A stretch of DNA of 61,491 nucleotides, taken from IMG/VR virus record IMGVR_UViG_3300040770_000247, positions 1-61,491 of that record. One strand, 5' to 3'. Below the pieces are notes generated by a model that worked only from the letters and a program-made list of their open reading frames with translations, had not been told where the DNA came from and did no database searches. The translations under genes were made by a program, and so were the position numbers. The stretch is from a virus (Duplodnaviria > Caudoviricetes). Positions 1-61,491 of the stretch are shown in pieces. Numbering within the stretch: position 1 is the first letter of the stretch; each line of letters starts with the position of its first letter.

Positions 1-390
1 TTTATCCTGGTCAGCCTTTGGCTGGATATAGAAGCCATCCTGTACTTTATCTTTGAGGTATCAGGCAGAGAGCTCCATGGACCTGCCACCCATAGCTTTA
101 TGGGATCACTGGCAGTAGCCCTGATGGTGGCGATCTTTGGCTTTATGTCACTGCGCTGGGTACTGGGAGCACTGCTAGGGGCTATCAGTCATATCCTTCT
201 GGATATGCTGGTACATGCAGAAATGCAGCCCCTGGCTCCTTGGCGGACAGACAACCTGTTTTACCTTGACGGCATGGTTATCGTGTCCGCTTTACTGGTG
301 GTCCCTACTGCTTGGTTCGTTTTACAGCTTGTGTCAGGTACGGGAGGTTCGGTTGGTAAAATGCTGGGGAAGCTTCTACAGCGCGATTAG
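1..390 (+). CDS. Membrane-bound metal-dependent hydrolase-like protein (YdjM/DUF4184-like), 5'-truncated
   Basis: Frame 1 is open from base 1; motifs LHGPATHSF and SHILLD; several hydrophobic segments. Confidence 0.6.
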   Translation, partial: FILVSLWLDIEAILYFIFEVSGRELHGPATHSFMGSLAVALMVAIFGFMSLRWVLGALLGAISHILLDMLVHAEMQPLAPWRTDNLFYLDGMVIVSALLVVPTAWFVLQLVSGTGGSVGKMLGKLLQRD

Positions 391-820
391 CCAGTCCCCT
401 CAAATGATTCTCCAGCTGTTTAGGGTCTTTGGTGTACCGGGCATTGTTAATCCCCACAGCGTTGTTGTTTAAGTCCTGTCGACTGTCTTCAATACCCGCA
501 AGCGCCCCTTTGTAGTCTCCGTTAATGAGCCTGTCAGCAACATGGGGACCTGCGGTTAATGCTTCAAAACCATACCCCGCTAACTTAGTAGCAAGACCGG
601 CACCCAATCCACCCCCCAACTCTTGGGCAGTTTTGCCCATCCACAAAGAGTGGCGCATAGCGTTCTCTTTGCCTTCGTCATTAGGAAACAGTTGGGCTGC
701 GCGATTAGTGGCATATTCAGGGATCTCCCTTAGTTTGCCGAACTTATCCAATGCTGCCTGGTACGTTTCTTTAGGTCCCTTCAAGAAGTTACCCCACGGC
801 GATTCATTTTTTTGCGGCAC
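305..820 (-). CDS. Helical protein with SAA/Wnt-like (DUF6973-like) motifs
   Basis: ENAMRHSLW ... E ... EDSRQDLNNNAVG motifs; 171 aa. Confidence 0.55.
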   Translation of the reverse strand: MPQKNESPWGNFLKGPKETYQAALDKFGKLREIPEYATNRAAQLFPNDEGKENAMRHSLWMGKTAQELGGGLGAGLATKLAGYGFEALTAGPHVADRLINGDYKGALAGIEDSRQDLNNNAVGINNARYTKDPKQLENHLRGLANRAVEASPAFYQPNLPYLTQAVKRTKQ

Positions 821-887
821 ACGTCACCCCCAATTAATACTTTGATTCTGAGGCCATGTTACTCACTTAACAAATCCGAGGTTCACC

Positions 888-1130
888 ATGATCTTTAATA
901 CCCGAGTCGGGGGAATACCCTGCAAGTGTGAAGTTACTTATTACTCCACCGGTTCACCTATGCGCGTGTACGGTTCAGGCATGGGTGATTGTGAACCACC
1001 AGAACCAGAAGAGTTTGAATACCAACTGCTCGACCGTAAAGGGTATCGCGCTGAGTGGTTAGACCGCTTTGTTAATGACCAACTTACTTCCCAACTTCAT
1101 TCAGAGTTTGTTGATCGGATTGCCTATTAA
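888..1130 (+). CDS. Conserved phage hypothetical protein
   Basis: GAGG RBS; PPEPEEFEYQLLDRKGYRAEWL motif typical of small phage proteins. Confidence 0.75.
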   Translation: MIFNTRVGGIPCKCEVTYYSTGSPMRVYGSGMGDCEPPEPEEFEYQLLDRKGYRAEWLDRFVNDQLTSQLHSEFVDRIAY

Positions 1131-1203
1131 ATCAAGCAATTAAACCAACACACTTACGCGAATGTTCCTATATTATGGCCTGATGTCTTCCAACACTTAG
1201 GCC

Positions 1204-1413
1204 TTGTCCATGCAAACCCCCAGCGAATACAACGACAACCTTATTGTCGGCTCTGCTGAACTTCCGTCCACCCGAACGAAGCAAGGGATCTGCTGGGTAC
1301 TTCCAGGTAACATCATTGAATGTGACCGTGAAGCCGCCATTGATTACGCCACCAAGTTAGACCGCATTATCAGTGCTAACTTACCTAAGTTCTCCAGAAC
1401 CTTATTTCGCTAA
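1204..1413 (+). CDS. Hypothetical phage protein
   Basis: ORF followed by a terminator; WVLPG motif. Confidence 0.6.
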   Translation: MSMQTPSEYNDNLIVGSAELPSTRTKQGICWVLPGNIIECDREAAIDYATKLDRIISANLPKFSRTLFR

Positions 1414-1431
1414 ACCCTGTTTCTTTACTCC

Positions 1432-1456
1432 AGCCACCTTCGGGTGGTTTTTTATT
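1432..1456 (+). terminator. Rho-independent terminator
   Basis: GCCACC-TTCG-GGTGGT stem-loop followed by a T tract. Confidence 0.8.
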
Positions 1457-1473
1457 CCCTAAAGGAAGTCCTC

Positions 1474-1890
1474 ATGCAAATGACTACTGCTATGGCCCAA
1501 GTGTGGGTGAGCTATCTATTAGCCAGCCTGGCCGCATCCCCTTCTGTGGCATCCCTCAATGCAAACTTGAAGCACGCCAAAGAACAGATTGATCTGCTGG
1601 TTCAATTTGCACTGCTTGATGAAGATGAAGAGAACGCCACTTGGGATCAAGTGATGGACCTCAACCGCACCCGTAAAGCAGAACTGATTAAAGCCTGGGA
1701 GATGCAACGTACTTCCCCACTACCAGAACCCTGGGCCACTCGCGTGCGTGACTTCAGTAAACAGGAACAACCCATGACCTGTAACCATAAACACAAGCAG
1801 AAAGGCACCGGTGTGTTCTTTCAGAGTATGGGGGTGATCCAGTGTGCGGATTGTAAGAACTGGCAAGTGATCAGGAGCCCAGTGCTATGA
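1474..1890 (+). CDS. Hypothetical protein with C-terminal Cys/His cluster
   Basis: AAGGAAG RBS before ATG 1474; CNH...CADC at the C-terminus. Confidence 0.6.
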   Translation: MQMTTAMAQVWVSYLLASLAASPSVASLNANLKHAKEQIDLLVQFALLDEDEENATWDQVMDLNRTRKAELIKAWEMQRTSPLPEPWATRVRDFSKQEQPMTCNHKHKQKGTGVFFQSMGVIQCADCKNWQVIRSPVL

Positions 1891-2216
1891 ACCCTCATGG
1901 CTATCGTAGGAATACCTGTGCCTACGCACTTAGCGTACCTAACTGTAATACAGCCCGAGGTCGCATAGAGGTTGAATTACACATTGAGCCCCGTGTTTTC
2001 AACAATTGGGAATTCGCTGTTCAAGTAGAAAGTGTGAGCCGTGTCCACTCACTTCTTATGGCCTGTGCGCCTGAGTTAGACACCCTCAACTTAATCTCAC
2101 CATCTGTAGAAAAAACAGCCTTGCTTACTTACCTAAGAAATATAGGCAGCAACGCACACACCCTTCAAGACTCTTTTATGCGAGGAGGAGCCACTAATGG
2201 ACGTTACCGCTACTGA
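1887..2216 (+). CDS. Hypothetical protein
   Basis: ATGA overlap with the upstream gene. Confidence 0.5.
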   Translation: MNPHGYRRNTCAYALSVPNCNTARGRIEVELHIEPRVFNNWEFAVQVESVSRVHSLLMACAPELDTLNLISPSVEKTALLTYLRNIGSNAHTLQDSFMRGGATNGRYRY

Positions 2217-2297
2217 TAGTGTTCCTGACAATATCCCTGAAAACCAGATAGCTGACTGGATAGGCACTACCCACAAAGCCCTTTATGGGGGTGACCT

Positions 2298-2489
2298 GTG
2301 TCTAACATCGATCGTTACCTAAACGTACGGGAAGTGGCGCAAGTCACGTCCATCAGTAAGAGTGTGATCTACACCCGTATCAAAGACGGTAAGTTCCCCA
2401 AGGCTACCTTATTGGGTACCCGTACAGCTCGCTGGTTGGAATCTGAGATCCAGCATTGGATTAAGGCCCAACATGCAGCAAACCAGTAG
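2298..2489 (+). CDS. alpA: AlpA-family excisionase / recombination directionality factor
   Basis: YLNVREVAQVTSISKSVIYTRIKDGKFPK...ARWLESEIQHWI is the AlpA HTH signature; converges on the integrase. Confidence 0.9.
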   Translation: MSNIDRYLNVREVAQVTSISKSVIYTRIKDGKFPKATLLGTRTARWLESEIQHWIKAQHAANQ

Positions 2490-3687
2490 CCTCCAGTTGA
2501 TCCAACTGATCGGCCCACGCCTGCATCATCGTGCGCCGTTGCTCCACGTACTTAGCGTGGTCATAGGTACCTTTGACAGCGTTAGGGTCCGTGTGTGACA
2601 ACTGCGCCTCAACCCAGCGCGGCTCATACCCTTGCTCGTTCAATGCCGTGGACAGCGTGGCGCGGATACCGTGCCCGGTTAACCTGTCCTCATACCCCAA
2701 CCGCTTAATCGCTGTATTAATGGTGTTCTCGCTCATAGGCCGGGTTGGATCGTTACGCCCTGGCAGTAAGTACTTGCCTCGACTCAACGGCAACACTCGC
2801 CTCACCAGCTCCACAGCTTGCGTAGACAGCGGTACCAAGTAAGGCGGCATTGTTCCGTCCTTGGTGCGCACACTGCTGCGTAACTGCTTCACCACATCTG
2901 GGGGAATACTCCAGAGCGCATTCTCCAGGTCGAACTGATCGGGGGAAGCAAACCGTAACTCCTGTGTGCGTACCCCTGTCAGTAACAGCAGGCGGATACC
3001 CGCCTCAGTTAAGAACAAACAGCCTGCCCCCCTGAGCTTCACCAAGAACTCTGGCAGCTCTGCTTGCTGCAGGTAAGGGTTGTGCTTCACCGGGGGAGCC
3101 ACTGCCGCCACAATGTCCAAGTCAGTGGCAGGGTTCACCGCCACCAGTCCCTCAGCAATGGCGTAGCGGAAGATCTGGTGCAACCAGGTGCGGCACTTCT
3201 CTGCCACATTGAAAGCCCCACGGGATTCGATCTTACGCACGGCTTTGAGAATGTCTTGACGGGTCACCGCGGTGACCGCAATCGCACCCAACACCGGGAT
3301 CAAGTCTTTATCCAGGTAACTGCGACTCTGTACAGCACTGCCTTTGCGGCCAGTGGTCAGTCGAGGCGTCTTAAATTCATGCCATTGGTTCGCCAATGCC
3401 TCAAAGGTAAGTACATCAGGTTCAGCTTGTGTACTTACCCTTGGGTCAACACCCAGTGCCACCTTGTCCCGTGCCTCATCACGTAGGCTGCGTGCAGCCT
3501 TCAGTGAGATCAACGGGTACTTGCCCAACACGTACCGCTGCTGCTTGCCTAGCCAGTAGAAGCGGAAGTGCCAGCTCTTAGTGCCATTGACGGCAACGTA
3601 GAGAGACAACCCTTCCATGTCGGTCAGGCTGTACGCCTTAGAGGGATCAGCCTTAGCGGCCCGTATAGCGGTGTCTGTGAGTGCCAT
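2461..3687 (-). CDS. int: P4-like tyrosine integrase with N-terminal arm-binding domain
   Basis: MALTDTAIRAAK...GLSLYV...G.KSW arm domain; catalytic R (TGVR), HxxR (HGIR), H (LSH), Y (GTYDHA); ATG at 3687. Confidence 0.95.
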   Translation of the reverse strand: MALTDTAIRAAKADPSKAYSLTDMEGLSLYVAVNGTKSWHFRFYWLGKQQRYVLGKYPLISLKAARSLRDEARDKVALGVDPRVSTQAEPDVLTFEALANQWHEFKTPRLTTGRKGSAVQSRSYLDKDLIPVLGAIAVTAVTRQDILKAVRKIESRGAFNVAEKCRTWLHQIFRYAIAEGLVAVNPATDLDIVAAVAPPVKHNPYLQQAELPEFLVKLRGAGCLFLTEAGIRLLLLTGVRTQELRFASPDQFDLENALWSIPPDVVKQLRSSVRTKDGTMPPYLVPLSTQAVELVRRVLPLSRGKYLLPGRNDPTRPMSENTINTAIKRLGYEDRLTGHGIRATLSTALNEQGYEPRWVEAQLSHTDPNAVKGTYDHAKYVEQRRTMMQAWADQLDQLEATGLLHVGP

Positions 3688-3790
3688 AAGTACATTTCCA
3701 GTGAGTACAGTGCTCCATGTACTCATCAGTGTACTTAAAACGTGAGGTCTTACTAGGACTATCCCTGTCCTTGTAGGACTAACAGACAAG

Positions 3791-3816
3791 AAAAAGCCCC
3801 GGATTACGGGGCTTCT
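3791..3816 (-). terminator. Terminator downstream of the att core (would terminate the restored tRNA after integration)
   Basis: Minus strand AAGCCCCG-TAATC-CGGGGCTT followed by TTT. Confidence 0.75.
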
Positions 3817-3848
3817 AGGGCATTACAGGATCACCTGAAACAGTTAAA

Positions 3849-3865
3849 TGGTGCGGACGGAGAGA
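3849..3865 (-). other. attP: attP core identical to the 3' end of a tRNA-Leu
   Basis: Minus strand TCTCTCCGTCCGCACCA, the T-stem/acceptor/CCA end I recall for Pseudomonas-type tRNA-Leu(TAG); rest of the tRNA absent; lies upstream of int between arm sites. Confidence 0.8.
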
Positions 3866-4013
3866 ACCATGGTGCTGGCTACAGCCCTTACAGGCCGTGG
3901 GCTTGCTTGTAATAAGGCCCATTTATGTACTTATTTATGTACTCATGAACTTAGGTAACACCGCACCACAGGAAAACACCCCAAAACACATCGATTGGTC
4001 CAAAGGAGTACCC

Positions 4014-4289
4014 ATGACAGACACCTTGGTTTACGCGATTTCAGTCTATGACAAACGCCACTTGATGACCGTCTTAGAGTGGGGACCTGACAACGTAAAA
4101 GCGTCCCTGAAATGGTGTGAAGGGTACAGCGCCATGTTCACTCACATTGAGGTGGAGGAACCGGAGCGCACTTACATTCAAGCACTCAAACGTCAGCTAA
4201 AACTGGAACCCTGGGATGAACTTGTCTTTGCCTTCCCTTCATCCCCTCACCACAAGATGCTGCATTTACTGCAGGTCGCCACTCAATGA
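4014..4289 (+). CDS. Hypothetical protein
   Basis: AAGGAG RBS before ATG 4014. Confidence 0.65.
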   Translation: MTDTLVYAISVYDKRHLMTVLEWGPDNVKASLKWCEGYSAMFTHIEVEEPERTYIQALKRQLKLEPWDELVFAFPSSPHHKMLHLLQVATQ

Positions 4290-4302
4290 AATGAGTGAAG
4301 GG

Positions 4303-4788
4303 TTACGAAGACTGCTTACGGGCTTTCATCATTTCTGTGACGAAGGGGGTAAGGTTCTGTACGGCACGTTCACCAAACAGGAAACCAAGCACCAGGGCAT
4401 TGATGACCCAGAGCGCAGACTCTTGTGACTGGTTCAGTTCCCACTGACCCATGAACCACATGCCATCACCGTAGAGTACAGCGTATCCCCATACAGGCCG
4501 TTGCAGCCCACGTAGGAACAACACCAGTGGCCCGACTATCGGAATGGCCCGTAGATCTTGAGCACTGCCTTCTAGTAATGCTGCTCGGTCAGTGACTGCT
4601 TGCTCGGCTGACGCCATCGCTGCAGCCAACTGAGCTCGCTTGTTGGTTTCTGCTTCCTCAAGCTTGAGCTGCATCTCCATGCGCTTCTCAGGGGCTATCT
4701 CTGGAGGCCAGTACGCCATCACAGTCTCTTTCACTTCCTTGAATAAAGAGCCACCTACCATATCGGTGAGCTGCTTGAAGATACTCAT
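4303..4788 (-). CDS. Putative holin (GTA 3TM-like)
   Basis: LQRPVWGYAVL and VLGFLFGER motifs; C-terminal TM helices; next to the endolysin. Confidence 0.65.
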   Translation of the reverse strand: MSIFKQLTDMVGGSLFKEVKETVMAYWPPEIAPEKRMEMQLKLEEAETNKRAQLAAAMASAEQAVTDRAALLEGSAQDLRAIPIVGPLVLFLRGLQRPVWGYAVLYGDGMWFMGQWELNQSQESALWVINALVLGFLFGERAVQNLTPFVTEMMKARKQSS

Positions 4789-4793
4789 GCGGC

Positions 4794-5261
4794 CTATTCC
4801 CCTTTCTTTGTAAGGGACAGTTGCTCAATTAAGTCAATGCGTGCCGTGTTCTTTTGGATGCCTTCCACGTTATGCTTTACTTGTTCAATCTGCCCCAGCA
4901 CGTACCACTGGACAAACGAAAAGAACACCACGCCTACAACCAAAATACCGCGGGCAGCTGATTTAAAATCACTGATGCTGTGCTCAACCAGACTGACCCG
5001 TGTGGTCACTTCCCGAGCATCGCGTTGCGCTTCATGTAAGGTGCTGCGGGTGGCTTCAAACTGTTCCTGCAAGCGAACCAGTTGCACTTGCATTTGTACA
5101 ATCAAATCCAGTTTACCGTTAACCGTTTCAATTGAATGACCCAAGTATTCCAGGCGAGACTTAAGTACGCCAATATCAGTTTGCATACGTGCAGCGACCC
5201 CATCGGAATGAAAGTGTGAGGTGTCTTCTAAAATATCAGGGATGTGAGGTCCGTCCTCCAT
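4794..5261 (-). CDS. Coiled-coil membrane protein of the lysis cassette (holin/antiholin-like)
   Basis: Long heptad region and a single TM segment GILVVGVVFFSFVQWYVL. Confidence 0.55.
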   Translation of the reverse strand: MEDGPHIPDILEDTSHFHSDGVAARMQTDIGVLKSRLEYLGHSIETVNGKLDLIVQMQVQLVRLQEQFEATRSTLHEAQRDAREVTTRVSLVEHSISDFKSAARGILVVGVVFFSFVQWYVLGQIEQVKHNVEGIQKNTARIDLIEQLSLTKKGE

Positions 5262-5370
5262 ACCAACACCTATACAGTAAGTTAGTTGCCTGCATAATAC
5301 CTGTCTAAGTATTTACGTCCAAAAAAAAACCCGCACTAGGCGGGCGGGCTATATTCAGTAGAAGTCTCTT

Positions 5371-5883
5371 TTATGCTTCCGTCTTTGAGCCCTCAGCAGC
5401 ACCCAGAACAGGGAGCATTGCACCTGGCAGCATGAGCCCAGTAGGCCACCGGTAGCCACTCACGCGAGTATGGGGAAACGAGCGCACATTGACTGCATCA
5501 CCCTGGTTTCCCCCCAGCACCAGCAAGTTGCCTGACGTGTCCTGCCCTACTACAAAACCAACATGCCCCCCACCTTCGCGGGTGAACACCACCACGCAGC
5601 CCACGACAGGTTCAGGGATAAGCTGACCCCACTGCAAGTAGGACTTGGCACTTTCAAATCGGCTGGATTTAACACCAACACGCTCAAGCATTGCGCCTAC
5701 AAAAGCTGCACACCAGGGAGTTTCATCATCTTTGATACCACCGCGTTTAATATCTTTCCAGAACTGAACAATCTCTGGGGCATGGGTACCGCCTTTAATC
5801 TCTTTCAATCCAATATGCTTGCGTGCTTCAACTAGCCAGCTTGGCTCCTTATCCTGTTGAAGTACTTCCGCACCCATAACCAC
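5371..5883 (-). CDS. TIGR02594-family endolysin (NlpC/P60-CHAP-like)
   Basis: DDETPWCAAFV, GGGHVGFV and VLGGNQGDAV motifs. Confidence 0.9.
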   Translation of the reverse strand: MVMGAEVLQQDKEPSWLVEARKHIGLKEIKGGTHAPEIVQFWKDIKRGGIKDDETPWCAAFVGAMLERVGVKSSRFESAKSYLQWGQLIPEPVVGCVVVFTREGGGHVGFVVGQDTSGNLLVLGGNQGDAVNVRSFPHTRVSGYRWPTGLMLPGAMLPVLGAAEGSKTEA

Positions 5884-6322
5884 CTCGTATCAATGAAGGC
5901 AATACCACTAGATTAACCCATACACCTACATCTTTTAGCATTGCTGGATTAAGAGAAGCTGCTATTGGCAGACCCAATGCTTTGGCGCACCATTGAGAGC
6001 AAAACTGAGAACCCTCTTGTGCCTGATTGCGGTTAAGGATCTGGCTCCCTAGCAGTGGAAGCCAGCCGTAGGTATCCGAATCGGTGGCCTTAAAATAACT
6101 AAGGACATCCGACCGGTAAGCCCAAGGCAAATCAACCAGCTCCCAGTTACCGCTGTCCAAATCAATCTGCTTGCGCCTAACACCCTTGTCCATGATCGAG
6201 CTGCTGTAGCACCAACCGTCAACAACCAGTTCACAGTGACTGTAAATACTCCCAGTCCACCAACGGATCAATGCGTTACCTATCTGCCCCTTACCTTTGT
6301 ATAAAGCAAGTTGGACAGTCAT
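5849..6322 (-). CDS. Permuted papain-like (YiiX/NlpC-P60-type) enzyme
   Basis: YSHCELV ... FCSQWCA: His before Cys, the circularly permuted order. Confidence 0.7.
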   Translation of the reverse strand: MTVQLALYKGKGQIGNALIRWWTGSIYSHCELVVDGWCYSSSIMDKGVRRKQIDLDSGNWELVDLPWAYRSDVLSYFKATDSDTYGWLPLLGSQILNRNQAQEGSQFCSQWCAKALGLPIAASLNPAMLKDVGVWVNLVVLPSLIRGGYGCGSTSTG

Positions 6323-6915
6323 GGGGCACCCGGTAAGTCGTAATTAGTAGCCACGGTACTAGGGTCGCTTGCTACATTGATAGCCGACTCGTAACGCTGC
6401 CGTAAGCCAGTCAGGTAAGCACTGGCGTGCGCAAACTGCGTAGCCTTGGCATAGGTGCGGCTCAGGTACTCAGTGCGTGGGATACCTCGGGCTTGCGCGG
6501 CTATGTTAATCCAAGGTGTAGCAACTGCATTGTCGGCATTCCACGCCACGGCTTCTTCACGCTGGCGTTCCCAGGTTGCAATCTCGCTGGGTGGGTAGCC
6601 TGCTGTGAGTGAGGCAATGGCGTCTTCGTAGACTGCATTGTTAAGACTGAGAGCAACAGTGCGGGCCTGTAGTTGGTTACGGGCAATCGTTTCAGCAGGT
6701 AGCGCGAACACGACCCACTGCTGGGTGCCACCGATAGGCGCAGCCTCGGAAACCATTTCGGTTACCTGGTGATACGCTGGGCGACTTACGGGTGTGTACC
6801 CTTTAAAATCACCAAACGCCGCGGTGCCTTGCGGGACGCTCGCACCGGTGTGTTGCCTTATGGCATCTGCAAACGATACCCCGTAGGCTCCTGTTATTGT
6901 ATTCAAGTACAGCAT
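6319..6915 (-). CDS. Tail fibre assembly/chaperone-like protein
   Basis: YPPSEIATWERQREEA...IAAQARG motif; downstream of fibre genes. Confidence 0.65.
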   Translation of the reverse strand: MLYLNTITGAYGVSFADAIRQHTGASVPQGTAAFGDFKGYTPVSRPAYHQVTEMVSEAAPIGGTQQWVVFALPAETIARNQLQARTVALSLNNAVYEDAIASLTAGYPPSEIATWERQREEAVAWNADNAVATPWINIAAQARGIPRTEYLSRTYAKATQFAHASAYLTGLRQRYESAINVASDPSTVATNYDLPGAP

Positions 6916-6924
6916 GGGCTACTC

Positions 6925-7923
6925 CTATTGGAAAACGGCAACAGTGTTATTTCGGAAGCCTGCTATCACAGCGCCGTTGGCTATTTCGTTATCGGTTTGC
7001 TCAGTAATACCGGCCCAAGTGATGTTGTTGAGCGAGGCGGTAGTTGAGTACGGGATAACACCCCGGCCCGCAGCCATCCCTGTCGCCTCACCTAGCACTT
7101 CATTGAACGCGATAGAGAGGCGCGGCATCCCGCCAATGCTGCCGTGTGAACAGCCAATGATTACGCCCACCGAAGGTGTACGGACAATACCGCGCACAGG
7201 GGTTTCCCCAAACGCACCGTTGGTGCTTTGGGAGGGAGTCGAATTGGTATGCACGAAGGCTGGGTTGGACACAGCCGATTCAACCGTAAACGGTAGTCCG
7301 TTTATATCGGAGGAGAGGATCATCCTGTAACTGCTTCGCACTGCTGTGACTAAGCCATCAATGTAAAGGCCAGTACCAGCCGCGTTATTAACCCGCGATA
7401 CCATTGAGTTCAAGATGCTGATAGTTGAGGTTCCTCCAACCGTTGTAACGGTCATTGGGGAGCCATTTACCCATACCTCGTAAGTCGTACCAATTACCTG
7501 TGCTACGTTTTCGAGGGTATACGTACTGACCTGAGCTATTGGCAAGGTGCCTGAGTAGTTGCTGGTGTCTGAAAACGCTGGAGTGCCTGAGCTAAGATCC
7601 GCAACACGGATAACCACACCTTCGACATAAACTGTGCCGCCTGGTGCGTAGGTAATAACTACGCTGCCTGATGAACCTGTAGGCACGGTGGCGGAGAAAA
7701 TAGCACCCCCTACGTTCGCAGCAGAGACTCCCCCTATGGTTACGGACGACACAACCCCAGTGACAGCCATACAAACAACAATTACCCGACCGGCTTCGGC
7801 TGCACCGAAACTGCAACCCGTAATGGTATGTACGTCCCCTACAGATGCGCCACGAGAGAACGCAGCTACCTGCTGGATTTTACCTCCGGCACCTGCTGCG
7901 CCAAGTAAAAAGTCCTTAATCAT
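6925..7923 (-). CDS. Tail fibre / receptor-binding protein
   Basis: G/S/T/V-rich beta composition within the tail module. Confidence 0.6.
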   Translation of the reverse strand: MIKDFLLGAAGAGGKIQQVAAFSRGASVGDVHTITGCSFGAAEAGRVIVVCMAVTGVVSSVTIGGVSAANVGGAIFSATVPTGSSGSVVITYAPGGTVYVEGVVIRVADLSSGTPAFSDTSNYSGTLPIAQVSTYTLENVAQVIGTTYEVWVNGSPMTVTTVGGTSTISILNSMVSRVNNAAGTGLYIDGLVTAVRSSYRMILSSDINGLPFTVESAVSNPAFVHTNSTPSQSTNGAFGETPVRGIVRTPSVGVIIGCSHGSIGGMPRLSIAFNEVLGEATGMAAGRGVIPYSTTASLNNITWAGITEQTDNEIANGAVIAGFRNNTVAVFQ

Positions 7924-8642
7924 TTAACGTCCACCCCTAGCACCAGCCCGCTCCAAGTCGTGCCGCCGTCATGGGTAAAGAACCCCAACACATCACGCCC
8001 CGCCGCTGTTAGCTTGGGGGCAGTAGCGCCTGCCCATTTAACTCCAGCCCACCACGTCACAACACCCGCCCCACCATTGGTAAGGTCAAGAAGGAAACTC
8101 GCTGTGGTGCCGCTCGCAGGCGTGTTGGCTACCGTAAAGGTAGTCGCCCCGGTGATGGTCTTGGTGTAAATATCTCCCGCACTTACGTCGATGCTGGAAG
8201 CTGGAATAGCTACCCGTGTGCCATACGTGGCCTTGCCAAAGGTCTGCACTGCTGTCCAAGTCCGCGCCACGTCCGTTTTAGCGGTGTCAGCGTCATACGC
8301 TTGCACCGTGACGCCGATAGCAGATGCGGGGAGCTTGGCGGCAAGGTCCGCCACGTACTCACCCGCCGTAAGCGACTGGTAAGCAAAAGTCGCACCGGAC
8401 CAGGCACGCGCTGTAGTGCCTTCGATACCACGAGTTACCCCATACAACACATTACCTATGCGTGAGGTATACCGGATGAACTCAACAAACGAAGGTCGAC
8501 CCACACTGTCTACAAGAGTCAGTACACCCCCATCAGTTGGTGGGTACTTATAAGGTGCTGTAGGCGCTACTAAAACAAGCTCAGTACTGCTGGCAGTAAC
8601 CGGAGTAACTAAAGTGCACTGTACAAAGTTTTCAATACTCAT
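7920..8642 (-). CDS. Tail fibre protein
   Basis: VTRGIEGTTARAW N-terminal motif; C-terminal VKWAGATAPKLTAAGRDVLGFFTHDGGTTW. Confidence 0.75.
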   Translation of the reverse strand: MSIENFVQCTLVTPVTASSTELVLVAPTAPYKYPPTDGGVLTLVDSVGRPSFVEFIRYTSRIGNVLYGVTRGIEGTTARAWSGATFAYQSLTAGEYVADLAAKLPASAIGVTVQAYDADTAKTDVARTWTAVQTFGKATYGTRVAIPASSIDVSAGDIYTKTITGATTFTVANTPASGTTASFLLDLTNGGAGVVTWWAGVKWAGATAPKLTAAGRDVLGFFTHDGGTTWSGLVLGVDVK

Positions 8643-8956
8643 CGGTTACGCACCTTTACTTTAAATTCAATTTCTTTACGCCGGTCTTGTTCAGTCATGA
8701 CCACACAGGTGACCACATAATCCAGGTAATCAGTACCGCCACCAATCCAGATTTTAAAGGACACTGGAATTACACCCATCAGTACATATTCTGGATGGGG
8801 TGCCGGTCCTAATACCAGGCTGGGAACTTCTTCACTTACAGACGTTACAGTAAGTGCCACAGATTGAATGTCGTCCCCTGGGATGCTGGAAAACCAACCA
8901 GACATATCCACGTCATAATCCAGTACATCATTGGGTTGTTTTAAATATGTCTGCAT
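8639..8956 (-). CDS. Putative fibre-tail adaptor
   Basis: KQPNDVLDYDVD motif common in fibre-associated phage proteins. Confidence 0.6.
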   Translation of the reverse strand: MQTYLKQPNDVLDYDVDMSGWFSSIPGDDIQSVALTVTSVSEEVPSLVLGPAPHPEYVLMGVIPVSFKIWIGGGTDYLDYVVTCVVMTEQDRRKEIEFKVKVRNR

Positions 8957-8963
8957 GGATGCC

Positions 8964-10481
8964 TCATATAATCAAAATTCGGTTATCCAATTCGACTGTA
9001 ATAGTTCTCTGTTCCATCAAACTATAAAGGGTACGTTCACCTGGTGCAGGCACCAAATCATTTACTTGGTTTGCACCAATACCAATAGCCACTGCGTTAC
9101 CGTAGCCAATAGAAAAATGGCCACGGATAGAGCGGCTTTGTAGGGTAGACGTCGCAACAGATACAAGAGGTAAAACATCGTACTGTACGGTTGCCTGTAA
9201 AGAAGCAACTGCAGTGGTTGAAGAACTCCCAGTACGAATCCGAGTACCTGCCGCAGTACTCACTGCACGAGCTATCGCAACACCATAACCTACACGGTTA
9301 CGTATGTTTCTATTGTTACTGGCAGAAGCACTACCCCCACTCGGTAGTGGGTATACCAAAACAGTGCGGTATTGCCGACCATTAAGAGCAGCCACCCCAT
9401 AGCCGACATCAGGGTAAACTTTAGTGATGGTTACTTTAGTAGCGATCACTTGAGTCGCTGAACACGTTGCACCTGCAACCGCACCGTATGTTTTGGTATT
9501 AACAGTTACCGCTGAACCCGATCCAATAGCAACGCCTGCAGCACTGCCTTTAGCCTTAGCCAGTAGTTTGGATACGCCTGTAGCAGTCGAAGAGGAGTCT
9601 CCGCTTATTGCTGTTGCAGCAGTTGATGCTGCCAAGCCATCCCCTAACAATACCGCTGTGGCAATACCTGTCCCGCGTACACCAATCTGGAAATAGCCGT
9701 TACCCGAAGCAAGCGCAGTAGCCCAACCAGTTTGAGCCTGGTGAATACCAATAAAGGTGTTTTCAACGGCTGCAGTGCATTCCGCAAAACCAGTCGCAGT
9801 AAAGTACCGGATACCCCCAACTTGTACTGCAGGCTCGCCTGATCCAAAACCTACTGCAGTGCCTACGCCTGCACCACCGTGTTCGTGCACACACACAGCA
9901 GAGGCACTACTCTGTGCGTACCCTGCACCGCCTGCACCTACTTGTTGGGAAGCACTCCCTAAAAGAGATGCTGCAGCTTCTGCAGTACTTCCCCCAACGT
10001 AATAAGTGGTACCGAATCCCCAAGCGTTTGCAAAAGCTGGAGAAGGTGCACCAATCTGCGAAACAGACCCTTCTGCTTCAGCAGAGGCTGTTGCATTAGC
10101 AGCGTGCCCACGTGCTTTGGCGTAACGGAACATCGATCCGTTGAGGGTGGCTTCTGCCATCACCCAACCATAAGCGCTGTACTGCACTTGTGCGTTGAGG
10201 GTGGATGCTGCATCCGCCTTAGCAGATGACGTACCTGAACCCGCATACAGAATCTCAGGTGAGCCTGTAGCACTGGCAGTTGCAGAAGAGAGGGAAACAC
10301 CTGCACTGGTTTGCCTGAAAGCGTTGCTTTCGGCCTGAGCCAGAACTTCAACAATCCCCCCCGAAGGGTGGATCGTATTGAAATACCCTTGAGCTTGGGC
10401 CGAACACAGCGCTATACCTGCCGCAGAAACAAGTCCTACAGCAGACCCGCCGAATACCGTCCGACCAAAGCGCAAGACCAT
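8964..10481 (-). CDS. Ala/Gly/Ser-rich repetitive virion fibre protein
   Basis: 505 aa of low-complexity quasi-repeats inside the tail module. Confidence 0.6.
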   Translation of the reverse strand: MVLRFGRTVFGGSAVGLVSAAGIALCSAQAQGYFNTIHPSGGIVEVLAQAESNAFRQTSAGVSLSSATASATGSPEILYAGSGTSSAKADAASTLNAQVQYSAYGWVMAEATLNGSMFRYAKARGHAANATASAEAEGSVSQIGAPSPAFANAWGFGTTYYVGGSTAEAAASLLGSASQQVGAGGAGYAQSSASAVCVHEHGGAGVGTAVGFGSGEPAVQVGGIRYFTATGFAECTAAVENTFIGIHQAQTGWATALASGNGYFQIGVRGTGIATAVLLGDGLAASTAATAISGDSSSTATGVSKLLAKAKGSAAGVAIGSGSAVTVNTKTYGAVAGATCSATQVIATKVTITKVYPDVGYGVAALNGRQYRTVLVYPLPSGGSASASNNRNIRNRVGYGVAIARAVSTAAGTRIRTGSSSTTAVASLQATVQYDVLPLVSVATSTLQSRSIRGHFSIGYGNAVAIGIGANQVNDLVPAPGERTLYSLMEQRTITVELDNRILII

Positions 10482-10485
10482 AGGA

Positions 10486-10890
10486 TTAACTCAACGTGAT
10501 GATGAGAGAACCTACGGGAAACGACAGTACGTCAGTTGGGTCAAGTGTTTTAGGGTTAAGCATGGCGGCGTGATACAGCAAGTTACCGCTGTTCTGTGCG
10601 TCAAAAATACCCCAATGAGTGACGGTCTTTTGAGCATCCACAATTGCTGGGAAGATCAAGTTACGCGTATTACTGGACGAGCCGTTAGCAGGCACAGTAA
10701 AACCATCAGAAGCAACTGTGGTGTGCGCACGCTGGCGAACATAACCACTATCCACCAGTTCAAGGCCTGTACCAGCATCCGTAGGGTTAGCGGTGAACAG
10801 TGCCACGAACACCGAAGAACCTGTGTAAGTAGAGCCGCGCAGAGTAGCGTTGATTAGTGTACTTTCAAGGTGATCAGAAAAAGCAGACAT
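10486..10890 (-). CDS. Virion fibre-associated structural protein
   Basis: MSAFSDHLE...VALFTANPTDAGTG...THWGIFDA...GNLLY, a widespread phage family. Confidence 0.75.
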   Translation of the reverse strand: MSAFSDHLESTLINATLRGSTYTGSSVFVALFTANPTDAGTGLELVDSGYVRQRAHTTVASDGFTVPANGSSSNTRNLIFPAIVDAQKTVTHWGIFDAQNSGNLLYHAAMLNPKTLDPTDVLSFPVGSLIITLS

Positions 10891-11026
10891 AGTGTCTCCA
10901 AGTAGTAGAGGGAGTTAGAAAGCCCTCTACCTTGAAGACGTACTTCTAGAATATCAGATAGGTAACTCTGATAGTGCCGCCAATCTAACTACACCTACCA
11001 CTTGGGTCAAATTAACATCGTACTTG

Positions 11027-11401
11027 TTACCACTGTTCTGTACTAATATCCCTGAGGGTTACCACCTGCCCTAAGTTCTTCTTGGTTTTTAACAACGAGG
11101 CCCGTGCAAACACTGATTGAATGCGCGCACCCATATTAGCGGTCGCTTCTTCAATCAACGCACTCATAGTGGTCTCGGAAAGTTCGACAGTGGTGTTATC
11201 CGCCATCTTCCACAGTACCCGCTCACCGGGGCCGTTAAGGGAAGCCAGTACTAAACGCATGCGCTGTTCGCTTTGAGCATCAAACTGCAAGATGCCCCTG
11301 GAGGTTTTCACCAACTTCTCTGCACTGTCCCTGGCCGCATTAATATCCTCCACTGAAGCCACTTGTTGGCGCAGCTCGTCGTAACTACCTAACGATGGCA
11401 T
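11027..11401 (-). CDS. DUF4376-like tail-associated protein
   Basis: FDAQSEQRM...WKMADNTTVEL motif; ATG at 11401. Confidence 0.6.
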   Translation of the reverse strand: MPSLGSYDELRQQVASVEDINAARDSAEKLVKTSRGILQFDAQSEQRMRLVLASLNGPGERVLWKMADNTTVELSETTMSALIEEATANMGARIQSVFARASLLKTKKNLGQVVTLRDISTEQW

Positions 11402-11783
11402 TGAGGGACATCTCCTGGTAGGGGAAAAGACTAAAAGAAAAATCAAAGGTGCCTGCTGTTACAGACGACCACTCAATGTAGCCATCGTTTACTACCGCGG
11501 TACCCCCTGGATAACGCACCGTACACCCAATAGGTATTTTACTGATTCGGATTACTTGGCCAGTGGCCACAGTGAGTCCGTTTTTAATCTCCAAAGGAAA
11601 CACAGGTCGCGGCACCACGGACCCTGCTACAAAGTAGAAGAGTTGTCCGTCAATCTTCTCCCCCCAGAGAATTTCCTCTTTGCTGGGGTTCTGTATTTGT
11701 AAGTGCACGGTCTCCTCATCAGGGGCTTCTACGGTCATTAATACTTGGCCTTGCTCTTTTTCATACACCGTTGCAGTAATCAT
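11385..11783 (-). CDS. Tail-associated hypothetical protein
   Basis: Coupled in the tail operon; FPYQE C-terminal motif. Confidence 0.6.
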   Translation of the reverse strand: MITATVYEKEQGQVLMTVEAPDEETVHLQIQNPSKEEILWGEKIDGQLFYFVAGSVVPRPVFPLEIKNGLTVATGQVIRISKIPIGCTVRYPGGTAVVNDGYIEWSSVTAGTFDFSFSLFPYQEMSLNAIVR

Positions 11784-11786
11784 TAC

Positions 11787-12335
11787 TTACCTCTTTCTAA
11801 AACCAACTGTGACCGCACCAATTAAACCTAAGCTTAAGCTGCCTTCCCGTTTTACGGAGGAATCCCCATTTTTACTGGAGGTTCTTGTTATATAGTAAGT
11901 AAAGGTTGAACCCTGTAACACCACTTGGTAATACGATGTTCCACTGACATCACTGTCAATAAAACGAGCCACCTGAAAAAACCCTATGGTGGTGGCGAGT
12001 CCTATACTTGCCCGCTGCAGCAATTGCCCGTTTTTATACAATGTAATGTAACCAGGGAAGTTTGTAGAGGGACCATAGCTTAATACCGACAGGGGAATAG
12101 TAATGTCTGCCACGGACGCGTCCACTTGACCGGGTACTGCAAATGCAGCTGAGGTACTTCCCTGAGGAAAGTTGAACCCTATATAGGCAGATACCGCCCC
12201 GTCCCGCACATTAACGTGAGAAATAGCATTGATGTTCTGGGCAGAAAAAGTACCCGAAAAGGTGCCGTTACCTGCCACCATAATGCCCCGCAACTTGCTC
12301 GTTGAGTCATTGAATTCCGCATACCCCGTGTCCAC
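11787..12335 (-). CDS. Tail-tip module 3 (paralog of TipJ C-terminal extension)
   Basis: Starts YAEFNDS..LRG..GTFSGTFSAQNINAISHVNV. Confidence 0.7.
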   Translation of the reverse strand: MDTGYAEFNDSTSKLRGIMVAGNGTFSGTFSAQNINAISHVNVRDGAVSAYIGFNFPQGSTSAAFAVPGQVDASVADITIPLSVLSYGPSTNFPGYITLYKNGQLLQRASIGLATTIGFFQVARFIDSDVSGTSYYQVVLQGSTFTYYITRTSSKNGDSSVKREGSLSLGLIGAVTVGFRKR

Positions 12336-12336
12336 A

Positions 12337-12783
12337 CTAACCCCCCGTTGCTCTGATGTACCGGCATAGAATCAGACCAGAGCTTGCACCCGATCCTGCT
12401 GAGCGTAGGTGCACCGTGTGCTTCCCTTGACCCAACAACACTAACTCCACAAAAGGCAGTAAAGGTTGATTGGGGGATCTACGGTTTCTATTAATACGCC
12501 AGCCTCCGTCTACAGTCACACCCCCGGCATAAGTACCGTACGCCACAATTTCTACCCACGCTGACGTGTCAGGGATGTCTAACTCAATGGCGACCAGTAC
12601 AGAACCTGCACTTTGGGATGCCCTGGTGTACGTAATAAGACGGTCATACGTGACTTGGTTGTAGTTAATATTAAGGGTGTCTACAGCATTAATAGCCTGC
12701 GCAGTAAGTTTGAATTTAGCTGACCCTGATGCCGCTTTCAGGTGTCCGCGAAACAATGTGTTAGACAGCTCAACAAACGACAT
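12337..12783 (-). CDS. Tail-tip module 2 (paralog of TipJ C-terminal extension)
   Basis: Starts FVELSNTLFRG...LTAQAINAVDTLNI. Confidence 0.7.
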   Translation of the reverse strand: MSFVELSNTLFRGHLKAASGSAKFKLTAQAINAVDTLNINYNQVTYDRLITYTRASQSAGSVLVAIELDIPDTSAWVEIVAYGTYAGGVTVDGGWRINRNRRSPNQPLLPFVELVLLGQGKHTVHLRSAGSGASSGLILCRYIRATGG

Positions 12784-12784
12784 A

Positions 12785-13381
12785 CTATTTCCTGAAGTAA
12801 TCGGTTCTAAACACCGTGTTTACAAATTCAATGTACATATTGGTGGTTCTGTCTTCCACCCTTAAATCCATGGATATGGTGTAAGCACCTGGAGCAGGGG
12901 CACGGTATACAATTTCAGAGTACATATCACCATACAACTTGTAAAAGTCCCCTAAAGGAATCCAATTGGGTGTGGTGTATATAACTAGGCCGTTTATCCT
13001 AAAACGCAATTGAGCAGGAAAGTGCCAGTTCTCGCTGCCTTTTCGATCGTAAACGCTGTATTGGATAGCTGTATTTAACCACCCACCTTGATGATCCTCA
13101 GAAGGTACTAAGACTGTGTGTGAGTGCACAGACCGCCACACAGAGTCGTCGTCAAATCCATTAGACTTAGCACGCGTACTGACTGTGGTTCGTGCTACAG
13201 AGTTACCTGCAATGTTGATGTTGTTAGCCGCGTTAATGGCCTGTGCGGTTAACGTCCCTGAGAACGTCCCATCCAATCCAGACACGTCACCTGCAAAGGT
13301 GGCGTCATTAAACTCCGCCATGAACAACCCAGTTGTTGTACTGCCATCTCCCTGTGGGTAAGCCAGGGCGATGGCGTCTAC
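12785..13381 (-). CDS. Tail-tip module 1, read as the -1 frameshift extension of the upstream tail protein
   Basis: Open -1 frame from the slippery site: VDAIALAYPQGDGSTTTGLFMAEFNDATFAG...LTAQAINAANNINI. Confidence 0.75.
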   Translation of the reverse strand, partial: VDAIALAYPQGDGSTTTGLFMAEFNDATFAGDVSGLDGTFSGTLTAQAINAANNINIAGNSVARTTVSTRAKSNGFDDDSVWRSVHSHTVLVPSEDHQGGWLNTAIQYSVYDRKGSENWHFPAQLRFRINGLVIYTTPNWIPLGDFYKLYGDMYSEIVYRAPAPGAYTISMDLRVEDRTTNMYIEFVNTVFRTDYFRK

Positions 13382-13387
13382 TTTTTT
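13343..13387 (-). promoter_or_regulatory. Programmed -1 ribosomal frameshift signal (A_AAA_AAG plus 3' stimulatory hairpin)
   Basis: ATA AAA AAG TAG, 5-nt spacer, then GCCATC-G-CCCTG-(9 nt)-CAGGG-A-GATGGC. Confidence 0.8.
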
Positions 13388-14544
13388 ATGATCCAGCCAC
13401 GGACACCCGGCACATAGTTATCTGACTTAAGGTCACCCTTGATGTTGGCATTAGTAATCGAAAGATTTTCTACTTCAATGTATTTGGCCTGTAGCTTACC
13501 GTTAGCAAATGCCAGGCTGCCGTCATCTGCACGTAGTTTGTTAAACGTCAGGGAGTTGATTACTGCCCCGTTAATAAAGACTTCATTACCTGCAACAATG
13601 AATGGGCGTATGCCTGTTGTAGTAGAGCGGCCTACGAAGAATGCATCTACATCAAAGCCTGCCTGCACTTCACTTACTGTGCCGTCATCAGAGGCATAGA
13701 TACCAAAGCCACCGATCAAACCATTGACCTGAACCTTGGCCGTCCATTGAGCACTGAGCGTCACAATGCGCCCATCCACTCGCTCAATATCGCTGCTCAT
13801 GGACTGCTCTACCTGGCTTAGATTGCTCCCCAGTTGAGCCTCTGCTTGAGACACCCTCAGTGCACTAGCAGCGTCCACCTCCACAATAACTTGGGACAAG
13901 TCCTGAATAGAGGCTGTGTTTTGCTCAACACTTGCGTACAGGGTGTTTGCTACCCCTACAAAGGCTGAGTCGGCCTCCGCCCGAGCGATGGCTTCTGTTT
14001 GTACCAATGCACGGGTTTCTTCTGAGAAGGCCTGGATCGTGTTAAACGAAGCCCCCAAGGCATCATCATTTAATGCCCGGTCCAGTATCTCTTGAGAGAG
14101 ATCAAAGGCATTAACCTTAATACGGTCAATTTCAGCTTTAAGGGTTTGTGATAGAACCCCTTCATTAATCTTACCGCTGAGTGATTCTATAGTGTCTTCA
14201 ATACTGCTTCGCGCCGTACTACTGGCAGGCCCAATAACATCCCCTACGGTGCCATTAATGGAAACAATCCTGATCCAGTAGTAATACTGAATAGGGGTGG
14301 CTGAGTCGATGCGATCAAAGAAAAAAGAGCCATCGACAATGGCATGTTGCACCATAGTCGTTGGGTCAAACGATGAACTTCTGAATAGTATTACATGCGC
14401 AACGGCATGCGGGTTTACTCCAGGGTACGTCCACGCTACATCAATACCACCAAACCCAGGGCTTGCGTACAAGATACTGTTGTTATCGGGATCACCTGGT
14501 TTGGGACCGCTCCACTGGCCAGTACCGCAAAAATCAATACTCAT
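13378..14544 (-). CDS. Central tail fibre / TipJ-like protein with DUF1983-type C-terminal region
   Basis: Coiled coil, then SAQWTAKVQVNGLIGGFG...FDVDAFFV..PFIV..NEVFINGA...KSDNYVPGVRGWIIKK. Confidence 0.8.
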   Translation of the reverse strand: MSIDFCGTGQWSGPKPGDPDNNSILYASPGFGGIDVAWTYPGVNPHAVAHVILFRSSSFDPTTMVQHAIVDGSFFFDRIDSATPIQYYYWIRIVSINGTVGDVIGPASSTARSSIEDTIESLSGKINEGVLSQTLKAEIDRIKVNAFDLSQEILDRALNDDALGASFNTIQAFSEETRALVQTEAIARAEADSAFVGVANTLYASVEQNTASIQDLSQVIVEVDAASALRVSQAEAQLGSNLSQVEQSMSSDIERVDGRIVTLSAQWTAKVQVNGLIGGFGIYASDDGTVSEVQAGFDVDAFFVGRSTTTGIRPFIVAGNEVFINGAVINSLTFNKLRADDGSLAFANGKLQAKYIEVENLSITNANIKGDLKSDNYVPGVRGWIIKK

Positions 14545-14664
14545 ACACTTCCCCGGTTAAACAAAGTCACGCATTGTACAAGACAGTTAGCGATTGAGTT
14601 CTTAAACTACTCGACCCTCAACCGTAGTGCCACTCTTCCACTCACCTCTATTACAGGAACTTTA

Positions 14665-15402
14665 ATGCACGCTAAATACGAAGACCACTATCTCACCGAT
14701 AGTGCGGTGGCGAACTATGCTCGCCATTCTTTTGCCGACCTGGCGAAGAACTTCACGGAAGAACAAAACAACAACCTGATTCGTTTCCTGGCTCGCGGTA
14801 TGAAGTCGGGTGACTGGGACAGCCTCATCAAGAAGATGGTGGATGTCACTGACTACAACAAAGCCAAAGACCTGGCTAACTACTTGCGCAGTATTCCAGA
14901 ACATTGGGTTCCCTTCGCACACCCACACATTACCTTGCGTATGTCGGCACCGGTGCCCATTGCTCGTCAGGCGTTTAAGCACAAGATTGGTTTCGTGGAA
15001 TCAGAAGAGTCCCGTCGCTATATAACGTCCACCCCTACCTTGTTCATCCCTACGCACTTTCGTGCTGCTGCTGAAGACGTAAAACAAGGCAGTGCAGGTA
15101 TCCATGAAGACACCGAACTATGGCAGGCCGAATACAGGGATAACTGGGCTGCTGCCCTGCACCTGTACAAATCAATGCTAAGAGGGGGTGTCTGCCCTGA
15201 ACAAGCGCGCATGGTCTTACCCCAAGGCACTGAAGTGAACTGGGTATGGACTGGCTCGCTATACGCATTCTCCCAAGCTTATGTCGCCCGCAGCGATGCG
15301 CACGCACAAAAAGAGATCCAAGACCTGTTTGCTGAGGTCGACCAGATCATCCGTCCACTCTTCCCAGTCAGCTGGGCCGCACTCGTTGGGGAGACCAAAT
15401 GA
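14665..15402 (+). CDS. thyX: Flavin-dependent thymidylate synthase
   Basis: HWVPFAH, RQAFKHKIGFVESEESRRY, EQARMVLP and HAQKEI motifs. Confidence 0.92.
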   Translation: MHAKYEDHYLTDSAVANYARHSFADLAKNFTEEQNNNLIRFLARGMKSGDWDSLIKKMVDVTDYNKAKDLANYLRSIPEHWVPFAHPHITLRMSAPVPIARQAFKHKIGFVESEESRRYITSTPTLFIPTHFRAAAEDVKQGSAGIHEDTELWQAEYRDNWAAALHLYKSMLRGGVCPEQARMVLPQGTEVNWVWTGSLYAFSQAYVARSDAHAQKEIQDLFAEVDQIIRPLFPVSWAALVGETK

Positions 15403-16415
15403 GCGAATACCTGAGCCAGATTGAAACCCCAACCGACTCCTATGTGGCTCGCTACCCGTGGGCCGCTGAGATGGCCATTACCCAGCAATCGCTGTTCTGG
15501 CCAGCCGAAGAGCTCGGTGTGGAGCAGGATGCCCAAGACTTTCGCACCAACCTGACCCCAGGCGAGCTGCACGGCATCCTCACCGCACAGTCGATCATTA
15601 CTCAATACGAGCTGATGATCGGCGGCGATGAGATGTGGGGCGGCAAGATTGCTCGCATGTTCCCCCGTCCTGAGATTCAGCGCATGTGCGCCTGCTTTGC
15701 CAACGTCGAGCTGGGTTCCCATGCCCCGTTCTACAACCTAGCTAACGAAGTACTGGGCAAGGCCAACGACGAGTTCTACAGCCAGTGGAAGAAAGACCCG
15801 GTACTGGCAGAACGCATTCGCTTTATCAGTGAGTGTGCAGCCAGCGAAGATGCCCTGGAGGTAACTGCAGCACTGGCCTTCCTAGAAGGCGCTGTACTGT
15901 TCACTGCACTGGGTTTCTTCAAAGGCTTCAACAGCCGCGGCTTCAACATGATTGGCCACTTCGTCAGTGGTATCGATGGCAGTACCAAGGATGAGAACTT
16001 CCACTCGATCGCTTCAGCGCAACTGTTCCGTCAGTGCCGTGCTGAGCGTATCGCAGCCGGTAACCACAGTCCTGAGCAGGACGCTGCCCTCAAGCGCAAG
16101 ATCCTGCAAATGGCCCGTGACGTGTCACAGCACGAAATCCAGATCACCCGAAAGCTGTTTGAAGTGCCGGGTAACCGTGTGGTCACTGAAGACGAGCTGC
16201 TGGCCTTCCACGAAGACCGTATCGACGTAGTACTCAAGCGCCTGGAAATGGAGCCGTTGTTTGGCAACAAGAACGGCGTCATCAGCACCTGGTTCTACCA
16301 GCAACTGTCCACGGTGAAAGTCCCTGACTTCTTCGCCAATACCCAGCTGCAATACACCCGTAACTGGGCTCAATACAAACTTGGCTTTAAGTTGGAGATG
16401 GTCCATGGCGTTTGA
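15399..16415 (+). CDS. nrdB: Class I ribonucleotide reductase beta subunit
   Basis: FWPAEE, ELGSHAPFY (radical Tyr), LEGAVLF, DENFH, DFFA motifs. Confidence 0.92.
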   Translation: MSEYLSQIETPTDSYVARYPWAAEMAITQQSLFWPAEELGVEQDAQDFRTNLTPGELHGILTAQSIITQYELMIGGDEMWGGKIARMFPRPEIQRMCACFANVELGSHAPFYNLANEVLGKANDEFYSQWKKDPVLAERIRFISECAASEDALEVTAALAFLEGAVLFTALGFFKGFNSRGFNMIGHFVSGIDGSTKDENFHSIASAQLFRQCRAERIAAGNHSPEQDAALKRKILQMARDVSQHEIQITRKLFEVPGNRVVTEDELLAFHEDRIDVVLKRLEMEPLFGNKNGVISTWFYQQLSTVKVPDFFANTQLQYTRNWAQYKLGFKLEMVHGV

Positions 16416-18135
16416 AATCACAGGCAACGTGGACGAATCCACCCTGCAAGAGTTTGAAAAGCTCAGCCTTGAGCGTAAGCAGTTACAGGAACTGGGTCGC
16501 CTGCCACTGTGGTACACCACCCAGGGCTGGCAGATGTTCAAAAAGAAGTACCAGGTCCCAGGTGAAGCCGCCGTCTATGGACGTCACCTGAAGATTTCTC
16601 ACACCCTGGCTAAGCACGTGAAAGGCCATGAGCTGGAGTGGGAGCAGAAGTTCTTTAATGAGCTGTGGGAAGGTCGCTTGTCGCCCTCCTCACCTGCACT
16701 GGCTAACACCGGTACCGATCGAGGCATGATGGTGGCCTGTTCCGGTCAGGACATTCAGGACAGCGTTCACAGCTTCTACGATGGCCTGAAAGAAACCGCA
16801 CTGCTGTCTCAGCAAGGCTTTGGCACTTCAGCCAACTTCAGCAAGATCCGTGCACGCGGCAGCAAGATTAGCAAAGGCGGCAAAGCCAATGGTGCTGTAG
16901 AGGTCATCAACGACTTCTTCACAGCCGTGTCCAAGATCAGCCAAGGCGGTGCACGTCGCGGCTCTATTGGCGCGTACCTGGACATCGAGCACGGTGACTG
17001 GGATGAGGCATGCGATAGCCTGGCTCACGACCACAACGGTAAGAACTATGGCTGGATCATCCGTGATTCATTCATCGATCGCCTGAAGGCCAATGAGCCA
17101 GAAGCTAACCGTCGCTGGATCAAGGCGGTGTACACCAAGCTGATTACCGGCAAGGGTTACATCTTCAAAGTGGACACGGCTAACCGCCACCGTCCGCAGA
17201 TGTACAAGGACTGGGGCTTGTTCATTGAAGCCACCAACCTGTGCACCGAGATCATGCTTCACAGCTCGGAGATGCTGACCTACTCCTGCATCCTGGCGTC
17301 TATGAACCTGGTGCACTGGGACCACATCGAGAATAACGATTCGGTGTTCATTGCCACCGTGTTCTTGGATTGCCTGTGCTCGGAGTTCATCGAAAAGGCA
17401 GTAGGCATTACTGGGCTGGACAAGGTTCGTGAGTTCACCCTCAAGGGCCGTGCCATTGGCTTAGGCATCATGGGCTTCCACACCTACCTGCAGATGAACA
17501 ACATCCCGTACGAAAGTCTGGATGCTCAGTTCCTCAGCAGCAAGATCGCCAAGCACCTGCATGACGAATCCTTGCGTGCCAGTCAGTGGATGGCCACAGA
17601 GTACGGTGAACCAGAATGGTGTAAGGGCTACGGGGTGCGTAACACCCACCGCATTGCCTATGCACCCACCAAGACCACTGCCCTGCTCATGGGTGGTGTC
17701 AGCGAGTCCTGGTTCCCAGATCCTGGCTTGATCTATGACGCTGGCTCCAGTGTTGGTGAGCTGCGCCGGATCACTCCCGTGTTCTACGAACTCATGAAAA
17801 GCCGGGGTGCCTACAACGAAGAGACCATCCAAAGCGTCATCGACAACCTGGGGTCAGGTCAACACCTGGACTTCCTCAGCGAGCATGAGAAGGCGGTCTA
17901 CAAGAACGCTTTTGAGATGCAACAGATGGTCCTGCTTCGTCACGCCAGCCTACGTCAGAAGTGGACCTGTCAGGGTCAGAGCTTGAACTTCTACGTGCCA
18001 GAGGATGGTTCTGAAGACCTCATCGCAGAGCTCCTAACTGCAGTGCTGTTGGATGAAAACATCTTGAGCCAGTACTACATCTACTCACGTAGCGGTGTGG
18101 TGGTGAAAGACGAGTGCGTGGCCTGTAGCGCGTAG
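16405..18135 (+). CDS. nrdA: Class I ribonucleotide reductase alpha subunit, no ATP cone
   Basis: SPSSPALAN, VACS, QGGARRG, TNLCTEI, APT, QYYIY and terminal CVAC. Confidence 0.95.
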   Translation: MAFEITGNVDESTLQEFEKLSLERKQLQELGRLPLWYTTQGWQMFKKKYQVPGEAAVYGRHLKISHTLAKHVKGHELEWEQKFFNELWEGRLSPSSPALANTGTDRGMMVACSGQDIQDSVHSFYDGLKETALLSQQGFGTSANFSKIRARGSKISKGGKANGAVEVINDFFTAVSKISQGGARRGSIGAYLDIEHGDWDEACDSLAHDHNGKNYGWIIRDSFIDRLKANEPEANRRWIKAVYTKLITGKGYIFKVDTANRHRPQMYKDWGLFIEATNLCTEIMLHSSEMLTYSCILASMNLVHWDHIENNDSVFIATVFLDCLCSEFIEKAVGITGLDKVREFTLKGRAIGLGIMGFHTYLQMNNIPYESLDAQFLSSKIAKHLHDESLRASQWMATEYGEPEWCKGYGVRNTHRIAYAPTKTTALLMGGVSESWFPDPGLIYDAGSSVGELRRITPVFYELMKSRGAYNEETIQSVIDNLGSGQHLDFLSEHEKAVYKNAFEMQQMVLLRHASLRQKWTCQGQSLNFYVPEDGSEDLIAELLTAVLLDENILSQYYIYSRSGVVVKDECVACSA

Positions 18136-18149
18136 CCCTCAGTATTCCA

Positions 18150-18391
18150 GTCCGAACCGCGAAGCACCCCAAGGACGAACGTAGTGAGGACGCAGGGAGT
18201 GCGTCAGCGGTGTAGGACGGCTTATAGCCAGGAGTTATTAGCTAATAACTATTTTCTATATACCCTATAGCTAATGGCGATATGCCCGCTTATGATGCCT
18301 GCCGCTGAGACCCCCTACTAAGGTCTTATTGGCACGCCGGTTCGCCGGCTCCCGTGCTCCTTCGATCGTCGCTGCGCTCCTCCTCGGGCAC
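18150..18391. other. Candidate replication origin: opposed ssi/pas-like hairpins around an AT-rich palindrome
   Basis: GAACGTAGTGA hairpin on +, GAGCGCAGCGA hairpin on -, perfect palindrome AGTTATTAGCTAATAACT at 18233-18250. Confidence 0.4.
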
Positions 18392-18577
18392 TGCGCCGCT
18401 CACCTGAATCTTCTTTTCTAGGCGCGTTCCTCGCGCTCTGCGATTCCTACACCTTGGCTACTCACTGCATTCTTCAGTGAGGGACCCCGTTTGACCTCGA
18501 TTTAAGAGGGAGAGGGGGGTCCTTTATATAATGCGACGTTCTACGAGACCGTCATTTTGGGTCGGAGTACTCCCCAA

Positions 18578-19003
18578 ATGCCTTTTGACAACATCGATGC
18601 AATGCCGCTTTTCTCGGCTCACTTGGGTAAATCTCGAGTCGACCGCATCCGCTACAGCCGGGTGATGAACACCCAGCGCCAGCCCCGTGCCCGCAACATC
18701 GACAACACCCTGATGGACTTCATGCAGCGGCACCAGCCGCATGCTGAGAACTGCCCCATTGATGACATCATCCAGGGCATAGCACGACTGGACCATCAGC
18801 AAACAACAGGGGGGTCTAAACCCCTCAGTGTTAATCGGCTGTACAACATCCTGCAGTGCATGCCCGTCATTAACACACGCGAAGTCATGGCCATGATGGT
18901 CATTGAAGAACGCCAAGCACAGAAGTACATCAAAGCAATTAAGTTGGTGATGTTTCATATCAACCGACACTTGGCCCTTACTTCAGTCTCCGCAGCGGTA
19001 TAA
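18578..19003 (+). CDS. Hypothetical protein, possible C-terminal winged HTH
   Basis: GGAG RBS; INTREVMAMMVIEERQAQKYIKAI pattern. Confidence 0.55.
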   Translation: MPFDNIDAMPLFSAHLGKSRVDRIRYSRVMNTQRQPRARNIDNTLMDFMQRHQPHAENCPIDDIIQGIARLDHQQTTGGSKPLSVNRLYNILQCMPVINTREVMAMMVIEERQAQKYIKAIKLVMFHINRHLALTSVSAAV

Positions 19004-19042
19004 CATTACCGCTTAATCCAACCACCACTAACAGGGCGCATC

Positions 19043-19408
19043 ATGCACCAATGCAAGTCTATTGGGTGCGGGGTAGTTATTACCTCCAATACTGATAAGG
19101 ACTATTGCAAGGACTGCGAAACTTTCACCGTCGAGTTTATGGACAAGGGCCGCTTCAACGAAGAACCCTCAATGTCTGAACTCTACCCCAAGTACTACAA
19201 AGACTTCTCCGGGGATAACGAAGCGGACGTGTACTTAGTGCACCACCGCTTTGAGCTCCAGGACTTCAGTGGTGCCCTCCACCATTCAAGTAAGAAGATC
19301 CTACTGTCCGGCGTACGCACGGGCGGTAAGACTCAATACATGGACATTAAAGAAGCACGCGATACCTTGAATCGCTGGCTGCAAATCAATAAACCTGCTG
19401 AGGAATAA
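19043..19408 (+). CDS. Phage protein with N-terminal Zn finger and DUF3310-like C-terminus
   Basis: C..C...CKDC; DVY...HHSSKKILLSGVR.GGK...DIKEARDTL. Confidence 0.6.
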   Translation: MHQCKSIGCGVVITSNTDKDYCKDCETFTVEFMDKGRFNEEPSMSELYPKYYKDFSGDNEADVYLVHHRFELQDFSGALHHSSKKILLSGVRTGGKTQYMDIKEARDTLNRWLQINKPAEE

Positions 19409-19410
19409 CC

Positions 19411-19626
19411 ATGTTGCTATGGGTCATCCCCCGTTTCGTTACACGCTACTACAGTTGTAGGGATGACCCAGAATCACCTGACAGTAAAGTTCTGGCTCGT
19501 ATCCACACCGAAGACTTACCCCACATTCCAGCGGCTACTCGCGTAGTCAAACTGAAGTACCTCACTTGGTTAAACAGGCGGTTCTTTATAACTGGGTATG
19601 AATCCAGACCTCCAACAAACAGGTAA
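19411..19626 (+). CDS. Hypothetical protein
   Basis: GAGGA RBS; in operon. Confidence 0.5.
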   Translation: MLLWVIPRFVTRYYSCRDDPESPDSKVLARIHTEDLPHIPAATRVVKLKYLTWLNRRFFITGYESRPPTNR

Positions 19627-19630
19627 TACC

Positions 19631-20605
19631 ATGCGCCGTTTTCTTAATAACAGCTCAGTCCCACTGTCGCTGGCGGTCTTTCTCGCCACGGATAACTACG
19701 ATTACGATGCTGAAACCATTTCAGTTACAGCACTCCTTAAACCCCTCAAGCAACTTGTGTTGGGTGCCCGAGTGCCACAAGAGTTAGGCCTGGCTGATAT
19801 TGATGGCTTGGTCCCATCACGCCTGGGCTCGGCTATTCACGATGGCATTGAGCGCTCCTGGTTGACCAACTCCAGCGAAGCCATGCTTGCCTTGGGCTAC
19901 CCCAAGGGCATGGTGGATAAAGTCCTGGTTAACCCAGAACCCCACCAGCTGTATGACGGCTGCATTCCTGTCTACCTGGAGCGCCGTTCCAGCAAGATGA
20001 TCGGTGGCCGTAAGGTCAGCGGTAAGTTCGACTTCGTGGGCGACGGTCGTGTTGAAGACTTCAAGACCACCTCGGTCTACACCTGGATCAACAACACCAA
20101 AGATGAGGAATACATCTGGCAAGGCAGTCTGTACCGCTGGCTGAACCAGGACATCGTGACTCAAGACACCTTGGCCATTCAGTTCATCTTTACCGACTGG
20201 TCCAGTGCCCTGGCTCGCAGCGATGCCCAGTACCCCGCCAAACGTGTGATGCAGAGGGTCTACAAGCTCAAGTCAGTACGCGAAGCTGAATCCTTCGTGG
20301 AGCAGAAGATTCGCCTGATCGACACCAACTGGAACCTCCCCCAAAACGAGCTGCCGCCCTGCACAGATAAAGACCTGTGGCGTAAAAAAGCGCAGTTCAA
20401 GTACTACAAAAATCCAGAAAAGATGTCGCGTTCAACCAAGAACTTCGACAACAAGCAGGATGCTTACATCTTCATGGCTGAGAACAAGAACCTAGGCATG
20501 GTTAAAGAAGTACCTGGCCAAGTCGTGGCCTGCAAGTACTGCCCAGCCTTCCCCATCTGTGAACAAGCCCAAGGCCTCGTAGCCTCCGGTGACCTCATCC
20601 TTTAA
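19631..20605 (+). CDS. PD-(D/E)XK exonuclease (N4 gp42-like)
   Basis: SGKFDFV...VEDFKTT; C-terminal CKYC..C; precedes the primase as in N4. Confidence 0.8.
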   Translation: MRRFLNNSSVPLSLAVFLATDNYDYDAETISVTALLKPLKQLVLGARVPQELGLADIDGLVPSRLGSAIHDGIERSWLTNSSEAMLALGYPKGMVDKVLVNPEPHQLYDGCIPVYLERRSSKMIGGRKVSGKFDFVGDGRVEDFKTTSVYTWINNTKDEEYIWQGSLYRWLNQDIVTQDTLAIQFIFTDWSSALARSDAQYPAKRVMQRVYKLKSVREAESFVEQKIRLIDTNWNLPQNELPPCTDKDLWRKKAQFKYYKNPEKMSRSTKNFDNKQDAYIFMAENKNLGMVKEVPGQVVACKYCPAFPICEQAQGLVASGDLIL

Positions 20606-20618
20606 CCAGGAGACTCCT

Positions 20619-22766
20619 ATGCTTTCGTTTGATGAAATGGACTATCACCCTGCTTCAGAGAAGCTGGTGCAAATCCTCTGCGATAAGACGCAGAACACCA
20701 GTCCGTTGTTTTTCCGTGTGTTGGTGGCGTACTACTTCTCAGTAGTCGCCTCACAAATGCGCTGCATGATCGCTACAAAAGACCGCGGTGACATCCCCGT
20801 CAATATGTACGCCCTCAACCTGTCCCCATCCGGTACGGGCAAAGGCTACTCCACCGGGATCATTGAAAAGAGCGTGATCAAGCAATTCCGTGAGCGCTTC
20901 CAGCACGAAACCTTTCCTCTGTTAGCTGAACGCAACTTGCCTAAGCTGGCCAACAAGCGAGCGCTGCGCAAAAGCTGTGACCCCGATGAAGAATTGGAAA
21001 GGGTTTGCAAGGAATTCGAGGGGCTGGGTGAGCTGCTGTTTAGCTTTAACTCGGGCACTGCGCCTGCTGTTAAGCAGATGCGCCATAAGCTCCTCATGGC
21101 AGACGCAGGTTCTGTGAACCTGGAGATCGATGAGATCGGCTGCAACCTGATGAGCAACAGCGAAGTGTTGGAGACCTTCCTTGAGCTGTACGACCAGGGC
21201 GAAGTGAAGTCCAAGCTGATCAAGAACTCTGCTGAGAACAAGCGCAGCGAGGAGATCCGCGGTAACACGCCCACCAACATGATGCTGTTTGGTACACCTT
21301 CCCGGCTCTTTGACGGTGCTCAGGTAGAACAAACGCTCCTGGCATTCATGGACACTGGGTACTCTCGCCGGTGCTTCTTCGGCTACCTGAAGGGAGCCAC
21401 TAAAAACACCAAGCTCACAAAAGAAGCCATCTACGACCTGCACACAAACCAGGAATCTGATGGGTACCTGGACGAAATCGCGCAGAAGCTGGCTAACCTG
21501 GCTGACATTATCAACGTCAACAAGAAGCTGGTAATGACCAAGGAAACCAGCCTGGAACTCATCGAGTACCGGTTGCATTGCGAACGCACTGCAGAGCTGT
21601 TGCCAGAGCACGCCGAGATGCAGAAGGCAGAGATGTCCCACCGCTACTTCAAGGTGCTCAAGCTGGCGGGTGCCTATGCCTTTATCGACGACTCGACAGA
21701 GCTGACAATAGACCACCTGCACTTTGCCATGAAACTGGCTGAGGATAGTGGCGCTGCATTTGAGCTAATGCTCACCCGTGACCGTCCTTACGTGAAACTG
21801 GCCAAGTACCTGGCAGCTGTGGGTAAGGAAGTCACCCAGGCTGATCTGGTGGAAGACCTCCCGTTCTACAAGGGCGGTGTCTCTCAGAAGAACGAGATGC
21901 TTATGCACGCCACGGCGTGGGGCTACAAGAACAACGTCATCATCAAAAAAGCTTTCAACGATGGCATTGAGTTTCTGCGTGGCGAAAGCCTCAAGGAAAC
22001 TGACTTGAGCAAAATGGTCATCAGCTACAGCAACGACATCGTGGCCAACTTCCAAAACGAAGTGGCACCGTTCGATCAACTGCACCGCCTCACCCAAGCA
22101 CAAGGCATGCACTGGGTCAGCCACCACCTGAAGGACGGGTACCGCAACGAAGACAACGCCATCCCAGGCTTCAACCTGGTGGTGATCGATGTCGACGGTG
22201 GGGTGAACATGAGCACAGCCAAGCTGCTGCTCAAGGACTACAAGTTCCTGATGTACACCACCAAGCGGCACACCGATATGGAGCACCGCTTCCGTATCAT
22301 CCTGCCCCTCAACTACGAGCTGAAGCTGGACGCCAAGGACTTCAAAGAGTTCATGGCCAACATCTTCCAGTGGTTGCCATTCCAGGTAGACGATGCCACC
22401 AACCAGCGGGCACGCAAGTGGTTAAGCCATACCGGCCACTTTGAGTACAACGAAGGTGAGATGTTGGATGCCCTGCCCTTCATCCCGAAAACCAGTAAGA
22501 ACGAGGCCCGTCAGGCTCGCTTCGATAGCCAGCAGTCGCTGGATAACCTGGAACGCTGGGTGATCAACAACAGTGGTGACGGCAACCGCAATAACCAGAT
22601 GCTCAAGTACGCCATGGTCCTGGTGGATGCTGGCTTTGACTTTGACGGGGTACGCATCCGTGTATTCGACCTCAATAACAAGATGGTCGACAAGCTCGAT
22701 GAGTCAGAACTGATGGGCACCATCATGGTCACCGTAGGCCGATCACTGGCCAAACGCGCCGCTTAA
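20619..22766 (+). CDS. DNA primase (N4 gp43-like, P-loop plus primase/PriCT)
   Basis: SPSGTGKG Walker A; VIDVDG; YTTKRH...HRFRIILP; GNRNN. Confidence 0.9.
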   Translation: MLSFDEMDYHPASEKLVQILCDKTQNTSPLFFRVLVAYYFSVVASQMRCMIATKDRGDIPVNMYALNLSPSGTGKGYSTGIIEKSVIKQFRERFQHETFPLLAERNLPKLANKRALRKSCDPDEELERVCKEFEGLGELLFSFNSGTAPAVKQMRHKLLMADAGSVNLEIDEIGCNLMSNSEVLETFLELYDQGEVKSKLIKNSAENKRSEEIRGNTPTNMMLFGTPSRLFDGAQVEQTLLAFMDTGYSRRCFFGYLKGATKNTKLTKEAIYDLHTNQESDGYLDEIAQKLANLADIINVNKKLVMTKETSLELIEYRLHCERTAELLPEHAEMQKAEMSHRYFKVLKLAGAYAFIDDSTELTIDHLHFAMKLAEDSGAAFELMLTRDRPYVKLAKYLAAVGKEVTQADLVEDLPFYKGGVSQKNEMLMHATAWGYKNNVIIKKAFNDGIEFLRGESLKETDLSKMVISYSNDIVANFQNEVAPFDQLHRLTQAQGMHWVSHHLKDGYRNEDNAIPGFNLVVIDVDGGVNMSTAKLLLKDYKFLMYTTKRHTDMEHRFRIILPLNYELKLDAKDFKEFMANIFQWLPFQVDDATNQRARKWLSHTGHFEYNEGEMLDALPFIPKTSKNEARQARFDSQQSLDNLERWVINNSGDGNRNNQMLKYAMVLVDAGFDFDGVRIRVFDLNNKMVDKLDESELMGTIMVTVGRSLAKRAA

Positions 22767-22768
22767 TC

Positions 22769-22790
22769 AAAGGCCCTTCGGGGCCTTTTC
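22769..22790 (+). terminator. Rho-independent terminator
   Basis: AAAGGCCC-TTCG-GGGCCTTT-T. Confidence 0.8.
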
Positions 22791-22881
22791 TAATTCTGCA
22801 GGAACACCCTCGATGGTGATGGCTGCAACCGGCATGCGTCTAGTAGACGCCTCCGGCCAAACTAGAGTGGAGATGGGAACC

Positions 22882-23391
22882 ATGGGCTGCGACATCCATT
22901 GGTATAGCGAAACCAGGCACTACCGTACCCCAGAAAAAATAGACCCTCGGTGGCACTGTGACCAAGGGGATTCTCTTCAGATCATTAAAGAAGACAACAA
23001 CTACCCCCAGATGGACGACTTCCCCAATCGAACCCGTGATTACTGGTTCTTTGGTCTGTTGTTCAACGGCGTAAGAACCGACTGGACTTTTGCCTTCCCG
23101 GGTAAATGCCTACTACCTACAGACCTCAGCTCTGAAGTGCAGGCTGTTCACGACTACTGGGGTAAGGACGCACACAGCCAAAACTGGCTGACCCGTAAAG
23201 AACTGGAAGACAAGCTCGCAGAGCTCCACCTGGTTCAAGCAGAGATGCTTATTAATCCCCGACCCTATGAAACGACTGCGCATGTGCAGCACATGATTGG
23301 GCGCTTGAAAGAGACCATCGACTCAATGCTCACCGTGTCCCCTGACGCGGACAGCGAAGACCATCGCCTGGTCTTCTGGTTCGACAACTAA
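22882..23391 (+). CDS. Conserved phage hypothetical protein
   Basis: MGCDIH...RDYWFFGLL..GVR...HSQNWLT..EL...RLVFWFDN family. Confidence 0.75.
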   Translation: MGCDIHWYSETRHYRTPEKIDPRWHCDQGDSLQIIKEDNNYPQMDDFPNRTRDYWFFGLLFNGVRTDWTFAFPGKCLLPTDLSSEVQAVHDYWGKDAHSQNWLTRKELEDKLAELHLVQAEMLINPRPYETTAHVQHMIGRLKETIDSMLTVSPDADSEDHRLVFWFDN

Positions 23392-23447
23392 CAGGTGCCC
23401 GTCCGGGCACTTGGTGAAATTCCACAAACCGTTTACTCGGAGTTCAA

Positions 23448-24176
23448 ATGAGTAGTCCTGTTAACGACCACCTGGTCTTGCTGTGCGGTAAATCCGCCAC
23501 CGGCAAGTCCGCATCATTGATGCAACTGGATAATCCAGAAGGGGTTATGTACCTCAACTGTGAGGCCGGTAAACGCTTACCCTTCCGGGCTAAGTTCAAG
23601 CAGTACACCATCACCGATCCCCTGCAAGTTAACGAGGCTTTTGAAGCCGCAGAAAACATGCCGGACGTACACACCATTGTGGTGGACTCCCTTACTTATC
23701 TAATGGATATGTATGAGTCGGTGTATGTAGTGGGCTCCACTAACACCATGACTCAATGGTCTGCGTTCGCTCAGTACTTTAAAACCCTGCTGCAGTACTA
23801 TGTGGCCAAGTCCACCAAGAATGTGATCTTCACCGCGCACACCCATGACACGCTGAATGAAGGCGATATGGTCATGGAAACCAAAGTGCCCATTAAAGGT
23901 GCCATCAAGCACAACGGCGTGGAGTCTTACTTCAGCCTTGTTATTGCATCAAAGAAGGTGCCATTAAAGAACTTGAAGGACTACGGCTCTTCATTGCTTA
24001 CCATCACACCGGAAGAAGAAGCCCTAGGTTTCAAATATGTATTCCAGACTAAGCTGACCAAAGAAACAGTCAATGAACGACTGCGCGGTCCACTGGGATT
24101 GTTTGAAACCAAGGAAACTTTCATGGACAACAACATGCAACTGGTTCTTAACCAACTGCACGGGTACTACCAGTAG
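23448..24176 (+). CDS. AAA ATPase (N4 gp44 / Sak4-like)
   Basis: GKSATGKS Walker A; IVVDS Walker B. Confidence 0.88.
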   Translation: MSSPVNDHLVLLCGKSATGKSASLMQLDNPEGVMYLNCEAGKRLPFRAKFKQYTITDPLQVNEAFEAAENMPDVHTIVVDSLTYLMDMYESVYVVGSTNTMTQWSAFAQYFKTLLQYYVAKSTKNVIFTAHTHDTLNEGDMVMETKVPIKGAIKHNGVESYFSLVIASKKVPLKNLKDYGSSLLTITPEEEALGFKYVFQTKLTKETVNERLRGPLGLFETKETFMDNNMQLVLNQLHGYYQ

Positions 24177-24229
24177 TACTCAACCCAACTTGCTGCACTC
24201 CCCCTCTTACTTGAACAAAGGTATACACC

Positions 24230-24958
24230 ATGAACATGCTCGCAACCCTGACTACTGACACTAACATCGAAGACGAACGCGATTACCTGGGTGGTAGCCG
24301 TGTGCGTGAATCCGGCCTGCACCCTTTCACTGTAGCACTGGCTTACTTGGAGAAATCCAAGGGCGGTGCACTGGCGCTGAACCTGACCCTGAAAGACGGT
24401 TCCGGTGAAGTCCGTCAGCAAATCTGGATGACCTCTGGCGATGCCAAGGGCAACAAGAACTACTACGAGAAGGACGGTGCAAAGAACTACCTTCCTGGCT
24501 TCATCCAGGCTAACGCCCTGGCACTGCTGACCACTGGCAAAGAAATCAGCCAGCTGGACACTGAAGACAAAGTGGTCAACGTCTACAACTTCGACGCCAA
24601 AGGTGAAGTGCCTACCAAGGTTTCCATGGTTATGGACTTGCTGGGCAAAGAAGTTCTGGTTGGCTTGGTTAAGCAGACCGTCGACAAGAACATCAAGGAC
24701 GCTGCCGGTAACTACGTTCCGAGCGGTGAGACCCGTGACGAGAACGAAATCGACAAGCTGTTCCGCGCCTCTGACCGCAAGACCACTGCCGAGATCCGCG
24801 CACAAGCAGACACTGCTGTGTTCGCTGACACCTGGGCTACCAAGTGGACCGGTCAGACCAAAAACAAGACCAGCAAATCTGGCGGTACTGCCGGTGCTCC
24901 TAAAGCAATCGGTGGCCTGGCCAGTGGGGGTAAGCCGACTACCAGCCTGTTCGGTTAA
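24230..24958 (+). CDS. ssb: Single-stranded DNA-binding protein (N4 gp45-like)
   Basis: N4 synteny; NYLPGF...GETRDENEIDKLF; C-terminal SLFG. Confidence 0.85.
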   Translation: MNMLATLTTDTNIEDERDYLGGSRVRESGLHPFTVALAYLEKSKGGALALNLTLKDGSGEVRQQIWMTSGDAKGNKNYYEKDGAKNYLPGFIQANALALLTTGKEISQLDTEDKVVNVYNFDAKGEVPTKVSMVMDLLGKEVLVGLVKQTVDKNIKDAAGNYVPSGETRDENEIDKLFRASDRKTTAEIRAQADTAVFADTWATKWTGQTKNKTSKSGGTAGAPKAIGGLASGGKPTTSLFG

Positions 24959-24998
24959 TTTCCCTTGCTCAAGGATGAGCACTTATTTTGGAAACCCT

Positions 24999-25397
24999 AT
25001 GTCTCTTTCCGCTAAACAAGTAATCGCCATTGAAGAAACGCCGTTTCCTTCCATGGTCGCTGCACTGGCTAAACCTGGCAGTGCTATTCGTGATTCCCTA
25101 GACCCGTCCCGCTGCCACCTGTTGCACATGGTTATGGGCATCAGTGGTGAGTCGGGTGAGCTGCTTGATGCCATCAAGAAGTACGTCATCTACAACAAGT
25201 CCCTGGACATCACCAACGTCATTGAAGAACTTGGTGACCTGGAGTTTTACCTAGAAGGGCTACGGGCTGAGCTGGGTATCACCCGTGAACAGACCTTGCG
25301 CGCTAACAAAATGAAGTTATTGGGTAAGCGCTACGCCAGTGGTGCCTACTCCGATGACCAAGCTATTACCCGTGCAGATAAGGTAGACGCCGAATGA
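24999..25397 (+). CDS. MazG-like nucleotide pyrophosphohydrolase
   Basis: GISGESGELLDAIKK...EELGDLEFY...N..KL..RY. Confidence 0.85.
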   Translation: MSLSAKQVIAIEETPFPSMVAALAKPGSAIRDSLDPSRCHLLHMVMGISGESGELLDAIKKYVIYNKSLDITNVIEELGDLEFYLEGLRAELGITREQTLRANKMKLLGKRYASGAYSDDQAITRADKVDAE

Positions 25398-25759
25398 ACG
25401 ATCAAGCCGTTGAGCAAGAAATCCAAGCTAAAGGCCTTACCGCTCCTAGGGTAACCCCACAAATGATTCAAGACAGCATCGCGTCTGAGCATTTTTTTAC
25501 CGCAGCTGAAGGCTGCTTAGGGCATTCCGTAGCTTTAAGTACTGAATTGGAAGCCGATCCAGGCAACCTATTTTTTCTAACCTTCTGTGTGTTGCAGCTC
25601 AAAAACGGTTTTATTGTTACAGGTGAATCTGCGTGCGCATCCCCACAAAACTTTGACCGTGAGCTAGGTGAGTCAATTGCTCGACAGAATGCCATGCAGA
25701 AAATTTGGCAATTAGAAGGTTACCTGCTTCGCCAGCGGTTGCATGAGCAAGGCATCTAA
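25394..25759 (+). CDS. Phage_gp49_66-family protein
   Basis: LTFCVLQLKNGFIVTGESACASPQNFD.ELG..IA...KIWQLEGYLL. Confidence 0.85.
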   Translation: MNDQAVEQEIQAKGLTAPRVTPQMIQDSIASEHFFTAAEGCLGHSVALSTELEADPGNLFFLTFCVLQLKNGFIVTGESACASPQNFDRELGESIARQNAMQKIWQLEGYLLRQRLHEQGI

Positions 25760-26328
25760 TGCTGCTCAACGTGACGGGGATGGACCCCAGTTTGAGAAAT
25801 TGGGGCCTGGCCTGTGGCAAGTACGACACTGAAACCAAGCAACTGACCATCCTCCACATGGAGGTCACTTCTGCCGTACTGCCCACCGGCAAACAAGTAC
25901 GCCAGAACAGCTTGGATTTGGAGTCTGCTTGCCAACTCTACCAGGGGGCTAAGGCTTACCTGGAGGGCGCTCAAGCGGTCTTTGTCGAAGTCCCAGTTGG
26001 TAGCCAGTCTGCCCGTGCAATGGCCTCCTATGGCATCTGTGTGGGCGTACTGGGCGGTCTACGTGCAGCAGGCAATCCCTTCTTTGAGGTCACCCCCACT
26101 GAAGTGAAGATGGCTGGACCTGGTAAGAAGACTGCCTCCAAGAACGAGATGATCGCCTGGGCTATGAATGCCCATCCAGAAGCACCGTGGCCCACCTACA
26201 AGTCCAACGGCAAAGTCGTGGTCAGCGAAGCCAAAGCTGAGCACATGGCTGATGCCATTGGCGCTATCTATGCCGGACTCAAGTGCCACGCATTCCAATC
26301 CATGTTGCCGCTCATCAAAGCGGCGTAG
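25759..26328 (+). CDS. RuvC-like Holliday junction resolvase
   Basis: GMDPSLRNWG, VFVEVP, PTEVK, EHMADA. Confidence 0.8.
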   Translation: MLLNVTGMDPSLRNWGLACGKYDTETKQLTILHMEVTSAVLPTGKQVRQNSLDLESACQLYQGAKAYLEGAQAVFVEVPVGSQSARAMASYGICVGVLGGLRAAGNPFFEVTPTEVKMAGPGKKTASKNEMIAWAMNAHPEAPWPTYKSNGKVVVSEAKAEHMADAIGAIYAGLKCHAFQSMLPLIKAA

Positions 26329-26346
26329 AACACCGAGGTAATTTTT

Positions 26347-26718
26347 ATGCTGATCCAGATACGCCAGAAAGAAATTGAAACCGCTATCCAGATGTACATT
26401 GCTGCACAAGGCATTACCCTCAAAGGTAAGTCTGTGTCGATCGCCTTCACGGCAGGTCGTCGTGATTCCGGTCTCACTGCAGATGTCGACATTGTGGACA
26501 CTGCCCCAAGCAAAGACTTCTCTGAGCACTTGGCTGCTATGTGCTCACCTGAAGCAGTGGCTAAAGCTGTACAGGAAACAGTCAAAGAGCAGCCCGAAGG
26601 TGAAGCACCAGTTCAGGAAGAAGCGTGTGCTGAAGCAGATGCTGAGCCCGTAGAAGAAGAAAAACATCCAGAAGTCGACACCGCAATTGAAGTAAAAACC
26701 GCAAGCCTGTTCTCGTAA
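26347..26718 (+). CDS. N4-like hypothetical protein with acidic tail
   Basis: EIETAI..YI...FTAGR..GLTA motif; GAGG RBS. Confidence 0.7.
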   Translation: MLIQIRQKEIETAIQMYIAAQGITLKGKSVSIAFTAGRRDSGLTADVDIVDTAPSKDFSEHLAAMCSPEAVAKAVQETVKEQPEGEAPVQEEACAEADAEPVEEEKHPEVDTAIEVKTASLFS

Positions 26719-26727
26719 GGTTTTGGT

Positions 26728-26940
26728 ATGGACGCCATCAAAGTCTTTAAATGGATTATGTACGGCGCAGTAGGGATCGTGGTTGCGGTGATGTCGTTTT
26801 TAATAGGCATCACCGTTTCCATTATCCTAACAGCGGTCTATTCACTCGCCGTGGCATTAGGCATATCAGCTTTGTCAGGTCTTGTTATTCAAGACCTTCT
26901 CGAGAAGCCAAAAAAGGCTGACACAAAAAAGCCCCCATGA
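26728..26940 (+). CDS. Small membrane protein
   Basis: Long hydrophobic stretch and basic C-tail. Confidence 0.6.
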   Translation: MDAIKVFKWIMYGAVGIVVAVMSFLIGITVSIILTAVYSLAVALGISALSGLVIQDLLEKPKKADTKKPP

Positions 26941-26950
26941 AGGGGGCTTT
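26925..26950. terminator. Bidirectional terminator at the middle/late convergence
   Basis: AAAAAAGCCCCC-ATGAA-GGGGGCTTT. Confidence 0.7.
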
Positions 26951-26959
26951 ACCAAAGAC

Positions 26960-27002
26960 GGTATTGGAATAGGTGAATAGTTTATTCCCCTATTCCAATA
27001 CC
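26960..27002. repeat. Long near-perfect inverted repeat
   Basis: GGTATTGGAATAGG-T-GAATA / GTT / TATTC-C-CCTATTCCAATACC. Confidence 0.85.
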
Positions 27003-27038
27003 CTCCCAGAAAAAGAGTCCATCCCTGGACTTATCTAT

Positions 27039-30000
27039 TCAAGGGATTGCGGCTCCAATCGTCTGAGCAACTATCGATTCATCCAGCACACCTGGGAACA
27101 TGAAGGCTCCTGTCTTCAGTGGGTTCCCTACGTTGTTCAGAATGCCTGAGTCCGTGAGCACAGACACACCACCGGTTAACTGACCAAAAGCCATGACAGT
27201 AAGCATCTTGGCAGGTTCCTCTTTAAACAAGGTAAACAGTACCTGCTGAATCCGCATGTAGTACTTAGTGAACATAAGGATACCCATATCGTTGCCGTAC
27301 TGTATTGCACGGTGACTTGGCAGGTCGTAGTTAACAAAAGACTTCATTGCACGATCCAAAGCCTCAGTGTGTGTCATCCGCTTTTCATCGCGGGTGGTCA
27401 GGTGCTGGTACAACGTGTAGCGGCCTACGAAGTCACTCAGTTGAGTGGTATGGCTAAGCAGTTGATACAGAGGCGTGTCGTGAGCCATGTACAGCGTCTT
27501 GGCTACGGTCACGGCTGCTTGCCCTACTTTGTTGCCCCCTATCTTCCCTTCCAGGTAATTGCTCAGACCTGCTTTTAGCGAGTAGAGATCATTCTCTGGA
27601 TCAACGTCCTCAACAATGGTAGGCAGCATACCCGCGTCAATGAGCTTCTTAACTGGATTGCTCTCAAGCATACCTGTCAGGTACTTAATCCTAACCTGTA
27701 CATCAGCACTGTTGGGAAGCGGGTAACCACTGCTAACCATGGCTTCAAGCTTGTGCAGCTCTGTAGAATCCCGTCTGTAGTTAAGTACCCCCCGCAACGC
27801 CACGATGTGGGACTTAACCAATTGAGCAGGGTTAACCCCGCTGACCAGGAGCAGGGAGATGTTGCTCTGAATGTTGCCAACCAATGTCCCCACACTTTTG
27901 ATAACCAGGAAATCCTTTGTCTCCGATACCACACCTTGCCATGCAGCTTCCGCATACCGGAGCTGGGTGACAGTGGCAGGCATATCGCCGTTCTTATCCC
28001 TAAACGGGGTAACCATCTTGGTGATCTCAGGCATCATCTTTTCAAGCGCCTTAACCACGATCTTTTCTGCAGCGGTACGGGCGGTTTCTTCCTTTTCAAA
28101 GGCATCAGTAATACTTAGTTTGCGGTAGCCAAACACAATATCCAGGGAATCATAAGAGACCACCATTGGGGTATCTCCCCACACAGCCTGCTGGTGCTTC
28201 TTTAACTCGGGAGGCAGCATGGCATACAGCTCACGATGTTCTGGATCTTTGCTGTTTTCACTAATCTCCACATACGCTTTTGGATTACTGGCAAAGTCAG
28301 CCAGGTACTGTGCATACAAAGCTTCTACGATGGTTTTGTTGTTCTTAGGGGATTCCTTCTTATCCACCAAGCTGGCAGACAAAGATGCCATTACTACGGT
28401 GAAATCTAGGTTACGTTCAAGAAGCTTAGCTTCACGATCATGCAACATTTCATAGCGGTAGCCTGATGCCGTTCCATCATGAGCAAAGATTGGGATACGG
28501 TTGGTTGCCTTAGTCTCTACCCGCGAAGCATCGTAGTTAGCCCCACGACCATTTAACGCATTAATATCCCCTGCAATAGCTTTAGTCGCACGTCGCACCC
28601 TAGCCAGGTTTACTCGGTTAACTGTCCCGGTTACAGGGTCGTAAATAGCCCCTTCTTTTCGAGAGCCTGCCGATTTCTTAGCACTGTAAGAAATGCTGCC
28701 TGATACCCGTGGGCTTAAGCCCCCGTAGCGACGGTAGTACAACACGCGCTGTTCTGTGTCTGAATCCTCAAGCGCTTTATCCAACTTGGTTTCCATCTTG
28801 AAACCAAGACGCTTCATTTCCTCTGCTTCACCAAAAGTGCCTACATACAGCTCACGGTGTGGATTAACCACACTGGCTGTAAAGCCTTTGACCATCTGTG
28901 AAGGGTCCCCTTCAAACGCATCCTCAAAAGACTGTTTCACCATCAAGCTGTGCATGCCCAACAGGAACTGCACACCGTTACCTGCACTACGGTTGGCTTC
29001 AGAATCCATAACCCCTTTAACCAACACTACATCAGCAGGGGCACTGAACTTCAGTGCGTAAAGGGAGATGATCCGGTCCACTATGGGGGTGTTAACCTCC
29101 GCATGGGCCTCTGCAGCTTTCATCGCCTTACTGTTGTACCCAAATCGACGTGTCACGTTATGGGCGTTTTTAGCCACGTTCTTGTGGGTGGCCCCGTTCG
29201 TTACCATGTAGATCGCAGTATCCTGGGCATCGTTCACAATGTCCTGCACCTGCGAACCTACCATCTTGGCCTGCTCAGCCTTAATAGCCGCCTCTATGTT
29301 TGCCGCAGAGTCCATCAGGTTACGGATGTCCTGCAACGAGTAAGCACTGTCTTTAGTGAGTACCTGGAGATCGGTACGCATAAACACTTTAGTCATTGCT
29401 TCTTTAACAGGCTTGGTTAGCTCTTTACCTTTGTTAGCAAACTCCTGGGTAAGAATGTTCTTGGTGTTGTCGAACATTGTGCGACGCGCACGCTCGATAC
29501 CTTTAGTAAGTAGGAACAGATTTTCCTGAATCGCTTTAGACGGCCCACTGGCCAGCATCTCGTTGGCGATGCCAGCAAGTATCCCGTGTTTCTCCTGAAC
29601 CAACTTATCCCTGAACACCATCATTTGCTGGAAGATTTCAGGGACTCGGTGCTGAGCACTCATGCTGAGGGTTACACCGACTGCCCTGGCGTAGTTGTTC
29701 CCTTTGCGGAATATCTGAGCCTTACCAATATTGTCAATCTGCCGACGGATACCCTGTTCAATTTTGCTGCTGGTATCCACCCCATCGGAATAGGCGGACG
29801 CTGCCTTACTTTTTAGCGCCGCACGGTTCTTAGCTTCGATACCCACCAACTGCCTAGCCAGTTTATTTAGCTTAACGCTGGCCAGTTGACCGGAGTGAAT
29901 CCGATCAAGCTTTTGCAGGGCAAAGTTCAGGACAGCTTCCATGACCGAAATGAGCTTCTCTAGGTAGTTTTCACCTCGGATTGCAGAGAGTTTTTTAGTG

Positions 30001-33000
30001 GGTACTTGAAGCAGTGCTGCAAATTCCTCACTCGCCACACCCAAAGCCACAAACTTAGCCTGACCCTCAATACTCGGGTCGCCAAACACACCTTCCCACT
30101 TATCAACAGGCATGGTGTCCTTGAGGCTTTGACGCATCTCCATAAACAGGTCACCGATGTTCCGGTTAACCAGATACGCATTGCCTGCTTCCAGTGAGGT
30201 CAGTGTGGCTGCGTGCACCTGCTCTGCTACAAACAACTCCTGATCACTCAGGGTAAAGGGACCCGTCTGTAGGTCAGAAGCAAAGGGGGCTACACCTGAG
30301 TTCATGGCTTGAGTAAACATGTCCTGAGCATCCGTGGCGTAGTACTCAGCCAACGCCCCTTTATCAACCCCCAGTGGCCCCACAATCGCATCCCCAATGT
30401 TACGCAAGGCATTAGAGAGTCGATCTAAGTGCTCGGTACTGTGGGCTTTACCCGCATCAGCCAAACCATTAAAGATCTCTTCAGTGCTAAGGCTGAGCAT
30501 CGCAGCAGCACCTATGTGAGGGTGACTGGCTGCAAAAGCTGTACCCTTTGGCTGACTAGCGACTTCATCAAACATCTGCACAACATGGAGGTTGAGTACT
30601 GCAAGTGCATTGGTTTCTGCTGCAGTCGCAGGCTTGTTAGTCAGCAGGCTGATCAACTTGCTGGCAAAGCTTTTCAAGGTCTCCTTGATGGTTTGCCCAA
30701 TAGTCGATTTGTACTCCACCCCCATCATGAATGACTGGAACTTGGAGTTGGTCATGCCATACGAAACCAGCTCGTGAACATCCGTGAGCATGCGGGCAAA
30801 CTTGCCCTCTGTGTCTTTGGCAATAAGCGCAAGACGCAGGGCTTCCAAATCCCTATAGGCAGTATTAGCAGCTGTCCCTTTAGCAGCGAATTGCCCATCA
30901 GCGATAGCACTCTGCAGAGCCAGGTGAAGCAGCTCATGCACCACCATTTCAGACGTTACATTGGTATGCCCTTTGTTGGTTCCACGAATAAAGACAGTGA
31001 CGTTACCCTGCTCATCAGTCGACACCCAGCCATTAGCTGTTTCCAGGCTACGGTCATGTTCCATACCTGGGGTGTGGTTGTAGGTCGATTCTTTTTCGTT
31101 GTCTTTGGTAACCCAAACAATCGACACATTGGGATCAACCACCTTTTTGATCATTCTCAATAAGGTGCGGTAGCCAGTGCCTTTGGTACCTGCTGCTTTA
31201 GTGTGCTCATCCATGAATGCCAGCAGCGAGCCTACGGTGTTGCCGTTAGCGTTCTGGATGAAGTAGTTAACCAGATCAGCGTGTGTGCCTGAAGACACCG
31301 GCGCAGGCTGTGGGGAGACCTCTACAGGTGCCTGCTCAACGTTCTGTTTACTGCCTGTCTTCACAAAAGCGTTTACTTCAGTGAGGGGCATGCCGTTAGT
31401 AAGCGCCTCCAGAACATCGTTCAGGAGGTATTCATCCTCGTACAGAGCCTTTTGTACCAAAGGTTCTACAGGTACTGAGAACTCTTCAAGAACCTTCATT
31501 GCATCAACAAGAGCAGGGTCTACCGGAACCTTTGCACGCTCTTCAGCTTTCGCTGCCATCTCTGCACGGTCTTCTTCTGTGAGGGTATACGTGCCATTTT
31601 CATTGGAGTACTGGTCAATCACCGCTACATCAGAGAATCCCTTAAATTTAGCAACGTCAGCCTGCTTACCTGCAACAACGATGTTGTGAACAGTACTGGC
31701 CAAATGCCCCTTAAGGTGCTTCTTCGTGAGTTTATAAACAAACGGATGCAGCGTAGTTATTGAAGTCAGCATCGCCTTTGAGAAAGAAGCTTTCAGTGCT
31801 TTCAGGTCTTCAGCAAACTCCTCAGCAGTACGAGGGTCACCCTCCTCCTGCACACTGTTCTTTTTCAGGTACTCAGCAAAACCAGCCAACACACGCCCTG
31901 TAGTATTCGCCATCTGGGTATACGGGGAGTACTCGGACAGTACCTTAAAGGTGGCTTGGTTAAGGTTAGTGGCAATGCTGTCAAGAAACTTAGCAGCACC
32001 AAAGTGAGCATCGTGAGCGTTCAGTACATCGTTTTCTTTTGCGGCTGCAACCAGAGAGATAGCGGAGTCTGTGGACTGGGTAAGGTTGGCGTCCGTGCTT
32101 ACACCTGGAGGAAGGAGCGTGAACTCTGACGCATAAGCACGAAGGGTCTTCTTCTTACCGTTGATTGCTACTTTGGTGTCTGTCAGAAAAGCAGCCTTAG
32201 TGGAGGGCACAGTACCTTTAGCAGCAAGGAACACCGAGCTGTCGTAGGTATCATCATTCTGAGAGAACCAGGTATGTACAGCAGGTTCCATGTGTTTCAG
32301 TCGAGCACGAATCCGATCCAGTTGGTTCTTGGTAAGCGACATCAACGGAGTCTTGGCTTCGTTCTTGGCAACAGGCAGTGTTCCCAGGTTAATCATAGTA
32401 CGGGTGTACTTGGTCACTTCCAGGTCAAAGGCTGCTTTGTAAGCAAAGAAAGCCACGTTAGCTGCAGAGTTCAACCTGCGCTTTTTCTCTACCGTTTCAC
32501 CCAACACTTTATCCAAGGCTTCACGAACAGGTTTCTTAACCAGGTCTGCAAAGTTCTCTTGAATGGCCTTCTCTTCTGAACTGTTGAATACATGCTTCAT
32601 CGCATCCGCGTGGGAGATGTTGACAGGCAACCTGCTTTTTACAGGCAGGAACGTGTTGATCATCTCAATCAACTGAGGAAGCTTCAGTTTAGGATTGCTG
32701 TTAGGGCCTGCTTTACTGACCAGCTCGTAGTACTTCTCAATGAACTGACCGCCCAAGTCGGCTACTGCTGTGGCAGTGCCCGCGCTGTAGTTCAGACCGG
32801 TAACGGGGGTCTTTACAAACTTACGGCCTACAGAATCAGAGAGGGAGTCTGCCTCCTTACCGCTGAGGATTGAGAACAGTGCCCGTGCCATACCTTTTTT
32901 ACTGGGATCTTTGATCAAGCTCTGATTGATAAATTCACGCAGTACAGTGGCTACTTTTTCATAGGTGTCTTGGTTGACACCCCCTGCTTTCCACTCAGCA

Positions 33001-36000
33001 AAGCTTTTTGCTGCGTTGTCGTACAGGCCATAGATACCGCCACGTTCCAAGGCTTCGTTACCAAACACCCCGGCCATGGCTTGGGACAATATAACCCCGT
33101 TGGTTTTACCGTCCACCTCACCCATGAGCGAGACTGTTACCGTCGATTCTTCATTGAGCGGGGCCAGCTGCATTGCAGCAAGTGCAGCCAAGGCGTCGTA
33201 GGTGTGTAGGTTGTTTTCGCCCAGTTCAATGGCGTTCTGCAGGTCATTTTGATGTTCCATAGTGCTGTCTTCAAACGCACCACTAAGCATGTTCATCGCA
33301 GCAATACCCTTAACAATCGTGGGCTGCTTGACGAACGTATCAAAGTATTTGATGTTGTCTTTATTCAGTGACGCATCGGTCTTGTAGCCAAAACCCTCAA
33401 TGATACGAAGCTTGAGCATGTTAACTTCAGCTTCGTTATTCAGATCGTAGGTCTGTTCCCACGATTGCATACGCAGGACAAAGCGGACAATTTTACTCGT
33501 CTGTGGGTTCATATCGGTGTGGAGGATACCCACACGGAAATTACGCCATACATCCCGTGTCAGGTAGATAGGGGCGAACTTGTCAGCCATGTTGCTAACA
33601 AAGTTCAGTACCCCCTCCCAATCCTCCCGCATTGAGCCGTACTTACCTTCAAGACCGGGTAGTAGAGCAGCATGGGTGTTCTCGGTATTTACATCCTTGA
33701 TTCCAAAGATGGCCTCACGAACACCTGCATCCAATTGCTGCAGCAGGTCTACACGAGCCACATCAACGAATTCTGGCTTCTCGTTCTGAGTGGCTATCAG
33801 CTCTGCCTGGGTATCCGAAACAGTACGGTCGGTGTTGTTGATACGATCTTGGCCTTCCTTGGCAGGCTTAGTAGCAGCCGGTGGCTTAGTACGCTCCAAG
33901 CCAAACAGCTGTCCTACTACATCCTGGCTACCTTTATAGGCATCCTGAATACGCGTGATATTTTCGGCACCTGGGGTAAACCGAATGAGCTTGGTTTCCG
34001 CAAACAGGTTGATGTCCCCTTCACTGGAATACGCCTGTGAAAGGTAATCAGCTTTCTTGAACACCTGTTCAGTAGCCAAACTAGTCTCACTGCCCGCAGC
34101 TGTATCTTGCAGGTTGTAGAGCATACCCAGTGCAGCAAAACCCAGTGCCATTTCCATTTTGGCCTGGACATCCAGGTTGGTATCTCCTGGGGAACGCTCA
34201 ATCAAACCAAGGGCTTTAAATATCTCCTTACCCATTGTCAGTGCAGCGTAGGCCTCTGTATCTACGGCGTACTCAAGCTCCGTGTACACATCGGCAGGTA
34301 GGTAGGCATCTTCATGAAAACCAAGCATCCGATTGATGCGGCTTTTGCTTTTACGGGCATTGCCTGAAGTAGCCCCACCTATGTAAGAAAACACGGAAGC
34401 AGCAATGGCTGTCTTGACGTTCTCTTCTACATTACCTGCCAGGTCCATAAAGTACTGGAAGTAATCGTTGTAGCGAAACTCCGAGAACTCGTCGGGCTTG
34501 CCCTTGTCACGCTTAGGGACAATGCCTGAATCCAGCGCCTTAAACATTGATGCACCCAGCTCTTTGAATAGAGCCAGGGCCAACGATTGACCTTCTTTAA
34601 CTTCACCTGATTCTAGAAAGGACTCGACTTTTACATTTCCCGCTACCCAATTCGTAAAGAAGTCTTTCACCTCTACCAAGGGATTACGGTTGGTGGTTTC
34701 GTTTGTATCCTTCTTAGGGCTACGCTGCTTAAAGAAGAAGTGCAGCAGATTGGTTGCCCGATACCAAGCAGTGTCCTTAATCGTGCGTGCGTCTTCTTTG
34801 GCTTGCCCTTTAGTACGCTCACCGAGACCGTCCAGTGCCCCTGGCTCAGGAACATAGGGGGCTACTTCTGCTGTGGTTTCTGCTTCGTATCCACTCTCAA
34901 AACTTTCAACAGCTGCCGCTTCCGCTCCCTCAGACTGTTCACTTGTTGATCCAAATTCTTCAACAGATCCTGCTGCAGTTCCGGTGTTGTTTTCGTAGTC
35001 ATAATCAGTTCCGTAGTTGGCGTCATTCAACGCATCGTTTATGGAGTCTAAGTAGCTGTCATCAAGGGCGTCTGCCTGATCTTCTAGTTCACTTACCTGC
35101 TCAGCCAGATCTGCTGCAATAGCCTGCTTTGCCTCAATCTCAGCAGCCAAGGCAGCGTCAGCCTCATCTTTTGCCTGATCTATCTGGTCTTGAATACGCT
35201 GGGCTTCTGCTTCCAGATTCTGTTGGTTTTCGGCTGCAGACTCGGAGGCATAAAGTGTAGTGTCGCCATTGAGCTGCCCTTTAATGGCTTCCTTGAACCA
35301 GGACAGCTGATCGCCGCTTTGGATTACGTGGTTGGGAATGTACCCATCATCCTCAAGCATACGCAACAAGCCGTCCGGGGACTGAGCCCGATCCGTCTTG
35401 TTGAACAGGGAGTTCACAAAAGGAAGCTTGTGGTTGGCTGTGGTATCCCCGGTTATGTCCAGTCGGTCAGCTACACGAATCCCACCTAACCTCACCACAT
35501 AATCCAGTAAAGAATCTCGATCACGGTTCGGCTTCTTACGGGCACCTTTAGGCTTAGAAGGTCCAACCTTCTTCTGCTTAGCTGCCTGTGCCTTGATCTT
35601 TACTGGTTTAGCTGGCTTAGGTGCAGGCTGCTCAATAAGTGCAGGAGCCTCTATCTCGGCTTCCACGACCTTAGGTGCAATAGGCACTACCTTGGCTGCT
35701 TTAGTCTTCTTGATGGGCTTAGGGGTAGTCGGGGCAACCGAAGCGGTATCAGGAGCATCCATCAGTTCCTGCATAGCTGCCTGTACAGAGTTCAGGTATT
35801 TGGACTCTGCCTGCACACGGTTACGCAGGGCAAAAGAAGCCTTGGTGATCTTTAGTGTCTTGTCCTTACCATAGATAACAGTCCTACTGTCGTTATCTCC
35901 AGTCAGTAAAGCCAAGCCTTCTACGATGGAAGTGAGCTTTTCCTGGTGGCCTGCTGCGAACGTCGAGAGACTGCCCATCAGAGCAGTGGCTTTTTTGCTA

Positions 36001-38165
36001 TCCCCTGCAGCTACAGCTGCACGGATACCTGAGGCGTACTCCTTACCACCGATATGACCTTCATTTGGATTACCGTGAATGATGTCATTACGGACTTGGA
36101 TGGAAGCCTTCTTTTCACGGTTGGCCTGCTGATTGATGATCCCATCTTCCAGGGCTTTAGCTTCCATCATCTTGCTATGACTGGTTGCAAGCTTGCGCAC
36201 GTAAGCCCGCTCTTGCAGGCTTAGGCCATTGCTCCCATTGTCTGCCAGCTGGGTAAGAGTGGCGCTGTCTACAGACTCTGGAGAGTGCATAGCGAGCGTC
36301 ATAGCCTTACGACCAGCAGCAGTAGCTGCCGCTACTTCAGCGGTATCTGTGGCATCTGCAACAGGTGCCAGGGCTGGAGTGATCTCGGAAAGTGCAGTAG
36401 TTATTTCTTCTTCTGATTGCTGAGTTTTGGTTGAATCACCAAAGAGCTTAGCCATGTGACCTGACAACTCATCTACTTCCTTGCTCATGATTGAAGCTGC
36501 ACTTTGTTGCTTCAGATTATCTGCTTTCTCCTGCGGCGAAAGGTTCTTATAAGAGACAATCTCTGCCTCAACTGCGTCTATTTTTGCCTGCACTGATGCG
36601 ATGCTTTCAGGTGTGGTTTTTGTGGCTAAGACTTCCTTAGCCTTTTCAAGGAACTCCTGCTTAACCTGCAGGGTTTCATCGTTAACAATACCTGTCCGGG
36701 TTTTGACCTCCTCACTACGAGCAGCCTGCTCTTTTTGGATCTCTTGTACTTTGGCAAGATTGCTGGCCACTTCTTCTGCAGTAGCACCCTCACGGTTGCT
36801 GTGTCCCATCAGAGCCTGGATTGCCAGATCAGGGCGATACTCTGTTTCGTCGTTTAGGAGGATGCTTACATCACCTGTCTTCGACGACTCATTAAACACA
36901 GCACGCTCTTCAATACTCATGCGCGCTTCGTTGGGTTTAGGGGTCTCCTTGGCCCGTGCAGTACCAGCACCACTTAAGGCACCCATACCTGCGCCTGTCA
37001 GCATGCCTTCGGCCATTGCTTTGCCTAAGCCTTCTGTCGCATCACGCTCCAGAGCCAGGTTCTTAAAGATGGTTTCTTCACCTGTTTGCAGGAGTTCTTC
37101 GCCACCCTCGATAACACCCTTACCAAGGACATTACCTACCAGGCCGTGGGTGGATTTACCCAAGGAACCACTGACGACTGCAGTATCCAGGTCATTACCT
37201 AAACCCGCTTTTGTGGTGACCTTAGCCCCCAGACGGGAAATAGCTGTACCCACTACACCTGTGAAACCAGCAGCAGCTAATTGCTTTAGGCTGAGCAAGC
37301 CATCTTCAGTCTCTTGGCGAATTCCCTCAGCAGCTGAACCTGCCATGGTTGCACCCTCACCAATGGCACCTGCTAGTGCTGTGCTTTTAACCAGGCCTGC
37401 AGCACCTAGTGCCTTACCGTAAGCACCCCCCAGTACGATAGAGGGTAATGATTTAGTAATGCCGTGGCTGATAGAGGAGGGATTAACCAGCATAGTCATC
37501 GCTGTATTGATAAAGCCTTTAGCTTCATCTACCGACTTAAACACACGATTTTGGTTATTGGAGTACATCTCGTTAAACATGGTGTGAGCTTGTTTAGGGT
37601 CAAAGCCGTTTTCTTCAGCCCACTTACCTACATAGCCGCCCGAAACCATGTTACCTAAACCAACCACACCTTCTAATGCGGACACAGATCCATCGGCAAA
37701 CGAAACCCCATAGTCTGTACTGCGCCGTACAAAACTCTGTGGTATCTCGTTATTGTCATCAATGGGCAATGCGGAATCAAAACTAAACTTACGCAACTCA
37801 TTAGCGATTTCTTGGCCTTTATTGTATTTAGCCAAGTCCTCGTTTTCATTCATCTGGTATGCAGAATAGCCATCAGCAACATGTGCCCCTGTTTTAGCCC
37901 AGATCTTAGATACATCGTTCACTGCAGCAATCGGGGTATTGATTACCCCAGCAGCAAGACTGTTTCGATCAAGCCCTAACTTACCTGTAAAGGTATTGTT
38001 CTGGTGATCTCGAAATGCTTTAAGCGCGTCGACTTGCTGTCTGATTGTGTCACTGGCATTAGCTACATCAGTCAGCTTTTCTTTACTGACTTGATACAGA
38101 GACTTTTCTGAGGAGGATGTGGAAGGACTAAGTAATGCGGCTTTTGCTTCTTCTAAAGTTGGCAC
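27039..38165 (-). CDS. Virion-encapsidated RNA polymerase (N4 gp50-like)
   Basis: 3708 aa; T7-like motifs EVDGKTNG, RKFVKTPVTGLNY, NAHDA; apparently Cys-free; N4 synteny. Confidence 0.97.
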   Translation of the reverse strand: MPTLEEAKAALLSPSTSSSEKSLYQVSKEKLTDVANASDTIRQQVDALKAFRDHQNNTFTGKLGLDRNSLAAGVINTPIAAVNDVSKIWAKTGAHVADGYSAYQMNENEDLAKYNKGQEIANELRKFSFDSALPIDDNNEIPQSFVRRSTDYGVSFADGSVSALEGVVGLGNMVSGGYVGKWAEENGFDPKQAHTMFNEMYSNNQNRVFKSVDEAKGFINTAMTMLVNPSSISHGITKSLPSIVLGGAYGKALGAAGLVKSTALAGAIGEGATMAGSAAEGIRQETEDGLLSLKQLAAAGFTGVVGTAISRLGAKVTTKAGLGNDLDTAVVSGSLGKSTHGLVGNVLGKGVIEGGEELLQTGEETIFKNLALERDATEGLGKAMAEGMLTGAGMGALSGAGTARAKETPKPNEARMSIEERAVFNESSKTGDVSILLNDETEYRPDLAIQALMGHSNREGATAEEVASNLAKVQEIQKEQAARSEEVKTRTGIVNDETLQVKQEFLEKAKEVLATKTTPESIASVQAKIDAVEAEIVSYKNLSPQEKADNLKQQSAASIMSKEVDELSGHMAKLFGDSTKTQQSEEEITTALSEITPALAPVADATDTAEVAAATAAGRKAMTLAMHSPESVDSATLTQLADNGSNGLSLQERAYVRKLATSHSKMMEAKALEDGIINQQANREKKASIQVRNDIIHGNPNEGHIGGKEYASGIRAAVAAGDSKKATALMGSLSTFAAGHQEKLTSIVEGLALLTGDNDSRTVIYGKDKTLKITKASFALRNRVQAESKYLNSVQAAMQELMDAPDTASVAPTTPKPIKKTKAAKVVPIAPKVVEAEIEAPALIEQPAPKPAKPVKIKAQAAKQKKVGPSKPKGARKKPNRDRDSLLDYVVRLGGIRVADRLDITGDTTANHKLPFVNSLFNKTDRAQSPDGLLRMLEDDGYIPNHVIQSGDQLSWFKEAIKGQLNGDTTLYASESAAENQQNLEAEAQRIQDQIDQAKDEADAALAAEIEAKQAIAADLAEQVSELEDQADALDDSYLDSINDALNDANYGTDYDYENNTGTAAGSVEEFGSTSEQSEGAEAAAVESFESGYEAETTAEVAPYVPEPGALDGLGERTKGQAKEDARTIKDTAWYRATNLLHFFFKQRSPKKDTNETTNRNPLVEVKDFFTNWVAGNVKVESFLESGEVKEGQSLALALFKELGASMFKALDSGIVPKRDKGKPDEFSEFRYNDYFQYFMDLAGNVEENVKTAIAASVFSYIGGATSGNARKSKSRINRMLGFHEDAYLPADVYTELEYAVDTEAYAALTMGKEIFKALGLIERSPGDTNLDVQAKMEMALGFAALGMLYNLQDTAAGSETSLATEQVFKKADYLSQAYSSEGDINLFAETKLIRFTPGAENITRIQDAYKGSQDVVGQLFGLERTKPPAATKPAKEGQDRINNTDRTVSDTQAELIATQNEKPEFVDVARVDLLQQLDAGVREAIFGIKDVNTENTHAALLPGLEGKYGSMREDWEGVLNFVSNMADKFAPIYLTRDVWRNFRVGILHTDMNPQTSKIVRFVLRMQSWEQTYDLNNEAEVNMLKLRIIEGFGYKTDASLNKDNIKYFDTFVKQPTIVKGIAAMNMLSGAFEDSTMEHQNDLQNAIELGENNLHTYDALAALAAMQLAPLNEESTVTVSLMGEVDGKTNGVILSQAMAGVFGNEALERGGIYGLYDNAAKSFAEWKAGGVNQDTYEKVATVLREFINQSLIKDPSKKGMARALFSILSGKEADSLSDSVGRKFVKTPVTGLNYSAGTATAVADLGGQFIEKYYELVSKAGPNSNPKLKLPQLIEMINTFLPVKSRLPVNISHADAMKHVFNSSEEKAIQENFADLVKKPVREALDKVLGETVEKKRRLNSAANVAFFAYKAAFDLEVTKYTRTMINLGTLPVAKNEAKTPLMSLTKNQLDRIRARLKHMEPAVHTWFSQNDDTYDSSVFLAAKGTVPSTKAAFLTDTKVAINGKKKTLRAYASEFTLLPPGVSTDANLTQSTDSAISLVAAAKENDVLNAHDAHFGAAKFLDSIATNLNQATFKVLSEYSPYTQMANTTGRVLAGFAEYLKKNSVQEEGDPRTAEEFAEDLKALKASFSKAMLTSITTLHPFVYKLTKKHLKGHLASTVHNIVVAGKQADVAKFKGFSDVAVIDQYSNENGTYTLTEEDRAEMAAKAEERAKVPVDPALVDAMKVLEEFSVPVEPLVQKALYEDEYLLNDVLEALTNGMPLTEVNAFVKTGSKQNVEQAPVEVSPQPAPVSSGTHADLVNYFIQNANGNTVGSLLAFMDEHTKAAGTKGTGYRTLLRMIKKVVDPNVSIVWVTKDNEKESTYNHTPGMEHDRSLETANGWVSTDEQGNVTVFIRGTNKGHTNVTSEMVVHELLHLALQSAIADGQFAAKGTAANTAYRDLEALRLALIAKDTEGKFARMLTDVHELVSYGMTNSKFQSFMMGVEYKSTIGQTIKETLKSFASKLISLLTNKPATAAETNALAVLNLHVVQMFDEVASQPKGTAFAASHPHIGAAAMLSLSTEEIFNGLADAGKAHSTEHLDRLSNALRNIGDAIVGPLGVDKGALAEYYATDAQDMFTQAMNSGVAPFASDLQTGPFTLSDQELFVAEQVHAATLTSLEAGNAYLVNRNIGDLFMEMRQSLKDTMPVDKWEGVFGDPSIEGQAKFVALGVASEEFAALLQVPTKKLSAIRGENYLEKLISVMEAVLNFALQKLDRIHSGQLASVKLNKLARQLVGIEAKNRAALKSKAASAYSDGVDTSSKIEQGIRRQIDNIGKAQIFRKGNNYARAVGVTLSMSAQHRVPEIFQQMMVFRDKLVQEKHGILAGIANEMLASGPSKAIQENLFLLTKGIERARRTMFDNTKNILTQEFANKGKELTKPVKEAMTKVFMRTDLQVLTKDSAYSLQDIRNLMDSAANIEAAIKAEQAKMVGSQVQDIVNDAQDTAIYMVTNGATHKNVAKNAHNVTRRFGYNSKAMKAAEAHAEVNTPIVDRIISLYALKFSAPADVVLVKGVMDSEANRSAGNGVQFLLGMHSLMVKQSFEDAFEGDPSQMVKGFTASVVNPHRELYVGTFGEAEEMKRLGFKMETKLDKALEDSDTEQRVLYYRRYGGLSPRVSGSISYSAKKSAGSRKEGAIYDPVTGTVNRVNLARVRRATKAIAGDINALNGRGANYDASRVETKATNRIPIFAHDGTASGYRYEMLHDREAKLLERNLDFTVVMASLSASLVDKKESPKNNKTIVEALYAQYLADFASNPKAYVEISENSKDPEHRELYAMLPPELKKHQQAVWGDTPMVVSYDSLDIVFGYRKLSITDAFEKEETARTAAEKIVVKALEKMMPEITKMVTPFRDKNGDMPATVTQLRYAEAAWQGVVSETKDFLVIKSVGTLVGNIQSNISLLLVSGVNPAQLVKSHIVALRGVLNYRRDSTELHKLEAMVSSGYPLPNSADVQVRIKYLTGMLESNPVKKLIDAGMLPTIVEDVDPENDLYSLKAGLSNYLEGKIGGNKVGQAAVTVAKTLYMAHDTPLYQLLSHTTQLSDFVGRYTLYQHLTTRDEKRMTHTEALDRAMKSFVNYDLPSHRAIQYGNDMGILMFTKYYMRIQQVLFTLFKEEPAKMLTVMAFGQLTGGVSVLTDSGILNNVGNPLKTGAFMFPGVLDESIVAQTIGAAIP

Positions 38166-38202
38166 ACTATGCCCTCAGAAATAATTAACTGAGGGCATAG
38201 TA
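38166..38202 (-). promoter_or_regulatory. RBS-sequestering hairpin with embedded -10-like element upstream of vRNAP
   Basis: 13-bp perfect stem ACTATGCCCTCAG/CTGAGGGCATAGT abutting the GTG start; TACTAT at 38202-38197. Confidence 0.55.
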
Positions 38203-38227
38203 CTCGGTGTGCTTTTATCTTTCCATA

Positions 38228-40021
38228 TTAGGGGAAGCCGTTTGCTTTCATAAGTGCGTCAATATCCCTTTTCCTCTGTGCGCGCTCATCCGAAAGGTTT
38301 TGCGGGGTAGGGTTACCACTACTTAGATCAATGACTGCTTGAGCTTCTTGAACTTTTTCACTCTGCTCCTCTACTCTTTTTTCTGCTTTAGATTTTTCTT
38401 CAGCTGTCTTTGCGTTACGCAAAGCCTGTTCTGCTTTCTCTAGTGTCGCAAGCTGCCTAGCCAGTACTTGCTCACTCTCCCCCGGCTTGTAGTTACCCGC
38501 ACCAATATTGGAGCTATGCGTTAGCTCGCTAACTTTCTTTAGTTTTTCAGTAGCACTCTCAGCCAAAATAGTTCTGTGTTGGTCCACAGCATTTTGTGCT
38601 TGAAGAATTGAATCTACCTTGCCATCCCTCTCCATAATCCTGCGGATATTGGTTTCTAGTTCGGTACCTAAATCAGCATACCCGCTATTACTACTGGTTA
38701 TTATAAGGGCTTGTTTTACAACGGACTGTGGAACCTTTACTTTGAGGTTTCCAAATTCCATAGGCGTGTGAATCATATCTGTAACAACGTCAAACATACC
38801 TCTTTTTTGTAAGTCGTTCCTCCCTGCAGGGTCAAAAAGAGGGTTTCCATCCTTATCTTTTTCTCCCATCCAGCTCAGCAGTACTTCAGGAGAAACTTTA
38901 GACTCTGTAGTCAGCTCCTTAACATAGGGGTTATTACGTGCCACCTCTTCAAATGCCATGTTGTATGTACTATCTCTAGTACTGAATACTTTCTCGATCT
39001 CACCCAGCTTAGTATCAAAAGCGGCCTTATCATCCCCTTGTAGGGTCTCTCGTGTGGCTTCAGCTTGGTAAACAATATTACCGGCTGTGGCAACACTCTC
39101 AGGGCTGAGTGTCTTAAGTGAGGCAACCGATGCCCGCAAACCCTCTTGAATTACTTTAGAGCTTCGTTCCTGAGATCGAACAATATCAGGGTGATTAGCA
39201 AGAGCACTTTGAGCCTCTTGCATCTTATCGGCAGATAGTTGAGATACGTCAATATTGCCGCTTTGATCCACTGCCCCAAACTGTCGAAATACCTCCTGCT
39301 CTGCACGAGATGCAGCCGACTGCACTTGCTCATCTTCTATCATGGCTTCGCGGGTTATGCGGTTGTATGTTTGGGTATCTCGATGCGCTTCCTGACCCTG
39401 GGTGAATAGGGTTGTATTTTGATTAGCTGCGGTGACCTGACGTGCCTCTGCAGAGCCTGCTCGACTATCACTGTTAGCGTCGTACAGATCCTGGGTAAAT
39501 CCCCTCACCTGGGATTGCCCGTATTCGGCTACAGCAGCGTCATCACGGAAGTCGTTTTGCTGGGCTAATGCCTGAGCTTCCTCTGGCTTATTCTGAGCGT
39601 AGAGCGACTTGATCTGATCAATTATCGGGGCTTCACGCTGATCCCGTTGGGTATTCTCATACTCCACTGTTTGATTGGCACGAGTACGCAACGTGTCCAA
39701 CATAGCAGCGTCTGCACCACGAATAGCGCCGCTATCCACCTGCGCACCGTACTGACTGCGCAATGCATCCAACTCACCGGATGCTTGAGCAGCAGCGAGC
39801 TCTTCAGGGGTTTTGAAGGCATTGAGCTTATCGAGGAACTGGTTGGTGTTGTTCTGTTTGGTGTTGTCCCAGTTGGCCTCAGAGGTAGCGCGCTCTTTAT
39901 CTAGGACGCCCTGCAAGGCACCGAAACCATCGTTAAAAGCACCGCGTGCACTGTCGATAATTGAAGCTGCACCTACAGAAGAGTCTCCTTGTAGGGTGCG
40001 CCATGTAATCGGATTAGCCAT
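38228..40021 (-). CDS. Internal virion / ejection protein (N4 gp51-like)
   Basis: MANPITWR start; helical; synteny before vRNAP. Confidence 0.8.
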   Translation of the reverse strand: MANPITWRTLQGDSSVGAASIIDSARGAFNDGFGALQGVLDKERATSEANWDNTKQNNTNQFLDKLNAFKTPEELAAAQASGELDALRSQYGAQVDSGAIRGADAAMLDTLRTRANQTVEYENTQRDQREAPIIDQIKSLYAQNKPEEAQALAQQNDFRDDAAVAEYGQSQVRGFTQDLYDANSDSRAGSAEARQVTAANQNTTLFTQGQEAHRDTQTYNRITREAMIEDEQVQSAASRAEQEVFRQFGAVDQSGNIDVSQLSADKMQEAQSALANHPDIVRSQERSSKVIQEGLRASVASLKTLSPESVATAGNIVYQAEATRETLQGDDKAAFDTKLGEIEKVFSTRDSTYNMAFEEVARNNPYVKELTTESKVSPEVLLSWMGEKDKDGNPLFDPAGRNDLQKRGMFDVVTDMIHTPMEFGNLKVKVPQSVVKQALIITSSNSGYADLGTELETNIRRIMERDGKVDSILQAQNAVDQHRTILAESATEKLKKVSELTHSSNIGAGNYKPGESEQVLARQLATLEKAEQALRNAKTAEEKSKAEKRVEEQSEKVQEAQAVIDLSSGNPTPQNLSDERAQRKRDIDALMKANGFP

Positions 40022-40024
40022 GGG

Positions 40025-40477
40025 TTAGATCCCGTTCTTTTTCATGTAAGAATCTACCGACTCATACGCACCTGGGTTGGAAGCTACACGCGCACGCTGT
40101 CGGTCATCCAGCTGAGTGTTCAGCGTCTTCTTCTGAGCGTTGTAGTTCATTTGGAACTGGCGCTTGTTCTCTTTCAAAGAGTCTTGAGCCATACCGTATT
40201 GCTTCATGCCCATATAGGCCCCACCTAAACCTTGAGCAACACCCAATGCCATACCACCCCAACCATTGGTTTGATTACCTTCGCCGTCTTTACCGCCAAA
40301 AATACCAGAGCGTGAAAACCAACCATCACCCCCTGCCCCATTAAGGGGTGTAGGTCCCATTAAATTTCCGTTATTAGCAGGCATCAAGTTATTTGATCCA
40401 AACTTTAAACCAGACGCATTAAGTGCACTGGTGTAGTCACCCCCATACACGCCTGACTCTTTATCAAAAATACTCAT
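40025..40477 (-). CDS. Virion protein (N4 gp52-like)
   Basis: Gly-rich, NTQLDDRQRAR motif; synteny. Confidence 0.8.
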   Translation of the reverse strand: MSIFDKESGVYGGDYTSALNASGLKFGSNNLMPANNGNLMGPTPLNGAGGDGWFSRSGIFGGKDGEGNQTNGWGGMALGVAQGLGGAYMGMKQYGMAQDSLKENKRQFQMNYNAQKKTLNTQLDDRQRARVASNPGAYESVDSYMKKNGI

Positions 40478-42755
40478 CTTGGAATTCCTCTACTGATTGT
40501 TCAAGGGTAGGTAGCTTTAAGCTCATGGTCACATAATTGGATGCTACTTCCAAACTGGCTGTGCCTATGTTCCCTGCGTGAATTGTGCGGGTAAAGAAGT
40601 CATCAGGAGTCTCACCAAAACGTATCTCAGGAACCTGCCCAATAAAGGCAAAAGGATTCAATAGATCCTGCATTCCAAGAAGTGCCTGAGTTTCTTTTAA
40701 GGTTTCAGACGCAGCATCCGACAACAACTGCAACTCACCAAAGGAGTTCATGATGTCCTTGATACCCTGCTGGTACATATCACCCGCAGCACTCATCATT
40801 GAAGTCGACATCTGCAGCAAGTTAGTGGCCCAGGTAGCATCCCCCATGTAGCCGTAGACACCTACAGCCATACCAACAATAGCGATAGCAATAGCCCATT
40901 CTGGACCTAAAGCTTTAGCTACTTCAGTAATGGCAAACTTCACAAACATCGAAACAATGAATGATTTAATCCATACCCATATCAAAGCTATTGTTGCTGC
41001 GTTAAGTGCGGCAAGCGTAGTCCACACGGCAGGACTACCTGTACCAAAACTGAATATGGTAATTACAACTGCAATGATTATTAATACAATCTTGAACCAA
41101 GATTGGGTGTACCACTTAATCTCAGTTTCTACATACGTGTTAAATACATAGTTTAAAGACCTGCAGTACAACTCCTCTTTCATCGTAGTAGGCATTGTAT
41201 CTGTAATGGATTTATCTAAAGGCACCAGAAGCTTATTGCTACTGCCCTTAGCTGAAGTTCCATACTTACCTTTTATTGGGTACAGCATAGTTAAGTCGTA
41301 TACACGCACCTCTTCATAAAAGGTGTCAGATACTTGTTTCGTGTAGCCAATGTATTTAGAACTTACTGGTGTAGATCCAATGGCTCCAGAAGCAGCATTA
41401 GTGTATTTGGTGTAACTGGTCTCTGTACCCTCTGTACGAGAGCACGTGCCTACATTACCAATTGAGCCTGCTACAGTTCTTTTTCCAATACCTGAGTATC
41501 TAAGTGTTACTTGGAAGTCTGCGTCTTTTATTGCAATAGCTAATCCAGTTTTTCTTAGTATTCCACCACTATCTGATTTAGGGGGGACAGGCCATGTTGG
41601 ATCAACTGCCCCGTTTTCAAACATGCGATCAAAGTACTCAAACAGGTACCGGCACTCAACAGGGCTATCACCATTAGCAGGTACAGCCATAATCATTACG
41701 GCTTGTACTAACTCCGATCCACCCGCACGGCTAATGTCTTTAGCCATTTGTTTGTAATCTAGACCCAAGTAATTAACTAATTTCTTAGATGTTTCATACG
41801 GGGATTTAAACTCAAAATCAGCACCCCCCTGGTTAACCCCATCTACTTGGAAAAAGACAAAAGGAAAGTAACTTCCTAACTCAGTGTTATTTACTTCGTA
41901 AATAGCATCTACTTCAGGGTATACACCTGAGTTATCTAGGTAAGTCCAGCACCCTAACTTAGTGCGCCCGCCCGATGAGTATTGATACATGGCTTGGAAG
42001 TATTCAGTGTCGGTCTCGTACCCACCCATTGGCACAATGATCTTGTCTGAATAAAAGACTTCTTCTACTGTTTCATAAGGACCTACTTGTTTAGGTTCCC
42101 AGGCAGACCAGGAGTAGTGCAGTTCAACCACATCCTCTTCCAGTGATTCATCTACACTCCAGGGACTGTGTTGTATATAACCAGTAATTTGAAACAAGCC
42201 TTGCCCGCGGCGATGGTTAGCAAACCCCACTAAGGCAGAACTGCCCCAATTTTCAAATACTTCAGGATCAGCCACTTCCACTGTTTCTTTAGTAAAGACG
42301 GCTTTGATGTCGTCTAGATATACAGGGTGACCAATGCGTTTAGACAGCGTGGTTATTTCATTGGTTAGATGGTTGTACCCATACTTTTCAATTAACTCTT
42401 TCCACCCCTGATGCACACTATTAATAGGGGCAAAGTGGTAATAAAGCACATTAACTGAAGCACCAATCTCGCGTTCAATAGCTGCTTTAATAGTACCTTT
42501 GCCACTCCCCTTTTCTAAGAACGAGTGGTTCGGTAAACCATAGTGATACTGCGTGCGTCCGTACTCATACATATTATCGGCACGCACAGCGACACTTCTT
42601 TTAAGGCCTTCTAATAGTGATTCGGTAACTTCACCCCCATTAACAATAGCGTCTAGAACAGAGGCTTTATGGGTATGCGGTAAAAGGTTGTCTTCAATTA
42701 CACGCACCACGGCTGTCGTTACCGTGACTTTCTTTTTTGAACTAAAAAGACCCAT
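40464..42755 (-). CDS. Virion structural protein (N4 gp53-like) with C-terminal TM segments
   Basis: MGLFSSKKK start; KWYTQSWFK followed by hydrophobic helices; synteny. Confidence 0.8.
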   Translation of the reverse strand: MGLFSSKKKVTVTTAVVRVIEDNLLPHTHKASVLDAIVNGGEVTESLLEGLKRSVAVRADNMYEYGRTQYHYGLPNHSFLEKGSGKGTIKAAIEREIGASVNVLYYHFAPINSVHQGWKELIEKYGYNHLTNEITTLSKRIGHPVYLDDIKAVFTKETVEVADPEVFENWGSSALVGFANHRRGQGLFQITGYIQHSPWSVDESLEEDVVELHYSWSAWEPKQVGPYETVEEVFYSDKIIVPMGGYETDTEYFQAMYQYSSGGRTKLGCWTYLDNSGVYPEVDAIYEVNNTELGSYFPFVFFQVDGVNQGGADFEFKSPYETSKKLVNYLGLDYKQMAKDISRAGGSELVQAVMIMAVPANGDSPVECRYLFEYFDRMFENGAVDPTWPVPPKSDSGGILRKTGLAIAIKDADFQVTLRYSGIGKRTVAGSIGNVGTCSRTEGTETSYTKYTNAASGAIGSTPVSSKYIGYTKQVSDTFYEEVRVYDLTMLYPIKGKYGTSAKGSSNKLLVPLDKSITDTMPTTMKEELYCRSLNYVFNTYVETEIKWYTQSWFKIVLIIIAVVITIFSFGTGSPAVWTTLAALNAATIALIWVWIKSFIVSMFVKFAITEVAKALGPEWAIAIAIVGMAVGVYGYMGDATWATNLLQMSTSMMSAAGDMYQQGIKDIMNSFGELQLLSDAASETLKETQALLGMQDLLNPFAFIGQVPEIRFGETPDDFFTRTIHAGNIGTASLEVASNYVTMSLKLPTLEQSVEEFQDEYF

Positions 42756-42820
42756 ATCTTACTTCCCACACAAAAGTTAAAAAAAGGGCCAGAAGGCCCT
42801 TTGGTTTCACACAACTTCGA

Positions 42821-43972
42821 TCAAGCACCCGCACCCTCAAGGAGTTTGGTGACTGCACGCCCAACAGTTACGTCATGCAGCATGTTGGTTGAGTTGGCCT
42901 GTGTACCCTCGTCCGTGGTTCGACGTACGTTCCAAGAATCAACCATTAGCTTTGCAGCCTTCTGTTCAGAGTCCCGCTTGAAGCCTTCTGCCTGAGCCTC
43001 GTACAGCTTCTTCTGCTTACCAATTACGCTGTCAACATCAGTGCTGGCACCGTTGGTTTGAGCCATTTCAGTTACCTTCTTCTGTGCCAGCAAGGAGGTT
43101 TCCTGAACCGTCTTGAGCTTCTGCTCCATGAGGACATCGAACTCTGCAGCCAGCTTGCACTGCTGCTTGAGCATGGTGTCGTTCTCAGTGACGGCATTGA
43201 TGTAGGTCTGTCCCAGTAACTTAGTATCCCCATCCACCTTCAGCTTCTGAGAACTCAGCACTGAGCCCTCAATTACTGCGTTGGCTTTCTGCTGCACGAC
43301 CATGGCCGTATCTGCTACGACTTTTGCCTTCTGCTCAACAAGCACCAGGTTTTCAGAGGCCTGGTTAATAAGCTGCTTCACACTGATCTGTGTGTCTGCG
43401 TCGGTTTTATTGACCTGTGCAGTAACCAAAGTCCGTTCCAGAATAACAGTGGCTTTCTGCTCCTTCAGGAGAGCTGCCTCGTCAGCCACTTTGATAACCT
43501 GAGCTGTTACCAGACTAATATCAGTGGTCAGTTTGTCTTTCTGCTTCACTAGCAGATCGCGTTCAACAGCAGCTGTGATTACGTTCTCATTCACCAGCGC
43601 AGTGTCTGCAATCAGCTTGGCTTTCTGCTCAGCCAGCAACAGCCACTCGTTCTCAGCATTCAACTTCTGCTGGCGTGCGAGCTCAGTTTGAGCGCCTACC
43701 AACAGGATCTGTGCCTCAGTGTTGCGCACCTGTGCATCGATCAAAGCGGCTTCATTGGCGGCTTTGTCTTTCTGCAACAGGAACTGCACTGCGGTCTGTA
43801 GCACCTGGGTCATCGAACCCAGGTACACCGTTGAGTATTCCGTGCCTTTGATACGGTTCTTTACGAACTCTTCTTCCAGGTGTGCCTTGGCCGCCCGCAT
43901 GAGAAAGTCAAATGCACCACCCCCTTCAAGGGTGGCTTCGGTCAGGTCATTCAGGGTCAACGGAACACTCAT
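42821..43972 (-). CDS. Virion structural protein (N4 gp54-like) with coiled-coil repeats
   Basis: G.G.FD.LM...RI.G.EY..VY and GF.RD.EQK.AK motifs; about 14-aa periodic middle. Confidence 0.8.
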
Positions 43973-43986
43973 TACGGATCACCTGA

Positions 43987-44556
43987 TCAGTCGATTGCTT
44001 GGGCCATGGCCTGGCGTTGAGCCAGTTCACGCAGTTCAGCAGGGGTCAGCTGAGGCAGAATTTCAATGGCAAACTCACGGATGATCTTGCCTTGGCGAGT
44101 CTTGTTGCCGCGGGAGTCTTTACCCGCAACGAAGATCTGGCACTTACGCTCGACCAACTGGTTGTAGATGATGCGAGGCACATGCCAACCGTCTTCAGCG
44201 TTGAACAGCACGTACTTTTTAAAGGTACCCACTGCGCTGTTACCGGTGGTGATGATCTCACCGTCCCACTCTTTCTTAGCGGGGTTCATACAGGTCACAC
44301 GAATTCGTAGGAGCTCACTGGCTTCTTTACGCTTGCGCAGACGCAATGCGCTTTGTGTCTCATCCTTTGGCACAGCAGCTACTGCTGGCTCTTCGGATTC
44401 TTCTGCTTCGCCTTCAAGCTTGGCGTTGATTTTGTCACGCAGCTTTTCCAGCTTGATGGAGGGATGGTAGGAAATGCCCAACTGATCGGCGCGTGCCTTC
44501 AGTACGGTCAGCTCGTCTGGGGTTTCAAACTCTTCTTCTTGTTCAAACTCTTGCAT
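43987..44556 (-). CDS. N4 gp55-like protein
   Basis: LKARADQLGISYHP...CMNPAKKEW motifs; synteny. Confidence 0.8.
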   Translation of the reverse strand: MQEFEQEEEFETPDELTVLKARADQLGISYHPSIKLEKLRDKINAKLEGEAEESEEPAVAAVPKDETQSALRLRKRKEASELLRIRVTCMNPAKKEWDGEIITTGNSAVGTFKKYVLFNAEDGWHVPRIIYNQLVERKCQIFVAGKDSRGNKTRQGKIIREFAIEILPQLTPAELRELAQRQAMAQAID

Positions 44557-44622
44557 CGTAGGTCACACCTTTATCGAAGTAGGGAAGAGGACCCGACCTA
44601 AGCCGGGTCCCCTATTTGCCGC

Positions 44623-45789
44623 TTAGAGCGTGGCTGCGGTTTTGATCAGGGCGATGCGCTCAGGGCGCAGAACCATGAAACCGTAGTACCACTTGATGCT
44701 CATGAAACCGGTCTCACCGTATGGATCGTTACGGTCAGCAGTTTCTTCGCCTGGCTTCTTGTGAGTGATCTTGAACTTCACGGTCTTACCATCGGTTTGG
44801 AAACCGATAGTGGTGAAGGACGAATCGCCTACGACCAGCATTGGGAACACGTCGAACACATCACCCGTTTCGTAGTGAGTAGACGAACCAACAGCACTGG
44901 CACCCGCACCTGCCCACTTCATCATTTCCGGCACTACGACAATGCGGAACTGATCGATCGAACCCACTTCGCCGGTCAGAGTGGTACCGCCAGCGGCGTA
45001 CTTCTCAACGGAGATGAAAGCAGGGTTGTTGTGGAGGTCTTTCAGACCCTTCAGGTGAGGCAGCAGCTCAGAGCCGATGTACATGACGCGAGCAGCGTTG
45101 ATGGTATTGGTGTCCACCATGCGGGTGCCGGTGATCACTTTGGTGTGCTTCGGGGTGCGGTTGTTGTCGAGGTCGATCGACAGACGCAGCAGGTCACCGT
45201 AGGAAACCAGGTCGTCAGCACCAACAGTTGCATTGGAAGTGGCGTTGCCTGCGTACTTGATCACACCAGCAGAGTTGATCAGGTCGATCTGCAGGGCGTC
45301 TTCAGTCATCTCGTTGGCACCGGAAACCATCTCACGGTTGATGTGCTGCCACAGATCCGCGTCAGTATCGAAGTCCATCGATTCCTGGGTGTACTCATCG
45401 AAGAAGCCGAACTTCTCGATGGTGCCTTCCAGTTCTTTACGCTTGAAGCCAACACGGTTAACGCGACCACCGCTTTCCGACAGAACCGGAAGCTTGGCAG
45501 GGATGGAACCGATGTCTTTGCTGGAGCCGTACAGGTTACCGTTGACGCTCACAACACCGGCAGCATCGATACCCTGGTCGTTGATGTTGGCATCGTCGAG
45601 CAGTGGCAGGTAGTGGTAACGCTTGATGGTCTTGCCCATGTTTTTAGGCATGGCAGTGACATCAGCCAACTGGCTGAAATACTGTTCTTTGCGGGCTTCA
45701 ATCAAAGCCAGCTTTTGGTAGTGGTGAGTTTCGAGCTGGGTACCCATCGAGGATGGAGTAACACCTGGGTCGTTATACTTCATGGTCAT
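44623..45789 (-). CDS. Major capsid protein (N4 gp56 family)
   Basis: [36 protein letters not shown]. Confidence 0.95.
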
Positions 45790-45804
45790 GGTATAGCCTC
45801 TTAC

Positions 45805-46947
45805 TTACAGGAGTCGGGAATTAAAACTTTTGCTGAATTCCTCATCCGACAAAGAGAGTGGGTTGTAGTCCACTGGAACTTTGTTGGCAGGAACCGCTTT
45901 AGTAGTACTGGCTGCCCGCTTCTTGGCCCGGAGGTTTGGATCTTCTGCTTTCACCGCTGGCTTGATTACTTGCTTAGCTGCGGGTTGCTGTTGCCCTTGG
46001 TTACCCAAGTGGTTAAACGCACCCTTTGCATCAAGCGAGTCACCTACCGTCCGGTACGCTTCAATATCCGAAACTCCTTTCAAGCGTCCAAACATGCGCT
46101 CACGTTCAACTTCATTACTGATCAAGTCGTACACGCCACTCGAGATGTGGTCGTTAATAACTCTCAACAGCTGAGGTGTGTTCACTACCGCCTGCTTACT
46201 TGGGCCATCCCACTTAGTACTGACTACGTTAATTGTTCGTGCGTAGGTCGGTGTTTCTTGAATGCCTTCAAGTACCGAGTCCAGCTCCAATTCCCGATCA
46301 TCAACAGTGTAAGTCTTCGGCTTGTATCCGCTTTCCTTGTTTACATCCATATCCAGTGGATCAATCCCACTGTCTTTAACCAGCTTACTGATTGCTTCAG
46401 GATTCTTTTTATCCAAATCAATCAGGAAGCTCAACTTTTCTTCGCTGAGTAACCCATTATTCTCCAGAAGTTTCATCAACTTCAAATTGGGTTTCAGTGC
46501 TGCCATCTTCTTGTTGTAGTTAGCACCCATCTGCATCAGTGCAACGATGTCATCAGCAGACTTAACTTGCATGTCTTTGCCATTCGCTTTGAACGGCGCA
46601 ACAATCTTCTTGTACTCCGCTTCAAAGTCGATCGCATCAGCGGGTGTGTCTACAGACTTGGGTTCTTCTTGCTCTTCTTCGTCTGCATCTTCAACCGGTG
46701 CGGTGTCTTCTTCTTCGTCAGCAGACTCACCTTCGTCTTCGTCTTCCGGCGTGCCGCCTTCAGCCTCGACTGCGGGTTCGTCAGCTTCCTCAACGTCAGG
46801 CTCTTCTACTTCTTCAGCAGGAGTTTCTTCTTCAGCGGGTAAGTTCTGAAGGTGGGCCTGAAGGTCGAAATTAACCAGCTCGTCATCAGGCATGTCCAAT
46901 ATGGATACAACTTCCTGGTCGTTACCCTGGCTAAGTTCTTCGGACAT
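45805..46947 (-). CDS. N4 gp57-like protein (scaffold / annotated tape measure)
   Basis: Acidic N-terminus; FKANGK...LMQMGANY.KKM. Confidence 0.85.
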   Translation of the reverse strand: MSEELSQGNDQEVVSILDMPDDELVNFDLQAHLQNLPAEEETPAEEVEEPDVEEADEPAVEAEGGTPEDEDEGESADEEEDTAPVEDADEEEQEEPKSVDTPADAIDFEAEYKKIVAPFKANGKDMQVKSADDIVALMQMGANYNKKMAALKPNLKLMKLLENNGLLSEEKLSFLIDLDKKNPEAISKLVKDSGIDPLDMDVNKESGYKPKTYTVDDRELELDSVLEGIQETPTYARTINVVSTKWDGPSKQAVVNTPQLLRVINDHISSGVYDLISNEVERERMFGRLKGVSDIEAYRTVGDSLDAKGAFNHLGNQGQQQPAAKQVIKPAVKAEDPNLRAKKRAASTTKAVPANKVPVDYNPLSLSDEEFSKSFNSRLL

Positions 46948-47300
46948 TATTCAGCGTCCTCCGTCAGCAACTCTTCGCGGGTTTGTTCGTCGGCATCAAT
47001 TGCCTTAGTTGCTTGTGCTGCTTTCCAACGCACAGTGTTGAGGTACGAACTCACTGCACCAATGGCATCAATCTGTTTAATAACAGACTCCTGCTTGGCG
47101 GGAGTTTGCATACTCTCGTCGGACTTGAGGTGCACCAGGCGAACGGCTTCTTGCTCTAGATAACCTTCGATAAAGACTTTCTTAAAGTCCCGGTTAAGCA
47201 TGAGGCGTTCAAGCGAAGTGCCAGCGTCGACAATCTTCTGTGCTTGCTTAATGTTCAGTTCAATTTCTTCTACGGCGGTGGGGTTCATAACTTCTACCAT
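46947..47300 (-). CDS. N4 gp58-like protein
   Basis: N.DFKKVF.EGY..QEA.RLV; synteny. Confidence 0.8.
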   Translation of the reverse strand: MVEVMNPTAVEEIELNIKQAQKIVDAGTSLERLMLNRDFKKVFIEGYLEQEAVRLVHLKSDESMQTPAKQESVIKQIDAIGAVSSYLNTVRWKAAQATKAIDADEQTREELLTEDAE

Positions 47301-47384
47301 TGCTGATAACAGGTAATAGGGTGTGGTTCGGCACGGACAGTAATATAAAACTTACTGTCCTGCACAAGTTTTAATTGAACTTAG

Positions 47385-49520
47385 TTATTGATCCTTATCG
47401 GATTGGCGCTCTTTAGCTGCAATATCCAATAGTTTCAACTGCGCTTGGCTGCGTGCTTGCTCCCCAGACTTCTGAAGATCACGCTCTTGTTTAACGCCTG
47501 ACTCTTGCTCAACAAAGTTAAGGTTCTTCAAGTCAGTGTCACTGCGCAAGTGAGCAGCCTTAGCTTCTTCAGTGCCAGCCTTGTAACCCAACATCTCAGT
47601 TTCAGCATTCTGCTTAGCGGTATCAGACTGCAACTTACCAATCTCAGCTTCCAGTAATGCCAACTCAAGTTCAGCTCTACGCTGAGCCATTGGGTCAGGT
47701 TGTGGTTGGTAATCTTTAATCCGCTTAGCCAAGTCCGGCATCTTTCGCAGGCGTGCAATATCAGCCAAGATCATCTGGCTCATGCTTGGGTCCATGTTGT
47801 TGCCCATGGTCTGTAGCATAAAGGCCAGTTCCTGCGCCTTGTTGTCGTCTTCTTCTGCAGTGCTGATCGAGAGCTTCAGATCGAACTCACCGGCCAAGTC
47901 ATCACGACGAACCTTGATGAACTCATCTTCAGTAATGCGGATCACTTCTTCTTCGGACAAGAACTCAGCATTCATGCTGATTACCTTACGGGCAATCTTG
48001 ACCATGCCTGTACTCAGGCGACGGAGAATGCCAAGCTCACGCTTAGACGCAGCATCCAATGCACCACGTACACCCGCAGCCACATTACCCAAGGAGGCAC
48101 CTGATACACCCTGGCTAAACGACTTAACGCCAGTAAGTGACTCTGCCTCTGTGTTCTGCAACTGCATCATGAACTGAGCCGATTGCGGAATCTCTGGATA
48201 GGTGTGCATGAAGATCGCCTGGCGGGGATCGATGTTGGCGTTGAACTCGTAGTCTTGGCCCTTTTCAAACTTACGTTTGTTGGTGAGGTCCAGGGCATCT
48301 TTACGAATACCTGTCTGCCCGTTGGCCGACTTACCCATAATGTCGATCATCCCGCGAGTGACTGCGCCCAGGACTTTCTGGTTATCTTCCAGCAGTGCGC
48401 CATCAGGCTCGCCATATACCGAGCGACGAACTGGCAAGTAAGGCACCGTGACAAACGGAAGTTTCTTATCAGGGAAGGGATTACCTTCCATTCGGATAAG
48501 CGTACTGCCTACCCAGGCAGCGACAATGGGTTGAAGCACACCAGTGCCGTCAATATCCCAATAGCCCCAATACTCATACACCACGAACTTCTTGCGAGCA
48601 CGGTCATTGAAGTTGAACGTCTTTGCCCCTGTTGACGCTGCGTGGTCGGGTTCACTGAGGATTGAGTTGGTGTCGACATTAATGGCATCCAGGTTCTTGT
48701 ACTTGCCATCTTTCTCTAACGCGGAGACCGATGACTCAAAGCTATAGATAACAAACCCTGCTTTATCCACATCACCTTTGCAGGTGGGATCGATGACCAC
48801 ATTCTGGTAGTGACACACTTCAAAGGTGGGCTGGTTCTTTACAGTCTTAACCTGCTTCTCTTTCTTGTAACCAATGACCGTTGCCTCAACCGGCTGTCCA
48901 TGTTGCATGGTTAAGTCATGGGCTTGCTGCATTTCAGGTGGAACTTCCTGACTGTACTGCTCAGGGTTCTCCTGCTTCATCTGAGCCAGCTGTTCGTGCA
49001 TGGGTGCCATTGCAGGATTAACAGTGAACTCCACATCAGGGACTTCAACTTCCACTGTCTCCTCTTCAAACTCCCAGCCCACACGTACAATCACCGTGCC
49101 CTCATCAACTGCAGTACGTACGTACTCGTCAATGAACGCCACCTTGTCCATCTTGTTGTTGAACTGGTGATTAAGAACTAGCTGGTTTTGTACAGCAGCT
49201 TCTTTGTCTTCCCACGTAGTAGGCGAGACATTGAACAAGTCTTCTGTACTCAGGAAGGGCTCACTGAGTGCAGCGTACCGCCACTCCGCTTGTTTGCGGA
49301 TTAGCTTAGGTACTATCTTGGAGCTGCCTTTAGGTGTGTTCACCTTAGCCTGGCCAGTAACATTTAAGTTATCCAACCAACCTTCTACTGAAGTCTTATG
49401 TTCCTGGTGATCAGCGGAAGCATCGGTTAGATCCTGCTTCAACTGTAAAAGTGTAGGCTCCTTCTTCCAGCTAGTGAGCTTCTTTACTTCCTGATTCAGC
49501 TCTTTAGGAATATCGGACAT
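47385..49520 (-). CDS. Portal protein (N4 gp59-like)
   Basis: PKLIRKQAEWRYAALSEPFL; ESLTGVKSFS.G; ASKRELGILRRL. Confidence 0.95.
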   Translation of the reverse strand: MSDIPKELNQEVKKLTSWKKEPTLLQLKQDLTDASADHQEHKTSVEGWLDNLNVTGQAKVNTPKGSSKIVPKLIRKQAEWRYAALSEPFLSTEDLFNVSPTTWEDKEAAVQNQLVLNHQFNNKMDKVAFIDEYVRTAVDEGTVIVRVGWEFEEETVEVEVPDVEFTVNPAMAPMHEQLAQMKQENPEQYSQEVPPEMQQAHDLTMQHGQPVEATVIGYKKEKQVKTVKNQPTFEVCHYQNVVIDPTCKGDVDKAGFVIYSFESSVSALEKDGKYKNLDAINVDTNSILSEPDHAASTGAKTFNFNDRARKKFVVYEYWGYWDIDGTGVLQPIVAAWVGSTLIRMEGNPFPDKKLPFVTVPYLPVRRSVYGEPDGALLEDNQKVLGAVTRGMIDIMGKSANGQTGIRKDALDLTNKRKFEKGQDYEFNANIDPRQAIFMHTYPEIPQSAQFMMQLQNTEAESLTGVKSFSQGVSGASLGNVAAGVRGALDAASKRELGILRRLSTGMVKIARKVISMNAEFLSEEEVIRITEDEFIKVRRDDLAGEFDLKLSISTAEEDDNKAQELAFMLQTMGNNMDPSMSQMILADIARLRKMPDLAKRIKDYQPQPDPMAQRRAELELALLEAEIGKLQSDTAKQNAETEMLGYKAGTEEAKAAHLRSDTDLKNLNFVEQESGVKQERDLQKSGEQARSQAQLKLLDIAAKERQSDKDQ

Positions 49521-49720
49521 TCGTTTAACTCAGGCCATGATGAATGGCCTAATAGTAAACAATCCAAGTTAGGAACACACATAACATTAAAGTTGGTTAA
49601 TTCAGTGAGGGGTGTAATAGTGGAAGCAGCTCTACGAATGTGAGGTGGTCCTTATCTCCGGGTCAGGCTACGGCAACCTGATATGCACTAATACGTTGGG
49701 ATAACGCCACTGTGCCGCAA

Positions 49721-49750
49721 TAAAAAAGCCCCTTAATTGGGGCTTTTCTT
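49721..49750. terminator. Terminator after the lipoprotein gene
   Basis: AAAAAAGCCCC-TTAATT-GGGGCTTTTCTT. Confidence 0.75.
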
Positions 49751-49752
49751 AT

Positions 49753-50163
49753 TCAGTAAGAAACACAGTTAGTACCTAATGCTCCTGAGAAACAGGAGGT
49801 GTATTGGTTCTTGTTGCCTGCAGTATCTCGAGAGTTTCTATCGTACTCATCACGCAAGCCTGCAAACACAGACTCAACTTCTCGGCAGTCCTCAGCACTA
49901 TAGGTGTGCTCCCTATTCAACTTGTTTACATCGGCATCCAATCTAGCACTGTCGTAAGTGAAGCCACTTAACGCTTGGCGAATCCTCTTTTGACCGTAAG
50001 CAGCAATTGTAGGGTCCATCCAACCTTGTCTATTACATTGATTTGCCGCAACCCAGAACCGGGTAAATTCCTCATACTCCCGTTCACTCATAACAGGTGT
50101 AGGGGTGCTAGCACACCCACTCAGTACAGCTCCTGCTAACAACCCTACCCATGCTTGTTTCAT
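49753..50163 (-). CDS. Lipoprotein
   Basis: Signal peptide with lipobox VLSGC. Confidence 0.8.
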   Translation of the reverse strand: MKQAWVGLLAGAVLSGCASTPTPVMSEREYEEFTRFWVAANQCNRQGWMDPTIAAYGQKRIRQALSGFTYDSARLDADVNKLNREHTYSAEDCREVESVFAGLRDEYDRNSRDTAGNKNQYTSCFSGALGTNCVSY

Positions 50164-50231
50164 ATCGCTATCCCTAAGGTAAAACGAGAGGATAGCCGAG
50201 GGCCTGCCACCAGGCCAGCCCCCTTCTGCTT

Positions 50232-50969
50232 TTATACCCAGCCGTTACGTTCCAATCGGCTATTGCGCTCGCTCTGATCTATTCGCAAGTTGGTCTGTTC
50301 CAATCGGGAACACGCGGCTTCAAACTTAGCCGCATAGTTATTGCCCTCATGGAACTGGCCCTGTGAGCCCGACACACCGATAGGGTTCATGATCCGGCTG
50401 GCCACATAGAGCAGCAGTGCTTCCAAGTGACTGTACGGCAGAGTTACTTCCACCTCATCCAAAGCAAAGTAGCCCTGCTCTTTCAAGATGATCGGATGAT
50501 TCTCTCGATACACCACAGTGACCTTCTCGCTCTTGAGATCCACCGGCAACACCAAGGTGTTGTAACTAGGCGTACGGCAGCTGGTGAGCAGCAAGTCATA
50601 CGAGTCACCGCCCTGGTTCAGCCCCAGCTCATTACCCAGGTCATCGTAAACACGTTCAATCTTGAGTACGTTGTTCTCAAACACCGCATCTGGGCTATCC
50701 AGCAGGTACTTGGTTACCCCAAAGGATTCCCGGTTGTTCTGTGCGTACTTTTTGTCCAGCACATAGGTGTTCTTGCCTGGCTCCAGCTGGATGTCGATAC
50801 GCCCCTCTTTCAGCAGGAAGCGTTTGTGCAACTCAGTCAGACCCAGGTTCACCGAGGCCAGCACGCGCTCCCAGTTGGCCTCATTGATACCAGCATCACC
50901 CGAACCACCCATGCTGATCTGGGACAACTCGCCGTAGCTCAGCTGGTCAAAGATTTCTTGTAACGTCAT
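50232..50969 (-). CDS. Head-tail adaptor (N4 gp67-like)
   Basis: QLSYGELS..NLGLTELHKRF..LEALLLYVASR..RLERNGWV. Confidence 0.85.
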   Translation of the reverse strand: MTLQEIFDQLSYGELSQISMGGSGDAGINEANWERVLASVNLGLTELHKRFLLKEGRIDIQLEPGKNTYVLDKKYAQNNRESFGVTKYLLDSPDAVFENNVLKIERVYDDLGNELGLNQGGDSYDLLLTSCRTPSYNTLVLPVDLKSEKVTVVYRENHPIILKEQGYFALDEVEVTLPYSHLEALLLYVASRIMNPIGVSGSQGQFHEGNNYAAKFEAACSRLEQTNLRIDQSERNSRLERNGWV

Positions 50970-50979
50970 TCACTTGCCC

Positions 50980-52590
50980 TCAAACAATATAGGAAGCCAT
51001 GCGGTCTTCAGGTTCATCGTCAACATCCAAGTCCCACATTCCGTCATTACCGGTGGACGCTTTAAACGTACCCACTTCCGAAGGCTTCCAAGGGTGGAGC
51101 GAGGACAACATAGAGATGGTATCAATGAAGTCGTCATGCTTGCTGCGAAACCCACTCAGGGCTACCAGGCTCAGTTCATTCACCGCTTCTGCCAACTCAA
51201 CACTCAGCTTCTTCTCCACAGGGAAGAATATCTTGCGGGCCTTGAACAACGGCACCATGGTTTGGAACCGCACCATCTTGTTGGTGTTAGGTCGGATACC
51301 GGGTCGGGTGTCGTTACCCTCACTGGCCAGCGGGAAGTAGATATTGCGTTGCAACATCTGATCCATGATCCAGCTGATAAACCCACCCTGCTGCCCAGTC
51401 ACCTCAACACCTACCTGCTGGGGCTTGTACATCTGAGCCAGCCTAAAGAGATCATCAATGTTCTTGTTCATCAGCTGGCGCTTGCACACCCCATCCACCC
51501 ACAGCCAATCACCCACATTGTTGTAGGCCCACACACTGATCACGCTGTAGTCAGCGCTCTGCTTCTCACTCGTAGCAAAGTCAGTGGTGATATAGAAGTT
51601 GAACAGGCCCTTGTTACGCAGGACCGCATCGATCTTGTACCAGCCAATGTCGTGATCCATGATCACGCGATCGTCTTCACTCATGATCCGTAGCATGAGC
51701 TCCTGGTTAAAGGTCTCGACCATACCCAGCTGCATAGCCATATCGTACTGCTGTTTCACGTACTCATAGGGGAATCGATCAGGCCAGCTACCCCGGAAGT
51801 CCTCCTTGCTACAGGGGAACTGCTCACACACCGGGAACACGTTGACCTGCCAGGCCCCCGACTCCACCGCCTTATACAAAGGGTCCTTGGCGTTAAAGGG
51901 GGTACCCGACCAGATGATCATGTTGGCAGTAGGGTGCAGGGCATAGGTCACTGCCTTGTACACAGTGGCCTCTACCGCAGCGATTACTGTAGGCGAGCGC
52001 GCATCATCATCACTGAACAAGTCATCGAGCACTGCCAGCTCGGGCCGTTGCCCCATCTCTTTAGCACCCCGCACACCCGTCTTCGCGCCATAGCCTTTGA
52101 CAATAAACATCTTGCCGTCAGCGTTCTCAAACTCCCAACGAATATCCGTGAAGTGCTTGCGCGGCACGTACTCTTTTAAGAACTCAGAGTTTTCATAACG
52201 GAACTCCAAGTTCTTACGCATGTTCTTCACGCCGTTCTCAATGGAGTCCGACACATACAAGGCTAGGTTGACCATGCCAAACCCAGGGATCTCCCCATAG
52301 GTGGCGATGTACAAGAACAGGTACTCACCCATCACCGTAGTCTTAGCGATACCCCGGTGGCACAGGTTGATCACCCGCCGCCCACCTTCAGTGATTGTGT
52401 CCAACATCTTGTAGTGCACAAGGGGGGTTAGGTTTTCCTCCCCCTTTGCCCCATTCACCAGCTTGATGAACGTGACGAACTCCAGGGCAAAGTCGCTAGG
52501 CACATAGCCAGGATCAACTGAGTACTTAGTGTTATTGAGATAATCTTCTACCTTCCATGGAGCCAGTACTTCGGCTATATGATCGACCAT
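50980..52590 (-). CDS. terL: Terminase large subunit (N4 gp68-like)
   Basis: CHRGIAKTT, VLDDL, GTPFN, TDFATSE, HDDFIDT. Confidence 0.95.
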   Translation of the reverse strand: MVDHIAEVLAPWKVEDYLNNTKYSVDPGYVPSDFALEFVTFIKLVNGAKGEENLTPLVHYKMLDTITEGGRRVINLCHRGIAKTTVMGEYLFLYIATYGEIPGFGMVNLALYVSDSIENGVKNMRKNLEFRYENSEFLKEYVPRKHFTDIRWEFENADGKMFIVKGYGAKTGVRGAKEMGQRPELAVLDDLFSDDDARSPTVIAAVEATVYKAVTYALHPTANMIIWSGTPFNAKDPLYKAVESGAWQVNVFPVCEQFPCSKEDFRGSWPDRFPYEYVKQQYDMAMQLGMVETFNQELMLRIMSEDDRVIMDHDIGWYKIDAVLRNKGLFNFYITTDFATSEKQSADYSVISVWAYNNVGDWLWVDGVCKRQLMNKNIDDLFRLAQMYKPQQVGVEVTGQQGGFISWIMDQMLQRNIYFPLASEGNDTRPGIRPNTNKMVRFQTMVPLFKARKIFFPVEKKLSVELAEAVNELSLVALSGFRSKHDDFIDTISMLSSLHPWKPSEVGTFKASTGNDGMWDLDVDDEPEDRMASYIV

Positions 52591-52701
52591 TTATCCCCCT
52601 TAGGTAAGCGCACCAACACCTGGTACGGGGAACGAGCCGCCACCCTCAGCTCTGGCAGGGCCGGGTTCACAACCCAAGCCAGTAAAGCTAACACCACATA
52701 C

Positions 52702-52890
52702 TCAAGCCTCATGGGTAAACCCCCGGTCAATGAATGCCGAGGCCGCAGCAGCACCCTCAAAGAAGCCATAGCCATTACCCAGTCGAGGCCTGCGTGTGCC
52801 CATCATCCACAGATGCTCCGGCCCACTGGCCAAAGCTAGTACTTGCGCAACCCCACCGGTTGCCTTGTAGGCGTAGAACCAAGTCTTCAT
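52702..52890 (-). CDS. Hypothetical protein
   Basis: ATGA-coupled in the terminase operon. Confidence 0.5.
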   Translation of the reverse strand: MKTWFYAYKATGGVAQVLALASGPEHLWMMGTRRPRLGNGYGFFEGAAAASAFIDRGFTHEA

Positions 52891-53150
52891 GGCTTTCTCC
52901 GCGCCAGGCCTGCAGTTTCTTCAGGTGCCGCAAGTGCAGCCGCCTCAAGCACCCTCTTCAATCTAAGCTCCAGGTCGCGCACTTCTCTCTTGTAGAAATC
53001 CACCTTACGGTGAAAGTGCTCGATCACTACTAAGCGCGAGCACACTGTTTGCAGGATCACCCTTTCCCACCAAGGCTTCTTTTCATAAAAGCCCCGATTA
53101 TCCTGACGGCCCCTAATCCAGTTAAACAACACTTCAGTTACTGACTTCAT
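52887..53150 (-). CDS. Hypothetical protein
   Basis: ATGA-coupled to terS. Confidence 0.55.
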   Translation of the reverse strand: MKSVTEVLFNWIRGRQDNRGFYEKKPWWERVILQTVCSRLVVIEHFHRKVDFYKREVRDLELRLKRVLEAAALAAPEETAGLARRKP

Positions 53151-53830
53151 GCAATACGCTCCCCTTCAATGATCTTGCTATGTGCCACCTGTTGCGCATT
53201 CATTGCACCGGACTCCATCATCATTCTTTGCTCACGGGCCAAGGCCATGGTTGCTTCGCGCAGCGCACCAATAGAACTGTCTTCCTTCACCCCGATATTC
53301 AACTCAACCTTCTGGGTCTCAGGCATCTTCAAGTGCGTGAGCAAACTATTGGCCGCATCACTACGCACCTTCTCACTATTAGCCGACACCATAAGTTCGG
53401 CCTGCACATTCAACGCCTTCTGGTACAAGTCCTGGTTCAACACATAGTGAGGAATCAGCGTCTGCTCAAAGATCAAGTTCACTAACTTGCTCTTGTTATA
53501 TGCTGTTACATACGACGCTATGTCTTTACCTGAAACCCCCTGAGCAGTGAACCGAGCAATCTTCCCAGGGAAGGTCTTGCTGTAAGCATCGATATTGGTA
53601 CAGCCCATCAGCTTATGACTGACGTACTTCACTGCATCAATGTAGTTAGGAATCTTGAACTTACCGTCAGCCATCACCTTGGTATAACTCAACAGGTTAT
53701 CCCGGTAAGCCTCGTACAGTTCAGGTTCAGCCAGAGTCAGATTGATCTGGTCAATCAACTCCTGGTTCAGACTCTTCTTCACCCGGTCAGGTAAAGCAGC
53801 TTTCAACTCTTCAACAGTGAGTGCAGTCAT
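53147..53830 (-). CDS. terS: Terminase small subunit (N4 gp69-like)
   Basis: AVKYVSHKLMG...YNKSKLVN..SEKVRSDAANSLLTHLK. Confidence 0.85.
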   Translation of the reverse strand: MTALTVEELKAALPDRVKKSLNQELIDQINLTLAEPELYEAYRDNLLSYTKVMADGKFKIPNYIDAVKYVSHKLMGCTNIDAYSKTFPGKIARFTAQGVSGKDIASYVTAYNKSKLVNLIFEQTLIPHYVLNQDLYQKALNVQAELMVSANSEKVRSDAANSLLTHLKMPETQKVELNIGVKEDSSIGALREATMALAREQRMMMESGAMNAQQVAHSKIIEGERIA

Positions 53831-53995
53831 ATTCAAGTCCGGTACTTAGTGTATCGGGTGAATATAGTATGAAGAGTGTGGAACTCTGAAATTTTATTAT
53901 TTTGAGATGCAGGTTTTTTGGAATTTTATAAAATGGGTACGAGTTCATTACTTACTGAGGGGCACAATCAAAATCAACAACCCCCCCCTCACACA

Positions 53996-54016
53996 GCGCC
54001 TACGGCGCAAATACAG
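53996..54016 (+). promoter_or_regulatory. vRNAP hairpin promoter 1
   Basis: GCGCC-TAC-GGCGC-AAATACAG. Confidence 0.75.
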
Positions 54017-54051
54017 AGGCACCACCCCGGTGCCGGTACGGAGTACGCAAC

Positions 54052-54228
54052 ATGAAACAAACATGGAATGATATCTGGGCCATCCTCAGCCAGTTCATCA
54101 GCGGTACCAGCCACTACGTCGGCGTCTACGCCAAGGTCGGCCAGTACGCAGAGGAGTCTATCGACTCCTTAATCAAGGAGGCTCGCATCGAGTCCGCCAA
54201 AGAGCTCAAAGCTCTCGAGTCCCTCTAA
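54052..54228 (+). CDS. First early protein, 58 aa (not in ORF track)
   Basis: GGAG RBS; MKQTWNDIWAILSQFISG...KALESL; between promoter 1 and a TTCG terminator. Confidence 0.7.
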   Translation: MKQTWNDIWAILSQFISGTSHYVGVYAKVGQYAEESIDSLIKEARIESAKELKALESL

Positions 54229-54234
54229 CACCTA

Positions 54235-54256
54235 GCCACCCTTCGGGGTGGCTTTA
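54235..54256 (+). terminator. Early terminator
   Basis: GCCACCC-TTCG-GGGTGGC-TTT. Confidence 0.7.
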
Positions 54257-54455
54257 AAACTAAGCACACATAAGTGCACACAACAAGAACAGAGATAGTC
54301 AGTTCTTAGATAGACAGAGATAAGAACACACCCTGAGGCAGTACTGCAGGTACACAGGCAGTACCTCAGTTACTCCTTATCCTATGTGTTCAGTGTGTGT
54401 TCCTTCACTCCTTTTCCTACATTCATCATACCGATACTCACCCGATACATTGTAT

Positions 54456-54476
54456 GCAACTACGTTGCAAAGGCAG
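54456..54476 (+). promoter_or_regulatory. vRNAP hairpin promoter 2
   Basis: GCAAC-TAC-GTTGC-AAAGGCAG. Confidence 0.75.
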
Positions 54477-54518
54477 TGACAGAGCTCTCTGTCTATAACT
54501 CAAGAATGAGGTGTCTGC

Positions 54519-54695
54519 ATGAATGTTAAAGACCGCGTGTTCGTCCCAATGGATGAGGCAGCCTTAATGATTACTGTATTCAACGAGGATGAAATCCTCT
54601 TCGTTGAAGTGTTTGAAGACAACAGCAGTGTTACTGCTGCTGAAAATTGGTATGCCTCATTGGGCTTTGGTGTATGCAAGGAAACAGTCGTATGA
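54519..54695 (+). CDS. Small acidic early protein, 58 aa (not in ORF track)
   Basis: GAGGTG RBS; MNVKDRVFVPMDEAALM...CKETVV. Confidence 0.65.
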   Translation: MNVKDRVFVPMDEAALMITVFNEDEILFVEVFEDNSSVTAAENWYASLGFGVCKETVV

Positions 54696-54814
54696 CTGTT
54701 ATCCGTGGCAGCTCTTTCCAAGTCTGTATTAACCAGGTCTTATCTAAAGGTCTTGGTATCCCAGATAGCACCATCAAGGCCAATGGCCAATGGCGCTTCC
54801 TTTACCTGAACTAA
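54692..54814 (+). CDS. Small early protein, 40 aa (not in ORF track)
   Basis: AAGGA RBS, ATGA overlap; MTVIRGSSFQ...WRFLYLN. Confidence 0.55.
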   Translation: MTVIRGSSFQVCINQVLSKGLGIPDSTIKANGQWRFLYLN

Positions 54815-54860
54815 CCTAGGGCCACTATTCAGTGGCTCTACACTTATCAAGGAAGACCGT

Positions 54861-55043
54861 ATGACCGCTATATACCGTATCTACTTCGCTTTGCTCATCG
54901 TGCCGATGATCAAGCGTGTTGCACCGGCTGCAAGAGGGTGTGCTGACGCGTATGTAAGCGTCATGTGGGACATTGAGGATATGCCGACACTTAGTCGGCG
55001 TATGTGCAAACAGCGACTGCATCGTGAGATGTGGAAGCGGTGA
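54861..55043 (+). CDS. Small early protein
   Basis: AAGGAAG RBS; followed by a hairpin. Confidence 0.6.
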   Translation: MTAIYRIYFALLIVPMIKRVAPAARGCADAYVSVMWDIEDMPTLSRRMCKQRLHREMWKR

Positions 55044-55085
55044 TCCATGGCCATCCTTAGGGGTGGCCTTATTGCTTTTAAGAGC

Positions 55086-55106
55086 GCAACTACGTTGCAA
55101 AGTCAG
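55086..55106 (+). promoter_or_regulatory. vRNAP hairpin promoter 3
   Basis: GCAAC-TAC-GTTGC-AAAGTCAG. Confidence 0.75.
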
Positions 55107-55138
55107 GGCGCTCTTGCCCTCTCATTAGGAGTCGCCTC

Positions 55139-55384
55139 ATGGCCACTAAAGCCGAGCTGCAAGTTGAAGTAACCCGTCTCATGGCTGTTGTTGAGCAACT
55201 CCGTGAGGATGTTGCCCAATTCAGTCACGGTGAAGATAACTTCATCAGTGAGATAATGGCCCTCAATGCCCAACTGGCAGAGAAGTCCGAGATGGTTGTT
55301 GTTGCTCCAACCGCCTCACGCAAGCAGCTAATGGCTGCTGCGAAGGCTCATGCAATGACCACAGGCCGCTGTGTGCGTGTCTGA
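55139..55384 (+). CDS. Early coiled-coil protein
   Basis: AGGAG RBS; heptad pattern. Confidence 0.7.
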   Translation: MATKAELQVEVTRLMAVVEQLREDVAQFSHGEDNFISEIMALNAQLAEKSEMVVVAPTASRKQLMAAAKAHAMTTGRCVRV

Positions 55385-55433
55385 AAATGGGGGAGCTTTG
55401 CTCCCCTTTGCTTTATTACATAAGGAACTTCGT

Positions 55434-55691
55434 ATGCGCGTAGTCATCCATGTACCTGATTCACTGTTTCCAGCCGAGTACACCTTAGAAGGTGAGATCG
55501 ACGTACTCGTTGAAAAGGAAGTTGAGTACCTACTCAACAGGGGTTCTCAGGACTTTAAAAAAGGCCTGCTGCTGTGCCGAGAGTTGGGCATTGCTGTGCA
55601 TGAGTACTACCCGGAATCGGGCAATGTAGGTTCTCAACATAAAACCAACATCCAGTGCCCTAAGGCACATCCAGATATCTGGAATAACTAA
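55434..55691 (+). CDS. Early hypothetical protein
   Basis: AAGGA RBS before MRVVIHVPD; followed by a terminator. Confidence 0.6.
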   Translation: MRVVIHVPDSLFPAEYTLEGEIDVLVEKEVEYLLNRGSQDFKKGLLLCRELGIAVHEYYPESGNVGSQHKTNIQCPKAHPDIWNN

Positions 55692-55742
55692 CACTAACCA
55701 CCTTCGGGTGGTTTTGTTTTTAAAAGCACACAAGCTAAAGGC

Positions 55743-55763
55743 GAGCCTACGGCTCAAAGATAG
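55743..55763 (+). promoter_or_regulatory. vRNAP hairpin promoter 4
   Basis: GAGCC-TAC-GGCTC-AAAGATAG. Confidence 0.75.
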
Positions 55764-55941
55764 GAGCAAGGGCAAGAGCAACAGAGCCCCTTGTTTCCTC
55801 TTCGCAGATTGATCCCTGCTTAGTACTACGGCTTTGATCAAGCACCGGTGGATTGGTAATCCACTGCGACCCTACTGCCTAACCAGCCAAGCCAGTGGAA
55901 TTCTGGTAACAACCCCTTCTTCGGAAGGGGTTTGTTCTTTT
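55760..55941 (+). ncRNA. Candidate structured early non-coding RNA
   Basis: Own hairpin promoter and TTCG terminator; no ATG; three internal stems. Confidence 0.5.
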
Positions 55942-56025
55942 AAAAGCACACAGTCAAAAGCGCTGTGCCCTCTCTATCGCGTACACCCTTTAAAGCCAGT
56001 CAGTCAGTTACCAAAGATCAGAGGC

Positions 56026-56046
56026 GGCGCTACGCGCCAAATACAA
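56026..56046 (+). promoter_or_regulatory. vRNAP hairpin promoter 5
   Basis: GGCGC-TAC-GCGCC-AAATACAA. Confidence 0.75.
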
Positions 56047-56094
56047 GGCTACAAGCGAATGACTCGTTTGGCCAAAACTACTGGAGATACACCC

Positions 56095-56367
56095 ATGTCT
56101 TTTAACACCGGCGTACAGCGTAACCAGAACACCAATGCCGCTCAGCAGAATGACAGCTGGAAGGCTCAGGCTTTCATCAATATCTATGTGCCTACGCCTG
56201 AAGGCGGTAAGCGCAAGTTGGGTTCGATCCCCCTGAAAGACAGCAAGCAGTTCGATGCCAAGATGATTGAGCGTCTGAACCAAGAAGGCGGTCTGGAGGC
56301 ATTGCGTGATGCCCTGATCATCGATTTCCAAATGGCAGATAAAGAAGTCTCTTCAGTAGGCTTCTAA
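56095..56367 (+). CDS. N4 gp1/gp2-like early protein (possible RNAP II cofactor)
   Basis: GGAG RBS; KAQAFINIYV...GSIPL motif recalls N4 early proteins. Confidence 0.6.
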   Translation: MSFNTGVQRNQNTNAAQQNDSWKAQAFINIYVPTPEGGKRKLGSIPLKDSKQFDAKMIERLNQEGGLEALRDALIIDFQMADKEVSSVGF

Positions 56368-56423
56368 GCCTCTTTCCCTGCACCCATTCGGGTGTGGGGT
56401 TATTTATTCACAAGGAAGAAACC

Positions 56424-56660
56424 ATGGAATCTCCCAACGTATACACACGCCATACCAAGCTGAATAGCATCCTCTTGGATGGCTGGAGCATGGGCTTTCA
56501 ACCTGACCAGACACTGCGCGAAGCCAGTGCAGCAGGCTATGCACTCTGTGTTGTAGAGCCTAAACTAAATGCTTACTGGGGCCGTCTTGATGCTGAAGTG
56601 AATGCGTTCATGAAGGCACATGAACCCACGTACGCACCTGATCCATTCCCCTTCAAATAA
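56424..56660 (+). CDS. Early hypothetical protein
   Basis: AAGGAAGAAACC-ATG initiation region. Confidence 0.65.
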   Translation: MESPNVYTRHTKLNSILLDGWSMGFQPDQTLREASAAGYALCVVEPKLNAYWGRLDAEVNAFMKAHEPTYAPDPFPFK

Positions 56661-56670
56661 GGAAGAAACC

Positions 56671-57035
56671 ATGAACCAGCAAGTTGCTGTACTGACCAAA
56701 CACTTCACTCAGTGGATGCAAGAAAGTGTCTTTGAATTTGATGAAGACTTTCGTTTCAGGCAAGCAAAACGTCTGCTGCTGGCCAATGGGGTAAGTCTCA
56801 GTATCCAAGCCAGTCAGTACGCTTACTGCTACCCAAGAGAGATCCTTCCTTACGCACAGTACAGTACAGTAAGTTTGAAGTGGGCTACCCCTCTGAAGTA
56901 ATAGAGGCTCTGATGCCCTATTGCGAAGATTCTAATAGGCCCACTGAAACAGTCTATGGGTATGTACCACTTGAGGTACTGGACGCTTACATAGCCTCTG
57001 TAGGCGGTGTGACAGGGTATGCAGAACCAGGTTAA
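56671..57035 (+). pseudogene. Conserved phage protein frameshifted by an extra ACAGT unit
   Basis: SLSIQAS..YCYPR in one frame and FEVGYPS..LMPYCED..PTETVYGYVP..GG in another; (ACAGT)3 at 56856-56870. Confidence 0.75.
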
Positions 57036-57139
57036 CCAGAGCCCCGATTAAGGGGCTCATTCATTTCAGTGAGATAGGCAGAAGCGTCCCGCTTTGGGAT
57101 GACGTGGGCCTATGCCCGGCATTCAGTAAGGAAGCCAGC

Positions 57140-57403
57140 ATGACTTATCTAGTACTGGCAGTTCACATGAACTCCCGACAACTGTTCCCCATTGAGCTCC
57201 ATGGCAAATACATATCCGCTGCCTATTCAGCTGCACTTCGCATTTCCACATCAAACGCACAGACATACCTTTACAAACCTGATGGTAAGAACTGGTACTC
57301 GTACAGGCATGAACCTGGCCGAGAACTTATAAACCGCTGGTCTTTTATCCATGAATCAGAAATACCCGTAGAACTCAGAGCCATAGCCCTACTTCACAAT
57401 TAG
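57140..57403 (+). CDS. Small early protein, shared C-terminal motif family
   Basis: Ends IPVELRAIALLHN. Confidence 0.7.
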   Translation: MTYLVLAVHMNSRQLFPIELHGKYISAAYSAALRISTSNAQTYLYKPDGKNWYSYRHEPGRELINRWSFIHESEIPVELRAIALLHN

Positions 57404-57413
57404 GAGAACACCC

Positions 57414-58325
57414 ATGAATGCTCCCGTACGCATGCTGCCTACTGATATTCAGTTGGCCAATGAATACCGTTTCAACCGTAAGCACGTAGATGGCTACTTG
57501 AAGCGTGAGCTGCTGGAGCATCAAGACAATGCAGCCATGCTGGCCATGGGTGTTGAGCTCATCAATGAATGGCGTAGCCAAGAGTATTACGCCAGTAAGA
57601 ATGCACGACTCGCACAGCTTGAGCTGTTGGATATTGCAGACCTTGTTCTTCAGATATTCTTGCAGTGTGGCTACTGCCAGAAGGAAGAGTTACTGACTTC
57701 TGTATCCGCCCAGCTGGCGGGACGCCTGCGCTTCAGTGATAAGCCAGAAGCCCTAACTACCATTGCTGAAATGCTCGCTGTGCTGTGTCAGACAGATGCC
57801 TTTGACATCAACAAAGCAGACCGTCAGGCCTCGCTGATGCTGGTGTCGAACCTCCACTTCAGTGAGGAGGTGAGGGGCTTTATCTATAATGCGACGTTCT
57901 TGCCTCCACTTGTCTGTGTGCCTGAACTGGTCACCAACAACCACCAGAGTGGCTACCTGACCCACAACGATTCGTTGATCTTGGGTAAAGGGAATCACCA
58001 CGATGGTGATGTCTGTCTGGACGTTATCAACCTGCAAAACCAGATCCCTCTTAGCCTGTCTCTGGACTTCCTGAAGTCCTGTGAGATGGAACCTAAAGAG
58101 GTGCTTACCACCGGTGAGCAGCTGGAGCAGTGGCACCAGTTCAAGACCCAAGCCAATGAGCTGATGATCCTTCTGGTCAACCAGGGCAACCGTATACACC
58201 TCACCCACAAGGTGGATTGCCGCGGTCGTCTGTACTCGGTTGGCTATCACATCAACACGCAAGGTACTGCCTTTCAGAAGGCAGCCCTTGAGCTGGCAGA
58301 TGAAGAGATCGTGGAGGGTGTATGA
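57414..58325 (+). CDS. RNA polymerase II subunit 1 (N4 gp15-like)
   Basis: LPPLVCVP, SLILGKGNHH, THKVDCRGRLYSVGYHINTQG. Confidence 0.92.
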   Translation: MNAPVRMLPTDIQLANEYRFNRKHVDGYLKRELLEHQDNAAMLAMGVELINEWRSQEYYASKNARLAQLELLDIADLVLQIFLQCGYCQKEELLTSVSAQLAGRLRFSDKPEALTTIAEMLAVLCQTDAFDINKADRQASLMLVSNLHFSEEVRGFIYNATFLPPLVCVPELVTNNHQSGYLTHNDSLILGKGNHHDGDVCLDVINLQNQIPLSLSLDFLKSCEMEPKEVLTTGEQLEQWHQFKTQANELMILLVNQGNRIHLTHKVDCRGRLYSVGYHINTQGTAFQKAALELADEEIVEGV

Positions 58326-58594
58326 AGCGTAAAGAACTGGTCATCTGGACAGAAGACGGGCACCTGACTGGCCGAGTGTTTGATAGTTCAGGTGCTGTGG
58401 ACGAGTTCCTTGGAGGGTGGTCAGAGCCTGCAACAGAACCCATTTGGAATCTGGTTGTTGGTGAACGTTGGTACACCAGCAAAAACCCGAAAGGAGGCCT
58501 CTATCAACCCAGTGATGGCCCTGACTATCTGTTCACAGTATCACCTGAAATGATGCCTCCAGAAGTCAGGGCCTTGGCCCTGCTGCTGTTATGA
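58322..58594 (+). CDS. Small protein, shared C-terminal motif family
   Basis: Ends MPPEVRALALLLL. Confidence 0.7.
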   Translation: MKRKELVIWTEDGHLTGRVFDSSGAVDEFLGGWSEPATEPIWNLVVGERWYTSKNPKGGLYQPSDGPDYLFTVSPEMMPPEVRALALLLL

Positions 58595-58854
58595 GCAGTA
58601 TCGAGTACCTGTATTGGTACGAGGGTGATGAGCTCAAACACTTTGTAGGTACGTTCAGGGAAATCGCTTTTACCTGCGCAGAAAACAAAGCAGCGGTTTA
58701 CTTCTGCTACTCCATCCACATGCAATTCATCCTTCCGTGGTACCGCCTTGGCCCAGGCTTCCGAGTAACAGAAACCATTAAACGGTTGGAGGATGTACCT
58801 CCCGACATACGTGCCCTGCACCTACTCATCTACCGAGGTGACTATGGAGAATAG
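58591..58854 (+). CDS. Small protein, shared C-terminal motif family
   Basis: VPPDIRALHLL. Confidence 0.7.
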   Translation: MSSIEYLYWYEGDELKHFVGTFREIAFTCAENKAAVYFCYSIHMQFILPWYRLGPGFRVTETIKRLEDVPPDIRALHLLIYRGDYGE

Positions 58855-58856
58855 CC

Positions 58857-59066
58857 ATGTACCGCGTCTATAAGAACGATGAGCTGTACCTTGAGAATAC
58901 GTACTACCCCTCCACAAAAGGGGAGTGCTACGTCTACAGCGCTCAAAATAATTGGTGGACATACCAACCGCCTAGCAGTGCTGTCGCAAGACTAATACCT
59001 GCATACGATGTGCCTGCCGTGTACCGGGCAATAAACCTACTTCTCTGCCAAGGAGATACCAAATAA
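58857..59066 (+). CDS. Small protein, shared C-terminal motif family
   Basis: VPAVYRAINLLL. Confidence 0.7.
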   Translation: MYRVYKNDELYLENTYYPSTKGECYVYSAQNNWWTYQPPSSAVARLIPAYDVPAVYRAINLLLCQGDTK

Positions 59067-59080
59067 CCAATAGGTGAACC

Positions 59081-59302
59081 ATGCCCATCTACCTGTTTGA
59101 ACCAGATAAGCCTATGCGTCCGGTTCAGCGACTGCCTAACAAGAGTGCCATTGCTAAAAGCTACGCCTATATAGTGTTCTTGCCCACTGGCGTAACAACC
59201 TTCTGTGTGTTCTCCCCTAGCTCAGAGGGCTGGCTGGAAATCAAGCCTGAAGGTGTTCCACCTGAATACCGGGCTATGGCCCTGCTGATCCCTACCTCCT
59301 AA
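59081..59302 (+). CDS. Small protein, shared C-terminal motif family
   Basis: VPPEYRAMALL. Confidence 0.7.
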   Translation: MPIYLFEPDKPMRPVQRLPNKSAIAKSYAYIVFLPTGVTTFCVFSPSSEGWLEIKPEGVPPEYRAMALLIPTS

Positions 59303-59314
59303 GGAATAACCCAC

Positions 59315-60550
59315 ATGAATACCTATACCGGATTTCAGTATCTGTTGATTGACTGCGCCAACGCATTTGATCTGGACAAGCTCCTGTTTGAACAGCGTAT
59401 CGAGTGGGCTACCAGCAACCTTGATCGTTTGGAAGACATCGTTGACCAGGCTACCGTAAAGCCGCTATTCATCAAGGCCACCCAGGCCATCCGTAAAGCT
59501 CAGAACCATCAGCCTACTGGTCACCTTGTGGCCATGGATGCTGTGTGCTCAGGCATGCAGATCATGAGTGCTATCACCGGCTGTGTCAGTGGTGCTACTG
59601 CCACTGGCATGGTTGACCCAGAACGCCGTGCTGATGCCTACACCGAAACCACTGGTGTAATGGCCGGTATCTTGGGTGAAGCGGTTGAAGTGCCGCGTGC
59701 TGATGTAAAGCAGTCTGTTATGACGGTTCTTTATGGAAGCAAGGCTGAGCCTAAGGCCATCTTTGGCGAAGATACACCTGCACTGGCTGCGTTCTATCAA
59801 GCCATGCAGATCATCGCACCAGGAGCCTGTGAGCTGCTTCAGGACCTACTGGACAGCTGGCAGTCCTTTGCCTTGAACCATGAATGGCAACTGCCTGATG
59901 GCTTCAATGCCAAGGTCAAGGTCATGCAGATGAACGAGTGCCGTATCGAGGTGGATGAACTGGATCATGCGTCTATGACGTACCAGTACTACACCAACGA
60001 AGGCAGTGAGAAAGGTCTCAGCAATGTGGCCAATGTCATCCACTCGATCGATGGATTCATCCTGCGTGAAATGACCCGTCGCTGTAACCACCACAACAGC
60101 ACCACCGTGATTGCTGATGGTGTGTTTGAAACTGAGCTGCTGGCCCGTAGCTTGGGTGAGATGCGCAAGTTCAGTGACAACGAAGATGTGCAGTACTACG
60201 TCGACCTGTATGAAGCCAGTGGTATGGCTTCAGTGGTCATCCTGCCGCACCTGAATGCACAGAACGTGAGCCAGCTATCTGACGCTCACCTACGTGCACT
60301 CAAGGCACTGACCAACACCATGCAGGCTTACAAGCCTTTCCCTCTGGTGACTATCCACGACTCGTTTGCAGCACACGCTAACAACGTCAACTGGGTACGC
60401 CATTGGTACAAGGAGATCCTGGCTGAACTCGCAGACTCAGTGATTCTGGATCATGTATTGAGCCAGATCCATGGCATGCCAGGCCACTTCACTAAGCTGA
60501 GCAACAACCTGTCTCAGTTGATCCGCAACTCAAACTACGCCCTCAGTTAA
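59315..60550 (+). CDS. RNA polymerase II subunit 2 (N4 gp16-like)
   Basis: MDAVCSGMQ (motif A), RADVKQSVMTVLYGS (motif B), ANVIHSIDG, TIHDSF (motif C). Confidence 0.95.
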   Translation: MNTYTGFQYLLIDCANAFDLDKLLFEQRIEWATSNLDRLEDIVDQATVKPLFIKATQAIRKAQNHQPTGHLVAMDAVCSGMQIMSAITGCVSGATATGMVDPERRADAYTETTGVMAGILGEAVEVPRADVKQSVMTVLYGSKAEPKAIFGEDTPALAAFYQAMQIIAPGACELLQDLLDSWQSFALNHEWQLPDGFNAKVKVMQMNECRIEVDELDHASMTYQYYTNEGSEKGLSNVANVIHSIDGFILREMTRRCNHHNSTTVIADGVFETELLARSLGEMRKFSDNEDVQYYVDLYEASGMASVVILPHLNAQNVSQLSDAHLRALKALTNTMQAYKPFPLVTIHDSFAAHANNVNWVRHWYKEILAELADSVILDHVLSQIHGMPGHFTKLSNNLSQLIRNSNYALS

Positions 60551-60587
60551 ACAGGTGCCCTCCGGGCACTAAGTGAATTGGGACCTT

Positions 60588-60620
60588 GCCTCACTCCTTC
60601 GGGAGTGGGGCTTTATTTTG
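60588..60620 (+). terminator. Rho-independent terminator
   Basis: GCCTCACTCC-TTCG-GGAGTGGGGC-TTTATTTT. Confidence 0.75.
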
Positions 60621-60656
60621 TCTCAGCCATCTTCAGTTGATAGAGCAGAGACAGTC

Positions 60657-60893
60657 ATGGGTGCATCACACTTATTCAGAGGAGATGAACTGATCTATTC
60701 CCACTACGAGTGGGGTGCTGGAGATGCCAGTCGATTGGCTGAAGATGGGGATATTCTCCTTTATGGCTACTTCACTGAAGGACAGTTATACCGCTGTCAT
60801 GGCTGCTGGGGTGACCCCTTGGAGAATCCAGAACTACTTAAGCACTACCAACTACTGGCCTTGTTACAGGCACACCCTGGAGGACAGTCATGA
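60657..60893 (+). CDS. Small protein, shared motif family (divergent member)
   Basis: HLFRGDEL start; LLKHYQLLALL end. Confidence 0.6.
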   Translation: MGASHLFRGDELIYSHYEWGAGDASRLAEDGDILLYGYFTEGQLYRCHGCWGDPLENPELLKHYQLLALLQAHPGGQS

Positions 60894-61129
60894 TCAGTCG
60901 CTATCTATTCCGTGATGGGGTGTTGTCATACAAAGGGACTTCTTTAAGTACTTTTGATGGAGTCTCTGCAATAGGCGACTTCATGCTTTGTATTCAACAT
61001 CCCATTGTGGGCACCAAACACAATTGGGTAGCTTTTCGCATGGTCTTTTTTGATCCGGGGTTCGGTTGGCACCCACAACCTGAGTCAGTCACCCAAGAAC
61101 TCCGCGCACTACTCCTCCTGCAGCAATAG
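60890..61129 (+). CDS. Small protein, shared C-terminal motif family
   Basis: YLFRDGVL start; VTQELRALLLL end. Confidence 0.7.
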   Translation: MISRYLFRDGVLSYKGTSLSTFDGVSAIGDFMLCIQHPIVGTKHNWVAFRMVFFDPGFGWHPQPESVTQELRALLLLQQ

Positions 61130-61240
61130 AAGTTCTTCAGACTTCTATAGAACTTCTCCAAAACTTCTTACCGATATACTAACTGCACGAAATTCGTGCA
61201 TTCCTACTATATAAACCCGATACATTAAGTGAGTTTACCT

Positions 61241-61491
61241 ATGTCCGTAGAATGCCTGTCTTACACGCAAAAACTTGAGGTCTCTGCTCTGTATAAGCAG
61301 GACTTCTACACCCAGGAAATACTGGGAGGTCTGTACAACGTATCGACTACCAGCATCAACAAGGCACTTCAAGAGATGGGCGTTACTAAACCCCGCTTCA
61401 AGTTGTCGCCTCAGCAAGCTGAGATCCTGCACTTTGTTCGTCAGAACAAACTGACCCTGAACAAACTGCAAGTACTGTGTGCTAACCAGAC
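61241..61491 (+). CDS. Putative HTH DNA-binding protein, 3'-truncated (not in ORF track)
   Basis: MSVECLSYTQK...YTQEILGGLYNVSTTSINKALQEMG HTH pattern; open to window end. Confidence 0.6.
   Translation, partial: MSVECLSYTQKLEVSALYKQDFYTQEILGGLYNVSTTSINKALQEMGVTKPRFKLSPQQAEILHFVRQNKLTLNKLQVLCANQ

Follow-up and report, generated by a model that had tools for sequence, protein, structure and literature searches.

The fibre locus and its gene order

The window, that is, the whole 61,491-nucleotide stretch of viral DNA analysed here, originates from an N4-like podophage and carries, all on the minus strand, a fibre gene followed by a set of tip modules (Table 1). The fibre gene, referred to here as the shaft gene, encodes a member of the Pfam family Phage_Tail_Tip (PF09327; E 1.7e-10, 41.3 bits against a cut-off of 22), and its product matches the profiles phrog_496, tail fiber (E 3e-69, covering profile positions 244–582 of 769), and phrog_31, 'central tail fiber J' (E 3.2e-19). 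It is 45–48% identical to the 'tail fiber protein' of Pseudomonas N4-like phages, and its counterpart in phage nickie is annotated 'central tail fiber J'. A megablast search of the region against GenBank phages returned no match. An exact end at GWI[IL]KK is found in 14 of the best 120 shaft homologues listed (50–95% identical). The coordinates and reading frames given in a previous sequence-only reading of this DNA were confirmed on the window ORFs.

Table 1. Positions of the fibre-locus features in the window.
Feature	Position	Strand	Description
Shaft gene	13378..14544	-	gpJ-like short/central tail fibre, 388 aa; 0-frame product ends GWIIKK-TAG
Slippery heptamer A_AAA_AAG	13381..13387	-	0-frame codons ATA AAA AAG
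0-frame stop TAG	13378-13380	-	directly 3' of the heptamer
Predicted frameshift-stimulating hairpin	13343..13375	-	stem of 6 bp + 5 bp, 9-nt loop
-1-frame extension	12788..13381	-	21-residue linker (predicted β-hairpin), then tip module 1; stop at 12785-12787
Tip module 2	12340..12783	-	free-standing 148-aa paralogue; ATG 1 nt past the module 1 stop
Tip module 3	11790..12335	-	free-standing 182-aa paralogue; GTG 1 nt past the module 2 stop
132-aa protein	11385..11783	-	no known family; invariably next after module 3 in N4-like and nickie-like loci
DUF4376 protein	11027..11401	-	about 124 aa from the ATG at 11401; PF14301, E 2.2e-10

The 132-aa protein, found downstream of module 3 in the window and in loci L001, L002, L042 and L051–L054, is probably the N-terminal half of a tail-fibre assembly chaperone, and the DUF4376 protein, whose gene overlaps the preceding one by 17 nt, is probably its C-terminal half. 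Relatives with a single tip encode one protein of 141–231 aa in place of the 132-aa gene. PF14301 is also present in the DUF4376 counterparts of L051 and L052 and at the C-terminus of the single proteins of L023 and L063.

A predicted -1 frameshift site at the end of the shaft gene

From the heptamer onwards, the -1 frame runs open into module 1; upstream of the heptamer, it overlaps the shaft frame by only ~12 codons. A hairpin is predicted to start 5 nt past the heptamer (minimum free energy -21.7 kcal/mol, z -5.31), and none of 200 shuffled sequences folded as well. Non-identical hairpins are predicted in the same place in seven other loci (z -2.9 to -7.2), and the 55 nt past the stop have folding energies of -18 to -28 kcal/mol in all 13 loci in which the shaft frame stops at this point (hereafter stop-type loci). 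A consensus RNA fold of nine ungapped junctions yielded 0 pairs; as the register and sequence of the hairpins vary between loci, no covariation statistic is given for them.

The heptamer by itself is not above chance in the window, where AAAAAAG occurs 15 times against 10.7 expected; AAAAAAGTAG occurs once against 0.09 expected, with at least one copy in 9 of 100 shuffles. The significance of the heptamer lies instead in its conservation, since NTA-AAA-AAG followed by TAG or TAA, together with a hairpin and an open, conserved 21-residue linker, is found in 13/13 stop-type loci and the heptamer in 0/7 of the relatives that read through in frame. The codon ahead of AAA AAG is always NTA in the former and never in the latter. 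The stop-type loci come from N4-like phages, from phages of 94–112 kb including the cultured Pseudomonas phage nickie, and from Endozoicomonadaceae assembly contigs. An unbiased, codon-degenerate pattern, NYxxGxxGWI[IL]KK, retrieved 12 viral loci, five of them stop-type, all with NTA-AAA-AAG, and seven read-through, none of them slippery; the remaining stop-type loci were obtained from metagenomes, from bacterial genomes and from a module 2 search. The latter gave 19 loci, of which nine were inspected (L051–L054, L056, L057, L059, L063 and L065); L047–L050 and L055, duplicates of other counted loci, were left out, as were L058, L060, L061, L062 and L064.

The linker keeps a constant length and a conserved protein pattern in the -1 frame across the 13 loci, and linker plus module 1 show a dN/dS of 0.075 in the comparison with L036. 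As judged from these sequence signals, it is very likely that a -1 frameshift joins the shaft to module 1, as the sequence-only reading had claimed. The claim is strongly supported because the heptamer with its forced NTA codon, the adjacent stop and the predicted hairpin recur in every lineage, and because the constant-length linker is conserved as protein and no alternative start for module 1 is conserved between slip site and AEFND across the stop-type loci.

The three tip modules are remote paralogues

All three modules begin with a common N-terminal segment, AEFND/FRG...LTAQAINA, and profile comparison (hhalign) aligned the three module pairs at probabilities of 98.4–98.6% (E 6e-16 to 5e-15) over 92–138 columns; modules 1, 2 and 3 are remote paralogues with a β-sandwich tip. 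The earlier description of modules that share the LTAQAINA segment and then 'diverge completely' therefore stands for the shared segment only, as the alignments reach the C-terminal β-sandwich. That the modules begin where in-frame fibres continue past GWxIxK was borne out by the in-frame homologues P0049, P0015 and P0056. The 'same TAG-T-NTG junction' is indeed present in the window (TAG-T-ATG and TAG-T-GTG), but relatives use TGA-C-ATG, ATGA or TAATG overlaps and the like; the junction is ordinary translational coupling without special meaning. Several lineages have the ATGA and TAATG stop/start overlaps, in some cases with no evident Shine-Dalgarno sequence.

The number and order of the modules are constant. 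Exactly three consecutive paralogous modules, in the same order, are present in 12/12 loci with enough DNA, and the free variation in module number that would have spoken against the sequence-only reading was not seen. This constancy could reflect inheritance from one ancestor, the 12 loci amounting to about eight lineages. Modules 2 and 3 each have orthologues in 11 other loci and show dN/dS values of 0.059 and 0.12, respectively; on this sequence evidence, purifying selection acts on each module, and its orthologues keep to one position. In a tree built for 11 loci (33 modules), the modules of each position group together in one cluster (support 99/97 for module 1, 99/98 for module 2 and 86/76 for module 3), and in Mantel tests of the divergence matrices the modules correlate with one another at r 0.84–0.86 versus r 0.64–0.76 with the shaft, although relatedness among loci inflates both results. 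L040, a near-copy of L028, and the truncated L043 were left out of both analyses.

Relatives of module 2 are free-standing in 29 of 29 clusters (110–217 aa; E<=1e-10, 1.84 billion representatives), and none is fused to a fibre. This count applies to module 2, the homologue searches for modules 1 and 3 having spanned near-length proteins only; within that range module 3 has 69 relatives of 160–219 aa. The modules differ in length (148 versus about 180 aa), and in L030 module 2 has a proline-rich insert of 67 residues.

The AF2 model of module 1 has as its top Foldseek match the receptor-binding domain of lambda gpJ (8xcj_F; E 3.9e-7, probability 1.00, TM only 0.37), followed by TNF-like lectins and the Sf6 knob at E about 1e-4. 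Module 2 is modelled as a β-sandwich (pLDDT 80); its Foldseek search gave nothing at E<=0.001, the best match having an E of 3.5e-3 and gpJ appearing only at rank 50.

Sequence variation and switching mechanisms

Patches at 11987-12093, 11840-11914 and 12558-12627, within modules 2 and 3, diverge fast among close relatives, and module 3 has hypervariable patches even in relatives about 90% identical. Between L028 and L040, module 3 differs by 14 nonsynonymous and 0 synonymous changes. A diversity-generating retroelement was considered and set aside, as this 14:0 excess is not adenine-specific.

The sequence-only reading had reported neither an invertase nor inverted crossover repeats, and both statements held for serine invertases and for the interval 10800-14700. 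The serine invertase family PF00239 has no match in the record, which is 83% complete, and matches 12 of 14 control genomes; inverted repeats in 10800-14700 are only 14–22 nt long at 77–87% complementarity, none of them meaningful. The same interval holds no meaningful direct repeats either, and at the DNA level the segments shared by the modules contain none of at least 14 nt. DNA inversion or cassette recombination was rejected, given the lack of PF00239 and of crossover repeats and the position of all modules on one strand.

A candidate heterotrimeric tip and its alternatives

We propose that a conserved, mobile 'tip cassette' forms the end of a gpJ-like, trimeric tail fibre. Without slippage, ribosomes would produce a short chain ending in GWIIKK; with slippage, they would add the linker of 21 residues and module 1. 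Modules 2 and 3 would be made from their separate, translationally coupled genes, next to two chaperone-like genes. Each module may supply one strand of a trimeric neck and one β-sandwich, and the three together would form a single heterotrimeric tip presenting three different binding surfaces, which module 1 would tether covalently to one shaft chain, the other two chains being short. A frameshift frequency near one in three, with modules 2 and 3 coupled to module 1, would then give a 1:2:1:1 ratio of long chains, short chains, module 2 and module 3. An assembly of one long and two short chains, completed in trans by modules 2 and 3, is the best single explanation, unproven and with about an even chance of being correct. 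The fuller reading, in which slippage of about one third builds a three-faced heterotrimeric head and the whole unit (slip site, hairpin, three modules and split chaperone) moves between podophage short fibres and siphophage central fibres, is held more tentatively, at slightly less than an even chance.

For an ESMFold2 complex of module 1 (residues 20–198) with modules 3 and 2, three runs gave an ipSAE of 0.85, whereas the best of three controls gave 0.42; among solved complexes 58 of 80 attain that mark, among mismatched pairs 2 of 110, counts that are only rough because custom alignments were used. The runs agreed in at least 89% of contacts, with partner pLDDT of at least 80, and in the predicted complex the shared segment and the sandwich faces bring module 2 into contact with modules 1 and 3. 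The score does not discriminate, however: for paralogues of a homotrimeric fold, co-assembly in silico is to be expected, and close cousins of a true partner pass as well.

The closest rival, which we consider rather unlikely, holds that the frameshift is real and that the modules form three alternative homotrimeric tips, long chains trimerising through module 1 and short-chain trimers being capped by trimers of module 2 or module 3, so that a virion or burst carries fibres of three specificities as host-range bet-hedging. Such tips would preserve the ancestral state, a homotrimeric fibre with one fused tip, and agree with the differing module lengths and with the fast-diverging patches of modules 2 and 3, which fit independent receptor-binding units; lambda gpJ, the best fold match of module 1, has three identical receptor-binding domains (PMC11101478). 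Homotrimeric tips leave unexplained, however, why 12/12 loci have exactly two free modules and why the module 2 relatives are all unfused, and they do not account for three modules diverging in step. A free homotrimer would also need a purely non-covalent grip on blunt GWIIKK ends, and with a single J trimer per tail, as in nickie, random mixing of long and short chains would mostly give trimers with one or two module 1 domains. One heterotrimer and three homotrimers are not separated by these data. The heterotrimer is favoured, indirectly, because the relatives of module 2 are all free-standing, because module starts and stops overlap, because the divergence of the three modules is correlated, because relatives without the frameshift carry one fused tip, because the predicted complex of the three modules passed its controls, and because module 1 best matches in fold a gpJ domain of which three sit together at the lambda tip. 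Published precedents, described below, point the same way: an asymmetric tip modelled on the homologous fibre DEV gp56, and a virophage paralogue heterotrimer. The lack of a strong PDB match for module 2 and the TM of only 0.37 between module 1 and gpJ count against it, and a tight pseudo-symmetric head is less expected because the module sizes differ and module 2 of L030 carries its insert.

A second rival, which we regard as improbable, sees modules 2 and 3 as accessory or adaptor subunits, in single copies beside a module 1 tip in the manner of DEV gp55 and gp54, with a separate role for the short shaft such as plug stabilisation. The homologous DEV fibre is reported to take up a single copy of each of two proteins encoded downstream and, in addition, to stabilise the tail plug (PMC12892993), and the Litunavirus-type loci L012–L016 have the same gene order, a fibre gene and then two small coupled genes. 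Modules 2 and 3 are, however, paralogous to module 1 across both neck segment and β-sandwich, and their profiles show no homology with the pair of small ORFs at L012 (hhalign probability 0.1–0.2%); the predicted contacts of module 2 with both other modules likewise count against this rival.

The weakest alternative, that there is no recoding and the shaft is always short, whether a homopolymer error occurred, one gene decayed or module 1 uses a start of its own, could invoke the six-A run, which is of an error-prone kind, TTG and ATG codons directly ahead of AEFND in the window and the treatment of module 1 as a separate gene by gene callers and RefSeq, but it is very improbable: the six-A run with its stop recurs in 13 independent loci, including isolate genomes and bacterial assembly contigs, and the run is also spanned by contigs 88–92% alike from four runs of four further studies, no indel being listed at contig level, on which grounds a sequencing error was rejected; the linker to AEFND is open, constant in length and conserved as -1-frame protein; NTA precedes AAA AAG in the stop-type loci exclusively; and no start codon is conserved there, the sole candidate near the slip site reading GTG at some loci but CTG in the window and in L036, L028 and L040, and an ATG ahead of AEFND being missing in most lineages.

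Phage fibres are treated as homotrimers with the same receptor-binding domain on each chain, an assumption on which host-range prediction and engineering are built. If the heterotrimeric tip is correct, recoding would serve to break trimer symmetry, a single tip could engage three surfaces simultaneously, and specificity would really be determined by the small 'hypothetical proteins' encoded behind fibre genes that look truncated. The minimal, well-supported part is of use by itself: N4-like phages and cultured phages of Pseudomonas syringae share a conserved, predicted and unannotated -1 frameshift where a fibre gene ends, and its recognition would correct annotation (RefSeq lists nickie gp134–gp130 as hypothetical proteins, with no frameshift annotated) and provide a new class of phage recoding site, directly testable since isolates exist.

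Comparison with known systems

Programmed -1 frameshifting at A_AAA_AAG with a downstream stem-loop is known from E. coli dnaX and from IS elements. The fibre gene shares with dnaX the identical heptamer and, as predicted, a stem-loop a few nucleotides downstream and two products of one mRNA, which dnaX makes in a fixed ratio. The dnaX stem-loop is the subject of PMC7282821. Unlike in dnaX, where the shift truncates the product, the shifted frame of the fibre would add about 200 residues, and the signal lies at a fibre domain boundary. Frameshifts in phage structural genes include the lambda G/GT tail chaperone and the T7 capsid proteins 10A/10B; in these, as may be the case here, recoding in a morphogenetic gene gives a minor, C-terminally extended isoform, but the extension in the present locus would be a receptor-binding-type domain with two free paralogues. 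Our literature search for frameshifts within genes for tail fibres or receptor-binding proteins turned up no report, and nothing on this slip site in papers including those on Nickievirus. Gin/Cin and shufflon switching involve an invertase, inverted repeats and opposed cassettes, whereas the record has no PF00239 match, the inverted repeats around the tip locus are short and imperfect, and all its modules lie on one strand. Complement C1q provides a likeness in principle, with no homology claimed: its A, B and C chains, from three tandem genes, form a heterotrimeric jelly-roll head, comparable to the one pseudo-threefold β-sandwich head that three tandem paralogues would build here.

Among tail fibres, lambda gpJ (PDB 8xcj/8xck) is reported to have its three receptor-binding domains together at the tip (PMC11101478). 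The shaft resembles it in carrying PF09327, and the model of module 1 best matches the gpJ C-terminal receptor-binding region; unlike gpJ, with three identical chains, each with its own domain, and no recoding, only some chains here would carry the domain and two domains would come from separate genes. In Pseudomonas phage DEV, the gpJ-like short fibre gp56 (429 aa) is modelled as a trimer with one gp55 and one gp54, encoded downstream of gp56 with overlapping stop and start codons (PMC12892993). DEV is likewise N4-like, and its gpJ-like fibre is of about the same size and followed by two small genes, but the DEV-type fibre continues in frame for about 40 residues past the GW motif without a frameshift, where the fibre of the window stops, and the two DEV partners are unrelated to each other and, with L012 as stand-in, to modules 2 and 3. 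The tripartite tail of virophage DSLV2 consists of three consecutive paralogues that derive from a homotrimeric phage fibre tip and are reported to co-purify as a heterotrimer (PMC12724248). In contrast to the locus described here, the DSLV2 proteins have the T4 gp37 tip fold, and all three chains are free, with neither a shaft nor a frameshift tether.

The fibre shaft ends at a candidate recoding site

The window is an 83% complete (CheckV) viral contig of 61.5 kb. Besides a portal and a major head protein, it encodes a virion RNA polymerase of 3708 aa (phrog_2206, E 0), and it is therefore an N4-like podophage. The gpJ-like fibre ORF on the minus strand (the shaft) matches Phage_Tail_Tip (PF09327) at 41.3 bits (cut-off 22). 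Its match to phrog_496 ('tail fiber') is confined to profile positions 244–582 of 769, so that about 190 profile positions are absent from its C-terminus. A plus-strand ORF of 335 aa (14395–15402) runs antiparallel to the initial 150 nt of the fibre gene (14395–14544); the true start of this ORF probably lies further downstream, and a divergent intergenic region would then remain.

The −1 frame is closed up to about 12 codons upstream of the heptamer at the shaft end and is thereafter open, via a linker of 21 residues, into the first of three tip modules (M1, M2 and M3). The heptamer by itself is unremarkable in the window (15 copies observed versus 10.7 expected); the hairpin that follows has a z of −5.31, equalled by none of 200 shuffles. 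The arrangement that a sequence-only reading had described at 11787–14544, a shaft followed in the −1 frame by the first of three consecutive modules, is confirmed.

Features of the tail-fibre region and its downstream genes
Feature	Coordinates	Strand	Remarks
Shaft ORF	13378–14544	−	388 aa; tail-fibre region
Heptamer A_AAA_AAG	13381–13387	−	Located from the shaft end codons, ATA AAA AAG TAG
Hairpin	13343–13375	−	Starts 5 nt past heptamer; −21.7 kcal/mol (predicted)
Module 2	12340–12783	−	Start 1 base past preceding stop
Module 3	11790–12335	−	Start 1 base past preceding stop
No-family protein	11385–11783	−	132 aa; after module 3; ends ...NAIVR-stop
DUF4376 protein	11027–11401	−	Starts MPSLG...
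Gp80-like protein	10486–10890	−	PF23140 'Podophage GP4 fiber I protein gp80', E 3.3e-35; further downstream
Ala/Gly/Ser-rich ORF	8964–10481	−	505 aa; no family; after Gp80-like gene

The break is conserved among relatives

Among the best 120 shaft homologues listed (722 with E ≤ 0.001), 14 have the exact GWI[IL]KK terminus, with lengths of 383–392 aa and 50–95% identity to the window protein. Other shaft clades continue in frame, one ending about 40 residues further on (412–434 aa) and another carrying a fused tip (~480–610 aa). A DNA search of viral contigs that presupposed no slip site, using a codon-degenerate pattern for NYxxGxxGWI[IL]KK, matched 12 loci, five stopping at that point and seven reading through. 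All five stop-type loci carry NTA AAA AAG; the seven read-through loci have ATT or CTC ahead of AAR AAR, and none of them is slippery. The pattern followed by a stop codon recovered one further metagenome locus and four loci in contigs from assemblies that bear the labels Endozoicomonas, Parendozoicomonas, Kistimonas and an Oceanospirillales MAG, and an alignment search with module 2 yielded four more with the shaft terminus GWC[LI]KK, among them the cultured Pseudomonas phage nickie (112 kb).

Every one of 13 stop-type loci presents NTA-AAA-AAG followed by TAG or TAA, a predicted hairpin of −18 to −28 kcal/mol across the following 55 nt, and a linker of equal length with the pattern V-x-x-[IL]...D-G...[FY]-x-A/S-E. 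Hairpins of seven relatives, tested against shuffles, gave z values of −2.9 to −7.2. An ungapped consensus fold of the junction hairpins found nothing, because their sequences and registers differ among loci.

This combined conservation makes a programmed −1 ribosomal frameshift, as already proposed for the joining of shaft and M1, very likely and much the best reading of the break. Independent initiation of M1 is unlikely given the combined evidence: the sole start-like codon by the slip site is GTG in some loci and CTG in the window and three relatives (L036, L028 and L040), and an ATG ahead of AEFND is absent from most lineages. A sequencing error is likewise unlikely, given the conserved slip site and linker and the contigs 88–92% alike, from four studies with one run each, that bridge the A-run with no indel there among the 12 of 13 contig rows listed.

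Three paralogous modules occupy fixed positions

The modules begin, as had been supposed, where ordinary fibres continue after GWxIxK: three in-frame homologues (P0049, P0015 and P0056) run from GW-x-I/L... through a D/S/N-G turn into AEF/TEF-N...RG. An N-terminal segment is common to all three modules, and profile comparison finds every pair paralogous (probability 98.4–98.6%, E 6e-16 to 5e-15, 92–138 columns). These alignments reach into the C-terminal domain; the description of the modules as diverging completely was therefore too strong. Exactly three modules, in constant order, occur at each of the 12 loci whose downstream DNA is long enough, a number as fixed as anticipated (L043, a contig of 652 bases, lies outside this count).

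The TAG-T-NTG junction is present in the window, and its role as a common special junction does not hold: inter-module junctions differ among loci (1-nt gaps, ATGA and TAATG overlaps, larger gaps), and that of the window is ordinary translational coupling. Visual reading revealed no Shine-Dalgarno ahead of M2 in two relatives (L041 and L042), which suggests termination-reinitiation there.

At both the N- and the C-terminus, conserved signatures distinguish the three module positions. A maximum-likelihood tree built from 33 modules (11 loci) places every position in one cluster (M1 99/97, M2 99/98, M3 86/76); therefore, the triplication is older than all these lineages, and no positions were swapped. 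Comparison of the window with L036 gives a dN/dS of 0.066 for the shaft, 0.075 for linker plus M1, 0.059 for M2 and 0.12 for M3. M2 and M3 read as expressed genes, not relics. The divergence matrices of the modules correlate pairwise at r 0.84–0.86 (at most 1 of 2000 permutations as high) and, at a lower 0.64–0.76, with that of the last 150 shaft residues, relatedness contributing in both cases.

Searched against 1.84 billion representatives, the M2 profile recovered 29 clusters at E ≤ 1e-10, all of 110–217 aa and none belonging to a long fibre; long single-tip fibres were matched weakly only (E 1e-7 or worse). A search restricted to near-length proteins returned 69 such relatives of M3 and 28 of M1. 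Relatives without the slip site have a single fused tip, then a single chaperone-like protein.

Between two near-identical contigs (L028:3083-3670 and L040:3083-3670), M3 differs by 14 nonsynonymous and no synonymous changes, clustered at residues 123–136 and 170–177 and not adenine-specific, a pattern suggestive of diversifying selection acting on two loops. M2 of the same pair has 3 nonsynonymous versus 12 synonymous changes. Compared with contigs of other runs about 90% alike, which otherwise align across the region, the window has strongly diverged same-length patches at 11987–12093 and 11840–11914 (M3) and 12558–12627 (M2), and no patch of this kind was flagged in M1. A 67-residue proline-rich insertion lies mid beta-sandwich in M2 of a Parendozoicomonas contig (L030:752-1402, minus strand) and of L044.

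Downstream genes

The two genes that follow module 3 share 17 nt, which code in both frames. At this place single-tip relatives have one protein of 141–231 aa, whose C-terminal domain is DUF4376 or Phage_tail_APC; thus, the chaperone looks split in three-module loci. The Gp80-like gene and the 505-aa ORF are kept in N4-like relatives whatever the tip type.

Predicted folds and module complex

In an AlphaFold2 model of M1 (7-row alignment, mean pLDDT 69.9), the linker forms a beta-hairpin, a beta-sandwich is modelled at pLDDT 70–90, and the shared segment (residues 22–62) has low confidence, as expected of a strand in need of partners. Foldseek matches the M1 model best to the receptor-binding region of lambda gpJ (8xcj_F, E 3.9e-7, TM 0.37); TNF-like lectins, which are trimeric, and the needle knob of Sf6 come next. 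The M2 model is a beta-sandwich (37 rows, pLDDT 80.2, above 90 across residues ~50–145) with no Foldseek match at E ≤ 0.001.

Complex prediction for M1 (residues 20–198), M3 and M2, with alignments of 35, 46 and 34 rows, gave an ipSAE of 0.85 in all three runs, whereas the highest-scoring of three controls reached 0.42; contact agreement among the runs was at least 89% and partner pLDDT at least 80. M2 is predicted to contact both partners via the shared segment and the sandwich. Among 80 solved complexes 58 attain this ipSAE mark, and among 110 mismatched pairs 2 do, a calibration only rough here because our own alignments were supplied.

A model for tip assembly and its precedents

The comparisons establish, at the level of sequence, a recoding signal with two possible shaft products and three conserved, selected paralogues with tightly coupled genes. 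The trimeric neck past GWxIxK in homologues would require three strands. Here, just one would be available in cis, solely from slipped ribosomes, and exactly two more would be supplied as free proteins not found fused. The simplest assembly would combine one long chain, two short chains, M2 and M3, the composition that the sequence-only reading had put forward, yielding a heterotrimeric head tethered through a single covalent link. Coupling would link M2 and M3 output to slipped ribosomes, and a slip rate of about one third would balance the parts.

We consider this heterotrimeric head plausible and the best single model. The principal competing model has three homotrimeric tips, each separate from the others. 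The fast-diverging M2 and M3 patches suit receptor-binding surfaces under both models, and the predicted complex supports co-assembly of the modules with a score compatible with homotrimers too, because paralogues may pass by likeness.

In the nickie RefSeq record (NC_042091.1, 22676–32134), the shaft is 'central tail fiber J', accompanied by five hypothetical proteins: M1, given a GTG start overlapping the slip site, M2, M3 and both downstream genes; the record has no frameshift annotation. Module 2 also has matches in five related phages isolated on Pseudomonas syringae; cultured relatives of nickie include Nican01, ZY21, phiK7B1 and hairong. A full-text literature search returned no report of a frameshift inside a tail-fibre gene, and the matching passages of one Nickievirus paper (PMC8537276) mention none. 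The parts are already known in kind (dnaX-type slip site, gpJ-like fibre, coupled tip proteins) and their combination is new; a frameshift limiting the tip-bearing chains of a trimer, with exactly two free paralogues, is without prior description.

For the N4-like phage DEV, the published model of the gpJ-like fibre places a gp56 trimer together with a single copy each of gp55 and gp54, whose genes lie just downstream of gp56 with overlapping stops and starts (PMC12892993). In Litunavirus-type loci (L012–L016, ~6257–7224), the fibre extends about 40 residues beyond GW; two small, coupled ORFs of ~99 and 223 aa come next, then a ~1080-aa fibre, the same gene order as the published gp55/gp54/gp53 of DEV. 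The small ORFs, compared in L012, have no detectable homology to M2 and M3. Moreover, three consecutive tail paralogues of a virophage reportedly co-purify as a heterotrimer (PMC12724248). The DEV fibre complex and the virophage paralogues make the heterotrimer model less exotic.

What the first reader, a model, noticed from the sequence alone, without database searches (positions are those of the whole stretch)
57140..61129. Family of seven divergent small proteins sharing a C-terminal VPxExRAxxLL helix
Seen: IPVELRAIALL (57140), MPPEVRALALL (58322), VPPDIRALHLL (58591), VPAVYRAINLL (58857), VPPEYRAMALL (59081), LLKHYQLLALL (60657, weaker) and VTQELRALLLL (60890). Several also begin with YLFxxDxL-like strands, while the middles are unrelated and aromatic-rich. 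They are interleaved with the RNAP II genes. Inference: an expanded paralog array with a constant docking, oligomerisation or targeting helix and variable faces, e.g. a modular anti-defence or adaptor system binding one common partner. I know no described function.
Basis: partly seen in the sequence, partly recalled or inferred. Interest (0 to 1): 0.72.

Follow-up and report, generated by a model that had tools for sequence, protein, structure and literature searches.

The report
Small-protein family around phage RNAPII genes
Seven small early genes packed around the second RNA polymerase genes of an uncultured N4-like phage are old, fast-changing copies of one undescribed protein family, whose job is unknown but could be tested in the laboratory phage LIT1.

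Summary
The window is an N4-like (Schitoviridae) phage record. Seven + strand ORFs of 69-90 aa flank and split the RNAP II subunit genes. All seven belong to one protein family, the weak seventh included.

It is a whole-domain family, not only a C-terminal motif. AlphaFold2 gives a five-stranded beta-meander capped by the C-terminal helix (pLDDT 90 and 82). The conserved core is F6, L11, Y28, Y30, W41-Y42, I54 and [DE]-V-P-x-E-h-R-A-h-x-L-L. There is no Pfam or PHROG hit and no clear PDB fold relative.

The paralogs are old: each groups with other phages' proteins. They evolve 5-10 times faster than the neighbouring RNAPII-S. In related metagenomic phages they are gained, lost or swapped gene by gene. 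One slot is the exception: the member just upstream of RNAPII-L was present in every member-carrying locus that showed that position.

Distant relatives sit in the same positions in Pseudomonas phage LIT1 (gp18, gp20, gp22) and probably in Littlefix and LUZ7-type phages. N4 has none.

Best reading: a scaffold family of dispensable, host-directed early proteins. The helix is part of the fold rather than a free docking peptide. An RNAPII-linked role for the constant slot member is the main rival. Function remains untested.

The parts
57039..57058 (+). GC-rich hairpin followed by T-rich tail, just upstream of g57140. It is terminator-like and could also be a vRNAP-type hairpin promoter.
57140..57403 (+). 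g57140, family member (87 aa), directly upstream of RNAPII-S; ends ...IPVELRAIALLHN.
   Evidence: (leave-one-out rank 1, E 0.0034). Absent in related contigs (joint 57129->57403).
57414..58325 (+). RNAP II small subunit (N4 gp15 / RNAP1-like); context gene.
   Evidence: phrog_2166 E 1.7e-96
58322..58594 (+). g58322, family member (90 aa). Its start overlaps the RNAPII-S stop (ATGA).
   Evidence: (E 0.0014). Absent in L020 and in related contigs (joint 58320->58590).
58591..58854 (+). g58591, family member (87 aa). Its start overlaps the g58322 stop.
   Evidence: E 0.026; E 1.6e-21
58857..59066 (+). g58857, family member (69 aa).
   Evidence: E 0.0023. Replaced by another subtype in L020.
59081..59302 (+). 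g59081, family member (73 aa) in the constant slot 12 nt upstream of RNAPII-L. This is the protein that was modelled.
   Evidence: E 3.9e-6; pLDDT 90.4
59315..60550 (+). RNAP II large subunit (N4 gp16 / RNAP2-like); context gene.
   Evidence: phrog_2051 E 2.7e-147
60588..60611 (+). Strong hairpin plus T-run after RNAPII-L. It lies inside the alternative GTG-60573 reading, which favours ATG 60657 as the start of g60657.
   Evidence: The orthologues P0022 and P0031 also start at the equivalent ATG.
60657..60893 (+). g60657, divergent family member (78 aa); ends ...LLKHYQLLALLQAHPGGQS.
   Evidence: pLDDT 81.8, same order of elements. Replaced or absent in related contigs.
60890..61129 (+). g60890, family member (79 aa). 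Its start overlaps the g60657 stop.
   Evidence: (E 0.051, rank 1). Orthologue at L001:7035-7274.

Best explanation
The seven ORFs are real, co-transcribed early genes of an N4-like phage and are ancient paralogs of one undescribed small-protein family. Each protein is a single compact domain: a five-stranded antiparallel beta-meander capped by a C-terminal alpha-helix. The shared [DE]-V-P-x-E-h-R-A-h-x-L-L motif is that helix with its N-terminal cap. Together with the N-terminal strand and the Y-x-Y and W-Y strands it builds the fold, so it acts as a scaffold (inferred) rather than as a free docking peptide. On this scaffold the beta2-beta3 loop and neighbouring segments vary freely. The array arose by duplication in and beside the gap between the two RNAP II subunit genes, a known hot spot for inserted genes. 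Most copies are dispensable cassettes that turn over quickly. I infer that they are host-directed early accessory proteins, for host takeover or counter-defence, each paralog with its own target surface. Shown here: family, fold prediction, age of the paralogs, turnover, evolutionary rate and position. Inferred: the scaffold role of the helix and the host-directed function. The targets are unknown.
For: Family and motif statistics.

Coding and operon structure: overlapping ATGA junctions, plausible ribosome-binding sites, and hairpins that bound the unit.

Whole-domain conservation: F6, L11, Y28, Y30, W41-Y42, I54, V59, P60, E62, R64, A65, L68, L69.

Fold: confident models with the same order of elements for the best and the weakest member (pLDDT 90.4 / pTM 0.77; 81.8 / 0.74). 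The two models share 5 top-50 neighbours in BFVD.

Old paralogs: the 7 window copies need 7 changes on an 82-row tree, and each has its own orthologues in metagenomes.

Fast evolution against L020: identity 46-73 % and dN 0.23-0.51, versus 91 % and 0.05 for the adjacent RNAPII-S.

Cassette-wise loss or replacement in contigs about 90 % identical over the RNAPII genes: g57140, g58322, g58322 to g58857 together, g58591, g60657, and g60657 with g60890; see also L020.

Copy number: 1-7 per locus among carriers, and none in 12 other N4-like loci or in N4.

RNAPII without spacer proteins: N4 gp15 and gp16 are adjacent, and LUZ7 RNAPII was reconstituted from its two subunits and bound Drc (PMC7145618, section 18 read).

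Against: No experiment or computation here shows any host target, toxicity or counter-defence activity.

In each of the 11 member-carrying loci that show both RNAPII genes, a member lies between them, ending 16-204 nt upstream of RNAPII-L. In the 12th carrier (L030) a member starts right after RNAPII-S before the contig ends. No related contig skipped g59081. That speaks for a polymerase-linked role of at least that copy.

Within orthologous groups the most constrained parts are the N-terminal strand and the helix plus the tail beyond it. That is also what a conserved binding surface would look like.

R64 (43 R, 9 K, 5 Q of 57) is conserved and probably exposed.

Burial of the helix is inferred from confidence values, not measured, because no coordinates were available.

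Both models used family alignments, which biases the weak member towards the family fold.
Confidence: 0.55

Rival explanations
1. RNAP II-linked factor. The member kept immediately upstream of RNAPII-L (the g59081 lineage; LIT1 gp22 position), and perhaps its paralogs, binds the phage's heterodimeric RNAP II. It would act as an assembly, specificity or switching factor for middle transcription.
For: In all 11 carrier loci that show both RNAPII genes a member lies between them, 16-204 nt upstream of RNAPII-L. This includes 3 of the 4 new loci that were fetched through the family and not through the polymerase (L027, L029, L033). In the fourth new locus (L030) a member follows RNAPII-S directly at the contig end. 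No related contig skips g59081. The same positions are occupied in LIT1 by gp18 and gp20-22. The genes are tightly packed or overlap with the polymerase genes.
Against: 12 of 24 N4-like loci, and N4 itself, have no member, and several have no room for a gene in the gap. LUZ7 RNAPII was reconstituted from two subunits and bound Drc (PMC7145618 section 18). The window already has a Drc-like cofactor gene. Tandem duplication at an insertion hot spot explains the clustering without any functional link. Most copies are individually dispensable in nature.
Confidence: 0.2
2. The constant N-terminal strand and C-terminal helix of all paralogs dock on one common partner, such as a host hub protein or protease, while the variable middle recruits different cargo.
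For: Within orthologous groups the N-terminal strand, the helix and even the tail after it are nearly invariant, while the middle has up to 8 states per column. R64, L68 and L69 are conserved across paralogs that share only about 22 % identity.
Against: The conserved positions are mainly hydrophobic or helix-capping, as expected for a fold core. The helix is modelled with pLDDT 93 inside a compact domain. No partner is known. The pI of the seven ranges from 4.7 to 9.0, which shows that the surfaces differ but says nothing about a shared site.
Confidence: 0.12
3. Self-assembling blades. Each protein is a single propeller-blade-like unit, and copies, alike or different, assemble into a ring or another oligomer.
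For: The family profile picked up FG-GAP repeat proteins through its strand region. There were 10 large hits; the 9 scanned with Pfam all carry FG-GAP repeats. The model aligns to single Kelch/propeller blades (Z 2.6-3.1, 40-54 residues).
Against: These scores are weak, and the sequence scores are summed over repeats. No Pfam FG-GAP hit was found for any member. Copy number varies from 1 to 7, and cassettes come and go singly. Oligomerisation was not tested.
Confidence: 0.03
4. Chance motif in non-coding or unrelated ORFs.
For: Pairwise similarity between the paralogs is very weak.
Against: Leave-one-out profiles, shuffles, conserved orthologues in many metagenomes and confident concordant models all speak against it.
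Confidence: 0.01

Closest known systems
Pseudomonas phage LIT1 (Litunavirus) gp18, gp20, gp22 (phrog_8585, phrog_8597, phrog_8144; all 'unknown function')
   Same: Small early proteins in the same positions: gp18 directly upstream of RNAP1, and gp20-22 between RNAP1 and RNAP2. hhalign against the family profile gives 93.9 %, 80.5 % and 84.9 %, with C-terminal VPPEIRAQSLL-type motifs. The 18 other small LIT1 early proteins tested score at most 2.1 %, and gp21 scores 11.8 %.
   Different: The relationship is only detectable profile-to-sequence and mostly over the C-terminal half (35-49 columns). None of the 57 family members hits these PHROGs directly at E <= 0.01. No function is published for them: paper search found none, and no paper on LIT1 gp18-22 was read.
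'G7C-type' organisation of N4-like phages: spacer genes between RNAP1 and RNAP2 (PMC5418858, passages of section 10 seen)
   Same: The two RNAP II subunit genes are separated by inserted genes. The paper reports zero to eight spacer genes.
   Different: The paper describes the spacers as unrelated genes or homing endonucleases. Here the spacers are paralogs of one family, and the family also sits on both outer flanks of the polymerase genes.
Small ORFan arrays of Pseudomonas phages Littlefix (gp49-56) and LUZ7/AM.P2 (gp9, gp11, gp21; AM.P2 gp067, gp068, gp078)
   Same: Weak profile matches: Littlefix gp56 63 %, gp52 42 %, gp55 30 %, gp51 27 %, gp49 21 %; LUZ7 gp9 29 %, gp11 28 %, gp21 21 %; AM.P2 gp068 71 % over 69 columns. 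Both models hit a 78-residue AM.P2 protein in BFVD with TM 0.66 and 0.59.
   Different: All scores are below secure thresholds (Foldseek E 0.17 or worse). Membership is probable for AM.P2 gp068 and open for the rest.
Drc (LUZ7 gp14) / N4 gp2, the known small early RNAPII cofactors
   Same: Small early proteins of the same operon region. They are the only small early proteins of these phages with a shown RNAPII link (PMC7145618, abstract and section 18 read).
   Different: Unrelated to the family: the window's own Drc-like protein scores 0.1 % against the family profile and is a separate gene at 56095-56367.

Membership tests
Undescribed RNAPII-flanking small-protein family (this window; LIT1 gp18/gp20/gp22) | Profile similarity over the domain, including the C-terminal [DE]VPxEhRAhxLL helix | tested here: met
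   Leave-one-out HMMs put 6 of 7 members at rank 1. g60657 reaches E 0.0022 and hhalign 55.7 %. LIT1 gp18, gp20 and gp22 score 80-94 %.
Undescribed RNAPII-flanking small-protein family (this window; LIT1 gp18/gp20/gp22) | Position next to or between the RNAP II subunit genes, in the early operon | tested here: met
   All matches in the complete records G001, G002 and G009, and all matches in the window, lie beside RNAPII. All 12 carrier loci have a member directly after RNAPII-S or upstream of RNAPII-L.
Undescribed RNAPII-flanking small-protein family (this window; LIT1 gp18/gp20/gp22) | Common fold: five-strand meander plus C-terminal helix | tested here: met
   Two AlphaFold2 models have the same order of elements. 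Caveat: both used family alignments, and only 2 of the 7 proteins were modelled.
PHROGs phrog_8585 / 8597 / 8144 (LIT1-type) | Direct HMM match of the window's proteins | tested here: not met
   0 of 57 family members match any of these at E <= 0.01. The only PHROG hit is phrog_27435, E 0.0041, to g57140.
FG-GAP / beta-propeller repeats (PF13517, PF01839) | Pfam HMM match and tandem blades forming a propeller | tested here: not met
   No Pfam hit for the 7 proteins at E <= 1 or for the 57 members at E <= 0.1. Each protein holds a single unit. The FG-GAP proteins matched only the strand part of the profile, with scores summed over 2-6 stretches.
YodL-like domain (PF14191), a lead from the protein atlas | Pfam HMM match or a clear structural match | tested here: inconclusive
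   The atlas rows have TM 0.55-0.56 and are 'under the bar'. There is no Pfam hit, and no YodL structure is listed.
Drc / N4 gp2 RNAPII cofactors | Sequence or profile similarity to Drc | tested here: not met
   The window's Drc-like protein scores 0.1 % against the family profile. LUZ7 gp14 scores 0.4 % and N4 gp2 0.2 %.
Known anti-defence proteins (anti-CRISPR, anti-restriction and the like) | Similarity to a characterised anti-defence family, or a shown activity | not tested
   No anti-defence library was available. The Pfam, PHROG and PDB searches named none.

The most novel reading that the evidence does not exclude
The copy kept in the constant slot just upstream of RNAPII-L (g59081 here, LIT1 gp22 by position) is a previously unrecognised third component or regulator of the heterodimeric N4-type RNAP II. 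Its paralogs would be interchangeable variants that retune the polymerase, or couple it to host factors. On this reading the family is a modular set of polymerase accessory factors rather than generic ORFans.
Probability: 0.12. Interest if true: 0.8.

Novelty: new variant of a known kind. Interest (0 to 1): 0.5.

Why it matters
Early-region ORFans are where phages keep host-takeover and counter-defence tools, and most are singletons that cannot be analysed. It has a confident fold model without a known relative, a clear signature, and a fixed genomic address beside RNAP II in several Schitoviridae lineages. It also has probable members in the tractable Pseudomonas phage LIT1. That turns 'hypothetical proteins' into a testable question: what does a phage gain from one to seven versions of one scaffold next to its middle polymerase? 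It also refines the published 'spacer genes between RNAP1 and RNAP2' picture, because in this clade the spacers are one family and not unrelated insertions.

Tried and rejected
Complex prediction of g59081 with RNAPII-S and RNAPII-L (alignments A4, A5, A2) ended as 'no answer', score 0.00, controls not folded. It is no evidence either way. No other complex was tried.

Expression: no RNA holder of the stretch was listed among the sequencing runs. Two runs labelled RNA-Seq are guesses and held only contigs. Nothing can be said about expression.

Fold searches found nothing clear. Foldseek against PDB had best E 0.59. VIA wide had best Z 5.1 (phage P1 connector chain, rmsd 3.1, 62 residues aligned), with gelsolin-like rows at Z 3.1-4.7. 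The VIA second look had best Z 3.7. A recalled resemblance to small 'strands plus C-terminal helix' DNA binders of the Sso7d/chromo type did not appear in any list. This shows no relation and excludes none.

A PDB sequence-profile search had best E 0.066. The protein atlas gave no usable feature hit for two queries. tblastn of P0070 against 50,697 phage records found nothing at E <= 0.1; the single match had E 0.8. N4: all 18 small early proteins score at most 7.1 % against the family, and there is no HMM hit. Enterobacter phage SABI locus: no convincing member.

No bacterial-genome or metagenome-contig scan was made. Notes of this scan near the window, or matching by sequence: none.


Full report
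WHAT THE WINDOW IS. The window is a whole IMG/VR virus record of 61,491 bases, estimated 83 % complete. It carries a 3,708-aa ORF on the minus strand (27039-38165). It also carries two + strand genes that match the N4-type RNAP II subunits: 57414-58325 (phrog_2166 'N4-like RNA polymerase', E 1.7e-96) and 59315-60550 (phrog_2051, E 2.7e-147). It is therefore an N4-like (Schitoviridae) phage. Its RNAPII-L is at most 49.9 % identical to that of any of 526 matching cultured-phage records, so the lineage has no cultured member in that collection.

THE OBSERVATION. Seven + strand ORFs of 69-90 aa lie at 57140, 58322, 58591, 58857, 59081, 60657 and 60890. One sits before RNAPII-S, four between the subunit genes and two after RNAPII-L. 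They are packed tightly: three junctions are ATGA overlaps and the other gaps are 2-14 nt, and most have a plausible ribosome-binding site. Strong hairpins with T-runs at 57039-57058 and 60588-60611 bracket the unit g57140 to RNAPII-L. The second hairpin lies inside the alternative GTG-60573 reading, which favours ATG 60657 for the sixth gene. The orthologues P0022 and P0031 start at the same place.

The core pattern RA[ILM]xLL occurs 7 times in all six frames of the window, 6 of them in these genes and each 2-8 residues before the stop. Shuffles give about one: mean 1.07, max 4 of 100. Shuffling residues within the seven proteins gives mean 0.004 against 6 observed. That pattern was chosen after seeing the data, so I also ran leave-one-out HMMs against all 703 ORFs of at least 40 aa. 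Six of seven left-out members rank first (E 3.9e-6 to 0.051); g60657 fails (rank 18, E 11). With a wider profile that excludes g60657 and its orthologue, g60657 ranks first (E 0.0022 against 0.031 for the next ORF). hhalign gives 55.7 % over 68 columns, while eight control small early proteins give at most 0.7 %. All seven are members, the seventh being a divergent one.

THE FAMILY BEYOND THE WINDOW. A profile search of 5.8 billion proteins found 32 cluster representatives at E <= 0.01. Five are the window's own. All are unnamed or 'hypothetical protein' from metagenomes, and all lack Pfam domains. An exhaustive HMMER search of 1.84 billion representatives gave 47 hits at E <= 0.001. Of these, 37 are proteins of 62-109 aa with the same ends. 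The other 10 are large proteins. The nine I scanned all carry FG-GAP repeats, and they matched only the strand part of the profile in 2-6 stretches. I treat those as repeat-summed look-alikes, not members. None of the 7 proteins, nor of 57 aligned members, matches a Pfam family. The only PHROG hit is phrog_27435 at E 0.0041 to g57140. In all I collected 82 distinct sequences.

WHAT IS CONSERVED. Across 57 members with mean column identity of 22 %, the informative columns are not only in the helix. They are F6, L11, Y28, Y30, W41 (46 of 57), Y42 and I54, followed by V59, P60 (50 of 57), E62, a hydrophobic residue at 63, R64 (43 R, 9 K, 5 Q), A65, L68 (54 of 57) and L69 (53 of 57) (numbering of g59081). 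Within two orthologous groups of 11 sequences each, the N-terminal strand and the helix plus its tail are almost invariant. The beta2 to beta3 region and the beta3-beta4 turn show up to 7-8 states per column.

FOLD. AlphaFold2 on g59081 with a 44-row family alignment gives pLDDT 90.4 and pTM 0.77. The elements are strands 3-6, 13-15, 28-33, 38-45 and 50-54 and a helix at 61-69, and the helix block has pLDDT 93. g60657 with a 57-row alignment gives pLDDT 81.8 and pTM 0.74, with the same order of elements plus a short helix in the variable loop. Both used family alignments, which biases the weak member towards the family fold. Only two of the seven proteins were modelled.

No solved structure matches clearly. 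Foldseek had best E 0.59. VIA wide had best Z 5.1 with rmsd 3.1 over 62 residues, which is below the background the tool itself quotes. The second look had best Z 3.7, with many single Kelch/propeller-blade rows. In BFVD no row reaches E 0.001. However, both models find the same small uncharacterised proteins of Pseudomonas phages, with five shared rows in the two top-50 lists. Among them is a 78-residue AM.P2 protein (TM 0.66 and 0.59) and proteins of Littlefix and 98PfluR60PP.

I read the motif as the helix with its N-terminal cap (D-V-P-x-E) and its packing face. That reading is inferred from the residue pattern and the confidence values. I had no coordinates with which to measure burial.

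AGE, RATE AND TURNOVER. On a quick maximum-likelihood tree of the 82 sequences the seven window copies need seven changes, and well-supported branches force at least six. Each groups with proteins of other phages, so these are old paralogs and not recent duplicates (few columns and many open forks).

Against the closest IMG/VR relative (L020), RNAPII-S is 91 % identical (dN 0.05, dS 0.33). In contrast g59081, g58591 and g57140 are 73, 55 and 46 % identical (dN 0.23-0.51, dS 0.74-1.13). L020 lacks g58322 and has another subtype in the place of g58857.

Contigs of related phages in four public runs (two DNA, two labelled RNA-Seq by guess), roughly 90 % identical over the polymerase genes, join precisely across single genes (min likeness 85, so these are relatives and not this phage):
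- g57140 is absent (joint 57129->57403).
- g58322 is absent (58320->58590).
- g58322 to g58857 are absent together (58319->59081).
- g58591 is skipped (58595->58859).
- g60657 is replaced by 284 other letters (60637->60893).
- g60657 and g60890 are absent together (60657->61128).
None of the listed joints skips g59081; only its middle diverges.

POSITION. Whole-record searches find 7 copies in the window. They find 2-3 in each of three complete relatives, and 3-5 in four incomplete ones, always beside RNAPII. They find none in 13 other N4-like records, in N4 or in AM.P2. Many training sequences came from these records, so detection is circular but location is not.

Those loci were first fetched through RNAPII-L, so I also searched IMG/VR with a family subgroup (A7). 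It returned 9 loci, 4 of them new. In 3 of the new ones the member or members lie between RNAPII-S and RNAPII-L. In the fourth (L030) the member follows RNAPII-S directly at the contig end.

A table of 24 loci gives 12 carriers. In the 11 carriers that show both genes, a member ends 16-204 nt upstream of RNAPII-L. The other 12 loci have no member in the gap, though L012 has one doubtful hit elsewhere. In the more distant relatives the gap is either too short for a gene or holds unrelated ORFs. [quoted passage not shown]

CULTURED RELATIVES. Earlier notes of this scan on other genomes pointed to LIT1, phCDa and Littlefix, and I tested the claim. Of 22 small LIT1 early proteins, gp18 (93.9 %), gp22 (84.9 %) and gp20 (80.5 %) match the family profile. 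gp21 gives 11.8 % and the other 18 give at most 2.1 %. gp18 lies directly before RNAP1, and gp20-22 lie between RNAP1 and RNAP2. They belong to phrog_8585, phrog_8597 and phrog_8144, all of unknown function.

Littlefix gp49, gp51, gp52, gp55 and gp56 score 21-63 %. LUZ7 gp9, gp11 and gp21 score 20-29 %. AM.P2 gp068 scores 71 % over 69 columns. N4 has none: 18 of 18 small early proteins score at most 7.1 %.

Four paper searches found no study of these proteins. The Drc paper does not mention LUZ7 gp9, gp11 or gp21. It describes RNAPII as a heterodimer, reconstituted from its two subunits, that binds Drc (section 18). Supplements were not consulted.

HOW IT MOST LIKELY WORKS. Four things are shown: a real, old, fast-evolving family of single-domain proteins; co-location in the early RNAPII operon; gene-by-gene dispensability of most copies; and one constantly occupied slot. 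From these I infer three things. The conserved strand-plus-helix signature is the scaffold. The variable loops carry the specificity. Most copies are host-directed accessory proteins (takeover or counter-defence) that arose by duplication at an insertion hot spot. Confidence is 0.55.

The main rival, at 0.2, is that at least the slot copy works with RNAP II. A complex prediction with RNAP II gave no answer and counts for nothing.

VERDICT. This is an undescribed family with no recognised fold relative, tied to the RNAPII operon of several Schitoviridae lineages, and it can be tested in LIT1. Interest is 0.5.

Noticed in passing
window 56095-56367 (+): A Drc-like gene, the ssDNA-binding RNAPII cofactor of LUZ7-type phages. 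It hits phrog_6271 at E 2.4e-13 (the library calls the family 'toxin'). BLASTP to the annotated Drc-like protein of AM.P2 gives E 6e-7. The top PDB sequence hit is 6qlc, but at E 0.37. A strong hairpin follows at 56376-56399.
   Followed up: partly
window 55049-57058 and 60588-60611 (+): The early region is dense in GC-rich hairpins with T-rich tails, many with TTCG loops: 24 terminator-like sites against 6.4 expected. In N4-like phages such hairpins can be terminators or hairpin promoters for the virion RNA polymerase. I did not tell them apart.
   Followed up: no
L016:3492-6061, L017:3491-6028, L033:6174-8460: In three related phages the RNAPII-L gene is split in two by an insertion of about 1-1.3 kb. 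In L016 the inserted 330-aa ORF has a NUMOD1 domain, which suggests a homing endonuclease. PMC5418858 reports the same kind of insertion in phage ZC08.
   Followed up: partly
L001:5317-5994: An HNH_3 endonuclease gene lies just downstream of RNAPII-L in a relative (E 1.6e-16). This is further sign that the neighbourhood attracts mobile genes.
   Followed up: no
window 57140-59302 versus L020: Synonymous divergence of the small genes (dS 0.74-1.13) exceeds that of the RNAPII-S gene lying among them (0.33). This hints at allele replacement by recombination rather than faster mutation alone.
   Followed up: no
P0049 (109 aa, metagenome protein): One family member carries two copies of the C-terminal half, each with a W-Y strand and a DVPxE...LL helix. 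It looks like an internal duplication of the unit.
   Followed up: no
profile positions 24-65 of the family (window 59150-59275 in g59081): The strand part of the family profile picks up FG-GAP repeat proteins, and the model aligns to single Kelch/propeller blades. The sheet is therefore blade-like. Whether this reflects descent or convergence is open.
   Followed up: partly
window 56424-57035 (+): Three further small early ORFs (56424-56660, 56620-56901, 56880-57035) have only weak PHROG hits of unknown function (phrog_38254 E 2.4e-6, phrog_24554 E 5.6e-6). The two that were tested (56424-56660 and 56620-56901) are not family members; 56880-57035 was not tested.
   Followed up: partly
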